64,000 nucleotides of DNA from an uncultured Methanosarcinales archaeon (GTDB taxonomy: Archaea > Nanobdellota > Nanobdellia > Woesearchaeales > JAHWIC01), in contig CAYUUH010000001.1 of the NCBI GenBank assembly GCA_964447855.1, positions 369-64,368 on the forward strand, in the 5' to 3' direction. The position numbers and the translations under genes are program-made. Below, piece after piece: positions 1 to 64,000 of the stretch (positions within the stretch are counted from its first letter, which is position 1; every line of letters begins with the position of its first letter). Under the pieces are notes generated by a model that ran no database searches, was not told where the DNA came from, and saw only the letters and a list, made by a program, of their open reading frames with translations.

Positions 1-266
1 AAGTGAGTTAAAGTATTCTTCTATGACATTAGCGAGGTCGTCAATGGGTGCTTGTAGTTCAGTACTTGTAACGCCAAAGTTTATATGTATTTCACTAGCG
101 AGATTACGTGCGTGTACGTGAGCATCACCAAAGAACGACTGATAACCCCGCTCAAAGTCCTTCTCCCCGTAAAGGTCAATACCATCTTCTATTAGTTCCA
201 TTAGGTCTGTATGGAAGCCTTCTCTTAGCCTTTTGGCGGTTTCTTTCTTAATGTGTTTTGATTTCA
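1..266 (-). CDS. hypothetical protein, N-terminal part only (gene continues beyond the window's left edge)
   Basis: Minus-strand open frame starting at ATG 266-264 and running to the window edge (own translation MKSKHIKKETAKRLREGFHTDLMELIEDG...). Absent from the ORF track because it is truncated. Confidence 0.45.
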
Positions 267-288
267 TAGCTTATAAAATTTATACCGA

Positions 289-296
289 CAAATGTA
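289..296 (-). promoter_or_regulatory. Bacteroides-type -7 box (TACATTTG) on the minus strand, about 20 nt upstream of the ATG at 266
   Basis: Reverse complement of caaatgta. A TTTG (caaa on + at 311-314) lies upstream. Confidence 0.35.
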
Positions 297-437
297 AAAT
301 GAATTTTTGACAAAAGCAAATAAAAAGAGAAATATTTACTAAAAGGGCATAGTTAGGGCTAATGTTTTGTCTTTTGGTTTCCTACTTTTGAAGTCTTTTA
401 ACCTTCCGTGAAAACCGTAGTAGAAGCCTCAAATCGT

Positions 438-545
438 TTCTCTCAGCTCTGGGTGGTGGATACAGCCCCCCTTACCCCCCAACCATAATTTTAATTGGGA
501 AGGCTCCACCACCCGTCGCCTCGCTTCACTTCATCTCGTCATCTA
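438..545 (-). repeat. Copy A of a diverged about 110-bp structured element (10-bp stem GGGTGGTGGA/TCCACCACCC at 451-514 enclosing a C6-rich loop). Copy B is at 49888-50003.
   Basis: Aligned by eye to 49888-50003. Shared CT-rich 5' flank, CCCCCC..CCCCCC loop and CGTCGC-TCG..CGCTTCA..TTCAT 3' flank. Stem sequences differ but stay perfectly complementary. Confidence 0.55.
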
Positions 546-846
546 TGTATTACTGCCATACATCAGCACCGAACGACCCTTGGGGCTCGATTACTAATGC
601 TTTTGATACCGTAGTAATTATGGTATTACGCTTATGGGGTGGTCTGGCGTACTCACTACCACCAAATAAAAAACCCATTAAGATGTATTTGGCATCAGAA
701 TGGGTGTATGGGGTAGGAGGGAATAGTTTATGTCTTGCATTTGATGTAAGAACGAAGCCGTAAGGCTCATGTCCCTCCCGTGAAAATCTACTGCAAATCT
801 AATCAATAAAATCATCAAATACAAATTTATTTAACATAAACTTCTG

Positions 847-854
847 CAAAGATA
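847..854 (-). promoter_or_regulatory. Minus-strand TTATCTTTG-type -7 box (distal leftward promoter)
   Basis: + strand caaagata at 847-854 is the reverse complement of tatctttg. caaa at 873-876 is a possible -33 element. Confidence 0.35.
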
Positions 855-903
855 AACAATATTTTTAATATGCAAAATATTATTAGTTTTATTTTAAAAA
901 ACT

Positions 904-933
904 TGCAAAAGTCAAAACTATTTACTATCTTTG
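904..933 (+). promoter_or_regulatory. Bacteroides-type promoter (TTG around -33 at 904-906; -7 box TATCTTTG at 926-933)
   Basis: acTTGcaaaagtcaaaactatttacTATCTTTGc. Predicted transcription start around 940-944. Confidence 0.5.
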
Positions 934-941
934 CAAAAGTG

Positions 942-1040
942 AGTTCATAATTTAATGGTTTTGCCCCGCCCGACAGTGGTTTTCATAGTTAGATTTAGGG
1001 TTTGAGTTTGATTTCATTACAATACGGGCGGGGTTTTTTT
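942..1040 (+). ncRNA. Candidate small structured RNA: promoter-proximal transcript closed by a 9-bp GC stem (963-972 / 1025-1033) and a U7 tract (1034-1040)
   Basis: Promoter immediately upstream. GCCCCGCCCG ... CGGGCGGGG TTTTTTT. No plausible ORF. Sits 100 nt upstream of a tRNA. Confidence 0.3.
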
Positions 1041-1145
1041 AACGGTTGAGTGTCGCAACTTCGGGGTCTAGGACGACATAGGGATCGCCTAACGGCAATG
1101 GTCTCGCCAAAGATGACCCTGCGGAAAGTTCTTTGTAACGATAAT

Positions 1146-1216
1146 AGTGAGGTGGAGAAGCGGTATCTCAAAAGGCTCATAACCTTTGGTCGGCAGTTCG
1201 ATTCTGCCCCTCGCCA
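1146..1216 (+). tRNA. tRNA-Met (anticodon CAT; elongator Met or Ile2 type)
   Basis: Hand-folded cloverleaf. Acceptor 1146-1152 pairs with 1209-1215. U8, D stem GAGA/TCTC with G18G19. Anticodon stem AAAGG/CCTTT with loop CUCAUAA. 4-nt variable loop. T stem GGCAG/CTGCC with loop TTCGATT. Discriminator A1216. CCA is not encoded. Position 1:72 is an A:C mismatch. Confidence 0.8.
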
Positions 1217-1312
1217 CAAAGGTAGCGGAATCCTTGACACCGCACTAGCGGGTTTGGACTGGGGTATCCCCGATCGCCCGCTAAAGTGAAAATTCTGTAA
1301 TACTCTATATAA

Positions 1313-1573
1313 ATGTATCTCGAACTGCAAGTTTACTGGGCAGAGGACGAATGGGAAAAGAAAGAAGACCTCGGAATGGATATCAAAACTGACCTAGGTA
1401 CTATCTTTATCAACACAGCTCATATAGTTGCTCACCACGAGAATGACGAAGGCGAAACCATGATCAGATTGGTGAACGGTGAATGTTTTAGAAGTCCAAT
1501 AGTACATAAGGACTTTAAAGACTTGCTTAATGAGCTTATCGCCACGATAGAGTTAAAACTTACAGATAATTAG
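1313..1573 (+). CDS. hypothetical small acidic protein
   Basis: 86-aa ORF downstream of the tRNA with no overlap with it. Followed by a bidirectional terminator. Confidence 0.4.
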   Translation: MYLELQVYWAEDEWEKKEDLGMDIKTDLGTIFINTAHIVAHHENDEGETMIRLVNGECFRSPIVHKDFKDLLNELIATIELKLTDN

Positions 1574-1793
1574 TTCTTTCATGTCGTTGTAGTGCTTTCC
1601 GCCCAAAGGTGGACAGAGAAACATCGGGGGTTGTCCGTGGTTTTACATTTTACACGGAGTTAGGTTCCTCCTCATTCATTACTCTGGGTTTCTGTTGATG
1701 TATAGTGGCTTCTTAGTCCCGTGGAAACCAAACATGCGAATTGCCTTGTAATACTCGGTACTTAAGAGACGCATGAGTGCGAAGACGAGCAAC

Positions 1794-1832
1794 AAAAAAG
1801 GGCAGTTCCATTCGGGCTGCCCTTAGTTTTTT
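1794..1832. terminator. Bidirectional intrinsic terminator (AAGGGCAG/CTGCCCTT stem flanked by an A-run and a T-run)
   Basis: aaaaaagggcagttccattcgggctgcccttagtttttt, between the convergent genes 1313-1573(+) and 1845-2867(-). Confidence 0.55.
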
Positions 1833-1844
1833 ATGCTGTGCTGA

Positions 1845-2867
1845 TTATAGTTCGTTCTGCCAGGTTCTAAGTAAGTCTCTTGCGGTAAGTAAGTCCTCGC
1901 ACCAAAAGCTACGACCATCGGGGTGGTATACAAAAGCACCCGATCCATTACCTACTGAATTAGCATAACCACACTCCCGCCCAAAGTTATCCCTAATCTT
2001 ATAAGTACTTAACAGCACAGCAAACCTTTTCTTTCCTTCTCTGATAAACGGACGGCAGAGAGTTGCTATGTGGGTATGTCCTGCACAGCCTACGTCAAAG
2101 TTAAGTCCTACTCTTTCCCATCCTACTTCTATTCCGTGCGTGGGGTTAAGAATACTTGAGTATTTCCATTTGTGTCTTACAAGCCATTTCTGCTCGTTAT
2201 CACCCCACTTAAGTGTAAAAAATATTTGAGCAGAGTCGTATAAGCAATGAGTTCCCTTAAGCCCTTCACGGATGAAGTCTATACCTGAAGCCTTGCTAGT
2301 CCAATTATTGTGGTTGCCCGACACCCAAAAGAGTATATTACCAGAGAGTTTCTTAAACAGCCACTCTAAGAATCTCGTTTCCATATCAAAGGTAGTCGGC
2401 TGTGCCTTTTGAATCCACTGTAACTTAGCATTAATAAAGTTATCAGTGTCATCGCCAAGGTTGCCTACATACATACCATCTGTTTCCGTTATGATGTTAA
2501 TATCTCTCTCTATGGCTTCATAGTCAGACTTACCCCCTCCATGGATATCTGAAAGGATAGCTAAGGCAAAGGGTCTATTAGGCATGGTAATAATCTGAGT
2601 TGCCTCATCTATGTTCTTTTGCTTGGCTCTTTCCCCTATCTTCTTTAGGTAGGGCATAATATCGCCTTCAAAGTTTACTCTTTCCTCGGCGGTTATCCCT
2701 TCTATCTTGGGTGCTTCTATCTTTTCCACCCACGAGTATTTACAATCCTTGCATGCGTATTGTTGGACTCGGTAGTTGTCTCTCGGCTTAGTACCGTCTT
2801 TTTTTACGTTAGTGCTTTGACATTTTTTACAAGCTGGCATCCTTATTTGTTTTGGTTTTACTTTCAA
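1845..2867 (-). CDS. Calcineurin-like metallophosphoesterase (Ser/Thr phosphatase family) with an N-terminal CxxC..CxxC zinc ribbon
   Basis: Motifs DIHGG, GNLGDDTDN, GNHN and GHTH in the canonical order. N-terminal CKKC...CKDC. Confidence 0.7.
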   Translation of the reverse strand: MKVKPKQIRMPACKKCQSTNVKKDGTKPRDNYRVQQYACKDCKYSWVEKIEAPKIEGITAEERVNFEGDIMPYLKKIGERAKQKNIDEATQIITMPNRPFALAILSDIHGGGKSDYEAIERDINIITETDGMYVGNLGDDTDNFINAKLQWIQKAQPTTFDMETRFLEWLFKKLSGNILFWVSGNHNNWTSKASGIDFIREGLKGTHCLYDSAQIFFTLKWGDNEQKWLVRHKWKYSSILNPTHGIEVGWERVGLNFDVGCAGHTHIATLCRPFIREGKKRFAVLLSTYKIRDNFGRECGYANSVGNGSGAFVYHPDGRSFWCEDLLTARDLLRTWQNEL

Positions 2868-3165
2868 CTAATCCACCATGAATCTCATCTTCTACCTTAT
2901 CTTTAAGATTATCGAAGAGTTCTTTAATTACAGCCTCTCGGCGGTCTCTGAATTTCTTGGCTTCGTCTTGCTTGACAAAGTAGCCGTCTTCACGTCCCTT
3001 ACGGTAGACATCGCAGAGAGTGTTAAAAATGATTCGCTGCGTAGGGTTAGTACTTACTATTCTATCTGCTACCATATTAAGGTATTCAGTAGGCATAGTA
3101 TATTTCCTCTTCTTTACAGGGGGCTCAATAGGAGGCTTAACTGTTTTCTTCTTGTTCTTGCTCAT
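2827..3165 (-). CDS. hypothetical Lys-rich protein
   Basis: 112-aa ORF in the leftward operon. Confidence 0.4.
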   Translation of the reverse strand: MSKNKKKTVKPPIEPPVKKRKYTMPTEYLNMVADRIVSTNPTQRIIFNTLCDVYRKGREDGYFVKQDEAKKFRDRREAVIKELFDNLKDKVEDEIHGGLVESKTKTNKDASL

Positions 3166-3418
3166 GATCGTTTTTTCTTAATTCTTTAAATATATCAATT
3201 TGCGCCATTTTTTTAAATGCGTTTTTTCTATCTTTGGGTGTCATTGTCATAAAAAATGATTGTGCTAAGAACTCATCTACCAACGAGGTATATCCAGTTT
3301 TAGAAGTACGTATAGCAGATTCCTTTGAAGCGTCTATTATAGACTGTCTGTATTTAGGGTCGTTATCAATTCTGTTTTGAATGGATAAATACTCCTTGTG
3401 GTCTTTAAATATTTTCAT
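3137..3418 (-). CDS. hypothetical protein
   Basis: 93-aa ORF overlapping its neighbours' ends. Confidence 0.4.
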   Translation of the reverse strand: MKIFKDHKEYLSIQNRIDNDPKYRQSIIDASKESAIRTSKTGYTSLVDEFLAQSFFMTMTPKDRKNAFKKMAQIDIFKELRKNDHEQEQEENS

Positions 3419-3656
3419 TATTTATTATGTTAATTTGATTATTTATAAAATCAGCCAGTTTAGAGGCGTTTTCAGCACTTAATATGACTTCGTTATAGGT
3501 TATATGCCCGCTAAAGAGAAACTTAATCCTACGCCATAAAGAATACCTTATAGGGGCATAGTAATAAACAACAAAGATAAACTCATCTTCATCGTCCCAA
3601 CGAGAGACACTTAATATTTCATTATTGCACTCGCAGGGGAGCTTTATATCTGTCAT
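3405..3656 (-). CDS. hypothetical protein
   Basis: 83-aa ORF, first gene of the leftward operon next to an AT-rich divergent region. Confidence 0.4.
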   Translation of the reverse strand: MTDIKLPCECNNEILSVSRWDDEDEFIFVVYYYAPIRYSLWRRIKFLFSGHITYNEVILSAENASKLADFINNQINIINNENI

Positions 3657-3854
3657 GTTTTTGATTTTGAGTGTAAAAGTAGAATTAATAATTGAGATTT
3701 CAAAACAAATACTAGAATATTTTCTCTTAAAAGTCTCTTTTAATGGAATAAATTATACAAATAGATACAAAAATGATGTTTTAGTGGAAAATATATGCAG
3801 AAAGATGTAAAAATATTTGGAGTTGTCAGATATAAATAATAATTTTGGCGTTAA

Positions 3855-4061
3855 ATGCAACAAAAAAGAACATCACTCGTAGAAAGCATAACAAACACAC
3901 TACTTGGCTTGGTAGTTAATTTTTTACTTAGTTTAGCGATATATCCTATTTTAGGAATCCCCGTAAGGCTACACCAGAACCTAATAATAGTAGTTATCTT
4001 TACGGGCACTTCAATTTTAAGAAACTACATAGTAAGAAGATATTTTAATGGAAATGATTAA
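3855..4061 (+). CDS. small membrane protein (2 predicted transmembrane segments)
   Basis: 68-aa hydrophobic ORF. Its stop overlaps the next start in an ATGA arrangement. Confidence 0.4.
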   Translation: MQQKRTSLVESITNTLLGLVVNFLLSLAIYPILGIPVRLHQNLIIVVIFTGTSILRNYIVRRYFNGND

Positions 4062-4824
4062 CGTAATATCGCTTGGCGCGGGGAAGCAGAGTAGTTATAT
4101 GCTACTTAACGCACTTGAAGGTAAATATAAATACAAACCCGACTTTGCCATATTTTCAGATACGGGATGTGAACCACAGTATGTGTATGACTATTTAGCT
4201 TGGTTGAGACCTTACGTATGGGATAAGTACAACTTTTACATAGAGATTGTATCAGCAGGTAATCTCATGACCGATGTGGTTGATTATGTAGATGGTAAAA
4301 AGAAGAGGGTTGCCATGCTACCACTTAAACTTGAAGATGGCGGTCTTGTAATGAGGCAATGTACGATGGATTATAAGATAGCACCACTAAGAAAACACCT
4401 GCAATCAATAAGAAACAAGCAGAGAGTACGGCTATGGATTGGCATATCCCTTGATGAAGCAGAGAGAATGAAGGATAGCCCCGTAAAGTATATAGAGCAT
4501 TGGTATCCATTGGTTGAAACACAAACACGAATAGACTCTATTGTAAATTGGTTTAAAGTTAATAATCTACGAGAACCAGGAAAGAGTGCTTGTCTTATAT
4601 GCCCATTTCACCATGATAATTATTGGAAAATATTTAAGAAGCAGTTTCCGTTGGAATTTGAAGAGGCGTGTAAGTTTGATGATAAAATAAGAAACTACCC
4701 AAATCTAAGAGCAAATACCTATTTGAGTTCGCAAAGAGTCCCACTAAGGGATATAGACTTTACACAAGAGGCAAGCCTATTCCCCGATCTCATTGAGGAA
4801 TGTCACGGTCTTTGTGGTTTATAG
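4048..4824 (+). CDS. PAPS reductase / PP-loop ATP pyrophosphatase family protein
   Basis: N-terminal VISLGAGKQSS matches the SGGxDS-like PP-loop of the PAPS_reduct family. C-terminal Cys pair CLICPFHH. Confidence 0.6.
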   Translation: MEMINVISLGAGKQSSYMLLNALEGKYKYKPDFAIFSDTGCEPQYVYDYLAWLRPYVWDKYNFYIEIVSAGNLMTDVVDYVDGKKKRVAMLPLKLEDGGLVMRQCTMDYKIAPLRKHLQSIRNKQRVRLWIGISLDEAERMKDSPVKYIEHWYPLVETQTRIDSIVNWFKVNNLREPGKSACLICPFHHDNYWKIFKKQFPLEFEEACKFDDKIRNYPNLRANTYLSSQRVPLRDIDFTQEASLFPDLIEECHGLCGL

Positions 4825-4866
4825 AAAATAATTATCAAAATATTTGCTTTTGTCGTTTTGTTGTTT

Positions 4867-4874
4867 TATCTTTG
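4867..4874 (+). promoter_or_regulatory. -7 box TATCTTTG
   Basis: ttttatctttgcgtaaaataaaaatATG. ATG at 4889. Confidence 0.45.
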
Positions 4875-4888
4875 CGTAAAATAAAAAT

Positions 4889-5083
4889 ATGGGACATTAT
4901 TCTGAGTGTTACGAGGAAGATACAAGAAAAGCGGCAGAATATAGAAATGAAGTCGCCACAAGAGCATTAAAGGAACTCACTAAAGACCTATCATTAGTTG
5001 ATAAGGAATTTTTAGTTAAAATAGTTGGCAACCTTGACCGCTTCAAGTCTATGTTTGGATTAATTAAATATTTTTGTGAATGA
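4889..5083 (+). CDS. hypothetical protein
   Basis: 64-aa ORF with a promoter box 15 nt upstream. Confidence 0.4.
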   Translation: MGHYSECYEEDTRKAAEYRNEVATRALKELTKDLSLVDKEFLVKIVGNLDRFKSMFGLIKYFCE

Positions 5084-5445
5084 AACAAAAAGATATTGAC
5101 AGAGAGTACCGCAAGTTCGCCCAAGAATGGCTCCCAAAGGTTATCGAAAGAGGGGTCTGCTTTCTAGAGAACATAAGGAACAAGAAAAAGGTCAAGGAAG
5201 AGGATTGGGATGTCATAAAGGCATATCACAGGCTTTACTACCTTGGTTACTGTGAGGAGTTCATTGTACCGTGGCAACCCCCGCAAAAGCAATCTAAACA
5301 AACTACAATATTTGACGCTATGACAGAAGAAGAAACAGACAGGATGGCAGTTGAAAAGGCTGAAAACGGAATTGGCGAGGATTTTGCAATAGAGTTACTC
5401 GAACCAATAATAGTAATACAAAATGACACTGATAAGGAAGTATAG
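5080..5445 (+). CDS. hypothetical protein
   Basis: 121-aa ORF, ATGA-coupled to the upstream ORF. Confidence 0.45.
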   Translation: MKQKDIDREYRKFAQEWLPKVIERGVCFLENIRNKKKVKEEDWDVIKAYHRLYYLGYCEEFIVPWQPPQKQSKQTTIFDAMTEEETDRMAVEKAENGIGEDFAIELLEPIIVIQNDTDKEV

Positions 5446-5731
5446 ATTCGGAGACTTGATGAACAGCGTGATGGACGATATGGGTATGCCCGACTTTTGG
5501 AACCCCGTAGGGAGTTCTACCTATAACGGGAGGTGGGTTGATACAGACAAATATGATGTAGTGCCTAAAAAACAGTGGTATGTAGAGCAGGTCAAGAGGA
5601 TTGAAGAGGAGTTGTTCACGCTAGAGCGCAGGAGAGATGCCACGCTAGAGTACTACGAAAATCAAAAGAAGAGCCTTCTAGAGAAGAAGGAGAGGCTTGA
5701 ACGAGAAAAAGGAAAACAAGAGGGTGGCTAG
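5423..5731 (+). CDS. hypothetical coiled-coil protein
   Basis: 102-aa ORF with a charged C-terminus. Terminator follows. Confidence 0.45.
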   Translation: MTLIRKYRFGDLMNSVMDDMGMPDFWNPVGSSTYNGRWVDTDKYDVVPKKQWYVEQVKRIEEELFTLERRRDATLEYYENQKKSLLEKKERLEREKGKQEGG

Positions 5732-5754
5732 ATAGATTGCCGTTGCAGAAAGAG

Positions 5755-5782
5755 GGCAGAACTAAAAATTCTGCCTTTTTTA
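5755..5782 (+). terminator. intrinsic terminator (GGCAGAA/TTCTGCC stem followed by a T-run)
   Basis: agagggcagaactaaaaattctgccttttttatttg. Confidence 0.5.
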
Positions 5783-5818
5783 TTTGTTTTTGTCAAATCT
5801 TTGTTTTACATTTGCCCT

Positions 5819-6859
5819 ATGGAATTGTCAATTTGCATCCCCTTTAAAAACGACTACGAGTTAATAGACTCAGTAGTAAAGAACATCATAGACACCGCCG
5901 AGAGTTATGACTACGAAATAATAGTCTATAACGATGGTAGTACCCAACCGTCAGGGAAACCCGAACAGTTGACATTAGACTACAAGAACACAAGGGTTAT
6001 CAATGCCTCGCAGTCCTTTGGCGTCGGCGCTGCGTTTGATAGATGTGTTGAGCAGGCAAAAGGCGAATACTTGATTTTGATGGGTTGTGACGTCTACGCC
6101 CACAAAGGTTGGCACACGAAAGTCTTAGAAGCCGTCAAGAGCAATCCTACTACTATCGGATGTGCAGTATGCGTAGGAGATAAACCAAAGGCTAACGGTA
6201 GTTTTACAAAGTACTACGGAGCAGACCTACTTATTAAAATGTCAAATGATGACCTTCCGCTTCATTCTAAGCTACGGGAACGCAAAGGTGGATACACAGA
6301 CCTATTTAGAGGGAAGTGGGCTGAGAAGCGAGGAAATGACGTTCCTTATGAAATCTCGTGCTTAATGGGAGCCTATTATTTTTGCACTAAAGAATGGTAT
6401 AACTACATTGGAGGATGGGATACGATAGCAGGTAAGCGTTATAGGGGTATATCTAATTGGGGACACACCGAACCCTACATCAGCGTAAAGTCTTACTTAT
6501 GTGGAGGGAACTGTATTATATTCCCAAATATAGAAGTCACGCACATCTTCAGTAGAATGGATGAATATATCACGGTAGGGCGAAGGAGACCTCACTTACA
6601 AAGGAGAAGCCTAGGTAAGGGGGGGAGAAGTGAATTTGATATGTGGTGGAACGCATTACTCATGGTCGAAACGATGGTTCTAAGCGAGTCAAGAAGAAAT
6701 CAGCTATACGACTTTGTTAATCTTGAATTGAACTTTAACGCAGCTCGCAATATGATAAAGAGAAATTATGAGTATGTGGAGTCGTTAAGGGAGCAGAACC
6801 GGCAAAAGTTTAAATACGATATTACCCTATTTGCAGAAAAATTTGGATGTAGGTTATGA
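5819..6859 (+). CDS. family 2 glycosyltransferase (GT-A fold)
   Basis: N-terminal LSICIPFKND...YEIIVYNDGST matches the GT2 signature. ATG at 5819 is preferred over the track's TTG at 5801. Confidence 0.6.
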   Translation: MELSICIPFKNDYELIDSVVKNIIDTAESYDYEIIVYNDGSTQPSGKPEQLTLDYKNTRVINASQSFGVGAAFDRCVEQAKGEYLILMGCDVYAHKGWHTKVLEAVKSNPTTIGCAVCVGDKPKANGSFTKYYGADLLIKMSNDDLPLHSKLRERKGGYTDLFRGKWAEKRGNDVPYEISCLMGAYYFCTKEWYNYIGGWDTIAGKRYRGISNWGHTEPYISVKSYLCGGNCIIFPNIEVTHIFSRMDEYITVGRRRPHLQRRSLGKGGRSEFDMWWNALLMVETMVLSESRRNQLYDFVNLELNFNAARNMIKRNYEYVESLREQNRQKFKYDITLFAEKFGCRL

Positions 6860-6868
6860 AAATATAAC

Positions 6869-6876
6869 TATCTTTG
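6869..6876 (+). promoter_or_regulatory. -7 box TATCTTTG
   Basis: aactatctttgtgg upstream of the HNH gene. Confidence 0.4.
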
Positions 6877-6968
6877 TGGAGGAATAGTCGGGTCTGATCA
6901 TCCGATGAAAAGGATAAGTGTCGAGTCCTTTCCTCCTTTTTTTCGACACAATACAAAACGACACAAGC

Positions 6969-7484
6969 ATGAAAGAAATTAAGTTAACAAGGGGAATGGT
7001 TGCATTAGTAGATGACCGGGATTATGACTTCTTAATACAATGGAAGTGGCATGCCAATCCTAGTACTACGAATGGATGTTTTTATGCAAGAAGAACAATT
7101 AGGGTGGGAAAGGGGGTTAAGCGTATTTATATGCATAGGCTTATTATGCAGGCAGATAGTGGCATAAAAGTGGATCATATAGATAGGAATGGGCTAAATA
7201 ATCAAAGATCAAACTTAAGATTGTGTACACGCCAACAAAATACCTTTAATACAAATAACCGCAAAAGGAAGTCCCCTTATAAGGGAGTAAGCAAAAAGGA
7301 GGACTATGATAGAAAAAAACCATGGAGAGCGTGTTTTAAGGCAAACGGAAAGCAAATGCTTTTTGGACATTTTGAAACAGAAATAGAGGCTGCCATTTGT
7401 TATGATATAAATGTCTTAAAGTTTAGAGGAGAGTTTGCTGTTTTAAATTTCCCTGAGAGATATAAAAATGGAGTATATGAATAA
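6969..7484 (+). CDS. HNH homing endonuclease with a C-terminal AP2 DNA-binding domain
   Basis: VDHIDRNGLNNQRSNLRLCTRQQN is an HNH motif. YKGVS...WRA...GHFETEIEAAICYD...FRGEFAVLNFP is an AP2 domain. Paralogous to 52755-53225. Start moved to ATG 6969 (MKEIKLTRG), which aligns with the paralog's N-terminus. Confidence 0.8.
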   Translation: MKEIKLTRGMVALVDDRDYDFLIQWKWHANPSTTNGCFYARRTIRVGKGVKRIYMHRLIMQADSGIKVDHIDRNGLNNQRSNLRLCTRQQNTFNTNNRKRKSPYKGVSKKEDYDRKKPWRACFKANGKQMLFGHFETEIEAAICYDINVLKFRGEFAVLNFPERYKNGVYE

Positions 7485-7491
7485 TAATTAC

Positions 7492-7499
7492 TATCTTTG
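7492..7499 (+). promoter_or_regulatory. -7 box TATCTTTG
   Basis: ttactatctttgtacttt. Confidence 0.4.
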
Positions 7500-7568
7500 T
7501 ACTTTAAATCCCTATTAACTTAGGGTTGAAATATTAAATATTAACTTTTTAAAGAAAGGACAAAGATC

Positions 7569-8081
7569 ATGTTTTTGCTCTCAGAGATTACCAAATGGAC
7601 AGATTCTAGGGATTCGTCAAAACGCACCCATAAGCGTGATATATGGGACTCGGGCTATAGATTGTTTCTATTAAACCCCAATAGGTTTAACTACATCAAG
7701 GTTCACGGGACGGGCAGTTCCTTTAAGTTCTCAGATAACCACAGAGACAGAAGAGAGGGAACTTCGTTTTTAATCAGTAATAGTACTGTTGCTGAAATTA
7801 CCACCGCCCATGACCTTCCGTTTCACAGCAATTTCATCACACTAAACTTCTATCCGAAAAATAATCCACATAAAACTCCCGTGGCGGTTACGACAGCAGT
7901 TGAGGACATTGCTTACTTCGACGATTACAATGACCCCAATCACCCAAATTGCGTTTGGATGATTTATAACGTCAAGGGGTTCAAGCGGATAGAGCAGTTA
8001 GTAGAAGGCACGCTTGAGAACATCTACGACAGACTTCTGACGGGGACAACAACTAGTACGACCACAACCGAGCAGAGATAA
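7569..8081 (+). CDS. hypothetical protein
   Basis: 170-aa ORF. Confidence 0.45.
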   Translation: MFLLSEITKWTDSRDSSKRTHKRDIWDSGYRLFLLNPNRFNYIKVHGTGSSFKFSDNHRDRREGTSFLISNSTVAEITTAHDLPFHSNFITLNFYPKNNPHKTPVAVTTAVEDIAYFDDYNDPNHPNCVWMIYNVKGFKRIEQLVEGTLENIYDRLLTGTTTSTTTTEQR

Positions 8082-8091
8082 TAACTAAGAC

Positions 8092-8577
8092 ATGGGCCCA
8101 GTAATATGTCAAATCGTTACTTGGAAGAGTAACCGACCAGAGAAGATGGTTGATAGAGCATGGGGGAACTACGTCATGCTTAACACCAACCGTATGTCAG
8201 ATATCTTAAATCTCGATAGTGGCAACACTAAGTTTAAGTATCTGCAAGCCCCTAACGATCATAGAAGCTCTTGGGATACCATAGAGACTACGACACCTAT
8301 AGCCCAACTAGAATCAGTGGCAGATACAGACCCAGACCACAAGTTCGGAGTATTCCCTATCTTTCCAACGCTTGATATTACGAGGGTGACTGTTGATACC
8401 CCCGTTGATACTGAGATAGATTGGGAGGACATCTGCATGGTTTATGGCACAGATAGGGATGTTACGCTAGGTGTATCTCACATGGTTTATTACACTAAAT
8501 CATGGAAGAGAGTTACAGTTATCATTAACTTGAGTATAAACGATGTTAATGAACTGTGGCACGATAATCCAGACTAA
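8092..8577 (+). CDS. hypothetical protein
   Basis: 161-aa ORF. Confidence 0.45.
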   Translation: MGPVICQIVTWKSNRPEKMVDRAWGNYVMLNTNRMSDILNLDSGNTKFKYLQAPNDHRSSWDTIETTTPIAQLESVADTDPDHKFGVFPIFPTLDITRVTVDTPVDTEIDWEDICMVYGTDRDVTLGVSHMVYYTKSWKRVTVIINLSINDVNELWHDNPD

Positions 8578-8646
8578 GCAACTCTTAAGATAGAATCTTT
8601 TTACCGACCCGCTATAGGAAACTTTAGCGGGTTTAATATTTATAGC

Positions 8647-8654
8647 TATCTTTG
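8647..8654 (+). promoter_or_regulatory. -7 box TATCTTTG
   Basis: tagctatctttgtgaaaac. ATG at 8673. Confidence 0.45.
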
Positions 8655-8672
8655 TGAAAACAAGAAAGAAAA

Positions 8673-9350
8673 ATGACCTTAGAAGACATTGACGGTAGTA
8701 GGTTTCTCTACGACCCCACAGCGAATGATTTAGTTAAGAGGCTGCAAGCCGATATTCCTGAGTTTGCTAACTATAAAGGAAAGATACCAAAGCAGAAGGT
8801 GTTCCAGTATATCATTCTGATGTATGACCCGTCATCCCCACTATGGCGAAATGTACTTGACTACTACGTGAGAAAGAGTACTTGCGCTGATATGGTTGGA
8901 TTTCAAAAGACCAAGGGGCAGTGGTCTAAAGAGGCAGAGGCTATTTTAATTGGAGAGGACTCGCAAGTGAACGACATGATAGTAGCCTACATAGCGCAAC
9001 TTGGGATGGTAGAGATGTATCAGCTTGTTGCATACCTTAGTCTACTTAGTTCTGAAACACGAAAGGCTATAGACTACAAAGGAGATAAGAACTCTATTGA
9101 CATCATCACTAAGACAGGAGATAAAATTAGGGAGCTGCTTAAAGTAGTGTTCAGGTCGGGGGAGTATGATGAGATAGCTCAGGTGCGCAAGGCTCTTTAT
9201 AGTAGACTTGAAAAAGAGAGGCTACGCATACGCCCAGAGGAAGTAGTTAGTATGATAAGTGAAGAAGGTGGACTCCCGCCAGAGTTTAATCCCTACGGTG
9301 ACTATAAAGTAGAAAAATCTAAGTTTGTTGGGGATGAAGCACCCTACTAA
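8673..9350 (+). CDS. hypothetical protein (by position could be a small terminase subunit; speculative)
   Basis: 225-aa ORF immediately upstream of, and overlapping, the 789-aa ORF. Confidence 0.35.
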   Translation: MTLEDIDGSRFLYDPTANDLVKRLQADIPEFANYKGKIPKQKVFQYIILMYDPSSPLWRNVLDYYVRKSTCADMVGFQKTKGQWSKEAEAILIGEDSQVNDMIVAYIAQLGMVEMYQLVAYLSLLSSETRKAIDYKGDKNSIDIITKTGDKIRELLKVVFRSGEYDEIAQVRKALYSRLEKERLRIRPEEVVSMISEEGGLPPEFNPYGDYKVEKSKFVGDEAPY

Positions 9351-11694
9351 TCAATACGAGCATCTATATAAGCCCGCTAAGAAGTGGGATGTTATCAATG
9401 ACGGAGACCCCGATTTAAAGAGTGTCTTTTTTAGCCTACCATCTCCGCCTAACTTAAAACTCATAGATGGCTATGGTTTGCATCCAGACGAACAATACTT
9501 CCGTAGAACTGAAGTACCCAAGAAACTATTGGAGTTAGAAGATAGGGCATTGGGTTTGCTATACGACATACAGAAGGGCAACAACCAGGAGGCTATTCAG
9601 GGATACAAACTGTACCTAAAGTATTGGGAGTTATTTGAGGCAGAGTCAGAACACTTAGAAAAAGAGATCGAATGGCTAAGAAAAACGTGGTGGCACAGGA
9701 CTGAAGGTTATTGGTTCTTTAATGATGGTCAGCCTACGTTCATCCCCCCAGAGTACTACGACTACCTTAACTTCTATTTTATTGCTGAATCAAAGTGCTA
9801 TCCCGAATATAGGGACGACATAAGAAGGAAGAATTGTTTTATTTGGTATTTAATGAATACTACTGAAACCTTTGCCGACATTCATGCCGAAACAGGTGAG
9901 GCACTAAAGGTTGATGGAAAGTATAAGATGTTAGACCTTGGCAGGCGTACCTTTCTGGGGGATATCGAGCCGAAAACGAGGAGGGTTGGTGCATCGCATG
10001 AGGGCATCCACTGTCTACTTGTAGGTGCTATGACACACGCATCACACTATGGGACTATCATATCTCTTGAGGGGCAAAACGCCAAAGCACTCTACGAACA
10101 AAAGTTACTACCCGCATGGGATACCTATCCAATGTGCCTTAAGCCAATGTGGGAAGGGAATAGAAAACCGAGTGTACTTAAGCTATCTGCACCGCCTAAT
10201 GTGTACCACGTTAAGGGACTCAATAGTTCCATATCGGTAACAGAGAGTGCGGGGGAGAAGAAGTCAGAAGGAAAGAGACTTAACAGAATACTTAGTGACG
10301 AAACTGGGAAGACGGAGGCTGCGGATGCGGCAGAGAGGCATCACGTAAACAAACTTACCATGTCAACTGGTATGGGTATTAACATTATTGAAGCTGCTTA
10401 TTGTAAGAATCCTTCAACGGTGGATGAGATGACAGCCGGTGGTATGGCTTACTACAAACTCTGTATGCTCTCTAACTTCTATAAGAGGGTTCCTGCACTA
10501 GGACAAACCCCCGAAGGACTTGCAAGGGTATTTTTACCCGCCTATAGGCGATTAGAGGGCTATATAGACCGTTTTGGCATGTCGGTGGTAGACACACCCA
10601 CAGAAAGACAAAAGAGGCTTACACCCCTATCTGTGTTCGCCATGAGTGGCATGGGCGCAAAGGAGATGCTACAACAGCAAAGGGATACTCTTTTAGCTGA
10701 CGGTTCTCCACAGGCTATGGAAGCGTACCGAAGTTTGAGAAGGAAATCTCCGTTTACTTGGGCTGAGTGTTGGTTAGGAACTAGCGGTAATGTGGGCTAT
10801 AACCTTGAGATAATAGATAAGCGACTTGGTGAGATAAATAGAATGAAGTCATTTAACAAACCGCCATATAAGGTTGGTTATTATTACAGGGAGAAGGGGG
10901 GTCAGCACGACAGAGTGCGATGGGCTAACGACCCGCAAAAGCCTAAATTCAGAGTATCTATGGAACTGCCGGATACCATGACTAACCGGATGACCATGAT
11001 GGAGATTTGGGACTACAGCAAGGGCAAGTTCGTACCTACCTACGCCCCGCTAGAGGGATACAGATTCACCATAGGAGCAGATAGCTTTAGAAATATTAAT
11101 AAGAACGACTATAAGAGCTTTATGAAACTTGGAGCGTCAGCGTCTAACTCTAGACAGTCTGATGGGGGTATCTGCATGATATGGGAGTATGATGATAGCG
11201 TTGATGGTGGTAAGCCCCGCAGAGATTGGCAAAGCGGCAGGGTAGTACTTACTTATAGATGGCGTCCCGCAACATGGGAAGAATACGTTGATGATGTGGT
11301 AATGGCTGCGCAATATTGGGGAGCAATGATATATCCTGAATACAACGTAGAGGCTATTGTAAGAGATATCTACGCTAAGGGCTACGGTGGTTACTTCATC
11401 TACGATATGGATATCCAGACAGGCAAGCCCAAACCAATGCCGGGAGTTTACACCACACCGGGGGTTCTGCAAGAAATGATAACCGACACTAAGGACTATA
11501 TAGAATTTCATGGGCATAACGAAAACCACGATGATCTGCTAAGTGAATTTAAGGGTCTTCAGGGGGTTGAATCGTTCACGCACATGGATTTGCACGTAGC
11601 ATTTGGCATGGCACGAAAGGGCAGTAAGTCCCGCCATAGGGATATAATGATGCAGGGGGATGGTGAGACTATGGTTATTGACGGTTTATTCTAA
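9334..11694 (+). CDS. large phage protein, possible terminase large subunit (unverified)
   Basis: 789 aa. A deviant Walker-A-like TRRVGAS sits near residue 215. Assignment rests on size and position only. Confidence 0.3.
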   Translation: MKHPTNQYEHLYKPAKKWDVINDGDPDLKSVFFSLPSPPNLKLIDGYGLHPDEQYFRRTEVPKKLLELEDRALGLLYDIQKGNNQEAIQGYKLYLKYWELFEAESEHLEKEIEWLRKTWWHRTEGYWFFNDGQPTFIPPEYYDYLNFYFIAESKCYPEYRDDIRRKNCFIWYLMNTTETFADIHAETGEALKVDGKYKMLDLGRRTFLGDIEPKTRRVGASHEGIHCLLVGAMTHASHYGTIISLEGQNAKALYEQKLLPAWDTYPMCLKPMWEGNRKPSVLKLSAPPNVYHVKGLNSSISVTESAGEKKSEGKRLNRILSDETGKTEAADAAERHHVNKLTMSTGMGINIIEAAYCKNPSTVDEMTAGGMAYYKLCMLSNFYKRVPALGQTPEGLARVFLPAYRRLEGYIDRFGMSVVDTPTERQKRLTPLSVFAMSGMGAKEMLQQQRDTLLADGSPQAMEAYRSLRRKSPFTWAECWLGTSGNVGYNLEIIDKRLGEINRMKSFNKPPYKVGYYYREKGGQHDRVRWANDPQKPKFRVSMELPDTMTNRMTMMEIWDYSKGKFVPTYAPLEGYRFTIGADSFRNINKNDYKSFMKLGASASNSRQSDGGICMIWEYDDSVDGGKPRRDWQSGRVVLTYRWRPATWEEYVDDVVMAAQYWGAMIYPEYNVEAIVRDIYAKGYGGYFIYDMDIQTGKPKPMPGVYTTPGVLQEMITDTKDYIEFHGHNENHDDLLSEFKGLQGVESFTHMDLHVAFGMARKGSKSRHRDIMMQGDGETMVIDGLF

Positions 11695-11734
11695 AATACT
11701 TCCTTAAATATTTGTTTTTCTCAAATATCTGTTT

Positions 11735-11742
11735 TATCTTTG
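11735..11742 (+). promoter_or_regulatory. -7 box TATCTTTG at the head of the small-gene block
   Basis: gttttatctttggtt. ATG at 11758. Confidence 0.45.
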
Positions 11743-11757
11743 GTTAAAATTACAGAG

Positions 11758-12036
11758 ATGAGTCACACGAGAGTTAAGGCAAAGTACATGGAAATTGGTG
11801 CTTACGGACGAGAAGAGTGGCATACTCTTTATTGTCATCATAATCATTCTTGCGACACTATATCTTTCTATGATGAAAAAGGAGAGTGTCTTTTAAGTTA
11901 TGGGGATACAGAGCATCCTAATATATTCGATGTTATGCAGAAGTTAGCAAGTCCCTTCGCGGGCACGTGGTGGGATAAACTTGAAGATGGGGTAGAGTTC
12001 TTAAATGAAGAAGACCGTAAAATACTTAAGTTATGA
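11758..12036 (+). CDS. hypothetical small protein
   Basis: First ORF of the ATGA-coupled small-gene block. Start taken at ATG 11758. Confidence 0.4.
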   Translation: MSHTRVKAKYMEIGAYGREEWHTLYCHHNHSCDTISFYDEKGECLLSYGDTEHPNIFDVMQKLASPFAGTWWDKLEDGVEFLNEEDRKILKL

Positions 12037-12275
12037 GTGCACTTTGGGATTACATGAGCAAAGAACATGGACTTAATCTCTTAGGTTCAGAGATAGACGA
12101 CATACTTGCTTTAGCGAGGCAAGAGATTGAGTTGCCAGAAATACATGAAGCACGTGAGGTGGCTGAGTCTATTCGTTATGGCTTTAAAAGTAGTAGTGAA
12201 GGTTGGTTTGGCTTTATAGAGGGTTTTAAGTATGCACTTCGTAAAGTACGTAATCCCTATCCTAAGCCGCTATGA
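12033..12275 (+). CDS. hypothetical small protein
   Basis: ATGA overlap with the upstream ORF. Confidence 0.4.
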   Translation: MSALWDYMSKEHGLNLLGSEIDDILALARQEIELPEIHEAREVAESIRYGFKSSSEGWFGFIEGFKYALRKVRNPYPKPL

Positions 12276-12493
12276 AAGAGAACCCACTACCAAGAATAGT
12301 GTCACCAGTACTTGATCAGATAAATCTCTTGTTTGAGCATAGGTTACATTGGGAAAAATTAAATCTACCAGAGGCGGAATACCGTGTAAGAGAACAAGAG
12401 TTCAATCGCATGCTAGATCATCGCATGGCTGTTATGAGGGATTTTATTTTTGTTTGGTATAAAACACAAAGTCATGACTATGAAGGACGCTAA
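12272..12493 (+). CDS. hypothetical small protein
   Basis: ATGA overlap. Confidence 0.4.
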   Translation: MKENPLPRIVSPVLDQINLLFEHRLHWEKLNLPEAEYRVREQEFNRMLDHRMAVMRDFIFVWYKTQSHDYEGR

Positions 12494-12689
12494 ATACCTA
12501 GATGTAATGCAGGGGATAGTGGAGGAAAATGAAGTAGCTATACCAATGCCCCTTAAAGATATGGTTAAGTTAGAAAAGGTAGTGTTATTAGAGTTATATG
12601 TACTCGCATTGGTTTCGAGGGAAACTTTAGTTTGTCAGTTAAAAGATGCGTGGGATACTATTGAACGACTAAAACATAATCAATTATGA
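12474..12689 (+). CDS. hypothetical small protein
   Basis: Start trimmed to an internal Met to limit overlap with the upstream ORF. Confidence 0.35.
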   Translation: MTMKDAKYLDVMQGIVEENEVAIPMPLKDMVKLEKVVLLELYVLALVSRETLVCQLKDAWDTIERLKHNQL

Positions 12690-12934
12690 TAAAGAGAATA
12701 ACGGTTGTGCCCATTCCTTCTGTAATGGGGATAGAGAAGAAAACGGAAGTTAGGATTGAAGATGAAAATAGCTATCAGTGGCGACATTCATTTTGTCACG
12801 ATGATATTGATTTTATAGGAAAACTCAATGAGGTGCTTGCAAGAGCCATTGATACCGTTAATGATGAGAAAAACCCGCATAAGGATTTAGCATGGATGGA
12901 CAGACAGTGGAAAAAACTAGATTCCATGGTATGA
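12686..12934 (+). CDS. hypothetical small protein
   Basis: ATGA overlap. Confidence 0.4.
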   Translation: MIKRITVVPIPSVMGIEKKTEVRIEDENSYQWRHSFCHDDIDFIGKLNEVLARAIDTVNDEKNPHKDLAWMDRQWKKLDSMV

Positions 12935-13134
12935 GAAAAATAAAGACAACACTTAAAGACCAAGAGTTTGCAAGTCTTACTCTTTCGATGGCAGGAGCTA
13001 TCGAAAACCGTTTTGAGTCAAACGATAAATTTAATGCGTATATGACCGATGCCACAGTTAGACATGAGCCCGCAAGTGGATTTGAGGTTTTTACACTGAG
13101 AGTTATTGTAACGAGAAAAGAAGCTAATGGATAA
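12931..13134 (+). CDS. hypothetical small protein
   Basis: Start at the internal ATG, which forms an ATGA with the upstream stop. Confidence 0.35.
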   Translation: MRKIKTTLKDQEFASLTLSMAGAIENRFESNDKFNAYMTDATVRHEPASGFEVFTLRVIVTRKEANG

Positions 13135-13402
13135 ACTTACGAAATGTGGTGTCTGTAACGGCACGGGTGTTTTACATAACCCTGACTATAGCCCCTGTTT
13201 TATGTGTAATGGCATAGGGATGGTATCTACTCCTATCATAACAGATGACGATGTTAAGTTGGCAATGAAACTTATTACTGACTCTCTATCAGTAGGCTTT
13301 CACGGTTCTCGTTATACCATAGACGTGGCACAAGCATTTCCGACCAAAGAAAGCGATTCTGTTTTAAATGTACATTGTTTAATACAAATAGAGAAGACAT
13401 GA
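13127..13402 (+). CDS. small zinc-finger protein (DnaJ-type CxxCxGxG x2)
   Basis: CGVCNGTG...CFMCNGIG. Confidence 0.45.
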   Translation: MDKLTKCGVCNGTGVLHNPDYSPCFMCNGIGMVSTPIITDDDVKLAMKLITDSLSVGFHGSRYTIDVAQAFPTKESDSVLNVHCLIQIEKT

Positions 13403-13608
13403 AAAATACCTATATCGAAAGGCTTCAATGCGCAAGGGGGTGTACTCCTATGTGCAGTGGATTTAAGGTAGTAGCAGGAATTGTTTTGAGCATGCAAAGG
13501 GAGATTGATACATTGAAACATAAACGGGATGAGTTACAATCTGTGATTAAGGATAAGTCTAATGAGATAAAAGAAATGAATAAAGCATACGAAGGACACG
13601 ATTTTTAA
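13399..13608 (+). CDS. hypothetical small coiled-coil protein
   Basis: ATGA-coupled internal start. Confidence 0.35.
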   Translation: MKNTYIERLQCARGCTPMCSGFKVVAGIVLSMQREIDTLKHKRDELQSVIKDKSNEIKEMNKAYEGHDF

Positions 13609-13611
13609 GAT

Positions 13612-13818
13612 ATGATAAAATGCCCCCATTGCGGAGAAACATGGTCTACCGAAGACCTTGAAAATATAGGCGATATTGGTTGTCCTTCTTGCAGAAGATG
13701 TTTTGACGTAGAGGACTTAACTGATGCTATTATGGAACAGTATATTGATGAAGATTACTTCGATAAATTTCGTCCACCAATGGATAAGTATTATAGAATG
13801 AAAGGGTTAATATCGTGA
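13612..13818 (+). CDS. small zinc-ribbon protein
   Basis: CPHCG...CPSCRRC. Confidence 0.45.
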   Translation: MIKCPHCGETWSTEDLENIGDIGCPSCRRCFDVEDLTDAIMEQYIDEDYFDKFRPPMDKYYRMKGLIS

Positions 13819-14102
13819 GTGAAAGAATATCCCCACAGCAGATAGTAGACGACTTTTTTCACGAGTATTGTGAAGGGCGTCTTGATAGAGAAGAGATGAC
13901 CAATGCTATTTTAACCTATGCAAGGCAGTATGCAGACGAAAGAGATGAATATAATATGGGTAATGGAGGTATAGACGGTGAATTTGGTTGTTATAACTGC
14001 ACCCATGTAGCGTTTTTAACGGCAGAAGTCGCAGAATGTGGTATCACACACGAGGAACATAAATGGGAGTACTCTTGTAATAAACACAAATTAATGTACT
14101 AA
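13815..14102 (+). CDS. hypothetical small protein
   Basis: GTG start overlapping the upstream stop. Confidence 0.35.
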   Translation: MSERISPQQIVDDFFHEYCEGRLDREEMTNAILTYARQYADERDEYNMGNGGIDGEFGCYNCTHVAFLTAEVAECGITHEEHKWEYSCNKHKLMY

Positions 14103-14362
14103 TGAAAGAAGAAATAGAAAAGATTTTAAAAGAGGTCTACTTTCACAAGGGGGTAAGTGATGAGTTTTTTGATTTAGCTTCTGATAAGATAGTGGAGTGT
14201 CTGGAATCTCCAGACGGATATTTTTTAAATGTTCTTGCGATGTTTGCATCCCGCTATAGCACTCATGACATGCCCGAATCATTCATGGAATGTAGGTATT
14301 ATATTCGTAGTCGTGGTATACTAAGGGATGTTTTGGCTGATTTAAAAGAAGAAACCGAATGA
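14102..14362 (+). CDS. hypothetical small protein
   Basis: 86-aa ORF. Confidence 0.4.
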   Translation: MKEEIEKILKEVYFHKGVSDEFFDLASDKIVECLESPDGYFLNVLAMFASRYSTHDMPESFMECRYYIRSRGILRDVLADLKEETE

Positions 14363-14607
14363 CAGATGCACGAGACATACAAGATTTCATTGAGTGGTAT
14401 TGGAAAGAGATAGACGGTAGGCCCTCAAGCGAATCGTCACTTACCATAGCGGAGTACTATATTGAAGATAAGCGAAAGGAACGGCATATGCGATTATATG
14501 GTATGGAAGAAATTACAAGAAAGATTAAATGCCCTAATTGTGGCAATCCGTCCGTAGCCGAATATGCTCCATGTTGCAGTCAAATATGTTGGTTAGACAG
14601 ACAATGA
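14359..14607 (+). CDS. small zinc-ribbon protein
   Basis: CPNCGN...CCSQIC. Confidence 0.45.
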   Translation: MTDARDIQDFIEWYWKEIDGRPSSESSLTIAEYYIEDKRKERHMRLYGMEEITRKIKCPNCGNPSVAEYAPCCSQICWLDRQ

Positions 14608-14801
14608 TTATGAATAGATTAGGTTCAAAAAACGACGAAAGGGATAGGGAACTCTTTACATTGGCTTCAATATTAAAAGATGTTATTATATCTAAGTATA
14701 GCGCAGAGCCAATATGGGAGAAACGCCTAAAGGACTTAGATAATATTCTACAGCACATAGTAGAAAGGAGATATGGACAACCAATGGATTATAAACCATG
14801 A
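14604..14801 (+). CDS. hypothetical small protein
   Basis: ATG 14604 forms an ATGA with the upstream stop. Confidence 0.4.
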   Translation: MIMNRLGSKNDERDRELFTLASILKDVIISKYSAEPIWEKRLKDLDNILQHIVERRYGQPMDYKP

Positions 14802-14995
14802 ACGCAGACATCAAAGGCGCATTAGAGCAAATCAACAAAAGCTACAAGGCGTTTACGCACAGAGACAGGTTTCTCAGTAAGGCAGACGTCAGAAGGGTTT
14901 TAGAGTACGGACTCGCCAAAGGCTATAAGACTACCGATGAACTAAAGGACGAAGAAGTTGATGCAATTTTAGGATGGCACTTTGAAATACGATAA
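14798..14995 (+). CDS. hypothetical small protein
   Basis: ATGA overlap. Confidence 0.4.
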   Translation: MNADIKGALEQINKSYKAFTHRDRFLSKADVRRVLEYGLAKGYKTTDELKDEEVDAILGWHFEIR

Positions 14996-14998
14996 GTT

Positions 14999-15211
14999 AT
15001 GAGTACATGGATTGACATAAAGAAGCAAGAGGACTTACAGTATTCCGAAGAGCAAAGGGGTATATGGAAAAACACGGTGCTCGCAGAAGAGTGTATTGAA
15101 GTCTTCATAGGAGAAGATTATAGTGGGAGTCATTACGTTTCAGTCCCCGTAAAGTTCATACTAAAGGTTTTGAGAGATAACAAGTATTACATTGAGGAAA
15201 TAATGGGATAA
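14999..15211 (+). CDS. hypothetical small protein
   Basis: Last ORF of the small-gene block. Confidence 0.4.
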   Translation: MSTWIDIKKQEDLQYSEEQRGIWKNTVLAEECIEVFIGEDYSGSHYVSVPVKFILKVLRDNKYYIEEIMG

Positions 15212-15451
15212 AATGATATATTTATTATTGGCAATATACCTATCGCCAATAATCTTCATGATATTGCTTGAAATAAGCAATGATGGAGATTGTAATCAGG
15301 CGTGGTAAAATTCAAGCAGGGGCGTATAGGCGTAATCCTACCGTAGAGATTAGGTTTTAAAATCCAAAGAATGACGGGAAAGAAAGACCAGTGGGTGAAA
15401 TTCCCCACCCTGCGAGAGACTGTAAGTGAGTTGAGTTGAAGAGTAGACTCC

Positions 15452-15486
15452 GCCACTCCCTAAAACGGGGTGGCATTTTTGTTTTT
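15452..15486 (+). terminator. intrinsic terminator (GCCACTCCC/GGGGTGGC stem followed by TTTTTGTTTTT)
   Basis: Lies 240 nt after the last small ORF and just before the promoter of the 783-aa gene. Confidence 0.55.
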
Positions 15487-15507
15487 CAGCCATTCCTAAA
15501 TAAGCAT

Positions 15508-15515
15508 TATCTTTG
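15508..15515 (+). promoter_or_regulatory. -7 box TATCTTTG within the conserved TTATCTTTGCATAAATAAAAG
   Basis: ATG at 15536. Confidence 0.5.
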
Positions 15516-15535
15516 CATAAATAAAAGCAAATTAG

Positions 15536-17887
15536 ATGTTGCCAATTTTATCACAGTACAAGGATAATGAATATTTCCGACCCAACGGCAATATAAATCC
15601 ACAAACAAAAGATTCTGAATATCACAAGCGATGGGCACAATACGTGTATTCTTTATGGATGAGGAACGCATGTGCTTGGGGGGTGGATGGTTATAATCGC
15701 TTTGCCGAGCTAAGGGCGTATTCCACGGGTAAACAAGATATTACCAAATATCAGACGTGGCTAAGTTCGGAAGTGAGCACCAACCAAAGTTCTACAATAG
15801 CAGTAGATTCTTTTGATAGCACTCCGCTTTCAAGGATTAGTAAGCGTGAAGGCTGGCTAAATATGCTTTGGGAGAACATTTCACCTTGTCCGATGATCCT
15901 TGAGGCACTCCATGGTCAGTTTGATGAACTAGACTACGACCTATACACAAATGTCATTGACGCCAATAGTAAGGATATTGAGGAGAATGAAGCCTACCAA
16001 AGACTTGTAGAGGGCATATTCAGAGATTGGCAGATAGAATACAAGCAGAAAGCAGGGATACCCGTAGACGAAGATACTTTCTATCCTAAGTCAATACAGG
16101 AGTTTGAAGCATTTAAGGCTCAGGACGGTTTTAAGCTGAACGTGGCACGGTCAATGCAGAAGTTACTGAGATATACCTTTGCGCTAAATCCTGGGGCATG
16201 GGATACCGTAACACGCAAGAAAATTATAGATGACATAATCTGTTTGGGTTATGCCGCCACGAGAGACTACTTTGATGCAGAAGACAGTAAGTTTAAGCAG
16301 AAGTGGATAGACCCCGCAAGGCTCGTAATGCAATACTCTAACGCCTATGACTATAATGATAGTGAGTATGCAGGATACTTTGAGTATTGGACAATATCGA
16401 ACCTTAAGCAGAAACTACCTGATGTAGACCCCGACAAATGGCTAAATCTAGCTAAGTCTTACGCAGGACAATACGGTAACTCTAATTGGGACGAGAAGTA
16501 CTCTAAACTTGACCCATCAACTTATATGTATGGCTATGACGGGTTTAAAGTACCTGTCTTTGAAACAGAATGGATAGACTGTGATAATAAGAAAAGAAAG
16601 TACTATAAGGATCGCTATGGGCGGGATCAAGTTAAGGATGTAGACTACAGCACTAAGGAGAAGACAACCCCGCAGAGCGAGATAAAAAACCTATCTGTAA
16701 GGCTTGTGAGAGAGTGTAAGTGGGTAGTGGGCACAGACTATTGCTTTGATTGGGGAGTGCTTAAGATGGCTTCTAGGAAGAACTATTCCAAGCCACAACT
16801 GACATTCCACGTAGAGCAGTTACTTCAGACCTCAATAGTAGAAAGGCTTATCCCTATTCTTGACCAGATAGAGATAACCTTCTTAAGGTATCAGAACTCA
16901 CTTGCTAAGATGGTAGAGAACGGCTATGCTGTTAATACTTCCATGCTTGGTAATGTGACTTTAGGCGGGAATAAGCTAAAACCGGCAGAGGTTATAAAGC
17001 TCTACAAACAAACAGGCTTCTTCTTGTATCAATACTCAGCAGGCACAGGACAATACACAGGGGGCGCAGCACTACCTATCAGCGAGATACCTGGTGGTAT
17101 GAAAAACCGAGTAGAGGAAACCATAAGAACCCTAGACATGTGGCTTGGTCAGATAAAGACACAGACGGGTATAGATGTTGTTGCCCTTAGTTCTCAGCCA
17201 CAGGCAGTAGATACAAGTGAAGGCGCACAAGAGACCATACAAATCACTCAGAACATATTTAAGACTATTACCAACGCTGTAAAAGAGATTAAGCAGAGTA
17301 CGGGCGAGAGTCTTATGAGAAGGATTCAGATAGGCGTAAGGAACTCTGATGTTATAAGGAAGGCTTATGCGGGCGTGATATCCAAGACAGACATGGATAC
17401 GCTTGTTATGATGGAGAGTGAGGGCGTGCAGTACGGGTTAAGTCTAAAAGCTAAACCCGACAGAAGGGCTAAACTAAGGTTTGAGAATTGGGTTAACCTT
17501 GCTTTACAGAACACGAGAGAGCAGAGACCGGGCATAGACCTTAACGATGCTATCTTCTTCATGAGTCAGTTAGAGAATGGAGCCGACATAAGTGAACTGG
17601 AAAAACAGTTACAATACACTATTGACAAGAACAAGCAGGAGGCAGCCGCCCAAAGCGAACAAATGATAGCATCACAAGGCGAACAGCAGAGACAGACAGA
17701 CGCACAAAAGGCACAGATAGAAATGGCTAAATTGCAAATGGAACAAGAGGGTAAGATAAAAGAAGAACTCATCAGGGGTGATATAAAAAATCAGCAGATG
17801 AATAAAGAGATTGTGAGAGATGTATATGCTTCGCTTGTAGAGAGTGCTAATGCAGAGAATGGTATTAACACTAGCATAAGGAGATAG
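15536..17887 (+). CDS. large structural protein, possible portal protein (unverified)
   Basis: 783 aa with a Q/E-rich helical C-terminus and a strong promoter. Assignment from size and context only. Confidence 0.35.
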   Translation: MLPILSQYKDNEYFRPNGNINPQTKDSEYHKRWAQYVYSLWMRNACAWGVDGYNRFAELRAYSTGKQDITKYQTWLSSEVSTNQSSTIAVDSFDSTPLSRISKREGWLNMLWENISPCPMILEALHGQFDELDYDLYTNVIDANSKDIEENEAYQRLVEGIFRDWQIEYKQKAGIPVDEDTFYPKSIQEFEAFKAQDGFKLNVARSMQKLLRYTFALNPGAWDTVTRKKIIDDIICLGYAATRDYFDAEDSKFKQKWIDPARLVMQYSNAYDYNDSEYAGYFEYWTISNLKQKLPDVDPDKWLNLAKSYAGQYGNSNWDEKYSKLDPSTYMYGYDGFKVPVFETEWIDCDNKKRKYYKDRYGRDQVKDVDYSTKEKTTPQSEIKNLSVRLVRECKWVVGTDYCFDWGVLKMASRKNYSKPQLTFHVEQLLQTSIVERLIPILDQIEITFLRYQNSLAKMVENGYAVNTSMLGNVTLGGNKLKPAEVIKLYKQTGFFLYQYSAGTGQYTGGAALPISEIPGGMKNRVEETIRTLDMWLGQIKTQTGIDVVALSSQPQAVDTSEGAQETIQITQNIFKTITNAVKEIKQSTGESLMRRIQIGVRNSDVIRKAYAGVISKTDMDTLVMMESEGVQYGLSLKAKPDRRAKLRFENWVNLALQNTREQRPGIDLNDAIFFMSQLENGADISELEKQLQYTIDKNKQEAAAQSEQMIASQGEQQRQTDAQKAQIEMAKLQMEQEGKIKEELIRGDIKNQQMNKEIVRDVYASLVESANAENGINTSIRR

Positions 17888-17889
17888 CC

Positions 17890-19179
17890 ATGCAAAATAG
17901 ACTAAGACATTCAGGAATGGGGTTTGGTTCTGCGCTGACGGTTGCATTGAAGAGTTCGTCATGGACTCCACCAACACCAGACGCATTATTTGACACACGT
18001 ACAGGATTAAGCATAAGTGATAGTATTGGAGGCCAAACTTTATCGATTGGTAATTTCCCTATGACTTTTATGCCGTCAACTGCCGGGACTGACTATTCTT
18101 TGTTTGAGCTTGATATGTTAGCTGAAGCAGAGCCGTCTGATTGGACTATATTAGTTTTAGTAAAACCTCATCCGTTTACAACAGAACAACGCATAGGATA
18201 TTTTCGATACCCTTTTGAGAGAAATTTGACCATACAGTTTTATATGCGTACAACTCCTGCATTAACTCCTAATACTCCATTTACTATACCCACAATTAGT
18301 GCTAAAACATGGACAGAGTGGCAGGCAATAGGATGGGGGCATAATTCGGCTGACAATACTCTAAAGTTAATATGGAATAGTATAATTCAAAGTAAATCTG
18401 ATAATGATGCAGCTTCTGCTAATCCACTGGCAGTTGTATCAATGCAGAACGAAGAGTATGAAAAATTTTATTGTCGTGGTGTATATGCTTTTAATAAGTT
18501 GCTTTCAGATGAAGAAATAGCTAATATAAGATTATATGGGATATTTCCATCAGATAGTAATGTGATTGTTTGCCCATGGTTGGATAGCGAGGATGCTAAA
18601 TTAATGACTAACGGGTATCCATCTGCATTTCAAGATCATTGGGACGGAATAAAAAAATACAAAGGAAAGGGAACTCCTACATCAGCAGTGGAGAGAGGAT
18701 GGTATAATCAAGCAGGTGCAAGACCACCAACTGATCCGTATTCTGCAAGAGATAGTTTATTGACAGGTGCTTATCTTCTTTATAAGGGTTATACAAGACA
18801 GGGAATAAATGTAATCCCCTATAAAACAGATGGTACTAAAGGTTCATGGACTGCCGATGCTGATGATATAGATTATCCTGCAACTTCTGTAATTCATAAC
18901 ATGGCAGATTCATTTATTGATTTTAGCGGGATAACCGATGCTAGTATTAAGGCTTTATTTGATAAGACGAACAGAACTTACTGGAAGGCATCTATTGAGT
19001 CAACTGATTATTATTCGGCGGGTGCTTATCTGTGGCATCCCTCACAGTTAATCAGGGAGTTCATTGAGGTTCATGCTGAAACAGGACACGCTAATCACAT
19101 ATTTTCTTCAATAAGAACATCAAATGGTGTGGTTACTGGTATAAGCGCAATAAGGGTTTATAAAACAAATATTGTATAA
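17890..19179 (+). CDS. carbohydrate-binding-like protein (lectin/LamG-like N-terminal part, discoidin/F5-8-C-like C-terminal part)
   Basis: 429-aa Gly/Thr/Trp-rich β-type composition. C-terminal YLW..SQ...I.V.....I..IR pattern. Confidence 0.35.
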   Translation: MQNRLRHSGMGFGSALTVALKSSSWTPPTPDALFDTRTGLSISDSIGGQTLSIGNFPMTFMPSTAGTDYSLFELDMLAEAEPSDWTILVLVKPHPFTTEQRIGYFRYPFERNLTIQFYMRTTPALTPNTPFTIPTISAKTWTEWQAIGWGHNSADNTLKLIWNSIIQSKSDNDAASANPLAVVSMQNEEYEKFYCRGVYAFNKLLSDEEIANIRLYGIFPSDSNVIVCPWLDSEDAKLMTNGYPSAFQDHWDGIKKYKGKGTPTSAVERGWYNQAGARPPTDPYSARDSLLTGAYLLYKGYTRQGINVIPYKTDGTKGSWTADADDIDYPATSVIHNMADSFIDFSGITDASIKALFDKTNRTYWKASIESTDYYSAGAYLWHPSQLIREFIEVHAETGHANHIFSSIRTSNGVVTGISAIRVYKTNIV

Positions 19180-20362
19180 AATGGCAAATAAAGATACGGT
19201 AGAATCAACATATAATTGCCTTGTGACAAGAAAAAAGGCATACTTATTATTAGTTGGTGGTGATGGTTTGGTGTGTGGTTATCATACAGCAAACGCTAAT
19301 ATGACAGCAGCGGACTTTGCTTTGTATGCCACAGGCGTAGCAACAGATCCAGGAACAGACATTGAGGGCTTTAACATAAACAAAGGCTATAGGTTTGATG
19401 GTCATTGGATGTCGTCGAAACAAATAAATATTTACGAGTTTAAATATCTTAGACCTAATAAATGGAAAAGCAAAATGGGTTCATTTGCAACGGGTGACAC
19501 ATTGCTTGATCCATGTATTCCTTTTTTGGTTGATGGAACAGATAATGGCTACTTTTCTGATGGTACTTTATTTGTTCATCCTTACTGCAATCTTGATACT
19601 TACATAGTAAATGCAGAAGCTACTGACACATGGAGTACAGGCGATACAAATGGATGGCTTTACAGGGCTATGGGGGAATGGGATTATAGTATCAGGTATC
19701 TTGAATTGTTAGGCTATGAAGTTACCGTAATAGGTTTATTGTTCGGGACTATTGCAAACGGTGCTACCGGATCATCTACGCCTGCCGTATATACGGCAGA
19801 AGCAGAAGCAATATTGGCAGCGATAAGAGCTAAATACGGTGCAAATTTACCAGCAGTTTGGGTTACAACTGCATCTCAAACAGGAGCAAGGGCAATAGCT
19901 TATAGAGATGGGATAGTTGCAATATCAGATACTTACCTTTCAGTTTTTGATGATCTTGTTCATTGTAGATCAGCCGTTCCGCCATATTTAAGAACTAAAT
20001 CAGTTGTAAATATGGGCAAGTTTATAGAGTCATGGATAATTAAACATAGATCAGGTTTGAATTTACCAGTTGTTTCAGATGTAGCAATAACTGGTACTTT
20101 GGAGGTAGGTGAAGTCATTGCTCCATCCTATACGTTTACAGGAGGTACGGAAGGAGACAGTAATTATATACTTTTAAGAGCTGATAATAATGCAGGTTTA
20201 AACGAGACGTTTGTGCAAACATATCAGAGAGGTGAAACGATTACTCTTGGTGCTATATCAGGAAAGTACATAAAGTTTATAGTTACTCCGGTACAGACAA
20301 CTAATCCAAAGATAGGAGTAGCTGTTAGAAATGCAAATTGGGAGGGGCCAGTTGGTGCTTAG
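19172..20362 (+). CDS. hypothetical structural or accessory protein with Ig-like C-terminal repeats
   Basis: 396 aa. Confidence 0.35.
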   Translation: MYKMANKDTVESTYNCLVTRKKAYLLLVGGDGLVCGYHTANANMTAADFALYATGVATDPGTDIEGFNINKGYRFDGHWMSSKQINIYEFKYLRPNKWKSKMGSFATGDTLLDPCIPFLVDGTDNGYFSDGTLFVHPYCNLDTYIVNAEATDTWSTGDTNGWLYRAMGEWDYSIRYLELLGYEVTVIGLLFGTIANGATGSSTPAVYTAEAEAILAAIRAKYGANLPAVWVTTASQTGARAIAYRDGIVAISDTYLSVFDDLVHCRSAVPPYLRTKSVVNMGKFIESWIIKHRSGLNLPVVSDVAITGTLEVGEVIAPSYTFTGGTEGDSNYILLRADNNAGLNETFVQTYQRGETITLGAISGKYIKFIVTPVQTTNPKIGVAVRNANWEGPVGA

Positions 20363-20437
20363 TTGCTATGGAGATCAACTCACCTAAAATAGTTGTTAAA
20401 ATATTTGGATAATTGAAATATATGTTTTTACTTTGCT

Positions 20438-21361
20438 GTGAAATCAAACAGTAAAGCAATGAAAACATTCAGTGAAATCCTAGTACCGTTTCTTTCTGAG
20501 AAGGAAATCCAGCTAAAGAAGAAAAGCCTAAACGCATATAAGAATCAAACTAAAGTCTTTTGCGAGTGGCTGAACAGTCAAGGAAAACTTGATATCTCAA
20601 TTTGCGACATCAAGGAAGAAGAAGTATCGCAGTTCTTTCTTTACCTTGCGAGGGACAAAGACCTTGACCGTCCAACCTGTCAGAAGTACTACATAAGCAT
20701 TAAGTCAGTATTTTACTATGCTAAGAAGCGCAAGGAGATAACAGAACTGCCGTTTGACTTAGTGGTGTTCCCGTCAAAGAAAAGGGACTGCTCGGCACAG
20801 CTAATCCCGCAAGAGGCTATGAAGCTATTGTTTGAAGACATAAAAGAGAACGACTATCAACTCTTTCTAGCTTGCATGATTGAGTACTACTGCTTCATAA
20901 GGCCAGGTAATGAGATGAGAAACCTTAAGCCCACAAACTTTGATTTAAAGAGTGGCACGATACGCATTGACGCCTCGATAGCTAAGAATAAGAGAGCAAG
21001 AACAGTTACCATGCCCACACAGTTAATAGAGTACTGTAAAGAGTATGGAATAGATAAGGAGAACAGTAACCGCTATGTCTTTGGATGCAATAGGTACTTC
21101 GATACAAAGCCGGTATCAGAGAACATGCTAAGGTATAGATTTAATAGATTCAGGGATAAGCATAATATAAGCAAGGGGGTTAAGCTCTATAGTTTTAAGC
21201 ACCAAGGATGCACCACGCTTCACCAAACAAGGCTAGTATCTACCTTCGACCTGATGACACAGCTTGGGCATAGCAATCTTACAAGCACACAACACTACCT
21301 AAAGAAGGTGGCGGGTAATATTAACAGTGAGATAAGGAATAATTTTCCAAGTCCTATATAA
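20438..21361 (+). CDS. tyrosine recombinase / phage integrase family (XerC/D-like size)
   Basis: N-terminal SAM-like domain. AKNKRARTVTMP box, LGHSNLTSTQHYLKKV C-terminal box with the catalytic Tyr. The HxxR box reads KHQGC, so the second catalytic Arg appears to be absent. Confidence 0.6.
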   Translation: MKSNSKAMKTFSEILVPFLSEKEIQLKKKSLNAYKNQTKVFCEWLNSQGKLDISICDIKEEEVSQFFLYLARDKDLDRPTCQKYYISIKSVFYYAKKRKEITELPFDLVVFPSKKRDCSAQLIPQEAMKLLFEDIKENDYQLFLACMIEYYCFIRPGNEMRNLKPTNFDLKSGTIRIDASIAKNKRARTVTMPTQLIEYCKEYGIDKENSNRYVFGCNRYFDTKPVSENMLRYRFNRFRDKHNISKGVKLYSFKHQGCTTLHQTRLVSTFDLMTQLGHSNLTSTQHYLKKVAGNINSEIRNNFPSPI

Positions 21362-21365
21362 TTCT

Positions 21366-21373
21366 TATCTTTG
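21366..21373 (+). promoter_or_regulatory. -7 box within TTATCTTTGCATAAAATAAG
   Basis: 17 nt upstream of ATG 21390. Confidence 0.5.
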
Positions 21374-21389
21374 CATAAAATAAGTTATT

Positions 21390-21632
21390 ATGGCAAATGC
21401 CCAAGAGAGACTCAAGGTGTTCGAGAATATTATAGCAAGGGTTGGGCTTGATGGCCCTGTCTTGGAAGAGTACAGTAAAGCAATGTCCACCTTGAATGGT
21501 TTACAGACCATGACTGAGATGACACCACCGCCAATGCCTCCGCAAGGTCAAAATATGACAAATACGCCACAATTACCCCCGAATGGCACTACGATACCGC
21601 CAATGGGTAGTAATGGCTCTATGATGCCTTAA
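21390..21632 (+). CDS. small Pro/Met-rich protein
   Basis: 80 aa, with own promoter and terminator. Confidence 0.4.
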   Translation: MANAQERLKVFENIIARVGLDGPVLEEYSKAMSTLNGLQTMTEMTPPPMPPQGQNMTNTPQLPPNGTTIPPMGSNGSMMP

Positions 21633-21657
21633 AATCGCTTAAAATAGCATTATATTA

Positions 21658-21688
21658 AACCACTCTTAACGGGGTGGTTTTTCTGTTT
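21658..21688 (+). terminator. intrinsic terminator (AACCAC/GTGGTT stem followed by a T-run)
   Basis: aaccactcttaacggggtggtttttctgtttt. Confidence 0.5.
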
Positions 21689-21712
21689 TAAAACGATATT
21701 AAATATTATATT

Positions 21713-21720
21713 TATCTTTG
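21713..21720 (+). promoter_or_regulatory. -7 box within TTTATCTTTGCATAAAATAAG
   Basis: Upstream of ATG 21752. Confidence 0.5.
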
Positions 21721-21751
21721 CATAAAATAAGAGAAAGAAAAATTATAGATT

Positions 21752-22885
21752 ATGGCATTTGAACACATGAACACAACGCCACCGGCAGACTTAGTTCCTC
21801 CTGTGGCAGATAATAGTCAGGTAACACCTCCTGCTGAAGTGACACCCCCTGTGGTTGGGACGCCTCCCGCAGAGCCAACACCCCCGCAAGAGCCTAAGCC
21901 AGACGAGTTCTTTGAGACATTTAAGAAACGTTACAACGCAGAAGTAAAGAGTGACGATGAGATTAAGGAGCTTTTCTCCCTTAAGGGTAAGGTAGGAGAG
22001 TATGAGACTAAGCTCAAAGATTACGATGAACTGAAAACAGGCGTTGAAAAATATAAAAAAGAATTGGAAGACACGAAGACCTCTTATATGAGTGATCTTC
22101 TTGCTAAACCACTCTTAAAGCAAGCCTTTGTTGCGTCACAACTGCAAGAGAAGCACCCAAACTTGGATAAGGATGTCCTAGCTGAACTTGCGATGTCAGA
22201 CATTGACAAAATGGGAGATTTAGAGGTTATCGCACGGGAGCGTAAACTGAGAGTACCCAAAGCGTCAATAGAAAACCTAAAGGCTGTCATAAGAAAAGAG
22301 ATAGGCGTAGATGCTGATCAGTCCGAAAGTGAATGGTCTGACCTAGCAAACACCGAACTCGCTATTAAGGCAGCAGACGCAAGAGAAAAGGTCAAACAGT
22401 TACTTAGCGGTATTGAACTACCGAAAGTAGTTACTAAAGAAGAAAGAGATAGGCTCGCCAACGAAAGTCTTACGGATAAGACCAAGAGAGCAGAACCCTT
22501 CAAAGAAATCTTTAGCAAGTTTGATGCTTATAAGAACGGAGACTTTGAATTTGCAGTCCCCGATGAGTTTAAAGCCAAAGTACCTGAAATCTTTAAAGGA
22601 ATGTTTATTGATGGAGGGGTAGAGATAAATGAGGCGAATCTGGCAACGGCAGAACTAATCAAGAAAGCCCTCTTTGTAGAGGAATACCTGCCAAAGATGC
22701 TTGAGGTGAGAGATAAACTTACCGAAGCAAGGATAAAGGCAGAGTACGATAAGTTAGTGCATAACGATACGCCACCAAATACAGCTACGGCAGCAGACAA
22801 TCAGACAGGGGGGGCAGACCCGAATCGCCCAAGTGTTAGTAAGTTCTTCCAAGACCAAACAGGCAATAGAGCTACTAAACTTTAA
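21752..22885 (+). CDS. scaffolding-like protein (Pro/Thr-rich N-terminus, acidic coiled coil)
   Basis: 377 aa immediately upstream of the capsid-like gene. Composition is typical of scaffold proteins. Confidence 0.4.
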   Translation: MAFEHMNTTPPADLVPPVADNSQVTPPAEVTPPVVGTPPAEPTPPQEPKPDEFFETFKKRYNAEVKSDDEIKELFSLKGKVGEYETKLKDYDELKTGVEKYKKELEDTKTSYMSDLLAKPLLKQAFVASQLQEKHPNLDKDVLAELAMSDIDKMGDLEVIARERKLRVPKASIENLKAVIRKEIGVDADQSESEWSDLANTELAIKAADAREKVKQLLSGIELPKVVTKEERDRLANESLTDKTKRAEPFKEIFSKFDAYKNGDFEFAVPDEFKAKVPEIFKGMFIDGGVEINEANLATAELIKKALFVEEYLPKMLEVRDKLTEARIKAEYDKLVHNDTPPNTATAADNQTGGADPNRPSVSKFFQDQTGNRATKL

Positions 22886-22901
22886 AAACATTTAAAAACA
22901 C

Positions 22902-24353
22902 ATGTCAACAATAACACTCGGAACTATTAGTTCCACAACTAACAACCAGCGTTACGGATATTCATTTGATAGTATCTATAACACCATGCTGAAGCCACAG
23001 ATTTATGGCGACTATATCAAGTATTATGGCAAAGGAGTAGGACTCCTTGAAATGGCTTACCTCGCAGGGACAACTGTTAATATAGCAGGTTCGTCCAAGA
23101 CTGTATGGGAAGAAGGTTCACTGACCAAACTCGTTAAGTTGAATGGTGCTATCGCAGCCGCAGCCGCAGGTGCAGATATTACCTTCTCCTTGGATGCTGC
23201 TGAATTTGATGCTAACCACGCATCTTATCTTAACACCCACGATCAGATTGTTATCCCTGCTGAGTATATTGAAGAAGGTGGCGTTCCCGCTACAATTCCT
23301 CATCTCTACCAGGTAACAGGAAACGATGGTGGAGTAGATGCCGCTAGAGTTTATACAGCAAGACCTCTCTTAGTTACTACTGAACTTGCAGTTGCAGTTC
23401 CCGATGATACCGAACTTATGGTAACAGGTGGTAACTACGCCCTCGAAAGCGCAGGAGGTTATGTTAAGTCAAGCGGATGGTATTCAAGAACCTTCTACAA
23501 CTCAATCAAAAAACACGATTGGGCTATCGGAGGTGGAACACAGAGCAACCAGAGGTACTACGAAGAACTGCGTGGCGGTGGAACAGGTATCCTTTCCAAA
23601 CTGACCATGGAAGCTGACTACTGGCTTGATAAATACATCAACGATGAGATATTCCTTGGCTTGGGTGTTACCAACACAACCCTGACCATGAACAACAGGA
23701 ACTCCGTTGCAGTACCCGTAGCAGGAACAGTGGGTGTGCTTCGCCACCTAGAGCAGAGAGCTATGAGGCAGTACTACACAGCCGCATATCAGATGTCAGA
23801 CTTTGACGATATCAAAGACCTTCTTCAGTCACAGGGCGTAACAGAGAGAAACGTAGCTTTCCTCATGGGTTCAAGCCTCTACAAGCAGGTAGAAAACAGC
23901 GGTCTTGACTTCATCAAGGAATTTAGTGGTGGAACAGACCTCATGAAGACCCTCGGTGATATCAACGTAGCTTTTAGGGCAATCAATAAGAACGGTGTTT
24001 ACACCATGTTCAAAGAACTGCCTTCACTGAGCGACCCAACAGCCTACGGAGCAGAAGCCTTCAATGACTACTTCAAGGATTGGGGTATGATTGTACCGGA
24101 GGTTGATGTAACCGTCAAAGGTAGTCTTGAGTCACCTGAGTCATTCAAACTTAGGAACCTGACAATGGGATTCAAGTCATATAACGGTGAGAACCGCACA
24201 AGGGTAGTTAAAGACATACCGAGTATGGCAGGACAGGGGAATGTTGCCGTCGACAATTACGACGACAGCCGCGGCTCGATGCTTAGTGAGTTCAGTCTCA
24301 TATTCAATAAGGTTAACCAGTGTATCATGGTTCAGAACGATAATATCTTATGA
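22902..24353 (+). CDS. putative major capsid protein
   Basis: 483 aa directly after the scaffold-like gene, followed by a strong GC-stem terminator. Inferred from context. Confidence 0.45.
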   Translation: MSTITLGTISSTTNNQRYGYSFDSIYNTMLKPQIYGDYIKYYGKGVGLLEMAYLAGTTVNIAGSSKTVWEEGSLTKLVKLNGAIAAAAAGADITFSLDAAEFDANHASYLNTHDQIVIPAEYIEEGGVPATIPHLYQVTGNDGGVDAARVYTARPLLVTTELAVAVPDDTELMVTGGNYALESAGGYVKSSGWYSRTFYNSIKKHDWAIGGGTQSNQRYYEELRGGGTGILSKLTMEADYWLDKYINDEIFLGLGVTNTTLTMNNRNSVAVPVAGTVGVLRHLEQRAMRQYYTAAYQMSDFDDIKDLLQSQGVTERNVAFLMGSSLYKQVENSGLDFIKEFSGGTDLMKTLGDINVAFRAINKNGVYTMFKELPSLSDPTAYGAEAFNDYFKDWGMIVPEVDVTVKGSLESPESFKLRNLTMGFKSYNGENRTRVVKDIPSMAGQGNVAVDNYDDSRGSMLSEFSLIFNKVNQCIMVQNDNIL

Positions 24354-24377
24354 GTTTAATACTTAGATAGTTACAAA

Positions 24378-24408
24378 GGGCGGTTAGAAATATCCGCCCT
24401 TTTATTTT
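24378..24408 (+). terminator. intrinsic terminator (GGGCGG/CCGCCC stem followed by TTTTATTTTG)
   Basis: agggcggttagaaatatccgcccttttattttg. Confidence 0.6.
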
Positions 24409-24462
24409 GTAAATCCAATTGTTGTTTTTATATTTGTGAAATAATAATTAAAAATTTAAACC

Positions 24463-24744
24463 ATGTCAAAACAACAAGATGCATTTAAAAGGTGTGATGA
24501 GATAAGCGATGAGCTTGAAGTTTTTTTTAATAGCTTATCTAAAAAGAATAAAAGAGAAATAGGAAAACTGATCTGCGGTCATATAGCTACGCTTTCGGCA
24601 GACCTTGACAAAAATATCTTTGATCCACTAAAGGTATTAAGTGAGGCGCAGAAAGACCTACAAGCTATCATAGCGGAAGAAGTAGATGGTCAGATAGAGA
24701 AGGAATTACTAGATTATGTTAATAAAACTAAGGATCAAAAATAA
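24463..24744 (+). CDS. hypothetical protein
   Basis: 93-aa ORF. Confidence 0.4.
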   Translation: MSKQQDAFKRCDEISDELEVFFNSLSKKNKREIGKLICGHIATLSADLDKNIFDPLKVLSEAQKDLQAIIAEEVDGQIEKELLDYVNKTKDQK

Positions 24745-24748
24745 TTCT

Positions 24749-24756
24749 TATCTTTG
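24749..24756 (+). promoter_or_regulatory. -7 box TATCTTTG
   Basis: attcttatctttgcactg. ATG at 24784. Confidence 0.45.
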
Positions 24757-24783
24757 CACTGAAAAACAAAAACAAGAAAGAAA

Positions 24784-25854
24784 ATGCTATTACTCGATTC
24801 TGTTCCTCTGAATTTAGAGGACATCAACGATCCAAAGGCAAAGCACTACGAATTTGCCAAGGAGTACAATAACACGATTGCTTATCTCCACGACAACTAC
24901 AAGAACGGCTACATCCGCTTTAAGAGGCTGGGTGCAGTCACGTACACTAAGGGGGCTGACGAAAGGGGTAATGAGATACCTAAGATGGCAGAACCCGTAA
25001 GACCATGGCGCATACCGCTATCTGCATCGGCAGTAACAGGCAATAAGGGGAAACATTACTGGTCATGTTGCATGAGCACGCCAGAGCCTAAAGCTAATGG
25101 ACTATGGGATATGGGCAGAACAAAGTCTATGTCTATTAAGGAGGATATCTTAGTTAATATAAATGAGAATCCCGACCTAGCTTTCTTCCTTTATAAGATA
25201 ACCCCCTTTGTAAGAAGGGGACTTATTAAGATTGTAGACCCAAAACTCGACGACGAGACACTTGGTTCGGCAGAAAGAGAACTTACAGAAAGAAAGTACG
25301 CTGTATGGAATATGCTTGGTGATGAGACTAAGCTAAGGACTATGGCGAGGGCTTACGGCATGAACGCTGTGGACTCAATGCAGCCTAACGCTATCAGGAA
25401 GGCACTTGAGGAGTTACTTGAGAGAAATGATAAGGCTAAGAGGCAGAATCCTGCTATTAAGGGCACTAAAGAGTTCATTGAGGAGATGAAGGTCACAGAC
25501 AGCTTGCTACTTAGAAACTTCATGCAGAAGGCTATTGACGACAAGAAACTGACATGGAAGGGCGATGGCAGGTGGAAGATAGGTGAGAAGATCGTATGTC
25601 AAGTTCCCTCGCAGGAGACTCTGAGAAGGAATGATTATCTATGCAACTGGCTCATGGCAGGGAATAACACTGATAAGCTGAAAGAGTTTATCGTTGACCT
25701 AGTAGATAAGGATTACCTTGACACGATACCTGATACCAAAGACGGACGGAAAGAATGGGAGTGGTTCGCTGGTATAGCAGGTATCACCACGGTAGCAAAA
25801 AAGACAGGAGAGATTAAAGATTTTGTCTATAAGACCTTTTGTCCCCTCGGGTAG
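24784..25854 (+). CDS. hypothetical virion-module protein
   Basis: 356-aa ORF followed by a terminator. Confidence 0.45.
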   Translation: MLLLDSVPLNLEDINDPKAKHYEFAKEYNNTIAYLHDNYKNGYIRFKRLGAVTYTKGADERGNEIPKMAEPVRPWRIPLSASAVTGNKGKHYWSCCMSTPEPKANGLWDMGRTKSMSIKEDILVNINENPDLAFFLYKITPFVRRGLIKIVDPKLDDETLGSAERELTERKYAVWNMLGDETKLRTMARAYGMNAVDSMQPNAIRKALEELLERNDKAKRQNPAIKGTKEFIEEMKVTDSLLLRNFMQKAIDDKKLTWKGDGRWKIGEKIVCQVPSQETLRRNDYLCNWLMAGNNTDKLKEFIVDLVDKDYLDTIPDTKDGRKEWEWFAGIAGITTVAKKTGEIKDFVYKTFCPLG

Positions 25855-25890
25855 GGGAATTTTCTGACGGCAGAGGCCGCTCTTGTTTTG

Positions 25891-25920
25891 CCCCCGACTT
25901 CGGTCGGGGTTTTGTGTTTT
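25891..25920 (+). terminator. intrinsic terminator (CCCCGAC-TTCG-GTCGGGG followed by TTTTGTGTTTT)
   Basis: cccccgacttcggtcggggttttgtgtttt. Confidence 0.6.
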
Positions 25921-25941
25921 CAGACATTCATAAATAAGAGT

Positions 25942-25949
25942 TATCTTTG
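25942..25949 (+). promoter_or_regulatory. -7 box TATCTTTG
   Basis: gagttatctttgcattg. Confidence 0.45.
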
Positions 25950-26032
25950 CATTGGGATAGCTAAGGTTGATCTCTTAGCGATAAGGACATGCCAACATCC
26001 TTCCCCATCTTTTTAGTTGGCGTAATTAAATT

Positions 26033-26920
26033 GTGGCAAATATGAGAATTGGATTCGTTTATTTGATAATGTCTATTGTTAGACCAGATAGGTGTTATGT
26101 GGGCAGTTCTGTAGATTTGAGAGATAGGTGGAGTGGTCATAGGAGGAAACTTGCATTACAACAACATCATTCAGTAAAACTACAGAGGCATTTTAATAAG
26201 CATGGGTTGGATGATTTAATCTTTATAGTTATTGAAAAGATAGATGTTTTTAATCTTAATGATTTAATAAGGGTAGAGCAGTTTTATATTGATTTATTAA
26301 AACCTTACTTCAATATGTCTCCTACTGCGGGGAGTAATAAAAATTTGGAGCTTACACAAGAGCAGAGAGATAAGATGAACAAAAAACCGGTGTCTTTAGA
26401 GACAAGAGAAAAACAAAGACAGGCTAAATTAGGTAAAAAAAGAGGTTCTCCATCAGAAGAAACCAGAAGAAAAATGAGGGAAAGTAATCTAGGGAGGAAA
26501 GTAAGCCCTGAGACCATTTTAAAACTATCTGAGTCTCATAAGGGCAAGAAACCAACAAAAGAACAGATAGAGAAAAACAGACTTTCTAATACGGGGAAGA
26601 AACAGAAAATAGAGTCTGTCGCAAAAACACTGCTAACAAAAGAAGGGATAGAGCATACTGATGAAAATATAAATATAATGATATTGCGTATTTTAGAAAA
26701 AAGGGAGAGTAAAAAGAATAAAAGAAGTGCAGAGGAAATAAATAAAAGGAAAAGTGAGATATTAAAAAAATATTTCATAGAACATCCAGAGGCTCGTGAT
26801 CATTTAAGCAAGATACAGAAGGGGAGAAAAATGTCCGATAAGGCTATTGAAAACATGAAAATAGGACAAAAGACAAGGAGGGATAAGGAAAGGCTAAATA
26901 GGGAAAATGGTGTTATTTAA
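26033..26920 (+). CDS. GIY-YIG homing endonuclease with tandem NUMOD3-like DNA-binding repeats
   Basis: GFVYLI...CYVGSSVDLRDRWSGH is the GIY-YIG signature. Repeated T.E.R.K...G motifs follow. Paralog of 34305-35000. Confidence 0.75.
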   Translation: MANMRIGFVYLIMSIVRPDRCYVGSSVDLRDRWSGHRRKLALQQHHSVKLQRHFNKHGLDDLIFIVIEKIDVFNLNDLIRVEQFYIDLLKPYFNMSPTAGSNKNLELTQEQRDKMNKKPVSLETREKQRQAKLGKKRGSPSEETRRKMRESNLGRKVSPETILKLSESHKGKKPTKEQIEKNRLSNTGKKQKIESVAKTLLTKEGIEHTDENINIMILRILEKRESKKNKRSAEEINKRKSEILKKYFIEHPEARDHLSKIQKGRKMSDKAIENMKIGQKTRRDKERLNRENGVI

Positions 26921-26928
26921 AAAGGTAG

Positions 26929-26936
26929 TATCTTTG
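26929..26936 (+). promoter_or_regulatory. -7 box TATCTTTG
   Basis: ggtagtatctttgtgaaa. ATG at 26952. Confidence 0.45.
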
Positions 26937-26951
26937 TGAAAAATAAAGCAA

Positions 26952-27698
26952 ATGTCGCTTATATCAGATGTATATTTATTGTTACTCGATGAGATAAGGA
27001 CGGATTCTCGGTCTCTCTCTTGTGATATTGGAACATTTAATCGCCTCATCAGGCTCGTTAACCAAGAGCTATATGATCAATATGTAAAGGACTTCGAGAG
27101 TGGTCAGGAGAGTTCAGACACGCTAGGTTTCTTGAAGGTTCATAACTACTCTTTGGCTCTCACAGCAGGGGTAGCCACACTACCTTCAAGCTACGAAAGA
27201 CTAATAGGCAAACCAAGGATACTTAACGGTGCTACTTATCAGAAGGTTGATGTGGTGAGTACTTATGAGCAGGCGTGCAGAGATGAAGATTACCTTACAC
27301 AGTCAACAGTTACTAATCCTACGGCTACCATAGGTGGTGTAGACGGGCTAGGAAGTGTACAGATAAGAGTATATCCCACTACAACTACAAATGTATGGAT
27401 AGACTACCTTAGAACGCTTACAGTGCCTCTATTGGACTACTACACGGATGATACAACCTTAGTTACTACATTTCTTGAGGCATCTACCACTTACAGTTTG
27501 GCTTCGGGTACTACTTACAGGACGGGGACGGCAGGTGGCGCAGGTGTTTCGGTAGCAAGTGCTACGGTAGACCTGAAGTGGGGTGAGAGTGACATTGCAT
27601 TGATTCTGACTAAGCTAATCAACAGACTAGCGAAGCAACTCCCTGATGAGTTACTATTACAGCAGTCAAATATGGAACAAGCAAAATCTGAGGCATGA
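26952..27698 (+). CDS. hypothetical virion protein
   Basis: 248 aa. Confidence 0.4.
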   Translation: MSLISDVYLLLLDEIRTDSRSLSCDIGTFNRLIRLVNQELYDQYVKDFESGQESSDTLGFLKVHNYSLALTAGVATLPSSYERLIGKPRILNGATYQKVDVVSTYEQACRDEDYLTQSTVTNPTATIGGVDGLGSVQIRVYPTTTTNVWIDYLRTLTVPLLDYYTDDTTLVTTFLEASTTYSLASGTTYRTGTAGGAGVSVASATVDLKWGESDIALILTKLINRLAKQLPDELLLQQSNMEQAKSEA

Positions 27699-28318
27699 TA
27701 AAACAAGAAATTAGATCGGCTGTAAAGAACGCATTAAAACGCTACGATAAGGTTGCAACGTATCACGATAAGGTGCTTGACAATGCTTGTGAGATAGTGC
27801 GTAACATCATGCTTAACGAGGTATTCAGGATGAGTCCTCACTCACTACAAAGGTTTACTGTTGGTTATGGTTATGCAACACCTTTGACTATTTCATCTGA
27901 AGCCTCTAGCGGGATTTACTACACTACCTTACCGGAAAATATAGTTTACTTTCCAGATAGAGCCTCTGGGGTGCGCAGGGTAGCAACAGCTACACAGACA
28001 GGCACGAAGTTTTTCCCTATGGATCAGAGAGAATGGGATTTGGCTATGACAGGACTGTATGTTAACGTGGTTAAGGATAAAGTAGGTTATATTGTCACGC
28101 CCACGAGAGTTGAATACTTTGGTATGACAGGTACTATACTTAGCGATGGTGTGAGGATGGATTGTATAATTCCGTTTAGTGAATACGCTGAGACAGATGT
28201 AGTACTCTACCCCGAACACACTCTTGAGGACGGCAGTGGATATATAGAAAGAATAGTTAATTTTCTAAAGGATAAACCTCCTGTGGATTTATTGGATAAC
28301 GGAAAAGACTCTGAATAA
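27695..28318 (+). CDS. hypothetical virion protein
   Basis: 207 aa, ATGA-coupled. Confidence 0.4.
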   Translation: MIKQEIRSAVKNALKRYDKVATYHDKVLDNACEIVRNIMLNEVFRMSPHSLQRFTVGYGYATPLTISSEASSGIYYTTLPENIVYFPDRASGVRRVATATQTGTKFFPMDQREWDLAMTGLYVNVVKDKVGYIVTPTRVEYFGMTGTILSDGVRMDCIIPFSEYAETDVVLYPEHTLEDGSGYIERIVNFLKDKPPVDLLDNGKDSE

Positions 28319-29028
28319 TGGCAACAAACGCACTCGTAAGTATAAATTCTATCGTAGACGCATATCTTTTCAAATTTGAATTACCTCTTGATAGGGCGTG
28401 GATATACACTCAGCATGCCTGTGATGCAGTAAGAGAACTACACCTTTATGACCTTCCTAACTTAGTCACAGAGAAAGTAAGTGTTAGTTCGCTTGGGATT
28501 ATCGAACTTCCTGCGGATTGCCTTGGTGTCAATGGTCTTTACAAGTTTGTTGACGGAGTTAAATGGCAGTTCACCCAGAGAGATGACATAATCGTTACAA
28601 CAACTACTACAGGTGGCACAGAAGGGCAGGACGAAGATTATGGAGAGGGAGAAGCACTCAAAGACCCTAAGACAGATACCTATGGAGGCGTTGGTGGTGT
28701 AAACGACTACTACTATAAGGTTGATTGGAAAGCAAGGAGGATATTTGTTGAGGGCACAACCAGCGATACAGTCGTTTTAGAGTATGTTACAAGCGGTATC
28801 GAGACTTCGGGCACTACTTATGTCCCCGACTTCTGTACGCCCGTCATAGACGCTTATTTGAACTGGAAGATGTGTTTCCTTGAGCCTAGGCTAGAGAGAT
28901 ACGCCTCCGAAAGAGAAAAGAGTTATCTTAATACAGAGAATAGAGTAAGAAATCTTATAAATGCAATGGATTATAACCAGTGGAGAGACCTGTTCTTATC
29001 ACTGACAACCGTTGCGCCCCTGAGATAA
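28318..29028 (+). CDS. hypothetical virion protein
   Basis: 236 aa, coupled to its neighbours. Confidence 0.4.
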   Translation: MATNALVSINSIVDAYLFKFELPLDRAWIYTQHACDAVRELHLYDLPNLVTEKVSVSSLGIIELPADCLGVNGLYKFVDGVKWQFTQRDDIIVTTTTTGGTEGQDEDYGEGEALKDPKTDTYGGVGGVNDYYYKVDWKARRIFVEGTTSDTVVLEYVTSGIETSGTTYVPDFCTPVIDAYLNWKMCFLEPRLERYASEREKSYLNTENRVRNLINAMDYNQWRDLFLSLTTVAPLR

Positions 29029-29029
29029 A

Positions 29030-32000
29030 ATGAGCAATATAATTGACCACCTTCCGCTAACTGACTTCGGGTTAGATTTTGATCAAGCTCCAAGGTATAT
29101 TTCCAAAGGAGATTCAAGATATAATTTGAATGTTCTTAAAGGAGAAGACTCTTACTTTGGCGAGCTCACTAATCTAAAGGGTAACAGGAAGGTCACGTAC
29201 GAACTTGGTGATTCAAATGCTTACTTTGTTGCGTGGAGTTGTTATGATCCACTGACCCGCTATGTGTACGCATACATATTTTCACAGCCCTATGATGTAA
29301 GCGGTTCTGGTGATTATGAGTACGATAATAGGTTTATTCGCTTCGGGGAAGATGATGAAATAATTACTACTCTTTTTTACGACACAAAGAACTATTTCGG
29401 AGTAGACCCTAATATAAGAGTTAAGGATTCATTTGTAATAGGAGACTGGCTATTCTATAACCCACAGACAAGCGAACCAAAGATTATAGACCTTACGAGG
29501 ATTTATAACTATACGACCTATGCGGCTTATGATGCTACACTTACTTATACCTATGGACAGAGAGTTACTTACTTTGGTGGGCTGTTCCTTGCAGATGAGG
29601 CAGTAGCGATAGGCGAAGACCCTGTAAACTACGACAGTAAGTGGACTCGCATAGGAGATAGTTACCAGTTTGGTACAGACATAGAGTTTGACAGTGAGTT
29701 CAGGTATGCTTTTAATCAGATAAAACACATCCCTGTTTACCGTCCTATATGTGCTTACGCTACGGATGCCGATAAGAACGCAAATAACGTGCGTGGTAAG
29801 CTCTTTAGGTTCTCGCACAGGTATAAGTACTTTGACAATAGTTATTCACGCTACGGGGCTTATTCTGACGTTACATTGCCACAATATGACGAGTATTATA
29901 ATGGCGAAGTACCAGGAGACCTTGATACATTTAACTGTATTGATGTAAAGATACCCCTTCACTCAGCAGCCCTCGTAAAAGAGATAGAGATAATATTTCA
30001 GGAGACAGGTGGAGATTGGAAGCAAGCTAAGATAATAAACAGACAGGATATTACTTTACTTGACCAGCTTTATTATACTTATAGATTCTATAATACAGAT
30101 TCAGCCTTTATTCAGATAGATGATGACCATTTCACTGAGCCCTATGATGCACTTCCGAGGTTTGCAAATTCAATGGAGATCATCAATAAGAATATCTTGG
30201 CTTTCGGTGGCGTCACAGAAGGGTTTTATAATCTTGATAAGAACGATATAGATGTTACTCTCACACCTGAAATGGAAACAATATCTATCTCAGAATCACA
30301 ACAAACAGGCGGAAGGCGAAGGGATAATATTGCGGAGGGAGATTGGGTTTTAACACCAACAAGTACGGGTTGGCAGATTACGCTTACACCTAATTCATGG
30401 TTCACTGGTGGCGGTTGGGCTCTCGGAGACGTCTATGTATTAACCTTTAACGGCAAGAGCGTTACCTATACATTACAGGCAGCAGACGTTCTTAACTTAG
30501 CGGGTTTTTGTGCAGCTATAGGTGGTGTATTTAGCACAAACTTCCCAACGGTTAATTCAGGATATGGAACAACTACGGTTTATGTATTATCGGAAAATAC
30601 AGATGGTGTTCAGACTCCGATTAATATTAGCATATCAACATTATATGAACCTAGTGGTGTATCGGAGGTAGCTCTTACAAAGGCTACCGGATTTAAGACA
30701 GGTGCGTGGCATCCATTCTGTATATTCTACTATGATGAGGCTATGCGTAGGTGGGATGCACAGACAAGTAAGGATCATCCCGATGGTATAGTACCTTACT
30801 CAGCAGACGGGACAACAGTTTACATTCCTATGTTTGGAGAGTATTCACCGAATGATGGGCTATTGAATCATAGGTGGATTATTAATTGGAGTTTAAATCA
30901 TCTTCCCCCTAGCGAGGCTAAGTGGTGGAGGTGGGGTTATGCAGGTAACGCACTATGCTCACAATTTGTTCAGTATATCGTAGAAGACATCCAAGATGAA
31001 TCTCCATGGACTAAGTTAGATATTACCCCTCTTCAAACCTTAAAAACAACAACTGAGGGTACATGGAATCAATTTCCGCAGTCAATAATAGAACCTTATC
31101 AGTGGCAAAAGGGAGATAGGGTAAGGGTAATAACAGAGGCAGCTTCAGCAAATGATATAGGTGCTGTTATAGATGGTGTTTATGACTATGAAATTTTAAA
31201 GTATGATGATACTACGGTAGAGGGTGAGTATTGGGTATATGTTCAGGACTTTGATTATGCTGCTATTAGTGCAGGGGTACAAACCTTAGTTGAAATATAC
31301 ACTCCTAAAAAGACAGATGTTGCAAGAGACTTCTACGAGTTTGGTGAGTTAATGCCAATAATCAGGGATGCAGATAATGTTTTAGTACATGGCTGCGGTG
31401 CTATAGGAACACAGAACCAAGATACGACCACAGGAGACCCCGTTACAGGCGTTTTTACGGCAGGAGACGTGTATCATATACTCAGGACGCCATCTTATGC
31501 TATTGACACCGTAGAGGGCTATTTCCATGAGTCACAGTGGTACTCTGATTTCTATGCTAGTGATGATTGGGATAAAGGCAGACCTGGGGTAGAGACAAAC
31601 TTTGGCGAAAGGTATCTTAACATAGTAAGACACTCAAAACAGTACTTACAAAATACTTTGATTAATGGTCTTTCAACCTTTTGGGGCGATACCGACTATA
31701 AGGAACTGAATGATGTCTTTGGTGATATTTTGAGGATAATTGAGAACGGAGACACGCTAAAGGTCTATCAGAGGAAGAAGCCAAGCTCTATCTTGATTGG
31801 TAGGACTGAGTATGTGGATATGGAGGGAAATCCTAATATAGTTCAGACCAGCGAAAGAGTACTTGGTGCAATAAGATATTCAACTACAAACTACGGTACA
31901 GAGTTCCCTGAGAGTATAACAAAGAATAACAGGTACGTCTACGGCTTTGACATCTATAACGGCGTCATGTGGAGAGATTCGGCTAATGGAATTTTCCCTA

Positions 32001-33883
32001 TAAGTGGTAAGTACGAGTCAGCAGACGGTGGTAACTACAAGATGGAGACTTACTTCAAACAGAAGGCTAAGGACTTACTTGTATCGGGCATTAACGGTGT
32101 AGATGTAGAAACTGTTTGGGACGAGAGGCATAAGAACCTATATGTTATCTTTAAAGACTTAGTCACAGAGGCTAACGATGAGGCTATCATGTTCCATGAG
32201 CCATCTAACAGGTGGATATGCTTCACTAACATGGATCAGACACCCGAAGAGGGTTGGACTCAGATGATTCAGTTAGAATGGTCTATACTGCAAGGGTTTA
32301 CAAGTGGTTATACTGTAGATTTTAATGAGGATACTTATTTCTATGAGTTTGGCATCACAGCACCACCCGATGTAAGGAGAATTGAGGAGGAGCAAGAATT
32401 AGGAGTTGCTGTACTTGAACCCACCATAGTTATAGACTGTGATGTATCAGCAGATTTACTTACCATTAGTACAACGCCTATGCCATGGGATGCTATACTT
32501 ACTCCTTACATAAGTGCATCTCCTCCTAATATGGCATTTACGGCAGCAGAGAGTGGCTTGGCAAGCAAACAAGATGTCACTGTCTTATGTAGTCCTTCTA
32601 CTTGTACTATCAGTGCAGTACCCTTGGATGCTGGTGTACCTTGGCTGACTATACTTGATGTTAGTGGTAACTCATTATCAGTAGGTAGTGTTATAACAAG
32701 CGGTCAGGTACTTCGGGTTTATCCTACTAATATTAGTTTAGGCGGTGCTCTATCGGGTAGTTTAACTTTTACCAATACCTATAGTAATTCTGACTCTGTT
32801 TCAATAACAAGGGCAGCAGCACTTTCTAGTCCTACGGTTAGGGTTCTCGCAAATGGTTCTGCATCTAATGTATTGACAGATGTAATGGGTAGTGGTATAT
32901 GCTCACCTGGCGCAACAACCGTTGATGTTATCTTTACTTGTGATAATACAGAGCTATCGGGTGCATCAGCATATATGGTGTATGCTTCTGCAATTATAAA
33001 GGACAGTCAGTATGGTTCTACTGTTGGAACAGGATCGGGATATGGAGCAGCAACAGATATTGCAGGGGGAACTATAACTATTGATAATTTAAGTGCAGCA
33101 GTACTGAGTGGTTATTGGGTTTATGTATATCTCATTAGCTATGGTTCAGGTTCGGGAGTTGCTGATTTAACTGTCAGTGCAGACCTTAATACTCTGTCTA
33201 TAGCACCTAACGCCCTTACACCACTACAACCTACTGTCTTTATAACAGTTGTTAGTCCTAGTGCGCCAGCACTTCAGTGGGCAGCAGCAGATACGACCAC
33301 ACAGAACTTCTCTATAGATACGGGAGATGCTGTTCAGACAAGGGTATCTTATGCACCAACTTGGATAACAATACTTGATAGTGGAGGCAATGACTTAAAA
33401 GGAGGTCATTACATTATAGATGAAGAGGTTTGTACAATGAACCCAACCAATGCTAACTTAGGCGGGCAACTAGACGATACCGTTACCTTTGTTAATGAGA
33501 TGGGTGATACCAATACCATTACAGTAAGACATCTCGCAGCAGGGGCGGGGGTAGTGCCTATAACTCTTTCAATTAGCGATACCGCAGGGGATGGGATTAC
33601 AGATGACACTACCGATTTAGCCTTTAAAACGGGCGTAAGTAGACAAGCTACCTTAACAGACGCTACGGCACTCATAGATTTAAGGGCTACTTTTGACAGC
33701 CCTCTATACGGAGAAGGTGGCTATTATCGGGTTTATTGGTATGCTACAAAAGATAGTATCTTTGCAGGACGAGGAGACTTCCCATATTGGGATGAATTAG
33801 AAGTGAATGTACAACTAGTGTTAGATGCAGTAGCAAGTACGTCAGATACGATAGTAATTTATTTTGCAGGTAATTATATTTAA
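29030..33883 (+). CDS. large fibre or tail-associated structural protein
   Basis: 1617 aa, Gly/Ser/Thr/Tyr-rich with β-repeat character. Sits within the tail module. Confidence 0.5.
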   Translation: MSNIIDHLPLTDFGLDFDQAPRYISKGDSRYNLNVLKGEDSYFGELTNLKGNRKVTYELGDSNAYFVAWSCYDPLTRYVYAYIFSQPYDVSGSGDYEYDNRFIRFGEDDEIITTLFYDTKNYFGVDPNIRVKDSFVIGDWLFYNPQTSEPKIIDLTRIYNYTTYAAYDATLTYTYGQRVTYFGGLFLADEAVAIGEDPVNYDSKWTRIGDSYQFGTDIEFDSEFRYAFNQIKHIPVYRPICAYATDADKNANNVRGKLFRFSHRYKYFDNSYSRYGAYSDVTLPQYDEYYNGEVPGDLDTFNCIDVKIPLHSAALVKEIEIIFQETGGDWKQAKIINRQDITLLDQLYYTYRFYNTDSAFIQIDDDHFTEPYDALPRFANSMEIINKNILAFGGVTEGFYNLDKNDIDVTLTPEMETISISESQQTGGRRRDNIAEGDWVLTPTSTGWQITLTPNSWFTGGGWALGDVYVLTFNGKSVTYTLQAADVLNLAGFCAAIGGVFSTNFPTVNSGYGTTTVYVLSENTDGVQTPINISISTLYEPSGVSEVALTKATGFKTGAWHPFCIFYYDEAMRRWDAQTSKDHPDGIVPYSADGTTVYIPMFGEYSPNDGLLNHRWIINWSLNHLPPSEAKWWRWGYAGNALCSQFVQYIVEDIQDESPWTKLDITPLQTLKTTTEGTWNQFPQSIIEPYQWQKGDRVRVITEAASANDIGAVIDGVYDYEILKYDDTTVEGEYWVYVQDFDYAAISAGVQTLVEIYTPKKTDVARDFYEFGELMPIIRDADNVLVHGCGAIGTQNQDTTTGDPVTGVFTAGDVYHILRTPSYAIDTVEGYFHESQWYSDFYASDDWDKGRPGVETNFGERYLNIVRHSKQYLQNTLINGLSTFWGDTDYKELNDVFGDILRIIENGDTLKVYQRKKPSSILIGRTEYVDMEGNPNIVQTSERVLGAIRYSTTNYGTEFPESITKNNRYVYGFDIYNGVMWRDSANGIFPISGKYESADGGNYKMETYFKQKAKDLLVSGINGVDVETVWDERHKNLYVIFKDLVTEANDEAIMFHEPSNRWICFTNMDQTPEEGWTQMIQLEWSILQGFTSGYTVDFNEDTYFYEFGITAPPDVRRIEEEQELGVAVLEPTIVIDCDVSADLLTISTTPMPWDAILTPYISASPPNMAFTAAESGLASKQDVTVLCSPSTCTISAVPLDAGVPWLTILDVSGNSLSVGSVITSGQVLRVYPTNISLGGALSGSLTFTNTYSNSDSVSITRAAALSSPTVRVLANGSASNVLTDVMGSGICSPGATTVDVIFTCDNTELSGASAYMVYASAIIKDSQYGSTVGTGSGYGAATDIAGGTITIDNLSAAVLSGYWVYVYLISYGSGSGVADLTVSADLNTLSIAPNALTPLQPTVFITVVSPSAPALQWAAADTTTQNFSIDTGDAVQTRVSYAPTWITILDSGGNDLKGGHYIIDEEVCTMNPTNANLGGQLDDTVTFVNEMGDTNTITVRHLAAGAGVVPITLSISDTAGDGITDDTTDLAFKTGVSRQATLTDATALIDLRATFDSPLYGEGGYYRVYWYATKDSIFAGRGDFPYWDELEVNVQLVLDAVASTSDTIVIYFAGNYI

Positions 33884-33894
33884 TAACAGATAAG

Positions 33895-34305
33895 ATGGCA
33901 AGCAGGATTCCAAAGGAAGTTAAGTTAGAGATTGTAACAAGATGGCTTCCAGCAACAGAACCAACATGGAAAGTTGCATTATTTTTAAGCACAAGCAACT
34001 GTAATACTGACGGTGTGTTACTCTATTCGGCATGTACTAATGAGGTAGCATCAGGTGGAGGTTATACTACCGCAGGAGAAACACTGACAGGTAGGGCAGT
34101 AGCGTACATAGAAACCACCAATGCTAGAATAGATGCTGATGACACACCATGGACTTCAGCTACATTCACCGCTAGGTATGCAGTTGTATACGAAACAGCA
34201 ACAAGCAAGATAAGGGCGGTGTATGACTTTCTTGCAGATAAGTCGGTGACGGGTGGAACTTTCACTATACAGTGGAACGCATCGGGATTATGTAAAATAA
34301 GTTAA
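33895..34305 (+). CDS. hypothetical protein
   Basis: 136 aa. Confidence 0.4.
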   Translation: MASRIPKEVKLEIVTRWLPATEPTWKVALFLSTSNCNTDGVLLYSACTNEVASGGGYTTAGETLTGRAVAYIETTNARIDADDTPWTSATFTARYAVVYETATSKIRAVYDFLADKSVTGGTFTIQWNASGLCKIS

Positions 34306-35000
34306 TGGCTTACGATAGAATATCTGGTATTTATCAAATTAAATCGGTGATTTACCCCGAAAGAATCTATATTGGTAGTGCTGTTGATTTTCGTAAGCGG
34401 TGGAGAGAACATAAATTGGACTTAAGAAAGGGGCAGCATAAGAATCCCATATTACAAAACCATGTGAATAAGTATGGGATTGGCGACCTTATTTTCTCTA
34501 TTACGGAGGAGTGTTCTCGTGAGTCCCTTTTAGACAGAGAGCGTTATTATATAAAACTACTTGATCCCTTTTTTAATATATTAAAAGATGATATTACCCG
34601 CCCCACCGATCTTTCTGGGGAAAAGAATCCTTTTTATGGGAAACATCATACAGATGAAACAAAGGCTATATTAAGAGAACTTAAAACAGGGACACGTCAT
34701 ACTGAGGAAACAAAAAGAAAGTTTAGCGAAGATAGAAAAGGTCATAGACCTTATGGAATGTCCATCGAAGGGAGAAAAAGTGTTGGTGAAAAAAATAAAG
34801 TTCATATGAATGAGTTTTATCAGACCGAAGCGGGGATAGATTATAAGAAACGACTCCCAGATATAGCGAGAGAGATTAGAAAGATGGACACAGAGGAGAC
34901 CAAGCAAAAAAGGGCAGATTCCATAAAAAAAACTTATAAAAAAAAGGCTATTGGTAAGTTAATATCTGTTTTATTAGAAATTAAGGGGGTCGTAGTATGA
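34305..35000 (+). CDS. GIY-YIG homing endonuclease with NUMOD3-like repeats (second copy)
   Basis: SGIYQIKSVIYPERIYIGSAVDFRKRWREH. GEKNPFYGKHHTDETK...TGTRHTEETKRKFSE. Confidence 0.75.
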   Translation: MAYDRISGIYQIKSVIYPERIYIGSAVDFRKRWREHKLDLRKGQHKNPILQNHVNKYGIGDLIFSITEECSRESLLDRERYYIKLLDPFFNILKDDITRPTDLSGEKNPFYGKHHTDETKAILRELKTGTRHTEETKRKFSEDRKGHRPYGMSIEGRKSVGEKNKVHMNEFYQTEAGIDYKKRLPDIAREIRKMDTEETKQKRADSIKKTYKKKAIGKLISVLLEIKGVVV

Positions 35001-36445
35001 TTAAAGATAACGCATTAAGGTCTAGTACGTTTTACATGGATGCAGATGACGTATGCCATGTTCTTATTGATAACGAGACAGGGGATGCGTTAACGGTACA
35101 GCTATGGAATGAAACCATCAACCAAGTAGAGGCAGGGATACCAGACCCGCCAATAGCACTAGAATCTCTGTTTGTAGATGAAACGAGCTTTGTTGCCTAT
35201 TGGAGAGAATTATCTACTGACCTGACAAGTCTTTTTTACCTTGATGTTTCTACCGACCCTAACTTTGGGTCTTTCGTCACGGGTTATAACCAAAAGGAAG
35301 TTTCTTATTTCCCGCTAGTGGAAGAACTAACTATTCATACTACTTATTATTGGAGAGTAAGGGCTAGTGGTAGAAACGAAGTGGGTTATTCAGACTATTC
35401 TAATGTAATGAGCGTCTATACAGACACACCCACGCCTCTTCCTGCTGAGGTAACAATAGGTACACAGACTTGGAAAACAACCAACGTAGATGATTACATT
35501 AATAAGTTTGAGGATTATTTCTTGCCGTCAAAAGATGAGGTTACAGAGCTAGGTACTTACTTTGGAGCACCTTACAGCATGGGAGACCCTATTTATATTT
35601 GGAGCTCATCCGAGAGTGCGGCAACTAAGGCTTGGGCGTTGAATCTTGATGACGCTGTTTGGTATGAACTCGATAAGTCAAATACTTCACCATATATATT
35701 CCCATGTAGGTCTTATATTTCATCTGATGTTCTTAACATAGGTGACACAGGGGAGGCGAATGGCATTATATTTTATGTTATAGATAATGGTGATACCACT
35801 TATACTTATTATGAGTTATTTAACTCTGCTTATGAGCAGACTGATACTAAGCCTGATACAGGAGCATGGAGTAATATTAGTCTTGTAATAGGTACTACGG
35901 GGACTGCTATTGGAGATGGTGCGGCAAATACAACAGCAATAATAGGGCAGGTAGGTCACACAGTAAGTGCAGCCTATTACTGTGATCATTATATAACATC
36001 AGACGAAAAAGCACCTAACGCAGGCACGAGAGAGGCAGATAGAGTTAAGTATGGTGCTTTATATTCCTTTGCACAGATAGCAGATGTTGAAACGGCTAAT
36101 CCAGGTTATCATGTACCGACAGATGCAGAATGGACTACGCTTACCGATTACCTTGGTGGTCTTACTGCTGCTGGTGGAGCGTTGAAAGAAGATGGTTACG
36201 GCTATTGGATATACCCTAACACAGGAGCAACTAATAGCAGTGGGTTCTACGCAAGAGGTGGGGGTGCTTATATAGTAACAGGCGGTATAGGGAGATATAA
36301 TGTGGGTTATTGGCTTACGGCAACAGAATCAAGCGGGACTACATATTACTCAAGAAGGATGCAGTATAGTGATGGCGTAGTGAATAGGTTCTCTACTGCG
36401 ACTAAGGCTACTGATTATATGTCTATAAGACTAATTAAAGACTAA
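34997..36445 (+). CDS. receptor-binding / tail-fibre protein with an FN3-like domain and a C-terminal Fibrobacter succinogenes major paralogous domain
   Basis: YYWRVRASGRNEVGYSDYSNVMSVYT is FN3-like. YHVPTDAEWTTLTDYLGG...GYWIYPNTGATNSSGFYARGGGAY matches the TIGR02145-type domain. Confidence 0.5.
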   Translation: MIKDNALRSSTFYMDADDVCHVLIDNETGDALTVQLWNETINQVEAGIPDPPIALESLFVDETSFVAYWRELSTDLTSLFYLDVSTDPNFGSFVTGYNQKEVSYFPLVEELTIHTTYYWRVRASGRNEVGYSDYSNVMSVYTDTPTPLPAEVTIGTQTWKTTNVDDYINKFEDYFLPSKDEVTELGTYFGAPYSMGDPIYIWSSSESAATKAWALNLDDAVWYELDKSNTSPYIFPCRSYISSDVLNIGDTGEANGIIFYVIDNGDTTYTYYELFNSAYEQTDTKPDTGAWSNISLVIGTTGTAIGDGAANTTAIIGQVGHTVSAAYYCDHYITSDEKAPNAGTREADRVKYGALYSFAQIADVETANPGYHVPTDAEWTTLTDYLGGLTAAGGALKEDGYGYWIYPNTGATNSSGFYARGGGAYIVTGGIGRYNVGYWLTATESSGTTYYSRRMQYSDGVVNRFSTATKATDYMSIRLIKD

Positions 36446-37041
36446 TGGCAAGGCAAATAGACTTAACGGCACTTAACCCAGGAGCACACTACATTGTGAT
36501 AGGCTTTGATTCGGGAGAGTCAGGCACATTCAATTTACAGGTGTGGATAACTCGCTATGGGAAGAGAATGGTGGACGTATGCCAAGCCATGTCGTTGAAC
36601 TTCATATCCTTCATGGGTGGCGACCTATGGATTCATAATGACGATGACGTAGACAGATGTAACTTATTTGAGGAGAAGAGAGACTGTATCGTTGGCGTTG
36701 TAACCAATGAGCAGCCAATGACCATAAAGTTACTTGACAGTGTTGATATACACTCTAATGATAGGTGGGAGATAACGAGTATAACTATACCGGCGACACT
36801 GAACCACCCAAATGGAATGAGTAGTAAGTTACCTCTTGAGCAGTTTAAGAAGCGTGCTGGCGTATGGCAGGCTCACTTTCTTAGAAACATGAAGAGTACA
36901 AACGACACAGCAAGGACGATAGATGCTATTAGAGGTGAAGAACTCAAAGGAGCTGTTGCTTTACTCACTTTAAAGAATACGAGCAACGATCAGGTAAGTC
37001 TGTTTAAGGTCAGTGTTTATGAGACCTCAGCGAGGGTATAG
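36445..37041 (+). CDS. hypothetical tail-module protein
   Basis: 198 aa. Confidence 0.4.
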   Translation: MARQIDLTALNPGAHYIVIGFDSGESGTFNLQVWITRYGKRMVDVCQAMSLNFISFMGGDLWIHNDDDVDRCNLFEEKRDCIVGVVTNEQPMTIKLLDSVDIHSNDRWEITSITIPATLNHPNGMSSKLPLEQFKKRAGVWQAHFLRNMKSTNDTARTIDAIRGEELKGAVALLTLKNTSNDQVSLFKVSVYETSARV

Positions 37042-37079
37042 AATAAAATGGTAACTTTGTAACAATATAATAACGACAA

Positions 37080-37679
37080 ATGAGTGCATTATTAGCAGGG
37101 GCATTACTTAGCGGAGGTTCAGCACTCTTGCAGGGCATATTCGGTGCAGCGCAAGCAGCTAAAGGTAATAAAGGCTTTAACAGAGCCATGGCTAACCGTC
37201 CTACATACGAGATACCCGATGAGTATAAGAATATTCTTGCTCAGTATCAGCAAGCACAGGCAGGTAATATGCCAGGATATGAGCAGACGCTATCACAGAT
37301 AGGACAGGCAGGGGCTAGGGCTAGGGGTTCTGCCGAGAGAGGTGCTATAAGCTCTGCTTCTTACGGTGCTCAGGTAGGTAATCTCTATCAGAAAGAACTA
37401 GACGCTATACAGAACCTTGGTGTTAAACAAGAAGAGTACAAGACTTCAATGCTTGACAGGGTAGCACAGGCACGGGGACAGTTAGGACAGCAGAAAGAAC
37501 AGCAGTTCAATCTAAATCAGTTTGTTCCTTGGCAGACAGAGGCTAATAGGTACGGAGAGATGAAGAAACAAGGTACTGAGAACTTATTTGGTGCTATACA
37601 GGGCGGAGTGAAAAATTTTAGTGACCTCCTCGGGACAAAATTTTATCAGGAAGCACTGACGAAACTACAAAAGACTTAA
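37080..37679 (+). CDS. hypothetical Gln/Ala-rich protein with a hydrophobic N-terminus
   Basis: 199 aa. Confidence 0.4.
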   Translation: MSALLAGALLSGGSALLQGIFGAAQAAKGNKGFNRAMANRPTYEIPDEYKNILAQYQQAQAGNMPGYEQTLSQIGQAGARARGSAERGAISSASYGAQVGNLYQKELDAIQNLGVKQEEYKTSMLDRVAQARGQLGQQKEQQFNLNQFVPWQTEANRYGEMKKQGTENLFGAIQGGVKNFSDLLGTKFYQEALTKLQKT

Positions 37680-37682
37680 TAG

Positions 37683-39017
37683 ATGGCAGATATCCTTTAT
37701 ACAGGTCGTGGTTTAGCGGCAAAGCTACCTGAAACAGGCAATACCATGCAAGGTCTTGTTAACTTTGTAGCTAGGGCTGAGGAAACGAAATTCAATGTGT
37801 TTCAGAAGAACAAGGATGCCTTCATGAAGATGACGGATGTAGACCCTGTAATGTTCTTAACAACAGCAAACCAAGAAGCACAAGCAAAGCTATTAGACGA
37901 CTTTAATAAAGAAGCAGCACAGATTTATAAGAACTCTGGTGGGTTTCCCTCTATGGAAGAGATGCAACAGATACAGGCTAAGAAGAACTACCTTGTGTCT
38001 GAGCAACAGAAGATGCAAGCTGACATGGAACAGGTCTTACTTGAGAAGGAAGTCATAGAGAAAGATAACGGAGTCAACTATGACCCACAAGAGTGGTATC
38101 AAAAGAAATATCAACCCTATATAGAGACAGGTAAATGGGATAAGACACCCATGGTTAAAAGAGCCAAGCCTATTGAGTCTGTTTTTAGAGGTAAAGTCAC
38201 TGGTGCGGGAGCTTATGAAGAACCTGACCCCGATAATCCCTCTAGATTACGTCAAACAAGCGCAAGCAAGAAAGATGTCGCCGTGAGAATAGCAGACACC
38301 ATCTTTGCAGATGAGTCCGTTAAAAGGCATGCTTTAGAGGAATGGAGGACATTGCCCGATTCAGAGAAAGAGCAGTATCTTAATGATGCCAATGGTGATG
38401 GCATGATTTCCGATGAAGAAAGGCAGCAAGGTGATGTACTTGTTAAAAGTCTTGACAACCCTATAATCAAATCTTACGTAGATAAGCATTGGGCAAATCT
38501 TGTTGATGTTAGGTTTACTAATAAGCAGAGACCCGCAAGTACGGGATCAGGTAAACCTACTATTTCTGATATAATAGGAGAGAAACGTGACATTGATCCT
38601 ATGTATGGGAATATAAGTAGACCTAACATCTATTCCCTTGGTGGAGACATGGCTATTACTGATATTCCTACTGCGGGTGCGAAGTTACTTGACGATACTG
38701 GTTCTTACGACTATAATCTGAGAGGAAATCCCGCAAAGGCATTTCTTAAAGACTACGATGCAGATAGAAATACTGTTATAGTTCAAGTTCCTTCAAAAGA
38801 CCCTGTTTCGGGAATAGACACAAAACAGCTAGTAGAAGTCCCCGTAAAGAATATATTAAGTAAAGTAAAGGATATTAAGGTGGTGGTTAATGGTGTTACT
38901 ACAACTATAGGTGCTTTGGTAGGAACGACAACAGCGACTAAGCCATCTTTCTTAGAATGGAAGAAGATTTCAGGTAATGAGAATAAGACCTTCAAAGACT
39001 ATACAGATGCCAGATAA
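37683..39017 (+). CDS. hypothetical virion protein
   Basis: 444 aa. Confidence 0.4.
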   Translation: MADILYTGRGLAAKLPETGNTMQGLVNFVARAEETKFNVFQKNKDAFMKMTDVDPVMFLTTANQEAQAKLLDDFNKEAAQIYKNSGGFPSMEEMQQIQAKKNYLVSEQQKMQADMEQVLLEKEVIEKDNGVNYDPQEWYQKKYQPYIETGKWDKTPMVKRAKPIESVFRGKVTGAGAYEEPDPDNPSRLRQTSASKKDVAVRIADTIFADESVKRHALEEWRTLPDSEKEQYLNDANGDGMISDEERQQGDVLVKSLDNPIIKSYVDKHWANLVDVRFTNKQRPASTGSGKPTISDIIGEKRDIDPMYGNISRPNIYSLGGDMAITDIPTAGAKLLDDTGSYDYNLRGNPAKAFLKDYDADRNTVIVQVPSKDPVSGIDTKQLVEVPVKNILSKVKDIKVVVNGVTTTIGALVGTTTATKPSFLEWKKISGNENKTFKDYTDAR

Positions 39018-42000
39018 GATATCCGAATTATACCAAGTCATTCCACAAGGAGCGTTCAAGGACGAGAATGAGTTCCGTAGTTATGTTACAGATGAAAATA
39101 AGCTAAAGGAGTTCTATTCTTTATTGCCACAGGGTTCATTTAAGGATGAGGGTGAATTTGTCGGATACTTTGGCGAAGGCTTAAAAAAAAAACAATTTTC
39201 TGTACAAGATTCTCTCTCTCCTGCGTCTGGCAAAGAGGAAATGTCATTCTTGGACGCATCAGGAAAGCCCTTAACTCCACAACAACCATTACCATCGGCT
39301 GAGAAGCCTAAAGAAAGCGGGTTTGTTCGGTTTCATAAAGATTTAGCAAGATCATTAGGTTCTGCGTCCCTAAGAGCTTTAGGCGGGATTACGGGAATAC
39401 CACAGTTTGCCAATAGAACCGTTTCTTCCTTCACCACAAGACCAATTATCAAGGCTATGGGGGGAACTGATGAGGATGCACGTCTCTATGCTGATGCGGT
39501 AATGGCAGCAACTCCATTAGGACAGGCGTCAGTAGGTGGTGAGCAAACCCAACAAAGGTTAAATAAAGAGGCTCAAAAGATTGAGGCTAAGATAAAGCCT
39601 ATTGAGGGTAATATAGTTAAAAATATCCAAGAGGGAGATTATGGGCAAGCAGGTGAACAGCTCGCAAGAGGGGTTGTTCAGTCATTACCGTATCTAGCTA
39701 TGACATTCGCCACATCAGGATATGGAACACCCGCCGTACTTGGGACTATAGGAGCTACGGCAGCTTCTCAGCAGTATAGTGAGTTAGATGATAAAGTTCC
39801 CGAAGGAAAGAAAATAGTTAATTCATGGCTCTATGGGGGATTTGAGGCAGCAGGTGAGTTATTTACGGCTAGTTTAGCTGATGGTATAAAACTCGCATTT
39901 AAAAGCGGATTAAGTGACGTAGCTAAGGATAATCTTATTAAGGGGGCTTCCAAAACCATTTCTAAGGCATTTTTAGGAGAGGGAGCATCAGAGGCAGCCA
40001 CACAGATAGGTCAGAACCTTACTGATATAGTAACAGGGACAGCACCGGAACGAAAGTTATTTGATAATGTTATTGATGCTGCTCTTATTGGGGGAGTATC
40101 GGGCGGTGGACTTGGGACACTTCAGATAGGTGCTTCACTTACGGGAAGAGCAATGGCGTCCGATAAAGAGGTTAAGCAAGTACAAGATAACGTCAATCAG
40201 CAAAAAGTCTTAATAGACCAAATAGACCAAACAGATAGTGACCCTGTAAAGAACGCACTCAAAAGAAGTATAAAAGACTTAAGGGTGCAGGCTGATGAGG
40301 TTATGGATACTAACTATGAGTTAGCCACTAAACTCTCTCCTGAAAAACAAGCACAAGTAGCAGAACTTTACTCGGTTTGGAATGAATTACAGTCAAAAAT
40401 TGACAATAAAGAAGTCATAGAGCAAGAAATTCCCGCTTTAGAAAATACCATTAAGGGAATTAAGGATCAAATTCAGGGCATCAAGGATGATTTGGTTACT
40501 CAGTTAGAAGAAGAAGCTAGGGCAAAGGAAAGCGGAGAACCCGTAAAAAAAGAAACAACCGCAGAACCTAAGGAGGTGGTGGCAGAACCAACAGTAGAAC
40601 AAACCGAAACTCCTATTGAGAAACCACAAAAAGCACCCTATATTGAAATTAATTCAGAAAATATTAGCGAAATTGAAAATAATGAATTAACTTCGCTTCG
40701 TGAACAGGGTGCAACAGAAGAAGAAATAGCATCCGTACAAGAGAATGTAAACTTAATAAAAGAATATCTAGATGAGCTACAAAGACCTGATAGAGAAGAA
40801 GGCGCAGGAGGCGAGGGAGTACTTCGCACAGAAGGACAAGAAAACATTGGAGGCATTACCGAAGCAGAAACAGGAGGAGATGTTAGCGCATATCCAACAG
40901 TTTTGGCAGGAAGAAGAGAGCTCAACAGAGCAGCCAAGTTAACCCCTGAAGAACAAGTTACACAAAGGCTTGCTCCTACAGGAGAGAAATCTAATCTCTC
41001 TGACAAAAACTTTGACTTAGTGCGCACACCGGAGTTCAAGGCTCGGTTTGGTGATTGGCAGAAAGGCGAAGGTAGTCTAGTCCTTGATAGAAATGGAGAG
41101 CCGATGGTGGTCTATCATGGTGCACCTCAGATTTACCCCGAAGGTGTAGACCCACAAAAGACAGCATCAAAGAAATCTTACTTTACAGGGAATAAAGAGG
41201 CAGCTAGAGTTTATGCTCGGTTTAGAAATAAACAACCTGTTATCTATGAAGGTTTCCTTGTAGTGAATGAGTCTGACCTAGAACAAGGTAATCAGATTGA
41301 TAAGCTACCCGGATTTGAAGATACCCACCAAGAATATCTTACGACAAGAAAAGAGCAGTTCATCCCTACAAAGATAACTAAGGTGGGAAAAGTAAAGAAG
41401 GAAAAGAAGGAAGAAACCGCCCAAAGCGAAGATTCTACAGTACCATTAGTAACTGATAAGAAAGTAGAAGACTTTAGCGGGGAACAGCCAAGCATCCTTA
41501 ATCAAGAAACTGATTTACTTGGGAGTCCAAAAGAAGAATGGATGGAGGATTTCTATGATAAGACAGCAAAGAATATCCTAGGGGAATTTAATGGGGATTA
41601 TGCAAGGGCTCGTGAAAATGCAAAGATGAGAGAGGCTTCTTATGCGCTTACCAATAATCAAGGTGTTGCTGATGTTATAAATAAAAGAATAGCTGATAAG
41701 AAAATACAAGTTGAAAAGGCACTTAAAGATGGTAAGTTTCAGAAAGCCATAGCCGATGGCCGCATGACCGCCAATGATGCCAAGACTATTATTGAAAGTG
41801 CGGGACTTGAAGTGCCAAGTGATATTATTGAGACACAGCCCCAAGAGTCTGTTCAAAAACCAACAGAGGTCACAGAAGAGGAACAAGTACCTATTATTGA
41901 ACAAACGGAGTCAAAAGAAGCAATTTCAGCCCCGATAACCGAAGACCAAGGTAAAATACCACCGCCACCACAAAAGCCCGTTAAAGAGGCTGAAAATGCG

Positions 42001-45000
42001 CCAGAAGAGAAAACTCGCACAAGAGAGATCGGCGCAAAGGTTGTAGAGAGTGCAAATGTCAAGCAAGAGGTTAAAGATGCCTTGTTAGAGAATGGCATAG
42101 ACTACGTTCCGAGGGGACAGAAATATACGCTATCAGAACTACAGGAGATAGTTGATATGTTCTCTACCAATGAAGATGGTCTTGATAAGTTAGCACAGAC
42201 GGTCTATGATGTTAAAAACGATATTAAGGGTGATACGAGGATAACTCTTAATGTCTATATAGCCGATAAGTATTCTAAGTTACTTGATGAGGCTACCGAC
42301 CCCAAGACAAGAGAAAAATATCGGAATAAACTAGCAGATGCCTTTATTTTTGGACAGGAGTTTGCTACGGAAGCAGGGCAAACAGTAGAGGCACTAAAGA
42401 GGTGGAGAGAACTTCTTAGTAGAGACCCCGAATCAATTATTGCCATAAGGAAACGTCAGCAGTCTAAATATAATGAGTTTGCCTTAGCGGGTATGGAAGC
42501 AGATATTAAATCCGCTAAAGAGATACTTGACTCTATTGTTAATACCGATGAGTTTAAGCAGATAATAGAATCAGAGGTAAACAAAGAGATAGATAAGATA
42601 GCTAATAAGAAGTATGGTGAGGTAGATAAGAAGAAGATTAATGATTTCTTTGACGGGCTTCTTGTTAAGAACGATAAGGCTTTTGATGCTACGGTAGGTA
42701 TTCCTATTGCTGTTTATAACGGAGCTGTACTTGTTATTAAGAAAGCAGTATTGGCTGGCGTAGATGTAACTAACGCTATAAAGCAAGCAGTAGATTACAT
42801 AGACGAGTGGTATAAGAAGAACTATGCCGAGGGTAAGATACCTTCTCCTGAGTGGAATAAGGACGACTACATGGCTCAAATGGACAAACAACTTAAGCCA
42901 CTGAGCAAGAAAGTCAAGAAAGTTAAGCATAAAGTTACTAAAGCGGTAGAGGATAGTTTAGTTGATAAGATTTACGCTAAGATGTCTACTGCGACTAAAC
43001 CACAACTTAGACGCCTCGTAAGGGAATATATAGCCACACTAGATACTGAAGGAGCAATAAGTGAGCAGAGATTTAAAGATTTATTTGCTAAAGCTATAGG
43101 TCTTGACGTATTAACGGCAGAGGATGAACAGAAGATAAGAGAAACAGCCTTGTCGCTAAAGAACTCTACCAAGGTTGCGGAAAAACTCGTTGCGAAATTT
43201 AAAGAACTCGTTGCAGAGACAGACAATGCTAAGATTAAGCAATTAGAAGAAGAAGTTAAGGTACTTAAGAAAGAGGCTAACAAAGCTAAGTTTGAGGCAC
43301 TAAAGGCTGCAAGGAAACTTGACGGACTGATGACGGATAAGGCTACGTTAGGCAGTACGCTTCATACCTTAATACAGGGTAACTTACTTACAGTGCAGTC
43401 CATGGTGAGTAACGTAGTTGGTAACGCTGTATTCTTGCCGGTAAGAAATCCTTCTTATATGGTTGCTAGTGGACTTGATTTTATAGTTTCTAAGTTATCT
43501 TCAGCATACACTCCACTACTCCAAGACCCATGGGTTAAAGCTAATCCGAGAGTACGAAGGTTAATTGAAAGTCTACCAACACCAAGTAGAGAGTATGACT
43601 ATTTTGCTTCAGTGAGAGGATATTGGTATGGTATGCCTAAGGGATTAGAGGAAGGTATAAGGCAGATATGGGCGGGTACGTTACCTGAAGATCAGTATCA
43701 GCAGTATATTGGACAGGGACTTAATCCATGGAAGGCAGCGTTAAGGCTAAGAGACCAATTAACGGGCAAAGAACAGATAGCTTTTGATACTGCTATGGCT
43801 AACTTCCTTGAAGCATTTCCTACTACCTATATGGCGGAGGGTTTCTTTAGGACACTTAACCTTGGTGATAAGCCATTCAGAAGGGCAGCAGAGAGGTCTA
43901 GGCTTGAAGAACTTGCATCCCTAAAAGGTTTAAAAGGCAATCAAAGAGCATCTTTTATAAATAATCCCGACCCCGATTCAGTAGAGGAGGCACGTAAAGC
44001 AGGGGATGTAGCGGTATATCAGCAAGACACTGTTATTTCTGAGATGTTTTCTTGGCTTAATAAGAGGATAAACAGAGTTGCTGCACAGAAGGCTACAAAG
44101 AGAACGTCAGTCATTGTTTCTACCGTTGGGGCATTACTTAAGGCAACACAAGCACCCTACGTTAAAACGCCTGTAAACCTTATTGGAGAGGCAGTGGATT
44201 ACTCTATACCATCTCTATCTCTTTTCAGGGCTTTATATTACGCCAAGGAAGGCAATAAGAGAAAGTCTTACGAATATTTTGGCAAGGCAGCAGTAGGTTA
44301 CATGCTTATGAACATAGCTTTTTTCCTTATAAAAGAAGGATTACTCAGCCCTCCAACAGATGACGATGAGAAGATAAGACAAGCACAGTATGACGCCAAA
44401 CCTGGATATAGCCTAAACCTTGACGCACTTTGGAGAAGGATTGATCCGTTTGATAACGCCAAAGGTAACTCTGAGTGGAAGGATAAAGATCAGGTTATGA
44501 ATATTCAGAGGTTGGGTGTGTTTTCTATGATACTTATGGGTATGTCTAAAGCCTATGCCGAACTACCTCCTGATGAGATGCAAAAAGAAATAACCTTTCA
44601 ACAAAAGGGGGAGTATGGACTTAGGATGATACCAACAGTAGTGGGTGCTTCATTAGAACAGTCTTTCTTATCAGGAACAGCATCGGGTATCAAGGCTTTC
44701 ACAGAAGGTGGCCCTGCATTTGACAGATGGGCTATAAGCACCTCTAAAGCACTCTCGGCAGTAATCTATCCCAATACACTTGCACAGATAAGTCAGGTAT
44801 TCTTTGACGATAACTACATACGTGAGGTTAAGGATATGTATAGCCGTGATGAGAAGTTTAAGAAACAGATCATCAATACCTTTAAGGATAGAACATTCAT
44901 GGGTAAGGACTTACCCGCTAAGATTACTCTTTGGGGCGAGAAGGTTAATAGAGTACCCGAAGGAGAGTCGTGGGCACACGTAATGTTTGATGTAACAAGG

Positions 45001-45642
45001 TCGGTAGAGTACCAAAAGAGTTCCTTTGGCGTGAGAATGTTCGAGTGGTGGGAGAGATATCGTTTCATTGACGAAACAGAAGCTAAGAAGATATTACCAT
45101 CTATTCCGAGTGCTACTAATACAGTGGGATGGGACGATAGAAATATGACATCTAAAGAGGTTGAAGAGTTTCAGATAGCGGTAGGTCAGAGAAGAAAATC
45201 ATACGTGGAGAACATAATGAACTCAGCCGAGTGGCAAGATATGTCTGATGAGGATAAGATAGTTGAACTTGAAAGAATTTATCGCACTCAGGCGTCTAAG
45301 GTAAAAGCCGGTATGTTCATGCTAGACGTTATTAAGGCAGACAATAAAGTGTTTAAGTTCCTTGACGAGAATGACCTTATACCAATACCAACAAAGACTG
45401 TTACTATAAAACACCAAAGAGATAAGACAAAGCTCGACCCTGAGCAGACAGCAGAATACTATTCTAATGTTCAGAGACATTTTGTAGAGAGAATAAATAA
45501 CTCAGGATTAGCCGAGAGAGAACTAACCGATGACGAAAAGAGCAAGGAAAGGTTGATTAAGCAGGTTAATGGTCATTGGGACAGAGCAAAAGAAATAGCA
45601 AGCAGGGATTGGATTACTTCTAAAATCAGGACAACTAAATAA
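38977..45642 (+). CDS. giant virion-associated protein (candidate ejected cargo or tape-measure-like protein)
   Basis: 2221-aa uninterrupted ORF. N-terminal tandem LxxxxPQGxFKDExEF repeats, an acidic coiled-coil centre and a large α/β C-terminal region. No polymerase motifs recognised. Confidence 0.55.
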   Translation: MRIRPSKTIQMPDKISELYQVIPQGAFKDENEFRSYVTDENKLKEFYSLLPQGSFKDEGEFVGYFGEGLKKKQFSVQDSLSPASGKEEMSFLDASGKPLTPQQPLPSAEKPKESGFVRFHKDLARSLGSASLRALGGITGIPQFANRTVSSFTTRPIIKAMGGTDEDARLYADAVMAATPLGQASVGGEQTQQRLNKEAQKIEAKIKPIEGNIVKNIQEGDYGQAGEQLARGVVQSLPYLAMTFATSGYGTPAVLGTIGATAASQQYSELDDKVPEGKKIVNSWLYGGFEAAGELFTASLADGIKLAFKSGLSDVAKDNLIKGASKTISKAFLGEGASEAATQIGQNLTDIVTGTAPERKLFDNVIDAALIGGVSGGGLGTLQIGASLTGRAMASDKEVKQVQDNVNQQKVLIDQIDQTDSDPVKNALKRSIKDLRVQADEVMDTNYELATKLSPEKQAQVAELYSVWNELQSKIDNKEVIEQEIPALENTIKGIKDQIQGIKDDLVTQLEEEARAKESGEPVKKETTAEPKEVVAEPTVEQTETPIEKPQKAPYIEINSENISEIENNELTSLREQGATEEEIASVQENVNLIKEYLDELQRPDREEGAGGEGVLRTEGQENIGGITEAETGGDVSAYPTVLAGRRELNRAAKLTPEEQVTQRLAPTGEKSNLSDKNFDLVRTPEFKARFGDWQKGEGSLVLDRNGEPMVVYHGAPQIYPEGVDPQKTASKKSYFTGNKEAARVYARFRNKQPVIYEGFLVVNESDLEQGNQIDKLPGFEDTHQEYLTTRKEQFIPTKITKVGKVKKEKKEETAQSEDSTVPLVTDKKVEDFSGEQPSILNQETDLLGSPKEEWMEDFYDKTAKNILGEFNGDYARARENAKMREASYALTNNQGVADVINKRIADKKIQVEKALKDGKFQKAIADGRMTANDAKTIIESAGLEVPSDIIETQPQESVQKPTEVTEEEQVPIIEQTESKEAISAPITEDQGKIPPPPQKPVKEAENAPEEKTRTREIGAKVVESANVKQEVKDALLENGIDYVPRGQKYTLSELQEIVDMFSTNEDGLDKLAQTVYDVKNDIKGDTRITLNVYIADKYSKLLDEATDPKTREKYRNKLADAFIFGQEFATEAGQTVEALKRWRELLSRDPESIIAIRKRQQSKYNEFALAGMEADIKSAKEILDSIVNTDEFKQIIESEVNKEIDKIANKKYGEVDKKKINDFFDGLLVKNDKAFDATVGIPIAVYNGAVLVIKKAVLAGVDVTNAIKQAVDYIDEWYKKNYAEGKIPSPEWNKDDYMAQMDKQLKPLSKKVKKVKHKVTKAVEDSLVDKIYAKMSTATKPQLRRLVREYIATLDTEGAISEQRFKDLFAKAIGLDVLTAEDEQKIRETALSLKNSTKVAEKLVAKFKELVAETDNAKIKQLEEEVKVLKKEANKAKFEALKAARKLDGLMTDKATLGSTLHTLIQGNLLTVQSMVSNVVGNAVFLPVRNPSYMVASGLDFIVSKLSSAYTPLLQDPWVKANPRVRRLIESLPTPSREYDYFASVRGYWYGMPKGLEEGIRQIWAGTLPEDQYQQYIGQGLNPWKAALRLRDQLTGKEQIAFDTAMANFLEAFPTTYMAEGFFRTLNLGDKPFRRAAERSRLEELASLKGLKGNQRASFINNPDPDSVEEARKAGDVAVYQQDTVISEMFSWLNKRINRVAAQKATKRTSVIVSTVGALLKATQAPYVKTPVNLIGEAVDYSIPSLSLFRALYYAKEGNKRKSYEYFGKAAVGYMLMNIAFFLIKEGLLSPPTDDDEKIRQAQYDAKPGYSLNLDALWRRIDPFDNAKGNSEWKDKDQVMNIQRLGVFSMILMGMSKAYAELPPDEMQKEITFQQKGEYGLRMIPTVVGASLEQSFLSGTASGIKAFTEGGPAFDRWAISTSKALSAVIYPNTLAQISQVFFDDNYIREVKDMYSRDEKFKKQIINTFKDRTFMGKDLPAKITLWGEKVNRVPEGESWAHVMFDVTRSVEYQKSSFGVRMFEWWERYRFIDETEAKKILPSIPSATNTVGWDDRNMTSKEVEEFQIAVGQRRKSYVENIMNSAEWQDMSDEDKIVELERIYRTQASKVKAGMFMLDVIKADNKVFKFLDENDLIPIPTKTVTIKHQRDKTKLDPEQTAEYYSNVQRHFVERINNSGLAERELTDDEKSKERLIKQVNGHWDRAKEIASRDWITSKIRTTK

Positions 45643-45646
45643 GAGT

Positions 45647-45654
45647 TATCTTTG
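45647..45654 (+). promoter_or_regulatory. -7 box TATCTTTG
   Basis: gagttatctttgtaaac. ATG at 45683. Confidence 0.45.
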
Positions 45655-45682
45655 TAAACATAAACGCAAATAGCAATAAGCA

Positions 45683-46252
45683 ATGGCACAATTAACATTT
45701 ACAATCGCAGACGGTCAGATAACCGTAGGCAGCGCAGGTAGAACATACGACTACGCATCAACAGATTACAGGGCAAAGGCATGGAGGAATGGATCACGCA
45801 ATGGCGTAAAGATTTATCCTACCTTTAACGGGGATGAGAACTCCCCAAGGTGGAGTACAGACAACTACACAGAGTGGGCATTAAACATTGACGGGGTGGC
45901 TTATTCTGCCGCAAGTGTTGATGATTTTGTAGAAGCCTTCAATGCTGCAACAGGCACTAATGTAGGCTACAACACTCAGTACTGTCAGCACATACTCTCA
46001 GACCATCTTCCTCTTGATACAAGTGTAGCAACAGCGATAACAGATATAGCTAAGGCGGGGTATGTAACCATAACCGCTAATGCAGATAACACAGGGGTAG
46101 TTTACGTTGGTGACTTGAACGTGGACAACGACAGTTATAACCTCGCAGCAGCGTCAAGTGTATTCATGGAACTTGATGACCTGTCAAAGATTTACTGTTA
46201 TGCTTCTGAGGCATCTCAGTCGGTAGATATTTTAGGTGGATGGAAGTACTAA
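45683..46252 (+). CDS. hypothetical protein
   Basis: 189 aa. Confidence 0.4.
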   Translation: MAQLTFTIADGQITVGSAGRTYDYASTDYRAKAWRNGSRNGVKIYPTFNGDENSPRWSTDNYTEWALNIDGVAYSAASVDDFVEAFNAATGTNVGYNTQYCQHILSDHLPLDTSVATAITDIAKAGYVTITANADNTGVVYVGDLNVDNDSYNLAAASSVFMELDDLSKIYCYASEASQSVDILGGWKY

Positions 46253-46272
46253 ACTCTTAACCATTAACACGC

Positions 46273-46854
46273 ATGGCAGAGTTTACACAAGACTATAAAG
46301 ACCTTATTAACGAAAGGTTTGACGGGTTAGCGAAACTAATGAACGCTAGACTTGAAAATATTGAGGATAAGATTGAGCGTACATTAGAACAAGCAACAAA
46401 GACCAATAGCAGGGTTAATCACTTAGAAGATGACGTTATAGAGTTAGAGAAGAAGGTTGATGAAGCTATCATAGAAGCACATCATGTCATAGATACGAGA
46501 TCAACTAACTGTCCAAACCTACCAAGGATAGAATCAATGGAAAAAGAGGTTAGAACTATTGGAGATTGGAAGACAGCAGAGATAGCCATAGAGGAAAAGG
46601 AAAAACACAGGATAGATACGTTCTTTAAGAAGTATGGAGCATTAGTAGCAACGGTTCTTATGCTGGCAACTCTTTTCTTTGGTGGGCGCAACATGAGAAA
46701 GATAAACACCGATATGTCCACTATAAAATCAGAGATGATGCTTCAAAACGAGATGATGTTAGATGGTGGGGGTGCCGACTATATAAAGAATAGAACTCGT
46801 GGCGCAAAACTTGATACATTAAACATAGATTCTGTAAAAGATGGGAACAATTAA
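46273..46854 (+). CDS. coiled-coil protein with one transmembrane segment (candidate lysis-associated or membrane protein)
   Basis: 193 aa. Hydrophobic segment GALVATVLMLATLFFGG. Confidence 0.35.
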   Translation: MAEFTQDYKDLINERFDGLAKLMNARLENIEDKIERTLEQATKTNSRVNHLEDDVIELEKKVDEAIIEAHHVIDTRSTNCPNLPRIESMEKEVRTIGDWKTAEIAIEEKEKHRIDTFFKKYGALVATVLMLATLFFGGRNMRKINTDMSTIKSEMMLQNEMMLDGGGADYIKNRTRGAKLDTLNIDSVKDGNN

Positions 46855-47019
46855 AGACCTTTGGGAAAAGTTTAAGAGACTCACTAAGAGCCTTATTTTC
46901 ATTTGGAGTTTTCCCGCCATAGCACTAACACTATTACTTATCTTCCCTAGTAGGTTCTTAGTGTTCTTGTTTCTTGGGATATGGACATTAGCACTAATCT
47001 TTAACACGGATGAGGACTG
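46843..47019 (+). CDS. 58-aa two-transmembrane protein (holin or antiholin candidate), not in the ORF track
   Basis: Own translation MGTIKDLWEKFKRLTKSLIFIWSFPAIALTLLLIFPSRFLVFLFLGIWTLALIFNTDED. Overlaps the neighbouring stop and start. Confidence 0.3.
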
Positions 47020-47195
47020 ATGATTTTCCATATCCTGAATGTGAGAACTGCTGGACTTTAGCGGACTGCAAGCACGCAGAGAAGGGTATCGGTCTTGAAT
47101 CAGAGTTACCGCCCGACAACTGTCCTAAGCCTATGGTTATCATGAGAAGGACTATGCACAAGAGAAAGTTAGATAGAAATAAAAGATATTCATAA
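47010..47195 (+). CDS. hypothetical small Cys-containing protein
   Basis: 61 aa. Confidence 0.3.
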   Translation: MRTDDFPYPECENCWTLADCKHAEKGIGLESELPPDNCPKPMVIMRRTMHKRKLDRNKRYS

Positions 47196-47635
47196 TGTTA
47201 TACCGACCGCAGTTTTTCCACTTGACGGAACTCGTCTGTAAAGAAGTGTACGAGAAGTATGGTGATATGGCTTACCTGTTCTTAGATGAGAAAATTGTCA
47301 TCACAATAGATCAGATAAGGCGTATGCTGAATAAGCCTATTACTATTAATAACTGGTACGAAGGTGGTCAGTTTAGCCAAAGAGGATTAAGGTGTAATAC
47401 CTGTTCCCTCGTAAAGGAAAAGACATTAAAGAATCAGTTATACCTTTCTGCCCATGTGTTAGGACTAGCGGTAGACTTTAATGTTCAGGGAATGACTGAT
47501 GGTGAGGTGGCGATATGGATAGCTTACAATAAGGACAAGCTACCTTATAACATGAGAATAGAAAGAGACACGGTGGGATGGACTCATCTTGACTGCTTCA
47601 ATAACGGCAATAAATTAACTTTTTTCAATCCCTAA
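47195..47635 (+). CDS. endolysin, peptidase M15 family (zinc D-Ala-D-Ala carboxypeptidase / L-Ala-D-Glu peptidase fold)
   Basis: SAHVLGLAVDF (SxHxxGxAxD) and GWTHLD zinc-ligand motifs. Flanked by small transmembrane ORFs. Confidence 0.65.
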   Translation: MLYRPQFFHLTELVCKEVYEKYGDMAYLFLDEKIVITIDQIRRMLNKPITINNWYEGGQFSQRGLRCNTCSLVKEKTLKNQLYLSAHVLGLAVDFNVQGMTDGEVAIWIAYNKDKLPYNMRIERDTVGWTHLDCFNNGNKLTFFNP

Positions 47636-47637
47636 TT

Positions 47638-47865
47638 ATGTTATCATTAGAAAACTTAAAGAAACCATCAGACAGAAAGTGGAAGGCAGTAGCAGACTTC
47701 TTTCTTTACTCGCTTCCCCTCTATCTTGGTGTGATATTAGCCCTACCTTTAGCAGACAATACCAAGGTATGGATAAACTTTGGTATAAGCATGGCTATTG
47801 TAACACTGAAAAGTTTGTCAAAGTTCACAACTGAAGAAGCAAAACAAGATGGCAATAACGGTTAA
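47638..47865 (+). CDS. holin-like two-transmembrane protein
   Basis: 75 aa with two hydrophobic helices, directly after the endolysin. Confidence 0.4.
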   Translation: MLSLENLKKPSDRKWKAVADFFLYSLPLYLGVILALPLADNTKVWINFGISMAIVTLKSLSKFTTEEAKQDGNNG

Positions 47866-48568
47866 AACACGTACAATAGTCATAGGAATCATTTTAAGCC
47901 TATTTCTGACATTCTTTGGTGGATGGTACTATGGATACATCCGAGAGAAGAAAGCCTCTCAAATCGCACAGGAAAGCCTTAAAACAGAGATTCAGAAGCT
48001 ATCAGTCCAAATCAACGATACAGAGTATCAACTGACCAAGACCGAACAAGAACTTATCACCGAAAGACAGTTACGCAAGCAAGATATCATTGACAAGGAA
48101 ACTCTCAGAGCGATAAATGTTAAGCACGTCACAGAAATATCTAAGTTGAAGTTCAGAATAGATACTTTGCTTGAAGATGTCAACCACAATGGCAATATAA
48201 TCATAGTAAGAGATACTGTTGTAACTCAGTTGTCGCAAAAAGCGATCCTACTGCCATTCAGCTTTGCAAAGAAAGATAAATGGCTTGACCTTAAGGGGAT
48301 GTTTGATGACAACGGTAAGCTAGGCGTGGACTTAAAAATGGACATGGAAGTTGATGTCATTACCGGAACAGCTAAGTCAGGCGAGAGAACTGTGAATATA
48401 TTGACAGACAATACCTATATCGGCGTTATTGGCGTGAGATCGTATAAGACAGATGTAGAGAAGCCCAAACGATGGGGTATTGGGCCTAGTCTGGGATATG
48501 CCGTTTGTCGGAACGGATTGTCGCCATTTGTCGGAGTCAGTGTTTCATATTCGCTGATACAATTCTAA
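47849..48568 (+). CDS. spanin-like protein (N-terminal transmembrane segment, coiled coil, β-rich C-terminus)
   Basis: 239 aa. Last gene of the rightward block. Confidence 0.3.
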   Translation: MAITVKTRTIVIGIILSLFLTFFGGWYYGYIREKKASQIAQESLKTEIQKLSVQINDTEYQLTKTEQELITERQLRKQDIIDKETLRAINVKHVTEISKLKFRIDTLLEDVNHNGNIIIVRDTVVTQLSQKAILLPFSFAKKDKWLDLKGMFDDNGKLGVDLKMDMEVDVITGTAKSGERTVNILTDNTYIGVIGVRSYKTDVEKPKRWGIGPSLGYAVCRNGLSPFVGVSVSYSLIQF

Positions 48569-48586
48569 AATAGATTAAAAGCGATA

Positions 48587-48610
48587 GGGGCTGATTTTCG
48601 CCCCTTTTTG
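48587..48610. terminator. intrinsic terminator at the convergence point (GGGGC/GCCCC stem followed by TTTTTG)
   Basis: ggggctgattttcgcccctttttg. Confidence 0.5.
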
Positions 48611-48668
48611 CATACATTACCTCTTTGGAGGCTTCCTTTTTCCGCATCCCATGGCTTTAAGTATTTAG

Positions 48669-49751
48669 TTATTTAATATACTCACTATCACTCCCCACTG
48701 AGTTAATCATTAAATGCACATCAAAGGATAGCACCGGAACAGATGCGTTACCTCCTGTGTTGTAAGGACAAGCACCCGCAAACTCTGTACTAGCATTTGT
48801 CGTATCCCTATATATTCTGAATTGAACTATATCTGATAGTGTTGTCCCTACGGGGACTGCTATTGCTGCTGCGTCAGATATCTGATGTATAGTTCCCGAT
48901 GTATATGGGAATATTAGGTCTGTACACTTTAGCTTAGTCCATGCCGTAGTCTTGGCACTACCGTTCTTCTGCCATCTATATTCTAGAAGTAGATTAGGTG
49001 TATAGTTCTTAGCTTGAAACCAGTGTATGTGAGGGTATATTGACGCTGTTAAGTCTCTGTCGTGGTTTAACTGAACATTCTTATAAAGGAAGTCTGCAAG
49101 TGCGGGGTTTACATTATAAGTAGCGTTATAAACAAGGTCTACTGTAGACTCTGCAAGGTTTATAGATACACCTGCTCCGTTAGACTGTAAGCCGAGTGCG
49201 TCCCCTAATTCATCACGCCATGGTCTTGCGTCTCCCGCCATAGTCTGATGACCATTGCTGTTTATATCTGTATAATTAACGCTAGTACCAAATCTCCCAC
49301 CCGTGGCAGTTATTGAATGAGTGCCAAGGTCTACATTCTGTAATGCACCCGTGTAAGGGACGTAGCCTATTCCACTGTCATCCCCTGAAAAGACTAACTC
49401 AAGAACTGTAGATATTAGTCCATTACCTGATTCTAATGCTACTCCTACTTTAAGATAAGGGTTATCTGCTGATTTAGCTATCTTACAAGTACCAAGACTT
49501 ACGTTGTCATTGCTCTTTGCCCCTCGTAATATATCATCCTTCAAGGTGTTGCCCTGAACTAAGACTTTAGCGGTGTCTCCTATGGTAGCTATCTTGCACT
49601 TTTGGCGGTATGGAACGGCTTCGGTCACACAGCCTATAGCACGGCTTGAATTAGGGATAGTGTACTCAAACGCATTGGGATTGGAACTTGATATCGAAAC
49701 CAAAGCCCCGACACGGCTCACAGATTTGGTATTATTGATGAGTGTTATCAT
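48669..49751 (-). CDS. fibre-like structural protein (Gly/Ser/Thr/Asn-rich)
   Basis: 360 aa with β-type composition, transcribed leftward. Confidence 0.45.
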   Translation of the reverse strand: MITLINNTKSVSRVGALVSISSSNPNAFEYTIPNSSRAIGCVTEAVPYRQKCKIATIGDTAKVLVQGNTLKDDILRGAKSNDNVSLGTCKIAKSADNPYLKVGVALESGNGLISTVLELVFSGDDSGIGYVPYTGALQNVDLGTHSITATGGRFGTSVNYTDINSNGHQTMAGDARPWRDELGDALGLQSNGAGVSINLAESTVDLVYNATYNVNPALADFLYKNVQLNHDRDLTASIYPHIHWFQAKNYTPNLLLEYRWQKNGSAKTTAWTKLKCTDLIFPYTSGTIHQISDAAAIAVPVGTTLSDIVQFRIYRDTTNASTEFAGACPYNTGGNASVPVLSFDVHLMINSVGSDSEYIK

Positions 49752-49887
49752 TGGTACAAAGATAAGGCTTTTTGGCGACAGCGCATAGCTCCCCCTAAAG
49801 CCTAACTTGATTGCTGATTAGTTTATTCTGTTGTCTGTGTTATAGTTTATTGTGTTACTGATCGGTGGTCTTAGGCGGGTCACTCGC

Positions 49888-50003
49888 TCACTCCTCTCTC
49901 TGGGTTGGTAGATTGCCCCCCAAACCCCCCACAGAGATTATTCTGTAGGAGCTACCAACCCGTCGCTTCGTCGTTTCGCTTCATTATTCCCGTCGTGTCA
50001 TTC
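49888..50003 (-). repeat. Copy B of the structured element (10-bp stem GGGTTGGTAG/CTACCAACCC at 49902-49961)
   Basis: See copy A at 438-545. Lies 140-250 bp upstream of the start codon at 49751. Confidence 0.55.
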
Positions 50004-50265
50004 TGCGGTTACACGCCCCCACTACCAATCTCACCGAGCCTATAGACTAATACTTTTCATACGTGATTCTAAATTCCGTAACCTCAGTTATGATGACTTA
50101 TGCTTGCTGAGGACAATAAGCCCCATCTAAAAAGGGTGAGTCCCTAAGAAGAAGGGCTCAGAGTTAATGTTACGCAGAGGTAAGTATTAACACCTTCTCC
50201 TTTACGGGACTCGTGTTTTTTAAATCTTTGCTTTCTTGGTAACATAACTCTGAGTTAAATCACCA

Positions 50266-50273
50266 CAAAGATA
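50266..50273 (-). promoter_or_regulatory. Minus-strand TTATCTTTG -7 box
   Basis: + strand caaagata within ccacaaagataagc. Confidence 0.4.
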
Positions 50274-50296
50274 AGCATTATTTTTAATATGTATTT

Positions 50297-50545
50297 TTAC
50301 TCACTATTGGGGCGAACATAAAGGACATCTTCTTTCATATAGTACGTCCCTTTTGGGTGCGTATGCCTAACAACATAGGCAGCGATACTTATAGCAATTA
50401 AAGCAATCACAACACAGGTACGGGTGAGTTTCTTCTTACATATAGCACAGGCAAAGTAGTAAAACATAAGTGTTACGCCCGCTAAAGATAGAGCCACTAA
50501 AGCCCATCTTAGAATAATATGATATAGAAGAGATAAGTCGTTCAT
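50297..50545 (-). CDS. small integral membrane protein (3 transmembrane segments)
   Basis: 82 aa, hydrophobic. Confidence 0.4.
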   Translation of the reverse strand: MNDLSLLYHIILRWALVALSLAGVTLMFYYFACAICKKKLTRTCVVIALIAISIAAYVVRHTHPKGTYYMKEDVLYVRPNSE

Positions 50546-50961
50546 CTATTTATCAAGTGTAACTTAACTGAAACTCTATCATACCCTTCATGGAAATAAG
50601 GTAGATCAATAGAGTGAGAGCATAGGTGTTCATATCTAAACTCAAGTCTTTTGACGGCATAGGCTACTCCAATCTTGTACTCTGACTGCAAAGGCTGATA
50701 CTCCACGAAAGAATAAGGCTTAATGTACGTTTTTAAGTCCGTGTAAAGCACTACTCCTTTATAGTTAGCTGATACTTCTAAGGTAGAGAACATAGTATTC
50801 TTAAAGTGAGCTATAGCCGTTGGTGCGTTGTACTGATAGATACTGACATATCTATCCTCGTAGCCCGCCTCAATAGATGAGTTGAGGTAAACCTGGCAGT
50901 AAATATTCTGTGATATTAGTACTGTGAGTACGACTATTGCGATATTTTTAATGGTTTTCAT
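50542..50961 (-). CDS. secreted β-rich protein with an N-terminal signal peptide
   Basis: MKTIKNIAIVVLTVLISQNIYC signal sequence. Alternating aromatic pattern. Confidence 0.4.
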   Translation of the reverse strand: MKTIKNIAIVVLTVLISQNIYCQVYLNSSIEAGYEDRYVSIYQYNAPTAIAHFKNTMFSTLEVSANYKGVVLYTDLKTYIKPYSFVEYQPLQSEYKIGVAYAVKRLEFRYEHLCSHSIDLPYFHEGYDRVSVKLHLINR

Positions 50962-51003
50962 AAGTCAAATGTAAAACACATATTTGACATTTCCAAATTT
51001 ATT

Positions 51004-51189
51004 TCAAGAAATATTGTATGTGATGCCATAATGTCTGCATATTTCTTTAGCATCCACGCCAAAGTTAGCACTTATAAGATTAACTATTCTTTCATTAAGA
51101 AGGTTAAAGGCATGTAGGTCGTCCATAAAGCTAACTATTTTCTCTTCTTCTGTCATTTTGGTGTTCCTTTCTCTTGTATGCGTTTCCAA
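51004..51189 (-). CDS. hypothetical small acidic protein
   Basis: 61 aa. Confidence 0.3.
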   Translation of the reverse strand: METHTRERNTKMTEEEKIVSFMDDLHAFNLLNERIVNLISANFGVDAKEICRHYGITYNIS

Positions 51190-51731
51190 ACATCTGATAT
51201 TCTTACCTCAAATTCATGAGAGACACTCTTAAAGCCTGTTAAGTTCTTTCCGTGGTACTGATAATCCTCATAATCTAGACTTAGCTTTAGAAGCTCTAAA
51301 TAGAGTCTGTAATCAACTTTCCCTTCTGTCTTGAACTGTGCCTTCCAAAGTCTTTCTAGTAGCGTAGAAACGTCTTGTACCTGCTGAGAAGTGTAAAGCA
51401 AGGTAATATTCCCATCAAGCACCCAATTACGAAGGTTATCCACGGTAATGTCATCCTCCACGCTAAAGACATTATCCTTCTTAAAAAAGTAAAGGCTATC
51501 TACTGAGTGTGGTGCTGCTAGTCTTATATAATACCGTTTAACATTAGGATCATAAAGAGTATAGTAAAGAAAGCGTATAGGCTCTAGGTTTTCCTTTAGC
51601 AGTTTTGTCACTCTACCTTTTAGCGTGTAGAAAGCAAGTACTGAGAAGCACTTTACGGGGATGTAGCCTTCTTCCTTCGCATCGGAAAGGTCATTGAAGT
51701 AGCGAAAGTCATTGCTGTCCTTGTGGATCAT
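51153..51731 (-). CDS. hypothetical protein
   Basis: 192 aa. Confidence 0.4.
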   Translation of the reverse strand: MIHKDSNDFRYFNDLSDAKEEGYIPVKCFSVLAFYTLKGRVTKLLKENLEPIRFLYYTLYDPNVKRYYIRLAAPHSVDSLYFFKKDNVFSVEDDITVDNLRNWVLDGNITLLYTSQQVQDVSTLLERLWKAQFKTEGKVDYRLYLELLKLSLDYEDYQYHGKNLTGFKSVSHEFEVRISDVWKRIQEKGTPK

Positions 51732-52753
51732 GGCTTCAGCAGTACTTGTTCGACATATTCCTTATACGATAAGAATTTAAAGTCTGCGCTGTTCTTGAAA
51801 CCTTCTGTGACAAGCATCTTACCCTCGGGCTTATGGTAGTCATAAAGGAACGCTGTCTGCATGTGATTCTCAAACTTCTTCCAGTCAAGGTCTGTCAAGT
51901 CCCACTTATAAAGGGTGTAACTCGGATTCGCTCTCCAATTTGACGGTGCGTAGTTATATACGTCATCCACCTTTATGTCGGGGAAGTTCTGCTCTACTGC
52001 TAACTTGGCTGCCTGTAACTGCACTTTGTTCGACAGAAAGAATCCTTTAGATTCTTTATCAAAGAAATTACCCTTAAAGTCAATAAGTAGCACCTTATCC
52101 ACCTTTTGTTCCGTGGTAACATCCTTATATCTCGGTCTTCCCACGTTTGCCCCTCTTTGATAAGTGCCATCTTGTATTTGTGTTTTAGTTTTTACCGTTA
52201 CTGTCATTTTAGCCAATAGGTCAATAGTCATCGCTATGTACTCCCCGCTAGAGAAATCACGATAGACCAACTGAGCTTCTATTAGTAAAGGTCTTAAGTT
52301 ATAATCTTCCTGGAACTTTAAGAAGGCAAGTACGTCCTTAGATGGCATGTTGTGACTACCGCCATACTCGGTTACTATCTTCTGCATAGCATCTAACTTA
52401 GCCTGTTCAATGCCTTTCTTAAACATAATATCTCCATGCACTGCATGTTCGAGAGTTCCGTACTCAGATGATATGTTAAGTAGGTGACGCCAGTTAGGGT
52501 TATCCTCTTTCCACTTCATTAGACGTCTTGTTTCTTCGTTAGGCAGTACTTTATCAATGATAGTGGTGATACCGGCAGCAACAACTACTTCATTTTCGGG
52601 CTTAAAGAAGTAAAAGCGGTTTCCGAGTTTGTCGTCGAAGCGTGAGACAATATACTTAGGCTTTAGTGTGCTATCACTGTACTCCGCCCATTGGTTTACC
52701 ACAAAGGAACTGCCTTGAATTATCTCTTTAATAGATTTTGTCTTCTTCTTCAT
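51728..52753 (-). CDS. hypothetical protein (possible PD-(D/E)xK-type nuclease; weak)
   Basis: Track ORF 51728-52849 trimmed to the internal Met (MKKKTKSIKEI) to remove a 95-nt overlap with the HNH gene. VLLIDFKGN D..K motif. Confidence 0.4.
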   Translation of the reverse strand: MKKKTKSIKEIIQGSSFVVNQWAEYSDSTLKPKYIVSRFDDKLGNRFYFFKPENEVVVAAGITTIIDKVLPNEETRRLMKWKEDNPNWRHLLNISSEYGTLEHAVHGDIMFKKGIEQAKLDAMQKIVTEYGGSHNMPSKDVLAFLKFQEDYNLRPLLIEAQLVYRDFSSGEYIAMTIDLLAKMTVTVKTKTQIQDGTYQRGANVGRPRYKDVTTEQKVDKVLLIDFKGNFFDKESKGFFLSNKVQLQAAKLAVEQNFPDIKVDDVYNYAPSNWRANPSYTLYKWDLTDLDWKKFENHMQTAFLYDYHKPEGKMLVTEGFKNSADFKFLSYKEYVEQVLLKP

Positions 52754-52754
52754 A

Positions 52755-53225
52755 TTACTTGAAATTAAGGTTCGCAAATTCTCCGTGTATTTTAAACGCA
52801 ACTGCGTCTGCGGCTCTCGCAGCTTCCTCCTCTGTCTCAAAATAACCAAGCCAAATCTGTTTCCCGTCTATCCCTCTTATTTTTGCACATACTTTCCCAT
52901 TATCATAAGTCACATACCTATAACCGGAAGCCCCCGTAGGCTTTGAGTTAGCTGAATTTTGTTTGCGTGTACAATTTCTTAAATTAGATTTTTGGTTATT
53001 AAGCCCATTATGATCAATGTGGTCAACGACCATATTATTCGGGGTATTCATAATTAACCTGTGCATCCATACAGCACTCCATACTCCATTCGGACAAATA
53101 TTTCTAACTACATAAAACCCTCCCCCTGCGTCTAATCGTGCAAACCACTTCCATTGCATCAAAAAATCATAATCTTCATCATCAACCAATGCAAACTGCC
53201 CTCTGTTAAGTTTAATTTTCTTCAT
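52755..53225 (-). CDS. HNH-AP2 homing endonuclease (paralog of 6969-7484)
   Basis: MKKIKLNRGQFALVDDEDYDF...VDHIDHNGLNNQKSNLRNCTRKQN...YFETEEEAARAADAVAFKIHGEFANLNF. Confidence 0.8.
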   Translation of the reverse strand: MKKIKLNRGQFALVDDEDYDFLMQWKWFARLDAGGGFYVVRNICPNGVWSAVWMHRLIMNTPNNMVVDHIDHNGLNNQKSNLRNCTRKQNSANSKPTGASGYRYVTYDNGKVCAKIRGIDGKQIWLGYFETEEEAARAADAVAFKIHGEFANLNFK

Positions 53226-53985
53226 TATGTCGTTTTAAAATCATTGATATTCGTCTACGTGGACAAACCCAGTACTGTTTACCATTATCCCACAGTCCTG
53301 TCTGAGATAATCTTTCAAGGTAAAATAAAGCAGTCTTCTTGTCAAACAAAACCTCATCACCAATCCTTAAATCTTCGATATGGCTGTATTCAGTTCTAAT
53401 ATACGCTTTAGGGGCGTCGCCTATGAAAGTGATAATTCCCCTTGACTTATCTATTTGAGTGTCAGAAAACGCATCTAAATGGCTTTGTTTGGCAAAATAT
53501 ACGGGTTCACACAGGACAAAGCCGTTCAACATACCCGTTACTGTCTTTTTAGTCGGAGGAACTGCCCATTTATTGACATAGACTTCACGCTTGTAGCAAT
53601 AACAGTCAGCGTAGGGTACTGATTTATATAATTCACCTTCGCAAATCAACTGAACTGAATTTTTCGCCTCCAGCAATGAAAACCAAACCATATCATCTTC
53701 AACTAAATCTATGGTCGTTTCCCAATCTATACTCTTTGGGTCTTCGGGGTTGAAGTAAAGACCATGAGGCACTTTTGCCACGTAACCTATATTCTCTGCT
53801 AGGTTCGCTGAGTGGCTGTCATCGCCCTCCGCAAAAACCTCATCCTCCCGAAAGCCGATTACGACTCCCGCATTGGTACGCAACCCCTCAGCCCTGCGAG
53901 TGATTTTAATCAGCACATGGTTAAGAGGTATCTCTGCCCTCTCAAGTTCTTCTCTGGTTATTTCAATCTGTGGTCTTGTTGGCAT
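53212..53985 (-). CDS. hypothetical protein
   Basis: 257 aa. Confidence 0.4.
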   Translation of the reverse strand: MPTRPQIEITREELERAEIPLNHVLIKITRRAEGLRTNAGVVIGFREDEVFAEGDDSHSANLAENIGYVAKVPHGLYFNPEDPKSIDWETTIDLVEDDMVWFSLLEAKNSVQLICEGELYKSVPYADCYCYKREVYVNKWAVPPTKKTVTGMLNGFVLCEPVYFAKQSHLDAFSDTQIDKSRGIITFIGDAPKAYIRTEYSHIEDLRIGDEVLFDKKTALFYLERLSQTGLWDNGKQYWVCPRRRISMILKRHNEEN

Positions 53986-54262
53986 CTTTTTCTATATTAG
54001 TATAACATTCTACCACATCGGTATAATTTCCACCCATTCTGTCTGATACAAAAATAAGGTTTATGTGATCGCATCTATAACAGTATTGTACAATAGTCCA
54101 TGGTTCACTAGGGAGAATGACATTATTCTTAGTATCATCGCAATATGCGCAATGTTTACTACGCCTGCCAAAGTCCATATCTACTGCCTTGTCTAATTTA
54201 AAATTACCCTTAATTTCAAGCCAGTGTATCCTTTTACTTTCAAGGAATTTTCGTATTGTCAT
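53963..54262 (-). CDS. small Cys-rich (zinc-finger-like) protein
   Basis: CAYCDD...CYRCDH. Confidence 0.35.
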   Translation of the reverse strand: MTIRKFLESKRIHWLEIKGNFKLDKAVDMDFGRRSKHCAYCDDTKNNVILPSEPWTIVQYCYRCDHINLIFVSDRMGGNYTDVVECYTNIEKDANKTTD

Positions 54263-54494
54263 CTTCTTTCTTTATTTCTCTATAAAACAATTCACAATCA
54301 TCTGTAAAAGCAAAGTTATGAGTAAGACCTTCTTCAAAGGTTACTGTAATCCTTTTATTTCTTAGGGTGATCTTTTGTGGGGTCAATAACTGACCATCTA
54401 TCCACCCTTCTGAGCCTATGGTGTACTGCATGTACCTCGGTACGCCTTCTTCTGTCTGACTTTTGTCAAATTTTATGCGGTAGAGCTCTTTCAT
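54240..54494 (-). CDS. hypothetical small protein
   Basis: 84 aa. Confidence 0.35.
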   Translation of the reverse strand: MKELYRIKFDKSQTEEGVPRYMQYTIGSEGWIDGQLLTPQKITLRNKRITVTFEEGLTHNFAFTDDCELFYREIKKEDDNTKIP

Positions 54495-54668
54495 AACTCA
54501 GAGAACCAAATAAAAAGTCTTTCAAAAGTATCATCGCCTTCATCCCATGGATTAGCTATTGCGTAAAGCAACTGATATCCTGTATAAATCACCGCAGGTA
54601 TTATCCATATAGGGAATAAACATACCACGATAAGAACAATTAGTGTTTTTAAGTGCTTGTTCATAATG
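54495..54668 (-). CDS. 57-aa membrane protein, not in the ORF track
   Basis: Own translation MNKHLKTLIVLIVVCLFPIWIIPAVIYTGYQLLYAIANPWDEGDDTFERLFIWFSEL. Its start overlaps the stop of 54661-55350 and its stop overlaps the start of 54240-54494 (ATGA). Confidence 0.3.
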
Positions 54669-55350
54669 ATTTAAGTATTAGTTTTTCCTCCTCCGAAAGT
54701 ATATCATAAAACAACTTAGCATCTACTTCTTGTCTTTTTTTGAATACATTGAAGCTATTTAAGTTCTCTCTTGTCTTAACATCTACTATTATGTCTGAAA
54801 TTATGGCTTTAGTGGGCGCATGCTTAACGATCTCCTGCTGTGCCATAGCATCCATACCCCAACCTTTTGCTACTCTCCAAAGCGTCCATCCTGCCTCGTC
54901 AAGTATTCTCTTACTGACTGTTTTGCCTATACCGAGTAGAGCCTTACCTTGTAGTCTGACCATCTTACCCTTATCCCTGCCTTGCCCTGAGTAGAAATAA
55001 GCACTCTCTGTACCTATAAGGTCTATGCCTTTCTCTACTTGTTCAAGTGTTTTAAGGTAGTACTGTGTAGAGATTACATCGTCACTGCCCAATATCATAA
55101 CAGCATCAGCACATATAACTTCTCTCATGTAGTACATTGCGTGATTCCACTTCATACTCACTGGTTCATTAGGTCGTGTGACATGAGCAACACTCATTGA
55201 AAGGCAGAGGTTCTTGTCTTCTTCTCCCGACACAACACAGGCGGGGACAAAGATTTGGGTCTCCCTACGGATGCGCTGTATCTGTGCGAGCCAAAGACTA
55301 AGTATCTTTCGCCTTCCGTGGTTAATGGTTATGATGCCGAGGGACTTCAT
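54661..55350 (-). CDS. hypothetical protein, possibly a nucleotide-diphospho-sugar transferase fold
   Basis: 229 aa at the downstream end of the glycan cluster. Confidence 0.3.
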   Translation of the reverse strand: MKSLGIITINHGRRKILSLWLAQIQRIRRETQIFVPACVVSGEEDKNLCLSMSVAHVTRPNEPVSMKWNHAMYYMREVICADAVMILGSDDVISTQYYLKTLEQVEKGIDLIGTESAYFYSGQGRDKGKMVRLQGKALLGIGKTVSKRILDEAGWTLWRVAKGWGMDAMAQQEIVKHAPTKAIISDIIVDVKTRENLNSFNVFKKRQEVDAKLFYDILSEEEKLILKSL

Positions 55351-55685
55351 GATATCATTTCTGCAAGTTCAAATAACTCACGACACTCGTTAGCAAAATA
55401 TTCTTTATTTATTCGACTCTTTAATTCGCTAAGAGGATAACCCACAAACTTTACTCTCTCACACGGCCCAAAACAAGAGCAATGTCCCATATCATGCAGG
55501 TCATATAAGCTATCTCGCCTCATTAATAATTGACCACTCCCCTCGTAGGGCGCAGTAGAGTACCAATACCATATCTCATCAAGGTCTAAATCCTTTAGGC
55601 CATTGAGGTCATACTCGTCAAGAGTAGATAGCTCTCCGTATGCTTGATAGCCGTAAGGAAGTTTATTTAAGTAATGTATTTCCAT
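55347..55685 (-). CDS. hypothetical protein
   Basis: 112 aa. Confidence 0.35.
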   Translation of the reverse strand: MEIHYLNKLPYGYQAYGELSTLDEYDLNGLKDLDLDEIWYWYSTAPYEGSGQLLMRRDSLYDLHDMGHCSCFGPCERVKFVGYPLSELKSRINKEYFANECRELFELAEMIS

Positions 55686-55742
55686 AGCTTTAAGTTTTGA
55701 TTACACTGACAAATGTAAAACAGATAAATGAGAAATCCAAAT

Positions 55743-56390
55743 TTATTTTAAGAAATCTTTTATAATATCGTCATGGAGTTTATACGATTTGGTCATTCCC
55801 CATATTGTTTCTTTAGGACTTAGGTAGCCTACTATGCCCGCTCTATGCCCTGCAACCATAAGTTTGACTCCTTGCCGATGACAGGCACGGCTGAATAAGA
55901 CGTCAGCCATATTCGGATGAGGAAAATCTTGCATTGATAATTTGACCATTGATGTATCGAAGCAGAGAACCCCCGTTCCTGCGATGTCTATGACATGATC
56001 CCCGACCACAGAATTTAAGCATCTGTAGTTCTCTTTGAAGTATTTGAAGCCTCTCGGAGGTCGGTCATACCTTTTACCGTGCAGTGACACCGGACAGTTG
56101 TATTGAGCAACCTTCTCCCGCAAGAGCGAAAAGAACTCATCAGTATAAACTAGATCGTCATCACAAATGAAGACTAATCCTTCGACTTCATTGATAAACT
56201 CAAACTTATGAGCGTCTCCCTTACTATTGTCACACATCTTGAAAGTCACATTTGGAATGTCAAGTTCAGGAACAACAGCGTAGTTATTTAAAGCCACATA
56301 GATATGGTCTACATGAGGGGATATTGACTGCAATACAACAGGCAATAGGTTTCTTCTGTTTCCAAGGCTTGCTAAGTGTGCTGTTATCAT
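55743..56390 (-). CDS. glycosyltransferase (GT-A-like, DxD motif ICDDDL)
   Basis: 215 aa. Confidence 0.45.
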   Translation of the reverse strand: MITAHLASLGNRRNLLPVVLQSISPHVDHIYVALNNYAVVPELDIPNVTFKMCDNSKGDAHKFEFINEVEGLVFICDDDLVYTDEFFSLLREKVAQYNCPVSLHGKRYDRPPRGFKYFKENYRCLNSVVGDHVIDIAGTGVLCFDTSMVKLSMQDFPHPNMADVLFSRACHRQGVKLMVAGHRAGIVGYLSPKETIWGMTKSYKLHDDIIKDFLK

Positions 56391-57001
56391 CGGTGCATCA
56401 TACTACTATAATGTTCATCCTGAATAGTTATCAATGATTCCTTGACCTGGTAGAAGTGGAAGCCTTGTCTATTTAGCTTTCTGCTTATGTATGCACCCAC
56501 TCCGCTACTGCCTCTTATCTGACCATTAACCCTGTGTAGTGGTGGTATAACGCCCACCATAGCAAAGAACTTATCCTCGCAAAGAAAGCACATGTCCACC
56601 CATCCTGTCTGCCATACATTACCCTTATCAACGGGTAACATCCTTGTCCAACAAGACTGTCCTAGCCTATCCATATAGAGGTTTAAGCATATCTTTTGCC
56701 GGTCTTCAATGCCTTCCAATATCTCTATTGCCTTTGCAATTTGCGAATCGCAAACAAGGAAGTCATCAGGTATCATAAAGTAATAATTAGCCTGTGGTCT
56801 ATGCCTCCAAAGCATATTCACAAGTTTCCAATAGCCCAACTTACCAAGGTGTTGCTTAGGGTTGATATTAAGAGCCCCACTAATGCTATAATTATTCCCA
56901 TCATGTGCTACTATAACTTCTCCTAGTCCCTGTAAAGAATTAACAAGTCTTTGACAGGACTCTTGTCGGTTATAGGTCGTTATGAGGAAAGCTATGTCCA
57001 T
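56387..57001 (-). CDS. family 2-like glycosyltransferase
   Basis: AFLITTYNRQES and IPDD motifs. Confidence 0.5.
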   Translation of the reverse strand: MDIAFLITTYNRQESCQRLVNSLQGLGEVIVAHDGNNYSISGALNINPKQHLGKLGYWKLVNMLWRHRPQANYYFMIPDDFLVCDSQIAKAIEILEGIEDRQKICLNLYMDRLGQSCWTRMLPVDKGNVWQTGWVDMCFLCEDKFFAMVGVIPPLHRVNGQIRGSSGVGAYISRKLNRQGFHFYQVKESLITIQDEHYSSMMHR

Positions 57002-58245
57002 ATCTTAAGTGCGTCTTTATTATAATCATCTACATCTAGAGACACCTGCTCCCTTAGTGCCATATATCTTTCCTTTGGTATCTTGGGGCAAAAGTAATTA
57101 TGTGGACTTTGGTGGGAAAACAACGACATATCATAAGTATCATTGATTAGTCCCATAGCCTTTACCTCATCAAAAAGATCAGTTCCTTTATATGGAGTGA
57201 AAAAACTGAGTGTTATTCTAAATGGTTTCAGTGATTTAACAAAGGCTATTGATTCAAGTATAGAATCTTCTGTGTCATAGGGAAACCCTATAATCATATA
57301 TGCCTTCCATTGTACTTTATGTTTATTAAGTATTTCAGATGCTCTCATAAAATCACGGGTAGTCTCTCCCTTTTGAATAGCCTTAAGTGTTTCATTATCC
57401 CCGCTTTCTATACCCAAACTCATTTGTCCACACCCAGAGTTTTTCATCATCTGTACCATCTCGTCTGTGATAGAATCTGCACGTGTATCACACCTCCATA
57501 AGGCAGGGATATAATATTTAGAGCAGAACTCTACAAGACGCTTCTTATTTGCCGTAAATGTTTCATCCCAAAATGTAAAGTAATCAGACCCGAAGGAAAA
57601 ATGAACGTGTTTCATCTCTTCGAGTATTCTGTCTATTGACTTATAGGTAACTTTTCTATTCCACATAATCTTAGATGCACAAAAGGAACATCTAAAAGGG
57701 CATCCCCTTGTAGATAGAACATGTGCATAGCCATTAGGCGAATAAGTATCTAACAACAAGTCATAGTTTGGAAATGGGGTTTCGTCAAGATTCTTTAATC
57801 TCCCCCCATGGGATTCATATTCACCTCGAAAGACATCTACCCCATCGGGATAGACACTAGGTTCATTAGAAGGATGGTTCCCCCCCACTATCACAGGAAT
57901 ATTCCGACTCTTTGATATGTCAATAATTTTTAATGCAGATTGAAATTTTACATTAAGCACATTAATCCCAATTCTATCGGGGTATATATCATCAATAACA
58001 TTAACTAATTCTTGCCAAATATGGTGTTGTGGGTTATGGAGTGCATCACGGTAGATGTCATAATGGTTGGCTCTCTCAGAATATCCCGCATAATGTACAT
58101 TTTGCCCCACCTCCATATTCTTAATATAAACATCATCTCCGTCTGATGACATCTGTGACCCCACCGCTAAGAGAGATAAGGGGACATAATCTTGCTCCAA
58201 TCCTAAAAAACGATAAAACGGGGGGTTAATAAGAAGTGTTTTCAT
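56992..58245 (-). CDS. cobalamin-binding-domain (class B) radical SAM enzyme
   Basis: CPFRCSFC is a CxxxCxxC cluster. An N-terminal B12-binding-like Rossmann segment precedes it. Confidence 0.7.
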   Translation of the reverse strand: MKTLLINPPFYRFLGLEQDYVPLSLLAVGSQMSSDGDDVYIKNMEVGQNVHYAGYSERANHYDIYRDALHNPQHHIWQELVNVIDDIYPDRIGINVLNVKFQSALKIIDISKSRNIPVIVGGNHPSNEPSVYPDGVDVFRGEYESHGGRLKNLDETPFPNYDLLLDTYSPNGYAHVLSTRGCPFRCSFCASKIMWNRKVTYKSIDRILEEMKHVHFSFGSDYFTFWDETFTANKKRLVEFCSKYYIPALWRCDTRADSITDEMVQMMKNSGCGQMSLGIESGDNETLKAIQKGETTRDFMRASEILNKHKVQWKAYMIIGFPYDTEDSILESIAFVKSLKPFRITLSFFTPYKGTDLFDEVKAMGLINDTYDMSLFSHQSPHNYFCPKIPKERYMALREQVSLDVDDYNKDALKIWT

Positions 58246-58246
58246 T

Positions 58247-59311
58247 CTAACATCCTAAAACAAGCCTTATGACGGTATCTGATACATTATCTTTTTTATA
58301 ATCAGGCAATACTTCCCATCTCATAAATAAGTTCTTAATATTATGATAAGACCTTAGTATAGTTGGTGTATCTGTACCCGCAAGAATAAGAGAACCATTC
58401 TCTGTCAATTCTTGTCTCTCCGTGGTATTTCTAAGCACTATGCACGGCACTCCGAATAAAGAACACTCCTCTGGTACTGTACCTGAATCAGTAAAGACAA
58501 GACTTGCATATTTCTCAAGTTTAACAAAATCAAAGAATCCGAGTGGTTCAATAATCTGAATATTGGGGTGTAGTTCTATCCCGTTAGCATTAAGTCTGTC
58601 TTTTGACCTTGGATGAAGCGGATAGATTATCTTATTATTTTCAGCTATGTAGTTAATCGCTTTAAATATACTCTCAGTCCTCGTAGGGTTATCAACATTA
58701 TCGGCACGGTGAAGCGTCAGTAATATGTAATCTTTATGGTGAAGCGTCAATTTACCGAGAATAGAGCTATTATCAATACTTAAGGAGTAATAATCAAGCA
58801 CCTCTTTAATCGGATTACCTATCTTAAATGTTTTGTTCTTTGAATACCCTTCTCTTATCAGATTGTCATAAGAGTTATCTGTGTATGGTAGGTTGTAATA
58901 AGAGTGTGAATCAATAATCCTTCTATTGGTTTCTTCTGGAACATCTAAATCATAACACCTATTACCCGCCTCAAGGTGAATAACCTTAATCTTACGTTTG
59001 GTTGCAAGAATTGATAGAAGTCCTGAATTGGTATCGCCAAGGGTAACTATCTTCTCTGGCATGAACTCATTAAGTATCTTCTCTAACTCGGCGAAACCAT
59101 TACTAAGGAAAGCACCCAAAGATTGCTGTTGACTAAAAATATAGTCAGCCTTTCTTATTTTGAGTTCTGAAAAGAACAAGTCACTAAGGCGTGTATCGAA
59201 GTTCTGATTAGTAAAAAGTAGCTTATGGTCACAGACGTTATCTAGCTTTCTGATTATAATAGAAAGTCTAATAAGTTCTGGGCGTGTGCCGACAATAGTT
59301 AAAACCCTCAT
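58247..59311 (-). CDS. UDP-N-acetylglucosamine 2-epimerase family (WecB / FnlC / WbvD-like, non-hydrolysing)
   Basis: MRVLTIVGTRPELIRLSIIIRKLD N-terminal signature. 354 aa. Confidence 0.7.
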   Translation of the reverse strand: MRVLTIVGTRPELIRLSIIIRKLDNVCDHKLLFTNQNFDTRLSDLFFSELKIRKADYIFSQQQSLGAFLSNGFAELEKILNEFMPEKIVTLGDTNSGLLSILATKRKIKVIHLEAGNRCYDLDVPEETNRRIIDSHSYYNLPYTDNSYDNLIREGYSKNKTFKIGNPIKEVLDYYSLSIDNSSILGKLTLHHKDYILLTLHRADNVDNPTRTESIFKAINYIAENNKIIYPLHPRSKDRLNANGIELHPNIQIIEPLGFFDFVKLEKYASLVFTDSGTVPEECSLFGVPCIVLRNTTERQELTENGSLILAGTDTPTILRSYHNIKNLFMRWEVLPDYKKDNVSDTVIRLVLGC

Positions 59312-60330
59312 AAGCCTAAGTCTTGTTTGATAATGTCTAAACCCAAGAGCATAGCCTTAGTTTCTTCAAGAGTAAGTCTCTTTGTGTTATGAGACGTGTA
59401 CTCTACCTCTTGTTCGTTATTTCCTTCAACAAAGTACTTGGCGTAGTTTAGGTCTCTTGTGTCTGAAAAAATCCTGTAGTAAATGCCTATATCAGCCGAG
59501 TTTGCCATTTCTTCCGCATTTAAGAGCGTTTCAAAGAGTTTCTCCCCGTGTCTAGTACCTATCACCCGAATTGGGTTAGATACGCCATAAACGCTTAAAA
59601 TAGCCTCTGCGAGGGTTTGTATTGTACAGGCAGGTGCTTTATGTACAAAGGTATCTCCATTACCACCATTCTCATAAGCATAAACAACAAGGTCAACAGC
59701 CTCTTCAAGTGTCATCATAAACCTCGTCATGTCGGGATTGGTTATGGTCAGCGGTCTACCCTCTTTTATCTGTTTAATAAAAAGTGGAATAACAGAACCC
59801 CTTGACGCCATCACATTGCCATACCTAGTTGCACAGAAAGATATTCCTTCGGGAAGGTTTCTAGACTTAGCTAGCATAACCCTCTCTGCAAGTGCCTTTG
59901 TCATACCCATAGCTGATGATGGATAACACGCCTTATCCGTTGAAAGGACTATTACTTTGTTGACACTGTTTTTAATTGCAGAGTCAAGCACATTCTCAGT
60001 GCCTATAATATTAGTCTTAACCGCCTCGATAGGGAAGAACTCACAGGATGGTACTTGCTTTAGTGCGGCAGCATGAAAGACAAAATCAACACCTTTCATA
60101 GCTTCATCAACACTACGGAGACTTCTTACATCACCTATGTAGTATTTTATCTTTGGGTTATTATACTGCCACCTGATATCTTCTTGTTTCTTCTCGTCCC
60201 TGCTAAAGATGCGAATCTCTTTAAGGTCAGAGTTTAAAAATCTATCGAGTACGGCATTGCCAAATGAACCCGTACCCCCTGTAATGAGCAATACTCTATC
60301 TTTGAACATTCCTTTTGAATAAGTTAACAA
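59308..60330 (-). CDS. UDP-GlcNAc 4,6-dehydratase/5-epimerase, CapE/FnlA/WbvB family
   Basis: ILITGGTGSFGNAVL...EIRIFSRDEKKQ...HAAALKQVPSCEFFPIEAVKTNIIGTENVL. Confidence 0.8.
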   Translation of the reverse strand: MLTYSKGMFKDRVLLITGGTGSFGNAVLDRFLNSDLKEIRIFSRDEKKQEDIRWQYNNPKIKYYIGDVRSLRSVDEAMKGVDFVFHAAALKQVPSCEFFPIEAVKTNIIGTENVLDSAIKNSVNKVIVLSTDKACYPSSAMGMTKALAERVMLAKSRNLPEGISFCATRYGNVMASRGSVIPLFIKQIKEGRPLTITNPDMTRFMMTLEEAVDLVVYAYENGGNGDTFVHKAPACTIQTLAEAILSVYGVSNPIRVIGTRHGEKLFETLLNAEEMANSADIGIYYRIFSDTRDLNYAKYFVEGNNEQEVEYTSHNTKRLTLEETKAMLLGLDIIKQDLGL

Positions 60331-60535
60331 ACCAACCTAATATTGGGGTTGCCCCCATGGGTCTTACACCCATATTATAATGTCTACATTCCTCGCATGG
60401 GGTAAGTAGTGTCATTCCAGATGTATCAACCTCTGTGCAGTCAAGCATCTCTCCCACATGAGGACATGTGTTGCAGTTCTCCGAGTTCATAAGCCCACAA
60501 TAGGCTTCGCAATAAGTAGAGTACGGACATTTCAT
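60296..60535 (-). CDS. small Cys-rich ORF between the reductase and dehydratase genes (uncertain)
   Basis: 79 aa with 9 Cys. Spans an otherwise 200-bp gap. Confidence 0.2.
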   Translation of the reverse strand: MKCPYSTYCEAYCGLMNSENCNTCPHVGEMLDCTEVDTSGMTLLTPCEECRHYNMGVRPMGATPILGWFVNLFKRNVQR

Positions 60536-61350
60536 AGCTTATAGTTTTTTTGTTCAACAATCTGATCATATATTGACGGTATATCAAATAATAGTGGGTA
60601 TTTAGACGAAAGAGTTCTGTCACAAAAGATAGCATCTTTTTCTACAATCCGATTCCCTAGTTTATAAACATCATTAATAATACTCACAAGCTGTGCCTTA
60701 CTTACGGAGTCGGGCGAAAAGACGTGTCTCGTACCATGAAAGAAGAAATACTCGCTGATTATCTTCTCACATATCTTAGCAAACTGTAAACATGTAATGC
60801 CATTCCAAAAATGGTTAGTATAGCCTGTTATTGTGGTATTTTCGTGCGACCTAACCCACTCAAGCAGATCGCTACAGTTATTGGTAGTCTCTCCAATAAT
60901 AGAAGTTCTTATCACGGTACAGTTCTGTGGTTCACCAAGAGACTTACTAAGTCCATAGATAGAAACCTCATTCTTAACGCTATCCTCATTATAATTACCG
61001 TCCTTCCCCGTGTAAACACAATCAGTTGTTATATGAATCATGTTTGCGCCTACTTCTTCACAGTAATCGGCAAGTATCCTTGGAAACAAAGAATTAGCAA
61101 TAAGAAAATCACTGTCAGGACATACTCTCTTATTAGTAATACCAATGCAGTTTATGACAACATCTCCCTGTTTAATATTAAGCCAATCAAGTTGGTTATG
61201 CAAGCCCTGTGTATCGAGGACATTAAGTTGTTTCCTTGTTACCGGCTCAGACCTTTTTAAGTAAGAGTGGACATATCTGCCCAACATCCCTTTAGCTCCT
61301 AAAACAAATGTTCTATTTCTCATTTCCTGTTTTATATTCTGATTGACCAA
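60532..61350 (-). CDS. RmlD/WbvR-like NAD(P)H-dependent 4-keto-6-deoxysugar reductase
   Basis: VLGAKGMLG Rossmann motif, YGLSKSLGE YxxxK motif, RTSII. Confidence 0.6.
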   Translation of the reverse strand: MVNQNIKQEMRNRTFVLGAKGMLGRYVHSYLKRSEPVTRKQLNVLDTQGLHNQLDWLNIKQGDVVINCIGITNKRVCPDSDFLIANSLFPRILADYCEEVGANMIHITTDCVYTGKDGNYNEDSVKNEVSIYGLSKSLGEPQNCTVIRTSIIGETTNNCSDLLEWVRSHENTTITGYTNHFWNGITCLQFAKICEKIISEYFFFHGTRHVFSPDSVSKAQLVSIINDVYKLGNRIVEKDAIFCDRTLSSKYPLLFDIPSIYDQIVEQKNYKL

Positions 61351-62014
61351 TGCCTATGTTTACTGCGTACTCATCGTCTATTAAAACTGCTGTGCGATAA
61401 CCTAATCTATGGTAGGCTTCTCCTATTGCATACTCCTTATGCCAAATAGTAGGTTTACTCCACGAACCCGTATATCTTATATCCGAGTAAGGCGCTACCT
61501 TTTTATAGTCTGAGAGGCGTTTTAAGCCACAAGCAGTAGCGAACCCATGCCAACCATTATCGTAGCCTTCAAAGCCCTTAAATATGTTTTCTGAGGCAAG
61601 CCTAAAAGGAACGCCATAAGCAACAAACACATCCTTGTCCATTGGGTGATTATTATAGTCTTTAAGCCACACTTCCTCTATCTCTGCACGTTGCCTCATA
61701 ATAGCCAAAGACTTCTCAATAAATTCACCCCTTGTAACCATCCAATCATCTTCACAATGAAAAAAATATTCTGTTTTAATATGAGCATAACCGAGGTCAA
61801 TACTTTTCATCAGCCCGACATTCTCTTTATTTAAAACAAGGGTAAAGTCGGGATAAGACTCCTTAAGTTGAAGGTGGATATCCTCGTCTGCCGAGTCATT
61901 TACAATGATTATTTCAGATATTGGATAGTTATTATGATCAATAAAGGCATCTATTGTACGCCTTAATAATCCTATCCTTCTGCAAGAAAAAAATATAGCT
62001 GTTACTGGTTCCAT
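61313..62014 (-). CDS. glycosyltransferase (GT2-like: IIIVNDSAD, CEDDW)
   Basis: 233 aa. Confidence 0.45.
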   Translation of the reverse strand: MEPVTAIFFSCRRIGLLRRTIDAFIDHNNYPISEIIIVNDSADEDIHLQLKESYPDFTLVLNKENVGLMKSIDLGYAHIKTEYFFHCEDDWMVTRGEFIEKSLAIMRQRAEIEEVWLKDYNNHPMDKDVFVAYGVPFRLASENIFKGFEGYDNGWHGFATACGLKRLSDYKKVAPYSDIRYTGSWSKPTIWHKEYAIGEAYHRLGYRTAVLIDDEYAVNIGIGQSEYKTGNEK

Positions 62015-62105
62015 ATTTATTAATAAATTAAGTCTCTATTGTATGGTATTTCATACATTACTTACTGATTTCGTATTTAATGTATCAAATATCAGTCTAT
62101 TTTTA

Positions 62106-63083
62106 TTAGTAACGTCTGTTTTTCTGCCACTCATAGGCTGATTTCAATATCTCGTCCAGTCCTCTCTTGGGCGTCCATCCAAGTAAAGACTTTGCCTTAG
62201 TTGAGTTAGAAACAATCTCTGACGGGTCTCCCTTGCGTGGGGGGGCTATTGTATAAATAATCTTCTTGCCTGTCATCTGTTCTACTGCATGTATGATTTC
62301 AAACACACTATATCCCTGCTCATGTCCTAAGTTGTAGATTTGATTCTTGACATCTTCATTGTGCATCTTAGCCATGGCAAGAAGGTGTGCATCTGCAATA
62401 TCAAGTACATGGAAGTAGTCTCTAATTCCCGTCCCATCCCTTGTTGGAAATTTATCTCCATAAACTACAAGTGGTTTGTCGTTGTAGATAGCCTTCCTTA
62501 CAACCTGGGGGATAAGATGCGTTTCTTCCCTTCTCGCCTCGCCATGTCTTTCTGATGCTCCTGCCACGCAGAGATAACGGAATATAATATAGTTAAGGTC
62601 ATAAGCCACGCTAAGGTCTCTCAGTATTTGCTCTACCATTAACTTAGAAGTTCCATAGGGGCAAATAGGTATCTGCGGATGGTTCTCATCCATGGGATTG
62701 TATTGTGGCTCTCCAAACACTGCTGCCGTAGAAGTAAATATTATATTCTTAACCTTATGCTTAACCATGTGGTGTAAGAGGGTAAGCGTCTGTGCCGTAT
62801 TATTGTGGTAATAAAGACATGGATTAACAACAGAATTAGATACATGAGCAGATGCCGCCAAATGAATGACAAAATCTATCTTATACTCTCCGAATACCCA
62901 ATTCAAAACATTAGGATTAGCAAAGTTCTCTTTAAAAAACAAAGCCCTATTATCTACCGCCTCTTTATTACCAGTACTGAGATCATCAAGCACAATAACG
63001 GAGAAACCGCTTTGGATTAAAACCTCTGTGACTACTGAACCTATGTAGCCTCCACCACCTGTGATTAAGACTTTTTTCTTCAT
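62106..63083 (-). CDS. UDP-hexose 4-epimerase, GalE/Gne family
   Basis: VLITGGGGYIGS...YGTSKLMVEQILRDL. Confidence 0.75.
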   Translation of the reverse strand: MKKKVLITGGGGYIGSVVTEVLIQSGFSVIVLDDLSTGNKEAVDNRALFFKENFANPNVLNWVFGEYKIDFVIHLAASAHVSNSVVNPCLYYHNNTAQTLTLLHHMVKHKVKNIIFTSTAAVFGEPQYNPMDENHPQIPICPYGTSKLMVEQILRDLSVAYDLNYIIFRYLCVAGASERHGEARREETHLIPQVVRKAIYNDKPLVVYGDKFPTRDGTGIRDYFHVLDIADAHLLAMAKMHNEDVKNQIYNLGHEQGYSVFEIIHAVEQMTGKKIIYTIAPPRKGDPSEIVSNSTKAKSLLGWTPKRGLDEILKSAYEWQKNRRY

Positions 63084-63625
63084 AACTTATTAAAGCATAA
63101 AATTGTGTTAGAAAACCAAGGTAGTGTACTATGTGACCTGAGTAACGTAGATGTTTTCGCATCATAAGTAAACCCACGCTTCTCTACCTCTGATATAACA
63201 TAATCGTTATTCTGGCAGTTTACATGACCTGTTCCTCCCTGACCAACAATAGCCCAACTCATACATATATGTCTTGATGCTGACTTGCAAATATTGTCAA
63301 TAAATACCTGCTCGTATTCTTTTGGGATGTGTTCTCCCACCTCAAGGCATAAGATAAGTTCAAAAAGACCAACATCAGTAGGTATAGAGAAGTCTCTTAC
63401 GCTACATTGACCATTAGTTATCTGAGATGTAAGGGGATTCCCGTCAAAACCAACACAAAAGATACCATGATCGAGAAAAAACTTAGTATAACTGCCATCA
63501 CCGCATCCTATATCAACTATTGAATTAACATCATAGGCTTGCATTATAGCGTAATTTAGGCTTTTATCCCACATGTGGGTTTTAATTTCGTCTTCTGAAG
63601 TCCAGTAACCGTGGTCGTGTATCAT
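63080..63625 (-). CDS. class I SAM-dependent methyltransferase
   Basis: VDIGCGDGSYT (motif I). Confidence 0.6.
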   Translation of the reverse strand: MIHDHGYWTSEDEIKTHMWDKSLNYAIMQAYDVNSIVDIGCGDGSYTKFFLDHGIFCVGFDGNPLTSQITNGQCSVRDFSIPTDVGLFELILCLEVGEHIPKEYEQVFIDNICKSASRHICMSWAIVGQGGTGHVNCQNNDYVISEVEKRGFTYDAKTSTLLRSHSTLPWFSNTILCFNKL

Positions 63626-63645
63626 CGAATATTTTATTTAAGTTA

Positions 63646-64000
63646 TTATAGTTCATCATACAAAGGTAGACTTCTTATGTATTCCGAATTATTTATTAAG
63701 CAAGATGGACGTTCTTTCATATAATTAGCCGGATTAAGGTCGTTATAAAGGTAGATAACCTCTTCGATAAACTTGGTATGTTTTGCACCTGCCATCTCAA
63801 GCATAGGATACATAAATGATTGGTCAGTAGCCCCAACAAGATAATTTCCTACTGTATCACGTAAATCCTTATCTTCAATCTTATCCCACAACCACTTTTT
63901 CCATGTCTTAAGGTGGCTTGTTCTCCATGCCCCACTTCTGCGATAAGTCCTGTGGTCAGGGATTGGGGTGCAATAATTATGATAAGTATGGCTCATTGGC
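63646..64000 (-). CDS. hypothetical protein, probably the C-terminal part of a longer gene running off the window
   Basis: Open minus-strand frame to the window edge. Confidence 0.3.
   Translation of the reverse strand, partial: PMSHTYHNYCTPIPDHRTYRRSGAWRTSHLKTWKKWLWDKIEDKDLRDTVGNYLVGATDQSFMYPMLEMAGAKHTKFIEEVIYLYNDLNPANYMKERPSCLINNSEYIRSLPLYDEL

What the first reader, a model, noticed from the sequence alone, without database searches (positions are those of the whole stretch)
438..545. Two diverged copies of an about 110-bp hairpin element 49 kb apart, with compensatory stem substitutions (copy A)
Region 438-545 and region 49888-50003 align along their full length: a CT-rich lead-in, a perfect 10-bp stem, a loop with two C6 runs, then a CGTCGC..TCGCTTCA..TTCAT tail.

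The stems differ in sequence (GGGTGGTGGA/TCCACCACCC versus GGGTTGGTAG/CTACCAACCC), yet both remain perfectly complementary. That is the covariation signature of selection for structure, either an RNA hairpin or a single-stranded DNA cruciform.

Both copies lie 140-280 bp upstream of the start codon of a leftward gene (the truncated ORF ending at 266, and the fibre-like gene 48669-49751). Each is downstream of a distal leftward TTATCTTTG-type promoter (around 850 and 50270), so both could sit in long 5' leaders. On the minus strand the loops would be G6-rich.

Candidate roles are a cis-regulatory leader or riboswitch-like RNA, an antitermination or processing site, or a replication or packaging signal.
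Basis: seen in the sequence. Interest (0 to 1): 0.75.

Follow-up and report, generated by a model that had tools for sequence, protein, structure and literature searches.

The report
Paired G-tract RNA hairpins in phage
A Bacteroidota phage carries two diverged copies of a gene-free unit whose core is a conserved hairpin built around two runs of six G's. It most likely works as RNA made from the leftward strand, belongs to no catalogued RNA family, and its function is still open.

Summary
Regions 451-514 and 49902-49961 are the only two C6-N3-C6 sites in the window, and each is the other's best non-self match. Each has a perfect 10-bp outer stem, and five of those pairs differ between the copies with full compensation.

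The structured strand is the minus strand. There the 5' G6 run pairs with a pyrimidine arm through G.U wobbles, which would be A.C mismatches on the plus strand, and the folds are about 10 kcal/mol more stable. The 3' G6 run is largely bulged.

No Rfam family matches. Each hairpin lies in an ORF-free unit of about 500 nt, downstream of a shared 25-nt Bacteroidota-type promoter. Each also lies upstream of a gene that has its own promoter, so the "long 5' leader" reading is weakened.

All related phages recovered carry ordinary genes in these two slots and lack the element, so it is accessory cargo. Hairpins with the same 17-nt core recur between genes in many unrelated phage contigs, but homology beyond the core is not shown. 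The core matches vertebrate mitochondrial CSB-II.

My best guess, at low confidence, is a signal acting on the transcribing polymerase. This is a new orphan RNA motif of moderate interest.

The parts
451..514 (-). Hairpin A. The outer stem P1 pairs 505-514 with 451-460. The inner stem P2 pairs 495-503 with 475-482. The invariant core UGGGGGGUAAGGGGGGC is the complement of 465-481.
   Evidence: As RNA the minus strand folds at -42.6 kcal/mol, against -33.2 for the plus strand.
515..545 (-). Purine-rich 5' flank of hairpin A (GAUGACGAGAUGAAGUGAAGCGAGGCGAC), partly conserved in copy B.
438..450 (-). Purine-rich 3' flank of hairpin A (AGAGCUGAGAGAA). ACCCAGAG is shared with copy B.
49902..49961 (-). 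Hairpin B. The outer stem P1 pairs 49952-49961 with 49902-49911. The inner stem P2 pairs 49942-49951 with 49926-49935. The core is UGGGGGGUUUGGGGGGC. The 3' G6 run sits in a bulge of about 14 nt.
   Evidence: The minus strand folds at -45.3 kcal/mol, against -32.4 for the plus strand.
49962..50003 (-). Purine-rich 5' flank of hairpin B (..AAUAAUGAAGCGAAACGACGAAGCGAC).
49888..49901 (-). Purine-rich 3' flank of hairpin B (AGAGAGAGGAGUGA).
794..876 (-). Three tandem Bacteroidota-type promoters (TTTG-N17-21-TAnnTTTG) heading module A. The outermost holds the 25-nt box shared with module B.
   Evidence: 13 such promoters in the window against 1.5 expected.
50266..50290 (-). Distal promoter box of module B (ATATTAAAAATAATGCTTATCTTTG).
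715..779 (-). 5' hairpin domain of module A (GGGAGGGA...UUCCCUCC).
667..705 (-). Terminator-like hairpin followed by U6AUUU inside module A, upstream of the G-tract hairpin.
   Evidence: -12.8 kcal/mol, z = -3.7.
50157..50254 (-). Long 5' hairpin domain of module B (CUCAGAGUUAUGUUAC.../...GUAACAUUAACUCUGAG).
593..612 (-). Second conserved block of module A (ACGGUAUCAAAAGCAUUAGU). Its counterpart in module B is at 50047-50066.
50047..50066 (-). Second conserved block of module B (CACGUAUGAAAAGUAUUAGU).
289..320 (-). Proximal promoter of the 92-aa gene (ATG at 266). It lies between element A and the gene, and belongs to a conserved promoter family.
   Evidence: conserved in relative L383.
49757..49765 (-). 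Proximal -7 box TTATCTTTG, just upstream of the ATG of the 360-aa gene (49751).
   Evidence: read directly from the sequence.

Best explanation
**Shown**
- The element is one strand-specific structure, in two diverged copies.
- On the minus strand a 10-bp outer helix stacks on a 9-10-bp inner helix.
- In the inner helix a pyrimidine arm pairs with the first of two invariant G6 runs, using G.U wobbles.
- The second G6 run is largely unpaired, in a 3' bulge.
- Purine-rich single strands flank the hairpin.
- Each copy sits about 300 nt downstream of the same strong promoter type, inside an ORF-free unit of about 500 nt.
- Close and distant relatives have ordinary genes in that position instead.

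**Inferred**
- The unit is transcribed leftward as a non-coding RNA, probably early in infection.
- The hairpin is its functional core.

**Mechanism I commit to, at low confidence**
- The element acts in cis on the transcribing polymerase. It would be a pause, stop or read-through signal that decides whether transcription from the strong distal promoter continues into the downstream gene.
- The pyrimidine arm would compete for the G-tracts and so set how strong the block is.
For: **Structure and strand**
- Perfect inverted repeats at the stated coordinates.
- Five compensatory pairs in the outer stem, read directly from the sequence.
- The inner stems are rebuilt with different sequence in the two copies.
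- Each copy has 2 G.U pairs in the inner stem (read from the sequence and the fold), and the minus strand folds about 9-13 kcal/mol better.

**Constraint on the core**
- The 17-nt core is invariant at 15 of 15 specified positions, while its flanks have diverged.

**Transcription context**
- Both copies share the 25-nt promoter box.
- Module A is headed by three tandem promoters.
- The G-tracts lie on the non-template strand for these promoters.
- Each downstream gene has its own promoter (read from the sequence).
- No ORF is shared between the two modules.

**Recurrence in other phages**
- Among viral contigs with GC <= 0.56, 56 of 71 unique sites carrying the same 17-mer lie between genes.
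- Many of these hairpins pair the G-tracts with an upstream pyrimidine arm. 23 of 121 sites (119 from viral loci plus the two window copies) had a duplex energy of -25 kcal/mol or better, against 2 for a distant control segment.
- About a third of the pairs in the G-runs are G.U.
- The spacer covaries with the 5' arm: UAG with CUA, UAA with UUA, UUU with AAA, AAG or GAA.
- In one subfamily, sigma70-like or TAnnTTTG promoter-like hexamers (read by eye, not scored) sit just upstream of the first hairpin of the element, so the transcription start would fall at the element.
- In T7-like contigs that encode a single-subunit RNA polymerase, it sits between the terminase gene and the early genes.

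**Precedent**
- CSB-II (ACCCCCCCTACCCCCCC in fish, PMC4714352) stops mitochondrial and T7 RNA polymerases.
Against: - There is no transcript data. Promoters, strand and RNA ends are all inferred.
- No U- or T-rich tract follows the G-tracts, unlike what I recall (from memory, not checked here) at CSB-II, and unlike intrinsic terminators.
- The conserved hairpin sequesters one or both G-tracts, which argues against G-quadruplex formation rather than for it.
- Module A already has a canonical-looking terminator upstream of the element.
- The element is absent from all relatives recovered. That fits accessory cargo better than an integral operon regulator.
- A covariance model of the best-defined phage subfamily does not recognise the window copies (5-7 bits). 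The support drawn from other phages is therefore analogy, not homology.
- Bacterial genomes carry the same 17-mer in unrelated repeat contexts.
- Only two sequences support the covariation.
Confidence: 0.3

Rival explanations
1. The unit encodes a trans-acting accessory non-coding RNA. It would be made early from a strong promoter. The hairpin would display the invariant G-rich bulge and the GA-rich flanks as a binding platform or decoy for a host or phage protein or RNA, serving host takeover or anti-defence.
For: - Both modules are ORF-free cargo in slots where relatives carry varied small genes directly after the early-type promoter.
- Each module has its own promoter, and each downstream gene has a separate one.
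- There are two paralogues, with invariant unpaired nucleotides and covarying stems.
- A FopS-like small RNA lies in the same divergent promoter region, so this phage does encode small RNAs.
Against: - No 3' end or terminator can be seen after the element.
- No partner is known.
- No precedent explains a G6-N3-G6 requirement.
- In other phages, similar hairpins lie in 5' UTRs 50-100 nt from a start codon, which looks cis-acting.
Confidence: 0.25
2. The hairpin is an RNase III-type processing or stability site. About 20 bp of stacked double-stranded RNA with an asymmetric 3' bulge would be cut. The cut would separate the non-coding early transcript from downstream message, or mature or stabilise it, as in T7 early transcripts.
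For: - The outer and inner stems give 19-20 stacked base pairs with a one-sided bulge.
- Related phage hairpins are 17-25 bp.
- In T7-like contigs the hairpin sits at the head of the early region, before the first early ORFs. From memory, T7 has its first RNase III site (R0.3) in a comparable place.
- RNase III is present in essentially all bacteria.
Against: - As far as I know, RNase III needs helix geometry rather than a particular sequence. It therefore does not explain the invariant G6-N3-G6.
- It also does not explain why the element is dispensable in relatives.
- No cleavage data exist.
Confidence: 0.15
3. The element is a put-like processive antiterminator RNA. The nascent hairpin would bind RNA polymerase and make it resistant to downstream terminators. 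It has two copies, each after an early promoter, as with putL and putR of phage HK022.
For: - Two sequence-related copies lie downstream of the same promoter type. Copy A sits at the head of what may be a long leftward gene block, if the roughly 73-kb source contig is circular (an inference).
- HK022 putL lies just after PL, and putR about 270 nt after the PR start. Both act without protein factors (PMC9378689).
Against: - Terminator-like sites are not enriched in the leftward block (10 found against 9.5 expected).
- The only clear terminator lies upstream of element A.
- The element is absent in relatives with the same operon layout.
- The architecture differs: one stacked hairpin, against two stems in a V shape.
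Confidence: 0.1
4. The function is at DNA level. The element would be a cruciform, or a protein-binding, replication-origin or packaging site. One version is a transcription-primed R-loop origin resembling ColE1 or mitochondrial OH.
For: - The two elements coincide with the two switch points of GC skew and gene orientation.
- The core is identical to CSB-II.
Against: - GC skew simply follows gene strand here.
- Origins and packaging sites should be conserved in relatives, but the element is missing from all of them.
- Inner-stem pairing needs G.U, which becomes A.C on the other strand, so a symmetric cruciform is disfavoured.
Confidence: 0.08
5. There is no present function. The two copies would be decaying remnants of a duplicated non-coding or mobile segment.
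For: - The element is accessory and absent in relatives.
- The flanks have diverged strongly.
- No homologues were found beyond the core.
Against: - Five out of five compensatory changes in a 10-bp stem, and 15 out of 15 invariant core bases amid about 50% divergence, are not expected under neutral decay.
Confidence: 0.07

Closest known systems
[quoted passage not shown]
   Same: - The core sequence is identical: two G6-7 tracts separated by TA(A/G) on the RNA-like strand (fish ACCCCCCCTACCCCCCC; string hits).
- It lies downstream of a promoter in a non-coding control region.
- It acts co-transcriptionally and stops both mitochondrial and T7 RNA polymerase (PMC4176368).
- Some phage contigs that carry the motif encode a T7-type single-subunit polymerase.
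   Different: - CSB-II works through a G-quadruplex or hybrid quadruplex, and I know of no conserved pyrimidine pairing arm there.
- Here the G-tracts sit in a covarying hairpin, and no T-rich tract follows them.
- The window phage uses host-type promoters.
- No evolutionary link is shown. Convergence or plain coincidence is possible, given a low-complexity 15-mer.
HK022 putL/putR antiterminator RNAs
   Same: Two sequence-related structured RNA copies in one phage. Each lies downstream of an early promoter, one close to it and one about 270 nt away. They act in cis without protein factors.
   Different: put is about 70 nt with two stems in a V shape and a triplex. No G-tract core is known for it. 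There is no evidence here of terminators being overridden.
T7-type RNase III processing hairpins (R0.3, R1.1)
   Same: About 20 bp of interrupted double-stranded RNA with an asymmetric internal loop, lying in non-coding stretches of early phage transcripts.
   Different: Those sites have no invariant G-tract core. No cleavage evidence exists here.
Uncharacterised phage early-leader hairpins with the same 17-nt core (IMG/VR loci such as L050, L069, L010, L006, L021)
   Same: - The core UGGGGGGUNNGGGGGGC forms the 3' arm of a long G.U-rich hairpin, paired with a pyrimidine arm.
- The sites are intergenic and mostly point the same way as the next gene.
- The spacers are UAA, UAG or UUU.
   Different: - Nothing outside the core is significantly similar.
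- The covariance model R1 scores the window copies at only 5-7 bits.
- Those elements usually pair both G-tracts and lie 50-100 nt from a start codon.

Membership tests
Any Rfam 15 family | A covariance-model match at or above the family's gathering score. | tested here: not met
   - Only tRNA-Met passes in the whole window.
- Nothing overlaps the hairpins themselves (451-514, 49902-49961) at E <= 10 on either strand; the one chance-level hit inside module A lies outside the hairpin (Ysr209, 593-624, 16 bits against a threshold of 59).
- There are no hits at the motif in 21 related-motif loci.
Phage early-leader RNA subfamily 'cluster 3' (model R1, built here) | A significant score against a covariance model built from 10 members (GNRA hairpin, GUGGGGC box, UGAC box, G-tract hairpin). 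| tested here: not met
   With filters off, the window copies score 6.6 and 5.5 bits, and only over the inner hairpin. Upstream regions show no significant similarity (z <= 2.7).
Intrinsic (Rho-independent) terminator | A GC-rich hairpin followed directly by a U-tract. | tested here: not met
   On the minus strand both hairpins are followed by AGAGCUGAGAG or AGAGAGAGG, with no U run. The scans list no terminator there.
Riboswitch / conserved cis-regulatory leader | Conserved upstream of the same gene family in related genomes. | tested here: not met
   Nine fetched loci from relatives that share the flanking genes (49-93% identity) lack any G5+N1-6G5+ motif and carry ORFs in the slot.
CSB-II-type G-tract transcription stop | [quoted passage not shown] | tested here: met
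   G6-N3-G6 lies on the minus strand, downstream of minus-strand promoters. The promoters are inferred from sequence only.
CSB-II-type G-tract transcription stop | G-quadruplex or hybrid-quadruplex formation, with premature 3' ends just downstream. | not testable with these tools
   This needs transcription assays comparing K+ with Li+ and using 7-deaza-GTP. The predicted hairpin sequesters the first G-tract, which argues against free quadruplex formation.
put-type antiterminator RNA | Two related copies, each downstream of an early promoter. | tested here: met
   This is a similarity of layout only.
put-type antiterminator RNA | Homology to known put RNAs and suppression of downstream terminators. 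| not testable with these tools
   No put model or sequences were available. Terminator-like sites in the leftward block are at the chance level.
RNase III processing site | About 20 bp or more of stacked double-stranded RNA, often with an asymmetric internal loop. | tested here: met
   Predicted stems of 10 + 9-10 bp are contiguous on the 5' strand, with a 3' bulge of up to 14 nt (14 nt in copy B; in copy A four extra pairs split it into smaller loops). Cleavage itself cannot be tested here.
tmRNA (considered because of a GGGGC...UUCGACGGG-like box in other loci) | Detection by ARAGORN or the Rfam tmRNA models. | tested here: not met
   (0 tmRNA in the window and in 47 loci).

The most novel reading that the evidence does not exclude
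G6-UA(A/G)/UUU-G6 hairpins may be a widespread and so far undescribed class of phage early-region signals that work like mitochondrial CSB-II. Two G-tracts in the nascent RNA and on the non-template strand would stall or terminate RNA polymerase, including T7-type single-subunit enzymes. The upstream pyrimidine arm would act as an anti-quadruplex switch. Under this reading, the CSB-II mechanism of mitochondria, whose transcription and replication enzymes are of T-odd phage type, has a counterpart in phages. It could even have originated there.
Probability: 0.1. Interest if true: 0.85.

Novelty: new variant of a known kind. Interest (0 to 1): 0.5.

Why it matters
- If the element is an RNA-level signal, it defines a new structured phage RNA motif that is missing from Rfam.
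- Its core is unusually rigid (U-G6-U-N2-G6-C).
- The same core recurs in the non-coding early regions of very different phages, including T7-like, inovirus-like and Bacteroidota phages.
- That would point to a shared target, such as RNA polymerase or a nuclease, or to a shared physical mechanism in which a G-tract hairpin competes with a G-quadruplex.
- The sequence identity with mitochondrial CSB-II gives a directly testable hypothesis about polymerase stalling.
- In this phage the element is accessory cargo in hypervariable slots behind early-type promoters. In other phages such positions are, as far as I know, often used for host-takeover and anti-defence functions, so an RNA occupant would be notable.
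- If instead it is only a processing hairpin, it is ordinary.

Tried and rejected
**Searches that found nothing**
1. Rfam at gathering and at E <= 10 thresholds, on the window and on 21 motif-bearing loci: no family.
2. A tmRNA or permuted-tmRNA idea, prompted by GGGGC..UUCGACGGG-like and GGUGCAACUCC boxes in other loci: ARAGORN and Rfam were both negative.
3. BLAST of the element against cultured phages: only chance hits. The window phage has no near relative in INPHARED. The large terminase subunit is only 23-24% identical to those of Flavobacterium and Cellulophaga phages.
4. An architecture-specific pattern, G6TNNG6C-N7-12-ACCCAGAG, in IMG/VR: 0 hits.
That scan was wasted.
6. Strain variants: the only other contigs found (Logan SRR14492172) are 100% identical to the window.

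**Tests of a link to other phage elements**
7. One superfamily joining the window copies to the IMG/VR clusters. Upstream similarity is not significant. Model R1 recovers few other clusters and does not recover the window copies. The idea is dropped as unproven.
8. The 17-mer scan in bacterial genomes returned mostly unrelated GC-rich repeats and cyanobacterial palindromic elements. The 17-mer alone is therefore not diagnostic.

**Ideas rejected for the window modules**
9. Modules as decayed copies of the ORFs that relatives carry in the same slots: tblastn finds nothing.
10. A leader peptide or small ORF shared by the two modules: none.
11. A formal pair count on a MAFFT alignment of the two hairpins: MAFFT puts the arms out of register.

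Full report
**1.

The two regions contain perfect 10-nt inverted repeats:
- 451-460 / 505-514 (GGGTGGTGGA / TCCACCACCC)
- 49902-49911 / 49952-49961 (GGGTTGGTAG / CTACCAACCC)

C6-N3-C6 occurs only at 466-480 and 49916-49930. The expected number is 0.09, and no shuffle of 100 reached two matches.

A local alignment of the two regions scores 47. The 500 shuffles gave a mean of 16.4 and a maximum of 29. Region B is the best non-self match of region A anywhere in the window on either strand. BLAST at E <= 0.01 misses the pair and reports only the two promoters, so the similarity is short and patchy.

Reading the stems position by position, pairs 5, 7, 8, 9 and 10 differ between the copies. Every change is a double, compensatory one. 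The inner part of the hairpin is also rebuilt with different sequence in each copy.

**2. Which strand carries the structure**

Folded as RNA, the minus strand gives -42.6 kcal/mol (A) and -45.3 kcal/mol (B). The plus strand gives -33.2 and -32.4.

On the minus strand the outer stem P1 stacks directly on an inner stem P2:
- In A, the arm CCUUCCCAA (extended to CCUUCCCAAUU in the fold) pairs with UUGGGGGG.
- In B, CUCCUACAGA pairs with UCUGUGGGGG.

Each inner stem contains two G.U wobbles. These would be A.C mismatches on the plus strand.

The 5' G6 run is therefore base-paired. The 3' G6 run is bulged: a run of about 14 nt in B, and partly paired to GCCU in A.

Both flanks are purine-rich on this strand (..AUGAAGYGAA..GCGAC on the 5' side, ACCCAGAG.. 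on the 3' side). The 17-nt core UGGGGGGUNNGGGGGGC is invariant at all 15 specified positions, although the rest of the two modules is barely alignable.

**3. Genomic setting**

The window belongs to a phage of Bacteroidota:
- There are 13 promoters of the type TTTG-N17-21-TAnnTTTG, against 1.5 expected.
- A FopS-like small RNA is present below threshold.
- The nearest cultured relatives of the large terminase subunit are Flavobacterium and Cellulophaga phages, at 23-24% identity.

Both hairpins lie about 300 nt downstream of the same 25-nt promoter box, at 847-871(-) and 50266-50290(-). Module A has three such promoters in tandem at 794-876.

- Each downstream gene has its own promoter between the element and its ATG. 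For A this is 289-320(-), a member of a conserved family of about 50 bp. For B it is TTATCTTTG at 49757-49765(-).
- Module A contains a terminator-like hairpin plus U6 at 705-667(-), upstream of the element.
- Neither module contains an ORF that is shared with the other.

The elements therefore sit in ORF-free transcription units of about 500 nt. They are not in obligatory leaders of the neighbouring genes.

**4. Relatives lack the element**

I reached relatives through the flanking proteins.

*Locus B.* Contigs L131-L138 carry a 361-aa homologue at 49-51% identity. They hold a conserved 166-173-aa ORF where module B lies.

*Locus A.* The downstream gene encodes 92 aa.
- Relative L383 is 93% identical in DNA over that gene, and L381 is 81% identical.
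- Both share the FopS-like and divergent-promoter region on the other side.
- L381 even keeps the ATATTAAAAATAATTCGTATCTTTG promoter.
- Between these anchors the relatives carry different protein genes: 370+137+57+86 aa in L383, 139+61+42 aa in L381, and others in L384-L387.
- None of these loci has a G5+N1-6G5+ motif.
- tblastn finds no trace of those ORFs in the window modules.

Both modules are therefore accessory cargo in hypervariable slots behind an early-type promoter.

Terminase relatives at 56-62% identity also lack the motif within 10 kb upstream. The only other contigs of this phage are 100% identical to the window, so no third sequence is available to test the covariation.

**5. 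The same core elsewhere**

A 15-base pattern is expected to occur roughly 100 times by chance in that collection (my own estimate). The hits are nevertheless far from random:
- Of 71 unique sites in contigs with GC <= 0.56, 56 lie between genes.
- The spacer is UAA, UAG or UUU in 66 of 114 viral sites. In bacterial genomes TAA or TAG account for only 5 of 126.
- In 23 of 121 sites (119 from viral loci plus the two window copies) the motif forms a duplex of -25 kcal/mol or better with the 60 nt upstream, against 2 for a distant control segment.
- About a third of the pairs in the G-runs are G.U.
- The spacer covaries with the 5' arm, and the helix continues beyond the motif with many pair types.

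Several sequence clusters exist:
- One cluster has sigma70-like or TAnnTTTG promoter-like hexamers (read by eye, not scored) placed so that transcription would start at its first hairpin, which has a GNRA loop. It runs into a PD-(D/E)XK nuclease gene.
- A T7-like cluster places the hairpin between the terminase gene and the early region. One of these contigs encodes a single-subunit RNA polymerase.
- Other clusters precede DnaB, KilA-N, DUF1064 or glutaredoxin genes.

Outside the core, the window copies share no significant similarity with any of these. A covariance model of the best-defined cluster scores the window copies at only 5-7 bits and recovers few other clusters.

Bacterial genomes contain the 17-mer in unrelated repeats.

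I therefore treat these phage hairpins as analogues that share a core, not as proven homologues.

**6. Known families**

No Rfam family matches, in the window or in 21 motif-bearing loci. No tmRNA is detected.

A literature string search shows that CCCCCCCTACCCCCC and CCCCCCTTACCCCCC are the core of vertebrate mitochondrial CSB-II. [quoted passage not shown] These stop both mitochondrial and T7 RNA polymerase and generate replication primers (PMC4176368).

The layout also resembles HK022 putL and putR: two related copies, each after an early promoter (PMC9378689). It further resembles T7 RNase III sites, which are about 20 bp of interrupted helix.

**7. Mechanism**

What is shown:
- A strand-specific hairpin with compensated stems in both copies.
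- An invariant G-tract core.
- A position in accessory, ORF-free, promoter-driven units.

What is inferred:
- Transcription of the minus strand.
- Function as RNA.

I rank the mechanisms as follows:

| Mechanism | Confidence |
|---|---|
| Cis-acting control of transcription elongation (pause, stop or read-through between the strong distal promoter and the separately promoted gene) | 0.30 |
| Trans-acting accessory RNA or decoy | 0.25 |
| RNase III-type processing or stability site | 0.15 |
| put-like antitermination | 0.10 |
| DNA-level origin, packaging site or cruciform | 0.08 |
| Non-functional relic | 0.07 |

The first option gains from the CSB-II precedent. In it, the pyrimidine arm would tune how available the G-tracts are.

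Evidence against the leading model:
- No U-tract follows the G-tracts.
- The hairpin sequesters the G-tracts.
- A terminator already lies upstream in module A.
- The element is dispensable in relatives.

The lack of terminator enrichment in the leftward block counts against the put-like rival, not the leading model.

GC skew switches sign near both elements, but this only tracks gene strand.

**8. Verdict**

This is a real, structured, orphan non-coding element in two paralogous copies. It is a new RNA motif of unknown function. It has a suggestive but unproven link to a recurrent phage G-tract hairpin and to CSB-II. Interest is moderate. The decisive data are transcript-end maps and transcription assays.

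Noticed in passing
window 962-1043 (+): A small-RNA-like unit lies downstream of a plus-strand promoter (about 905-932). It gives a full-length but sub-threshold match to Rfam RF04319, the Bacteroidetes FopS sRNA (27.3 bits against a gathering score of 56, E = 0.035). It ends in a GC hairpin plus U7. The region is conserved in relatives L381 (84.5% identity) and L383.
   Followed up: partly
window 1146-1217 (+): tRNA-Met (CAT), directly downstream of the FopS-like unit and divergent from module A.
   Followed up: no
window 289-326, 4816-4882, 5765-5814, 11693-11742, 50956-50989, 55710-55767: A family of conserved promoters of about 50 bp (TTTG.TTTTGTCAAA...TGTTTTAYNTTTG), present on both strands. 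It is distinct from the 25-nt box that heads the two modules, which suggests at least two promoter classes.
   Followed up: partly
window 56992-60330 (-), and beyond 64000 in L379: A nucleotide-sugar and glycosylation gene cluster in the phage. It comprises a B12-binding radical SAM protein, a UDP-GlcNAc 2-epimerase, a PseB/FlaA1-like Polysacc_synt_2 dehydratase, another epimerase/dehydratase (window 62106-63083) and the queried 181-aa protein (weak methyltransferase hit, window 63080-63625). Just outside the window there are two glycosyltransferases.
   Followed up: no
window 52956-53236 vs 6955-7241: An inverted repeat of 293 nt at 67% identity (E = 1e-11) between the leftward and rightward gene blocks. 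It probably reflects paralogous coding segments.
   Followed up: no
window 48586-48605: A bidirectional terminator-like hairpin (AGGGGC...GCCCCT, with T-runs on both sides). It lies exactly between the convergent gene blocks.
   Followed up: no
L381 3287-4414 (-): The relative L381 carries a TnpB/Cas12f-like gene (OrfB_IS605, Cas12f1-like_TNB) directly after the 92-aa gene homologue. This is another sign that the neighbourhood is a hotspot for accessory or mobile cargo.
   Followed up: no
L006 4790-5000; also L019, L036, L070, L076, L092: In T7-like contigs the G-tract hairpin is flanked by imperfect direct repeats (GGACTCA-CAA-GGACTCA-GGTGAA upstream, GGATCTA-CAA-GGATCTA-GGTGAA downstream). 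The variable part changes in parallel in both copies across phages. This hints at alternative pairings or paired binding sites.
   Followed up: partly
L139-L258 (bacterial genomes): The same 17-mer lies inside cyanobacterial palindromic repeats (..CCCCCCAGAAUUGGGGGGUUAGGGGGGC). It also lies in Rokubacteria and alphaproteobacterial repeats of the form UGGGGGG-N3-GGGGGGC-loop-GCCCCCC. These repeat classes were not identified.
   Followed up: no

Follow-up and report, generated by a model that had tools for sequence, protein, structure and literature searches.

A conserved two-domain tyrosine recombinase with a Tyr/Lys box II beside the receptor-binding-like genes of a large, virulent-looking Bacteroidota phage

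Phage P1 encodes Cre, which acts at one phage-genome site close to its own gene, provides a fixed crossover point and resolves or circularizes genomes, while the phage invertases Gin and Cin act at receptor-binding genes. Large Bacteroidota phages, namely crAss-like phages and related ones, have generally been reported to carry no integrase, and how they persist is debated. According to previous studies, the simple integrase of phage Brujita integrates its phage, and the RKHRH pentad was described as essentially strictly conserved (PMC8138268). A conserved arm-less recombinase located at host-range genes in environmental relatives of such phages would offer a testable handle on site-specific recombination in such phages, and it bears on whether recombination there serves maintenance, lysogeny or module exchange.

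The gene analyzed here lies in a window of 64,000 nucleotides, which is the whole stretch of DNA that was analyzed, and it may be described as a large (contig of ~73 kb), virulent-looking phage of Bacteroidota, distantly crAss-like. Its large terminase and portal proteins match PHROG families, while no nucleotide match to GenBank phages was found. Membership of Crassvirales is not asserted, because the large terminase is only ~23% identical to those of Flavobacterium 'elemo' and Cellulophaga podophages and crAss features, such as the ring-protein domain (PF25710), occur in some homologue contexts only. The phage also carries sugar-biosynthesis genes, and no repressor was present among the proteins covered by a partial scan. 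The only tRNA found is tRNA-Met (1146-1217), 19 kb from the recombinase gene (REC). The location of REC in the structural block, as proposed in the initial annotation, was borne out: the portal gene (15536-17887; PHROG portal, E=1e-45) is followed by two genes and then by REC. Of the proposed position between portal and capsid genes, the portal side was confirmed, but the 483-aa gene found after REC at the expected capsid position (22902-24353) matched no family and nothing in GenBank phages. Similarly, two of the four suggested homing endonucleases were confirmed as HNH/homing-endonuclease genes (6918-7484 and 26033-26920).

The open reading frame runs on the + strand from a GTG at 20438 to 21361, and translation from its conserved start, the ATG at 20459, yields 300 aa. 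This start was chosen because the identical database protein P0001 has 300 residues, and because a stop codon lies immediately 5' of the ATG in the closest relative, L054. The protein matched Pfam PF00589 Phage_integrase (E=4.9e-15, 56.2 bits, cutoff 27.1), the SAM-like domain PF13102 (E=7e-6) and PHROG_1 integrase (E=1.4e-31). An AlphaFold2 model made with 24 homologues reached a mean pLDDT of 92 and showed a two-domain fold, whose top PDB matches (E values down to 7e-10) were Tn1549 Int, the integron integrase VchIntIA, XerA, the lambda Int core, Brujita Int, XerH and Cre. The score above the PF00589 cutoff and the two-domain fold place REC in the tyrosine recombinase superfamily, and both the XerC/D-like size and the N-terminal SAM-like domain noted earlier were thus upheld. 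Judged from these matches and its conservation, REC is an intact, selected, 'simple' two-domain tyrosine recombinase that is probably active. A profile search against 1.84 billion representative proteins returned 607 clusters at E<=1e-30, and the full-length members among its top 150 served as 131 representatives. The features of the gene are as follows.

20459-21361, + strand: recombinase gene (REC), with a core-binding (SAM-like) and a catalytic domain and without an arm-binding N-terminal domain, by HMM and model
20900-20914, + strand: box I, with R148 (20900-20902) and E152 (20912-20914), in 100% of the 131 representatives
20984-20986, + strand: K176, the catalytic Lys of the beta-hairpin, between model strands E167-170 and E181-184, in 100% of the 131
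21188-21202, + strand: Y244-S-F-K247-H248 as a non-canonical box II (canonically H-x-x-R-H), with both Y and K in 100% of the 131
21269-21298, + strand: H271 (21269-21271) and the nucleophile Y280 (21296-21298), in LGHSNLTSTQHY, in 98% and 99% of the representatives

Among the described systems, Cre/loxP of phage P1 resembles REC in being built on a phage-encoded simple two-domain tyrosine recombinase. However, REC is only 12-13% identical to Cre, has R-K-Y-K-H-Y in place of the canonical residues, and occupies a position tied to receptor-binding genes; moreover, no 13-8-13 palindrome like that of loxP was found, and the site and reaction proposed for REC below are putative. A Cre-like or dimer-resolution role is compatible with the data and close to the reading that we favor. 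Like the Brujita-type simple integrases, REC is phage-encoded, has ~300 aa and lacks an arm-binding domain, but no integrated REC copies were seen, the two belong to unrelated sequence clades and the Brujita pentad is canonical. XerC, XerD and XerA share its size and domain layout and gave the best named HMM matches, although the scores stay below the NCBIfam equivalog cutoffs (XerA, 68.4 vs 220 bits; XerC, 64.2 vs 335; XerD, 54.7 vs 330); unlike the Xer dimer resolvases, REC is phage-borne rather than chromosomal and its box II is non-canonical. As with the integron integrase IntI, represented by VchIntIA among the top five fold matches, a simple tyrosine recombinase here lies beside a candidate site and a highly variable gene. 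In contrast to integrons, REC is co-oriented with the variable gene, each genome has one site, no attC-like structured sites occur, and the integron integrase model TIGR02249 gave 28.8 bits against a cutoff of 265. The heterobivalent, lambda-type arm-binding domain is absent, as the protein begins at the core-binding domain, and with respect to DNA invertases of the FimB/E and Rci type, the FimB-like NCBIfam model was not matched. The nearest resemblance in sequence is to the ~400-aa Y-x-x-K integrases of Bacteroidota (XB1A, P. gingivalis and RAP44), which have the same R-K-Y-K-H-Y residues and the same NFPxP C-terminal tail, but REC differs from them in having neither the N-terminal ~100 residues nor a tRNA/tmRNA neighbor nor a chromosomal location at a prophage end. 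REC carries the signature and the profile similarity by which the Bacteroidota Y-x-x-K integrase clade is defined here.

The active site of REC departs from the canonical one in box II. In three PDB alignments and in MAFFT alignments with E. coli XerD, Y244-S-F-K247-H248 falls under XerD H244-V-L-R247-H248, so that His II is Tyr (Y244), Arg II is Lys (K247) and the canonical H-x-x-R box is absent. An atypical HxxR box with one catalytic Arg missing had been suspected in the initial annotation; both points proved real, with the register corrected, as 'KHQGC' begins at the Arg II position. The remaining positions, R148 (Arg I), E152, K176, H271 (His III) and Y280 (nucleophile), are intact and align with XerD R148, E151, K172, H270 and Y279, respectively. 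Scoring of the catalytic residues against XerD, which had been suggested as a check on degeneracy, gave a divided answer: R148, K176, H271 and Y280 stand, while His II and Arg II are non-canonical.

The R-K-Y-K-(H)-H-Y signature is present in all 131 representatives (R148, E152, K176, Y244 and K247, 100%; H271, 98%; Y280, 99%), and no further residue, including any Arg, reaches 90% conservation among them. The R/K/Y/K/H/Y residues also occur in 44/44 genome loci examined, the seven positions from R148 to Y280 are invariant in 24 close homologues, and the dN/dS between REC and its 86%-identical relative L054 is 0.08. By this conservation, the Y-x-x-K box is a family trait of the REC clade and not decay, and REC belongs to a large clade of Bacteroidota phage integrases whose normal active site is R-K-Y-K-H-Y rather than R-K-H-R-H-Y. 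Since all catalytic positions, the nucleophile Tyr included, are 98-100% conserved, catalysis by REC is favored. A natural integrase with Arg II replaced by Lys, Pal_Y-Int_1, was reported to integrate efficiently (PMC12884075), and a Lys at the Arg II position is plausible because the role of Arg II was found to be electrostatic (PMC2747268). Within a limited literature search, a swap of both His II and Arg II across a whole clade seems to be unreported. A whole clade with Tyr and Lys in place of His II and Arg II that looks active would be of interest for enzymology, as a natural test of Arg II function. The IntKX subgroup, considered as a possibly Lys-containing group, is irrelevant here, being a group of gammaproteobacterial ICEs.

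Relatives of REC occur in long and short forms. The long forms have ~400 aa, are 22-40% identical to REC and carry ~100 extra N-terminal residues, which would have an arm-binding role, though no Pfam family of arm-binding domains matched them. A co-oriented tRNA or tmRNA gene immediately precedes the integrase gene in 15 of the 19 long-form loci, and its end is 109-328 nt from the integrase gene in the nine loci measured. The long forms in IMG/VR are found ~1 kb or less from the ends of prophage contigs of 35-50 kb, others are on chromosomal contigs (the largest of 5.98 Mb), and that of B. xylanisolvens XB1A adjoins prophage lysis and tail genes. The Y-x-x-K box is also common to the P. gingivalis prophage integrases and the integrase of Riemerella phage RAP44. 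On every genomic criterion, the long forms look like working integrases.

The short forms, to which REC belongs, have 298-316 aa and are at least 42% identical to the REC protein, and more than 200 relatives of similar length were found. They are monophyletic and nested among the long forms, with moderate confidence, in a neighbor-joining tree rooted with XerD and made without bootstrap; the short-form subclade has presumably shed the ~100 N-terminal residues that its ~400-aa relatives carry in addition. None of the 26 short-form loci adjoins a tRNA or tmRNA gene, as against the 15/19 long-form loci, and with the only tRNA of the window at 19 kb, the earlier suggestion of a temperate phage using the nearby tRNA finds no support. 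Short forms were found only in phage contigs, the longest of 102.8 kb. Integrated copies, which had been proposed as a check, were sought: no short form lies on a contig above 103 kb, and no recognizable host genes were seen in the flanks of ~50 loci on more than 45 contigs, in a search that was not exhaustive. One short-form genome of ~85.3 kb was assembled in differing permutations across samples. GenBank phages contain no short-form homologue, their best protein matches being long-form integrases with 22-31% identity. With high confidence, the arm-less short-form subclade is confined to non-integrated phage genomes. Such an arm-less, receptor-gene-linked subclade in large phages appears to be undescribed, according to a limited literature search. 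As a general matter, the absence of integrated copies from assemblies does not amount to proof against lysogeny.

The DNA immediately upstream of REC contains three further features.

17890-20362, + strand: a pair of receptor-binding-like genes, the first of 429 aa and the second of 396 aa with an Ig-like AIR9 domain (IG_AIR9 match), forming a swappable segment
20357-20393, + strand: diverged copy of a conserved element overlapping the upstream gene's stop codon (TTAGTTGCTATGGAGATCAACTCACCTAAAAT; R1 model 10.9 bits, E=0.06), a candidate recombination site or regulatory element
20386-20443, + strand: promoter-like region of REC, with a TTTG box and then an imperfect TAnnTTTG-like box (TTACTTTG), a putative function

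In 13 of 14 contexts, the gene directly 5' of the short form is glycan-binding or glycan-cleaving and receptor-binding-like, with alpha-L-fucosidase, GH43/GH130-like, GDSL esterase, CBM_4_9, Fib_succ_major or fn3/LRR domains, and with the Ig-like AIR9 domain in the window. The position of short forms within the genome varies, as they lie between portal and head genes (window and L054), among tail-fiber genes (L004), at a strand switch (L001) or ahead of replication genes (L056). What is constant, with high confidence, is a position just downstream of a variable receptor-binding gene. The terminase, portal and p377 proteins of the window are 95-96% identical to those of L054, and the 2.5 kb between portal and REC is unrelated in the two, except for the first 28 codons. 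The same pattern was found in the pairs L058/L060 and L135/L143, where the variable segment reaches to the recombinase-proximal end of the gene, and in all three related pairs it ends at the conserved element. Swaps of receptor-binding genes at gene boundaries are also common in phages without any recombinase. The promoter-like region of REC is nearly identical in L054, while the DNA farther upstream is unrelated; its boxes in both genomes are of Bacteroidota type, and in the window 4825-4882 and 11693-11750 are further members of its repeat family, D3.

The conserved element has ~30 nt and, in short-form loci, lies across the stop codon of the gene upstream or just after it. It consists of box A (TTAGTGTAGTnGC or TAGTGGCTATG) and box B (TCAATATAACTAAAT or CAACGAAAAT), with 22±1 nt from the start of one box to that of the other in most copies. 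A sequence-only model of the element (R1), with the window copy in its training set, gave 24 matches scoring 12-24.5 bits across 321 kb of short-form loci; every one is upstream of REC and on the recombinase strand, and four of these 24 came from outside the training set. In 767 kb of long-form loci, no match exceeded 11.1 bits. The copy in the window is the best R1 match there, yet it is about equal to the best background match (10.9 vs 11.1 bits) and not significant alone. Most short-form loci have one copy and a few have two in tandem. No clear dyad of the 11-6-11 type was present in the element, and a reading as an RNA structure was dropped after RNAalifold found no consensus pairs. A simple attP x attB scheme to explain the element's left and right flank types was also rejected, since the observed combinations do not fit it. 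A second R1 match in the window (24281-24310; 9.1 bits, E=0.25) falls within the coding part of the 483-aa gene and is probably due to chance.

Copies of the element were also found apart from the recombinase. An exact-pattern scan of IMG/VR returned eight matches, none with a recombinase gene nearby. One of them (L210) is within a coding region and probably a chance match; of the seven others, six are found where a large upstream ORF terminates, at its stop codon, and for the remaining one (L209) the upstream ORF was not found. Some of these loci keep traces of REC: L211 has a scar of 11 N-terminal and 13 C-terminal codons, and the first seven codons are retained in L212 and in L215, the latter being a recombinase-less relative of L004. 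REC is thus dispensable, because relatives without it exist. In L138, a 10-codon remnant of one recombinase type lies between two copies of the element with a common 10-nt core (GTAGTTGCGA), and after the two copies comes the complete gene of another type; L137 and L136 have a single hybrid copy that corresponds to the pair in L138. These tandem and hybrid copies and the REC remnants are indirect hints that fit recurrent recombination at or near the element, as a pattern that does not itself prove catalysis by REC. The element also precedes small membrane (lysis-like) genes in many loci. It could be a promoter, a boundary signal or another REC-independent signal for the downstream module, since it occurs where receptor-binding genes end in seven phage contigs without REC and before lysis-like genes in many loci.

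The reading that we favor, tentatively and at somewhat less than an even chance, is that REC is an active, Cre/lox-like recombinase working on phage DNA at the boundary of a host-range module. The short form would no longer insert the phage into the host chromosome; instead it would act, as Cre does on lox, on phage DNA at a single site beside its own gene, for which the conserved ~30-nt element overlapping the upstream stop codon is the candidate. Genomes would be resolved or joined by recombination between copies of the phage genome or between relatives that infect the same cell, and the host-range module would have a fixed crossover point at its boundary, with Lys247 supplying the positive charge that normally comes from Arg II. 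Rather doubtful is the bolder proposal that REC and the stop-codon element form a programmed crossover point, a 'host-range integron' with a Tyr/Lys active site. If it were true, large Bacteroidota phages would exchange receptor-binding cassettes by site-specific recombination between co-infecting genomes.

An unlikely alternative, which nevertheless carries appreciable weight, is that REC is a lysogenic integrase inserting the phage at a host attB through an attP beside its gene, as Brujita Int does. The descent of REC from tRNA/tmRNA-targeting integrases agrees with this, as do the candidate site upstream of the gene, where the attachment site lies in long-form prophages, the presence of Brujita Int among the fold matches and the sugar-biosynthesis genes, which could act in surface conversion. 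However, the element is unlike the 3' end of a tRNA, the arm-binding region for control of directionality is absent, and the genomic evidence given above points elsewhere: no tRNA/tmRNA neighbor in 26 loci, no contig above 103 kb or host flank, one identical genome assembled in different permutations, and no repressor in the partial scan. An improbable one is that REC and its site are a selfish cassette that inserts at the 3' end of receptor-binding genes in diverse phages, in the manner of homing endonuclease genes, which this phage already carries. It would account for the presence or absence of REC with the site kept (L215 vs L004, L212 vs L154), the scars in L211, L212 and L215, the case of L138, where one REC type has given way to another, and the similar position in very different genome backbones. 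Yet there is no second, flanking copy of the site in the window or in most loci, the left and right flanks combine in ways that do not suit a simple attP x attB reaction, and strong purifying selection over deep divergence is also expected of a gene useful to the phage.

That REC serves as a DNA-binding regulator derived from a recombinase, or acts as an enzyme on host DNA such as host invertible promoters rather than on phage DNA, seems improbable too. Bacteroidota hosts do have many switches controlled by tyrosine recombinases (PMC8042965), but the protein has no link to host loci, and 98-100% conservation of the catalytic positions, including the Tyr nucleophile, speaks for catalysis. Two possibilities from the initial annotation fared worse still. 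An invertase for a phase-variable switch within the phage is largely refuted and highly improbable: REC adjoins receptor-binding genes, where phage invertases act, but the window has no inverted copy of the element as a partner site, no inverted repeats around a promoter or gene segment and no opposed gene fragments (minus-strand ORFs here have at most 57 aa), and related contigs have the same orientation. A degenerate, inactive integrase remnant, which the non-canonical Arg II and His II and the absent N-terminal domain might suggest, has a negligible chance, being refuted by conservation: the gene is full-length with a confidently folded model, dN/dS is 0.08, relatives of similar length exceed 200, and the Y-x-x-K box is present in 131/131 representatives and shared with integrases at tRNA/tmRNA genes, besides the active Arg II to Lys integrase (PMC12884075). 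True remnants look different, as the scar of 11 + 13 codons in L211 illustrates.

Finally, other possible sites were searched for in the window. A 14-nt exact direct repeat around REC (ACAGTAAAGCAATG, at 20448 and 21472) was rejected as chance, as it is not conserved in the 86%-identical L054. A search for lox/dif-like sites (11-nt inverted arms, spacer of 5-9 nt, at most one mismatch) gave five matches in the window, no more than chance at 2-9 in shuffled sequence, and none near REC. Inverted repeats, which had been proposed as a check around neighboring promoters, were sought as well, and no long inverted repeats able to bracket an invertible segment were found in the window. The inverted pairs reported in the window are promoter motifs in opposite orientation, and one of the lox/dif-type matches is a terminator-like hairpin 3' of the gene at 22902-24353.

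The genes between the portal gene and the recombinase gene (300 aa, 20459-21361, plus strand) in the window are fully replaced in the closest relative, L054 (17890-20362 in the window, 6975-9819 in L054), despite 95-96% identity of the terminase and portal between the two. The replaced segments have only their first 28 residues in common (MQNRLRHSG..SWTPP), and an anchor kept while the distal part is swapped is a classic pattern of receptor-binding proteins. Behind its portal gene, L054 additionally encodes a GIY-YIG endonuclease.

At the stop codon of the receptor-binding-like gene lies a conserved element of about 30 nt, beside which several related loci retain scars of a deleted recombinase gene:
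L211, 6442-6590: scar with 11 N-terminal codons fused to 13 C-terminal codons
L212 and L215, reverse strand: scars adjoining the element
In L212 and L215, the first seven recombinase codons are kept; a small ORF of unrelated sequence comes next, along with another copy of the element core. A comparison of L138 (3419-3505) with L159, L137 and L136 showed that the 10-nt core GTAGTTGCGA is present in L138 as two direct copies, one on either side of a 10-codon recombinase remnant; this remnant is of an MGIF-type gene, and a complete MNIL-type gene follows both cores. L137 and L136 possess a single hybrid copy of the element, exactly as a deletion between the two cores of L138 predicts. Second copies of the element were found at the following loci, in addition to L212 and L215:
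L135, 1840-1856
L138, 3481-3505
L143, 3277
The second copies read ATG AGT AGT (A/T)GC (A/G)AA TAA, which is either a conserved putative mini-ORF, with the product MSS(S/C)(K/E)* and the next start codon immediately after it, or simply a DNA motif.

Just 3' of the short-form recombinases (L008, L058, L060, L066 and L092), genes for small membrane or lipoprotein-like proteins are often present, including phrog_35767 and weak 'hemolysin' and lipoprotein matches, and their recurrence at this position suggests a lysis cassette. The window differs, as a proline-rich 80-aa ORF and head genes follow its recombinase. Many long-form integrases of about 400 aa (class L loci L009, L012, L014, L020, L043, L167 and L176) lie directly 3' of the tmRNA gene ssrA, and others are located at tRNA-Pro, His, Ala or Leu. 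A favoured attachment locus of the Bacteroidota prophage group carrying them appears to be tmRNA.

Two promoter-like classes, the second being longer and having an upstream TTTG box, and a hairpin were identified in the window:
15498-15526, 21356-21384, 21703-21731, 24739-24767, 25934-25952 and 45639-45657: TTATCTTTGCATAAAATAAG with TAnnTTTG, repeated upstream of structural genes
Ahead of 4890, 5801, 11740 and the recombinase gene: longer TTTG-box class
Ahead of several minus-strand genes (289, 50966, 55710): longer TTTG-box class
24375-24402: G+C-rich hairpin AAAGGGCGGTT-AGAAAT-ATCCGCCCTTT with a run of T behind it, just 3' of the 483-aa gene at the expected capsid position
The TTATCTTTGCATAAAATAAG motif is probably the late promoter class, and the hairpin is a likely intrinsic terminator.

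The window also possesses the following genes:
56992-63083, minus strand, and 5801-6859, plus strand: clustered sugar-nucleotide and polysaccharide biosynthesis genes
38977-45642: giant ORF of 2221 aa, late block
29030-33883: giant ORF of 1617 aa, late block
The sugar cluster encodes a radical SAM/B12-binding enzyme, UDP-GlcNAc 2-epimerase and further nucleotide-sugar epimerases, as well as a Polysacc_synt_2 dehydratase and a glycosyltransferase of family 2, which might be involved in DNA or virion modification, or in altering the host surface. No family was matched by the 1617-aa protein in a Pfam scan. By size, both giant ORFs may recall the giant virion proteins of crAss-like phages.

Follow-up and report, generated by a model that had tools for sequence, protein, structure and literature searches.

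The window analysed here, a stretch of 64,000 nucleotides, appears to belong to an uncultivated phage of the Bacteroidetes type that carries two diverged paralogues of one minus-strand unit, unit A at about 427-876 and unit B at about 49878-50292. Unit B lies in the gap 49752-50296, which the initial annotation described as non-coding. Indeed, no minus-strand open reading frame (ORF) of 60 aa or more is found there, and the one ORF that overlaps the gap, on the plus strand (49573-49788), has no homologue in two related loci. Next on the minus strand comes a gene of 360 aa (48669-49751), which has its own, separate -7 box, TTATCTTTG, directly upstream of the ATG (49757-49764). As had been noted, this gene is convergent with the lysis cassette, made up of an endolysin gene (47195-47635) and a spanin-like gene (47849-48568); a bidirectional intrinsic terminator with a U tract (48586-48605) lies between the cassette and the 360-aa gene.

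The N-terminal half of the 360-aa protein is predicted to be disordered or extended, and its C-terminal domain to be a beta-sandwich, with confidence (pLDDT >90 over residues 150-360). Weak fold matches in the PDB include carbohydrate-binding modules, domain III of Cry toxins and tailspike chains, and those in BFVD include collagen-repeat, C1q-domain, tail-fibre and Mtd-N proteins. The same C-terminal domain ends a 1233-aa ORF in contig L008, and in contig L104 it lies among large ORFs of 675-886 aa. A fibre-like or glycan-binding protein is plausible from these models; of the receptor-binding fibre proposed initially, it is the fibre-like character that can be retained. The closest full-length relatives of the gene are accompanied by an ORF of 126-173 aa in the place equivalent to the gap, where the window carries no remnant of such an ORF. 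A diversity-generating retroelement acting on the fibre-like gene was considered and rejected: no repeat family involves 48669-49751, and no reverse-transcriptase domain was found among the subset of ORFs scanned.

Architecture of the minus-strand unit

The hairpin element at 49888-50003 had been taken for the same element as that at 438-545. Pairwise alignment of copies B and A shows that they are true homologues, and covariance model R2, run with its filters off, finds exactly two matches in the window, at 427-567 (minus strand, E 1e-36) and at 49881-50012 (minus strand, 121 bits, E 1e-31). There is no third copy in the window, the next-best match having an E value of 0.7. The exact motif C6-N3-C6 is likewise confined, in a scan of the window, to 466-480 and 49916-49930; when up to two mismatches are allowed, eight matches are obtained versus 1.29 expected, a number reached in none of 100 shuffles. 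The hairpin of copy B (49902-49964) belongs to a longer, non-coding unit of the minus strand, in which it is the principal helix of the conserved 3' domain.

On that strand, the unit begins with a promoter, CATATTAAAAATA..TTATCTTTG, continues with about 290-330 nt that contain several hairpins, and ends with a 3' domain of 130 nt, which is its best-conserved part. Counted from its inferred start through the conserved tail, the unit is about 380-420 nt long, and the minus-strand homology from promoter to tail spans about 550 nt. Behind the unit lies an A/C-rich spacer of about 100-150 nt, followed by the promoter of the next gene. The units sit at module boundaries.

The minus-strand promoter box recognized in the initial annotation (50266-50273) reads TATCTTTG, a Bacteroidetes -7 element (TAnnTTTG). 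It forms part of the promoter of unit B (50266-50292), where it is preceded by a conserved ACATATTAAAAATAATGCT and which is devoid of a -33 TTTG. A near-identical box stands at 847-854 upstream of unit A. The promoter of unit A (847-876, minus strand), near-identical to that of unit B, is a full host-type promoter, with TTTG, 18 nt and then TATCTTTG; it is placed back to back with a plus-strand -7 box (926-933) upstream of a tRNA-Met gene that lies about 290 nt from unit A, on the opposite strand. Four units are known in all when those of two related phages, L098 and L095, are included (see below). Promoters of the TAnnTTTG type precede all four, and the core CATATTAAA..TATCTTTG is common to them, some 290-330 nt before the long hairpin H3. 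No conserved ORF is found inside the units, where the ORFs are short and not conserved. The presence of an own promoter and the lack of a conserved ORF are what a structured non-coding RNA would be expected to display.

The 5' part of unit B contains a long hairpin, P1 (50157-50254), with arms CTCAGAGTTATGTTAC and GTAACATTAACTCTGAG. A long hairpin occupies this position in all four units, its arms differing in sequence each time, with compensatory pairs between unit A and L098. The second small hairpin pointed out initially, CCTCAG...CTGAGG, is present at 50082-50112 and corresponds to P3 of the larger unit; its counterparts by position have other sequences, GGTGGT/ACCACC in unit A (637-663) and AGTGG/CCACT in L098. 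Hairpin P4 (50043-50071, UAGA/UCUA) exposes a conserved loop, GAAAAGUAUUAG, and has equivalents in unit A (AUUACUA/UAGUAAU) and L098 (AUUGC/GCAAU), around ...CAAAAG.AUUAG. A pseudoknot pairing the P4 loop with the 3' tail was dropped, since it fits A and L098 only. In unit A, the 5' part (568-846) comprises P1 at 735-824, P2 at 673-705, P3 at 637-663, P4 at 590-618 and P5 at 575-588.

The 3' domain consists of a hairpin, H2, a purine-rich linker with the sequence AUGAAG, a closing helix with tandem G-A loops and then the long H3. Its first helix in unit B is H2 (49994-50015, CGUGU...ACACG), four of whose six pairs are changed on both sides among the copies. The AUGAAG of the linker (49979-49984 in unit B) is invariant in all four units. 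H3 of unit B (49902-49964) has a GAC loop, an outer stem GGGUUGGUAG/CUACCAACCC, an inner stem CUCCUACAGA/UCUGUGGGGG and a 14-nt 3' bulge. The first G6 run is paired with a C/U strand, in the inner stem, and the second lies in a bulge of 12-15 nt, unpaired: GUUUGGGGGGCAAU in unit B (49912-49925), UAAGGGGGGCUGUAU in A and L098, and AGGGGGGAUAGU in L095. The outer stem, in which six of nine pairs are changed on both sides, covaries between the two copies of the window, with GGGTGGTGG/CCACCACCC in A and GGGTTGGTAG/CTACCAACCC in B. The purine-rich 3' tail of unit B, AGAGAGAGGAGUGAGCGAGUGACC, occupies 49878-49901. In the three other units it is paired with the 5' linker via the G-A loops, and CUGAGAGAARCGAUUUGAG is common to these three (A, L098 and L095); the tail of B is poorly conserved, as is the middle of L095. 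The 3' domain of unit A (427-567) has H2 at 545-563, H3 at 451-514, the G6 bulge at 460-474 and the tail at 427-450.

An intrinsic terminator was sought after the 3' domain and found at neither copy. The sequences that follow H3, AGAGCUGAGAGAAACGA and AGAGAGAGGAGUGAGCG, are purine-rich and have no U tract, and the reading of the hairpin itself as an intrinsic terminator was rejected, a G+C-rich hairpin with a direct U tract being absent at both copies. The spacer that leads from unit B to the next promoter (49766-49877) is A/C-rich and G-poor and is also devoid of a hairpin-plus-U terminator; A-rich equivalents exist in A and L098. Downstream of unit A, a separate promoter (289-320, minus strand, TTTG...TACATTTG) precedes an ORF that starts at 267 and leaves the window at its left end.

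Orthologues and covariation

Relatives of the large terminase led to two uncultivated phage contigs, L098 (JGI Ga0619418_10160353) and L095 (ENA ERZ27247358 k141_53425), whose large terminases are 64-68% identical. Each carries one orthologous unit, at 5632-6076 in L098 and about 5373-5790 in L095, behind near-identical promoters (5636-5665 and 5373-5402, respectively). Covariance model R1, built on copy A alone, finds B, L098 and L095 with E values of 9e-6 to 5e-14 (36 bits and E 9e-6 for the whole 3' domain of unit B), and gives no further match better than E 2.9 in 276 kb. The genes that follow the units are unrelated: the ORF starting at 267 after A, an SSB-like gene in L098 and a 170-aa gene in L095. 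The 86-aa gene at 1313-1573 has a homologue that adjoins the unit in L098.

Searches further afield returned little. With Rfam 15, whose families include GOLLD, ROOL, 6S, tmRNA, RNase P, HEARO and riboswitches, the whole window yields tRNA alone at gathering thresholds; at E <=10, 49700-50350 has no match and 1-1300 only tRNA and sub-threshold noise, and L095 and L098 have none at E <=1. Units A, B and L095 have no match among GenBank phages. Pattern scans derived from copies A and B, run on viral contigs, metagenome contigs and GTDB genomes, produced chance matches only, in poly-G runs, high-GC coding sequence and Clostridia genes; the metagenome scan was too narrow, because it required ACCCAGAG, which is absent from L098 and L095. 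The tail pattern found no match in viral contigs, and the promoter pattern retrieved ordinary Bacteroidetes promoters and no unit. Hairpins with GCCCCCCGATCCCCCC in three contigs (L002, L005 and L006), located before a large ORF that adjoins an integrase-like one, were judged to be chance pattern matches, and R2 does not match L002 or L006. A contig with a 95% identical large terminase (L094) ends ahead of both unit regions, the short contigs of the 64-65% relatives likewise stop short of them, and a query of concatenated proteins for further neighbours found no match.

Covariation was assessed on the four copies, from three genomes, which are about 60-75% identical. MAFFT alignments of the 3' domain had the stems out of register and were replaced by a hand alignment and by the model built on copy A only. 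In the model alignment, which is fitted to the structure, 95.1% of the cells are paired, versus 74.8% in shuffles, and 15 of the 29 pairs are changed on both sides (6.5 in shuffles); none of 500 shuffles matched the observed value on any measure. Controls in which the structure was slid along the alignment gave 40-50% paired cells and 2-3 pairs changed on both sides. The second alignment, made by hand, has 105 canonical cells out of 107 and compensatory changes in 18 of 30 pairs. These values argue that the helices are kept by compensatory substitutions, the mark of a structured non-coding RNA.

The C6-N3-C6 motif could be read on the plus strand, where it would be displayed in a loop. This reading was rejected because the minus-strand promoter alone is conserved and the G-U pairs suit the minus sense: canonical pairs make up 95.1% of the cells in that sense, 12 of them G-U, versus 84.5% in the antisense. 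The functional strand is thus the minus strand, on which the motif reads G6-N3-G6. The 3' domains fold with -40 to -44 kcal/mol in the sense orientation versus -27 to -31 for the complement. The folding energy of the whole unit is unexceptional (z = -1.7 sense, -2.7 antisense).

A candidate stable RNA and its alternatives

The interpretation we favor, to which we would give an even chance, is that the unit is an autonomous gene whose product is a stable, structured non-coding RNA of a new, phage-encoded kind; the start, end and stability of this RNA are inferred. Transcription by the host RNA polymerase would begin about 250-330 nt ahead of the hairpin, and the RNA would fold into P1-P5, H2 and H3 as it is transcribed. 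The purine-rich 5' linker and the 3' tail would then close the 3' domain through Watson-Crick pairs that tandem G-A loops interrupt (GAC facing NGA). The 3' end would arise either by Rho-type termination within the unstructured A/C-rich stretch that follows or by removal of that stretch by 3' exonucleases, and the closed 3' domain would then protect the end. A partner, which might be a protein, a C/U-rich RNA or a second copy of the same RNA, would be bound through the G-A loops and through the G6 bulge, which is invariant and single-stranded. The domain has no intrinsic terminator behind it, and transcription might also continue into the downstream gene, as it would in a cis-acting leader.

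Such a leader is the first alternative, and a rather doubtful one. The nascent H2-H3 structure would act on RNA polymerase, by processive antitermination or anti-pausing, or would be a processing or stabilising site, and transcription from the unit promoter would reach the downstream genes after crossing the A/C-rich stretch, which is untranslated and Rho-sensitive. This agrees with the presence of two homologous copies in one phage, each after its own promoter and before genes of the same strand, with the interval from the domain to the next gene free of terminators. The units of L095 and L098 precede the terminase genes by about 4 kb and share their strand, and in L095 every called gene downstream of the unit has that orientation. 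The put element of phage HK022 sets a precedent, as a self-sufficient nascent RNA element that counteracts pausing and termination (PMC9378689). However, a separate promoter always stands between the unit and the downstream gene, which is a different one in every case, the long plus-strand structural block of this phage has no unit at its head, and no Rfam family of any kind was matched. Moreover, the conserved, helix-rich part measures about 400 nt, versus about 70 nt for put.

A second alternative makes the unit an R-loop replication origin, in which the G6-N3-G6 motif and its purine-rich flanks would engage the C-rich template in a persistent RNA-DNA hybrid or a hybrid G-quadruplex; this structure would halt transcription and provide a primer, in the manner of mitochondrial CSB II or ColE1 RNA II. 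A dedicated promoter is indeed found about 300 nt upstream of two G6 runs carried by the non-template strand. The runs of L095, G5-A-G6, resemble CSB II, whose mechanism has been described (PMC3488243, PMC4176368), the RNA-like strand has strongly purine-rich flanks with an A-rich tract behind them, nothing inside the unit is coding, and the next gene in L098 is SSB-like. The first G run is, however, paired with a covarying C/U strand, and the many covarying helices point to a folded RNA, an argument that is not decisive because ColE1 RNA II is folded as well. The two copies are near the two turning points of the cumulative GC skew, but these coincide with changes in gene orientation, and no sustained shift of the skew is seen at the unit of L095, a contig whose called genes nearly all share one strand. 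Nor were a replication initiator, iterons or an AT-rich unwinding element identified, and an origin of this type seems improbable.

The initial annotation had suggested that the element is a regulatory hairpin that times the expression of the fibre-like gene. On its own strand, the 360-aa gene has no structured element closer upstream than copy B, and no terminator separates the two. Yet the unit precedes unrelated genes in A, L098 and L095, and models R1 and R2 find no unit in any scanned context of the 360-aa homologues (L007-9, L027-30, L034, L035, L103-104, L107-111). The gene has a promoter box of its own, and the hairpin is only part of a unit of about 400 nt that also has one, 250 nt upstream of the hairpin. 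The comparison of these loci indicates that the unit has no specific tie to the neighbouring fibre-like gene; control of that gene by the element was not borne out, and as an account of the unit this is very improbable.

Finally, the units might be repeated promoter-plus-hairpin cassettes with no RNA function, either substrates for module-shuffling recombination, like the PeSL cassettes of T4-type phages, or remnants of a duplication; their position between modules and the inversion, relative to the large terminase gene, of the segment with unit A and the 86-aa gene between this phage and L098 agree with this, but the copies, though only about 60-75% identical, show compensatory changes in four or more helices, which implies selection on pairing, beyond shared ancestry, and A and B have no long identical core usable as a crossover site, which makes it the least credible proposal. 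An attL/attR repeat was also rejected: the longest run identical in A and B is 13 nt, inside the promoter, and the same phage-type promoters are found on both sides of copy B.

The stable RNA remains the reading that we prefer. A bolder proposal, which we consider unlikely, is that the unit is a self-sufficient RNA device of Bacteroidetes phages, working either by put-like reprogramming of RNA polymerase without protein factors or as a CSB II-like replication primer with G runs. Either version, if true, would be the first example of its mechanism in phages of this phylum; action in cis on the polymerase or priming of replication would extend to a new phylum the mechanisms of HK022, ColE1 and mitochondria.

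Relation to known systems

GOLLD and ROOL are among only a few phage-encoded structured RNAs that reach several hundred nucleotides, and these RNAs have no known function. The unit is a candidate for a new family of this kind, in a little-studied group of Bacteroidetes-type phages, and several of its features lend themselves to experiments: a clear promoter, a pair of diverged paralogues in one genome that provides a built-in comparison, and an exposed, invariant G6 bulge, to which may be added tandem G-A loops that resemble a binding platform. It also illustrates an annotation trap, since a hairpin beside a tail-fibre-like gene is easily filed as its regulator, a linkage that the relatives do not show.

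Intrinsic terminators and the RNase III processing hairpins of T7-type phages are, like the hairpin described here, intergenic and repeated within one phage genome. The present hairpin differs from them in its purine-rich tails devoid of a U tract, and in being embedded in a longer, conserved unit that bears a promoter. ColE1 RNA II, a folded transcript that forms a primer, can also be likened to the unit, as can mitochondrial CSB II, where a promoter-driven, non-coding and folded transcript carries G6-type runs a few hundred nucleotides downstream (PMC3488243, PMC4176368). In contrast to both, the unit keeps one of its G runs within a duplex that covaries.

A put site is about 70 nt long and has two hairpins. 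The put elements of HK022, putL and putR, are two homologous structured elements, with stems kept by compensatory change, that act as RNA (PMC9378689). The resemblance lies in the two units per genome, each downstream of a promoter on a transcript directed toward the next genes; the unit differs in that about 400 nt are conserved and in the second promoter that separates it from the next gene.

GOLLD and ROOL are RNAs of phages and prophages, often found near tRNA islands; GOLLD combines a conserved 3' region with a 5' region that varies, and one example lies beside a Met-tRNA (PMC12286853). The unit matches neither Rfam model, is shorter, at about 400 nt, and is known from three Bacteroidetes-type phage genomes only, in one of which it occurs twice. 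It is not a member of either family and resembles them in kind: it is phage-encoded, non-coding, several hundred nucleotides long and multi-helical, and, as in GOLLD, its 3' domain is the best conserved and one copy, unit A, is a neighbour of a tRNA-Met gene.

The phage genome and its promoters

The window is a portion of a 72,964-bp NCBI contig (P0001), and its source is a tailed phage, with genes for the large terminase (TerL, 9325-11694), a portal (15536-17887), an endolysin plus a spanin-like gene (47195-48568) and a 2221-aa protein (38977-45642, plus strand), residues 704-833 of which match the ADP-ribosyltransferase domain ART-PolyVal at 28.2 bits, slightly below the Pfam cut-off of 31.2. 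The closest deposited phages, whose hosts are Flavobacterium and Cellulophaga, are only ~23% identical in TerL, which places this phage in an uncultivated and poorly sampled lineage. Its promoters are of the Bacteroidetes form, TTTG...TAnnTTTG, and belong to two repeated families. The long one, TTTG..TGTCAAA..GTTTTACATTTG, is found on both strands (289-342, 5765-5814, 50966-51019 and 55710-55763); the second, AAATAAnnnTTATCTTTGCA (15498-15526, 21356-21384, 21703-21731, 24739-24767, 25910-25952 and 45647-45654), precedes several plus-strand genes of the structural block, that for the portal among them. The two families probably mark two temporal classes.

The phage also carries a cluster of genes for the biosynthesis of sugars and polysaccharides (56992-63083, minus strand), comprising a radical SAM/B12-binding enzyme, a UDP-GlcNAc 2-epimerase, a Polysacc_synt_2 dehydratase, an RmlD-like reductase, a family 2 glycosyltransferase and an NAD epimerase, together with a GtrB-like glycosyltransferase at 5801-6859. 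An HNH endonuclease gene (6918-7484, plus strand) lies upstream of the terminase genes and a tyrosine recombinase gene of the integrase family (20438-21361, plus strand) in the middle of the structural block. The integrase is also present in a relative with 95% TerL identity (L094), as is a GIY-YIG endonuclease.

A promoter-headed unit in two copies

The hairpin at 49888-50003 (copy B) is, by alignment, a homologue of that at 438-545 (copy A), as the initial annotation had proposed. On the plus strand, both contain CTGGGT, one arm of a stem, GCCCCCC-NNN-CCCCCCA, a small internal hairpin, the other, complementary stem arm and CCCGTCGC. Within the window, an exact C6-N3-C6 is confined to these two copies; if up to two mismatches are tolerated, 8 matches arise where 1.29 are expected, and none of the shuffles yields 8. 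The outer stem has changed in sequence between the copies while remaining complementary (GGGTGGTGG/CCACCACCC versus GGGTTGGTAG/CTACCAACCC). The description of the surroundings of copy B was likewise correct: the gap 49752-50296 is non-coding (no minus-strand ORF of at least 60 aa), and it contains both the minus-strand box at 50266-50273, which reads TATCTTTG, and a second small hairpin, CCTCAG...CTGAGG, at 50082-50112.

Minus-strand homology between the two loci spans ~550 nt, and each unit is preceded by an almost identical promoter, at 847-876 for unit A (TTTGCATATTAAAAATATTGTTTATCTTTG) and at 50266-50292 for unit B (ACATATTAAAAATAATGCTTATCTTTG), both on the minus strand. Past the promoter come 250-330 nt with several hairpins, the block GUAUSAAAAGYAUUAGU, a purine-rich linker (AUGAAG), the hairpin and a purine-rich tail; behind this 3' domain lies an unstructured stretch that is rich in A and C and poor in G. 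No plus-strand promoter common to the two copies was found. The downstream genes have promoters of their own, at 289-320 for the ORF behind unit A (which begins at 267 and extends beyond the window edge) and at 49757-49764 for the 360-aa gene (48669-49751, minus strand) behind unit B. Back to back with the unit A promoter is the -7 box (926-933, plus strand) of a tRNA-Met (CAT) gene (1146-1217, plus strand); between this box and the tRNA, 976-1043 (plus strand) gives a sub-threshold match to the Bacteroidetes FopS sRNA family of Rfam (27 bits, where the gathering score is 56; E 0.12).

Pattern scans of public collections, with patterns drawn from copies A and B, returned chance matches only, and the relatives that carry the unit were found through TerL. 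Two such contigs have one unit each: the 54.9-kb JGI contig L098 (TerL P0122, 68% identical) and the 73.8-kb ENA contig L095 (TerL P0126, 64% identical). By blastn, L098 aligns over the promoter (5632-5665) and over a further 266 nt (5822-6072, 73% identity); the 3' domain of the L095 unit is at ~5645-5790. Both units lie in a non-coding gap ~4 kb upstream of TerL and on its strand, inverted relative to the window, with the same promoter core ahead and another promoter behind; the promoters of unit A and L098 have both -33 and -7 elements. No unit was found in the 10 kb upstream of TerL in farther relatives (56-59% identical; L020, L026), and the contig of the 95% relative ends short of both unit regions. 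As far as seen, the distribution is narrow: two units in this phage, one in each of two relatives, and nothing similar in GenBank phages.

The first scan also returned a hairpin whose loop carries GCCCCCCGATCCCCCC, in an unrelated integrated element (L006 2841-2869, minus strand; also L002 and L005) where it precedes a 553-aa ORF, the element having in addition an integrase-like ORF. It was judged a chance pattern match; two of its three copies are at contig ends. In L098, a tRNA-Met-like stretch (5180-5255, minus strand), called by neither ARAGORN nor Rfam, lies just upstream of the unit. The gene directly downstream (6241-6711, plus strand) encodes what looks like a single-strand DNA-binding protein (SSB), with an acidic ...DLPF tail and a phrog_4932 match (E 0.001).

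No ORF is conserved across the units. Short sense-strand ORFs of 45, 42 and 33 aa begin 18-36 nt inside units A (sense 31-168 of 290-845 reversed), L098 (5705-5833) and B, those of A and L098 sharing the ending ...NTS, and in all four units a stop lies 2-10 codons past the invariant AUGAAG that precedes the hairpin. Both the short ORFs and the AUGAAG-to-stop frames are probably incidental to RNA structure.

Structure, covariation and strand

All four 3' domains adopt a common fold. A hairpin of 4-6 bp, H2, differs in sequence in every unit and is followed by the purine-rich linker with its invariant AUGAAG; linker and 3' tail form a short closing helix, whose internal loops (GAC opposite NGA, GA opposite GA) could form tandem sheared G-A pairs. 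H3, the original hairpin, has an outer stem of 7-10 bp; its inner stem is made by the first G run and a C/U-rich strand, with many G-U pairs, and the second G6 run is unpaired in a 3'-side bulge of 12-15 nt. The outer stem is again changed yet complementary in L098 (GGGGTAGAGG/CCTCTACCCC) and L095 (GGGGCAC/GTGCCCC). Upstream, all four units open with a long hairpin, P1, the arms of which are wholly different from unit to unit: UUGUAUUUGAUG/CAUCAAAUGCAA in A, GAAUUGACAA/UUGUCAAUUC in L098, CUCAGAGUUAUGUUAC/GUAACAUUAACUCUGAG in B and CCUUGUAGAGGAUUG.../...CAAUCUUUUACAAGG in L095. Units A, L098 and B share P2, P3 (the second small hairpin of the gap), P4 (loop ...AAAAG.AUUAG) and P5 in the same order; the middle of the L095 unit has diverged further.

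When copy A was the only sequence used to build a covariance model, the model recovered B, L098 and L095 with E values from 9e-6 to 5e-14, and none of the remaining matches in 276 kb had an E value below 2.9. In the alignment derived from this model, 95.1% of cells are standard pairs (74.8% in shuffles) and 15 of 29 pairs have changed on both sides (6.5 in shuffles); on any measure, none of 500 shuffles reached the observed value. When partners were slid by 1-3 columns, pairing fell to 40-50% and both-side changes to 2-3 pairs. In a hand alignment, 105 of the 107 cells were canonical and 18 of the 30 pairs compensatory; these covariation counts come from four sequences only, and both alignments are biased towards structure. 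The raw sequences nevertheless show the signal plainly for H2 and the outer stem. Applied to the whole window with the filters disabled, a rebuilt model of the 3' domain detects the two copies and no more (E 1e-36 and 1e-31), the next-best hit having an E value of 0.7.

Three lines favour the minus strand as the functional one. Read as minus-sense RNA, 95.1% of the pairs are canonical, compared with 84.5% in the complement, the difference being due to 12 G-U cells; the 3' domain folds at -40 to -44 kcal/mol in the sense orientation and at -27 to -31 in the complement; and the direction of the conserved promoter agrees. Folding z-scores are of no help in choosing the strand (hairpin alone, minus -3.5 and -2.3, plus -3.4 and -1.8; whole unit B, sense -1.7, antisense -2.7). 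The unit is conserved, promoter-headed and non-coding, its sequence constrained to keep helices on the minus-sense strand. The hairpin is the best-conserved segment of this structured RNA unit, which spans ~0.4 kb and had not been described previously.

What the unit may do

The unit is not an intrinsic terminator, since it has no U tract, which the recognisable terminator of this genome (48586-48605) has; nor is it an att repeat, as an identical core is absent and it is flanked by phage-type promoters on either side. With moderate confidence we read it as an autonomous structured RNA, on the grounds of its dedicated strong promoter, the second promoter ahead of every downstream gene, the lack of relationship among those genes and the large conserved structure. 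A cis-acting leader, either a put-like antiterminator (PMC9378689) or a processing or stability element, would account for the succession of promoter, element and genes, which this genome shows at both copies, and for the lack of a terminator after the element. Counting against this less likely reading are the promoters in between and how large the unit is. Less probable still is a transcription-primed origin resembling mitochondrial CSB II (PMC3488243, PMC4176368) or ColE1 RNA II: the non-template strand carries the G runs, purines are skewed and the promoter is non-coding, but one G run is held in a covarying duplex and no origin signature was found.

The initial annotation suggested that the hairpin may control the timing of the 360-aa gene, described as fibre-like. 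The description is reasonable, given a beta-sandwich in the AlphaFold model (confident over residues 150-360) and weak fold matches in the PDB (carbohydrate-binding modules, Cry toxin domain III, a tailspike) and BFVD (collagen-repeat, C1q-domain, tail-fibre and Mtd-N proteins); the protein would be fibre-like and probably glycan-binding. It has no Pfam or PHROG match, and no DGR-type repeat involves its gene. Most of its 223 database relatives share only the C-terminal ~200 residues, a domain that also terminates a 1233-aa ORF (L008), occurs in L104 among large ORFs (675-886 aa) and follows RecT-type modules in other phages. A specific regulatory link from unit to gene is not supported: the scanned contexts of homologues lack the unit, and the other three copies precede mutually unrelated genes (an unknown ORF, the SSB-like gene and a 170-aa gene). 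Control of the fibre-like gene is accordingly very improbable, and a recombination cassette without RNA function marginally more so. Phages with the closest full-length relatives of the gene have another conserved non-coding gap of ~550 nt (L027 19345-19907, L034 12862-13403), with blocks CCCCTACCC, GGCAGGGGGGCGGGTACGC and GCTCACTTTGG in common and no match to either covariance model; this gap may encode a further non-coding RNA or serve as an origin.

If the unit acts as an autonomous RNA, pairing of linker and tail would close the 3' domain and protect a 3' end made in the A/C-rich, G-poor sequence behind it, where Rho could plausibly enter or exonucleases could trim, while the unpaired invariant G6 bulge and the G-A loops would be the obvious candidate contacts for a partner. 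The finding is real and of greater interest than a local regulatory hairpin. No Rfam family matches the unit and a test of membership in GOLLD or ROOL was negative, yet these phage RNAs, found near tRNA genes (PMC12286853), are its nearest parallel in kind.
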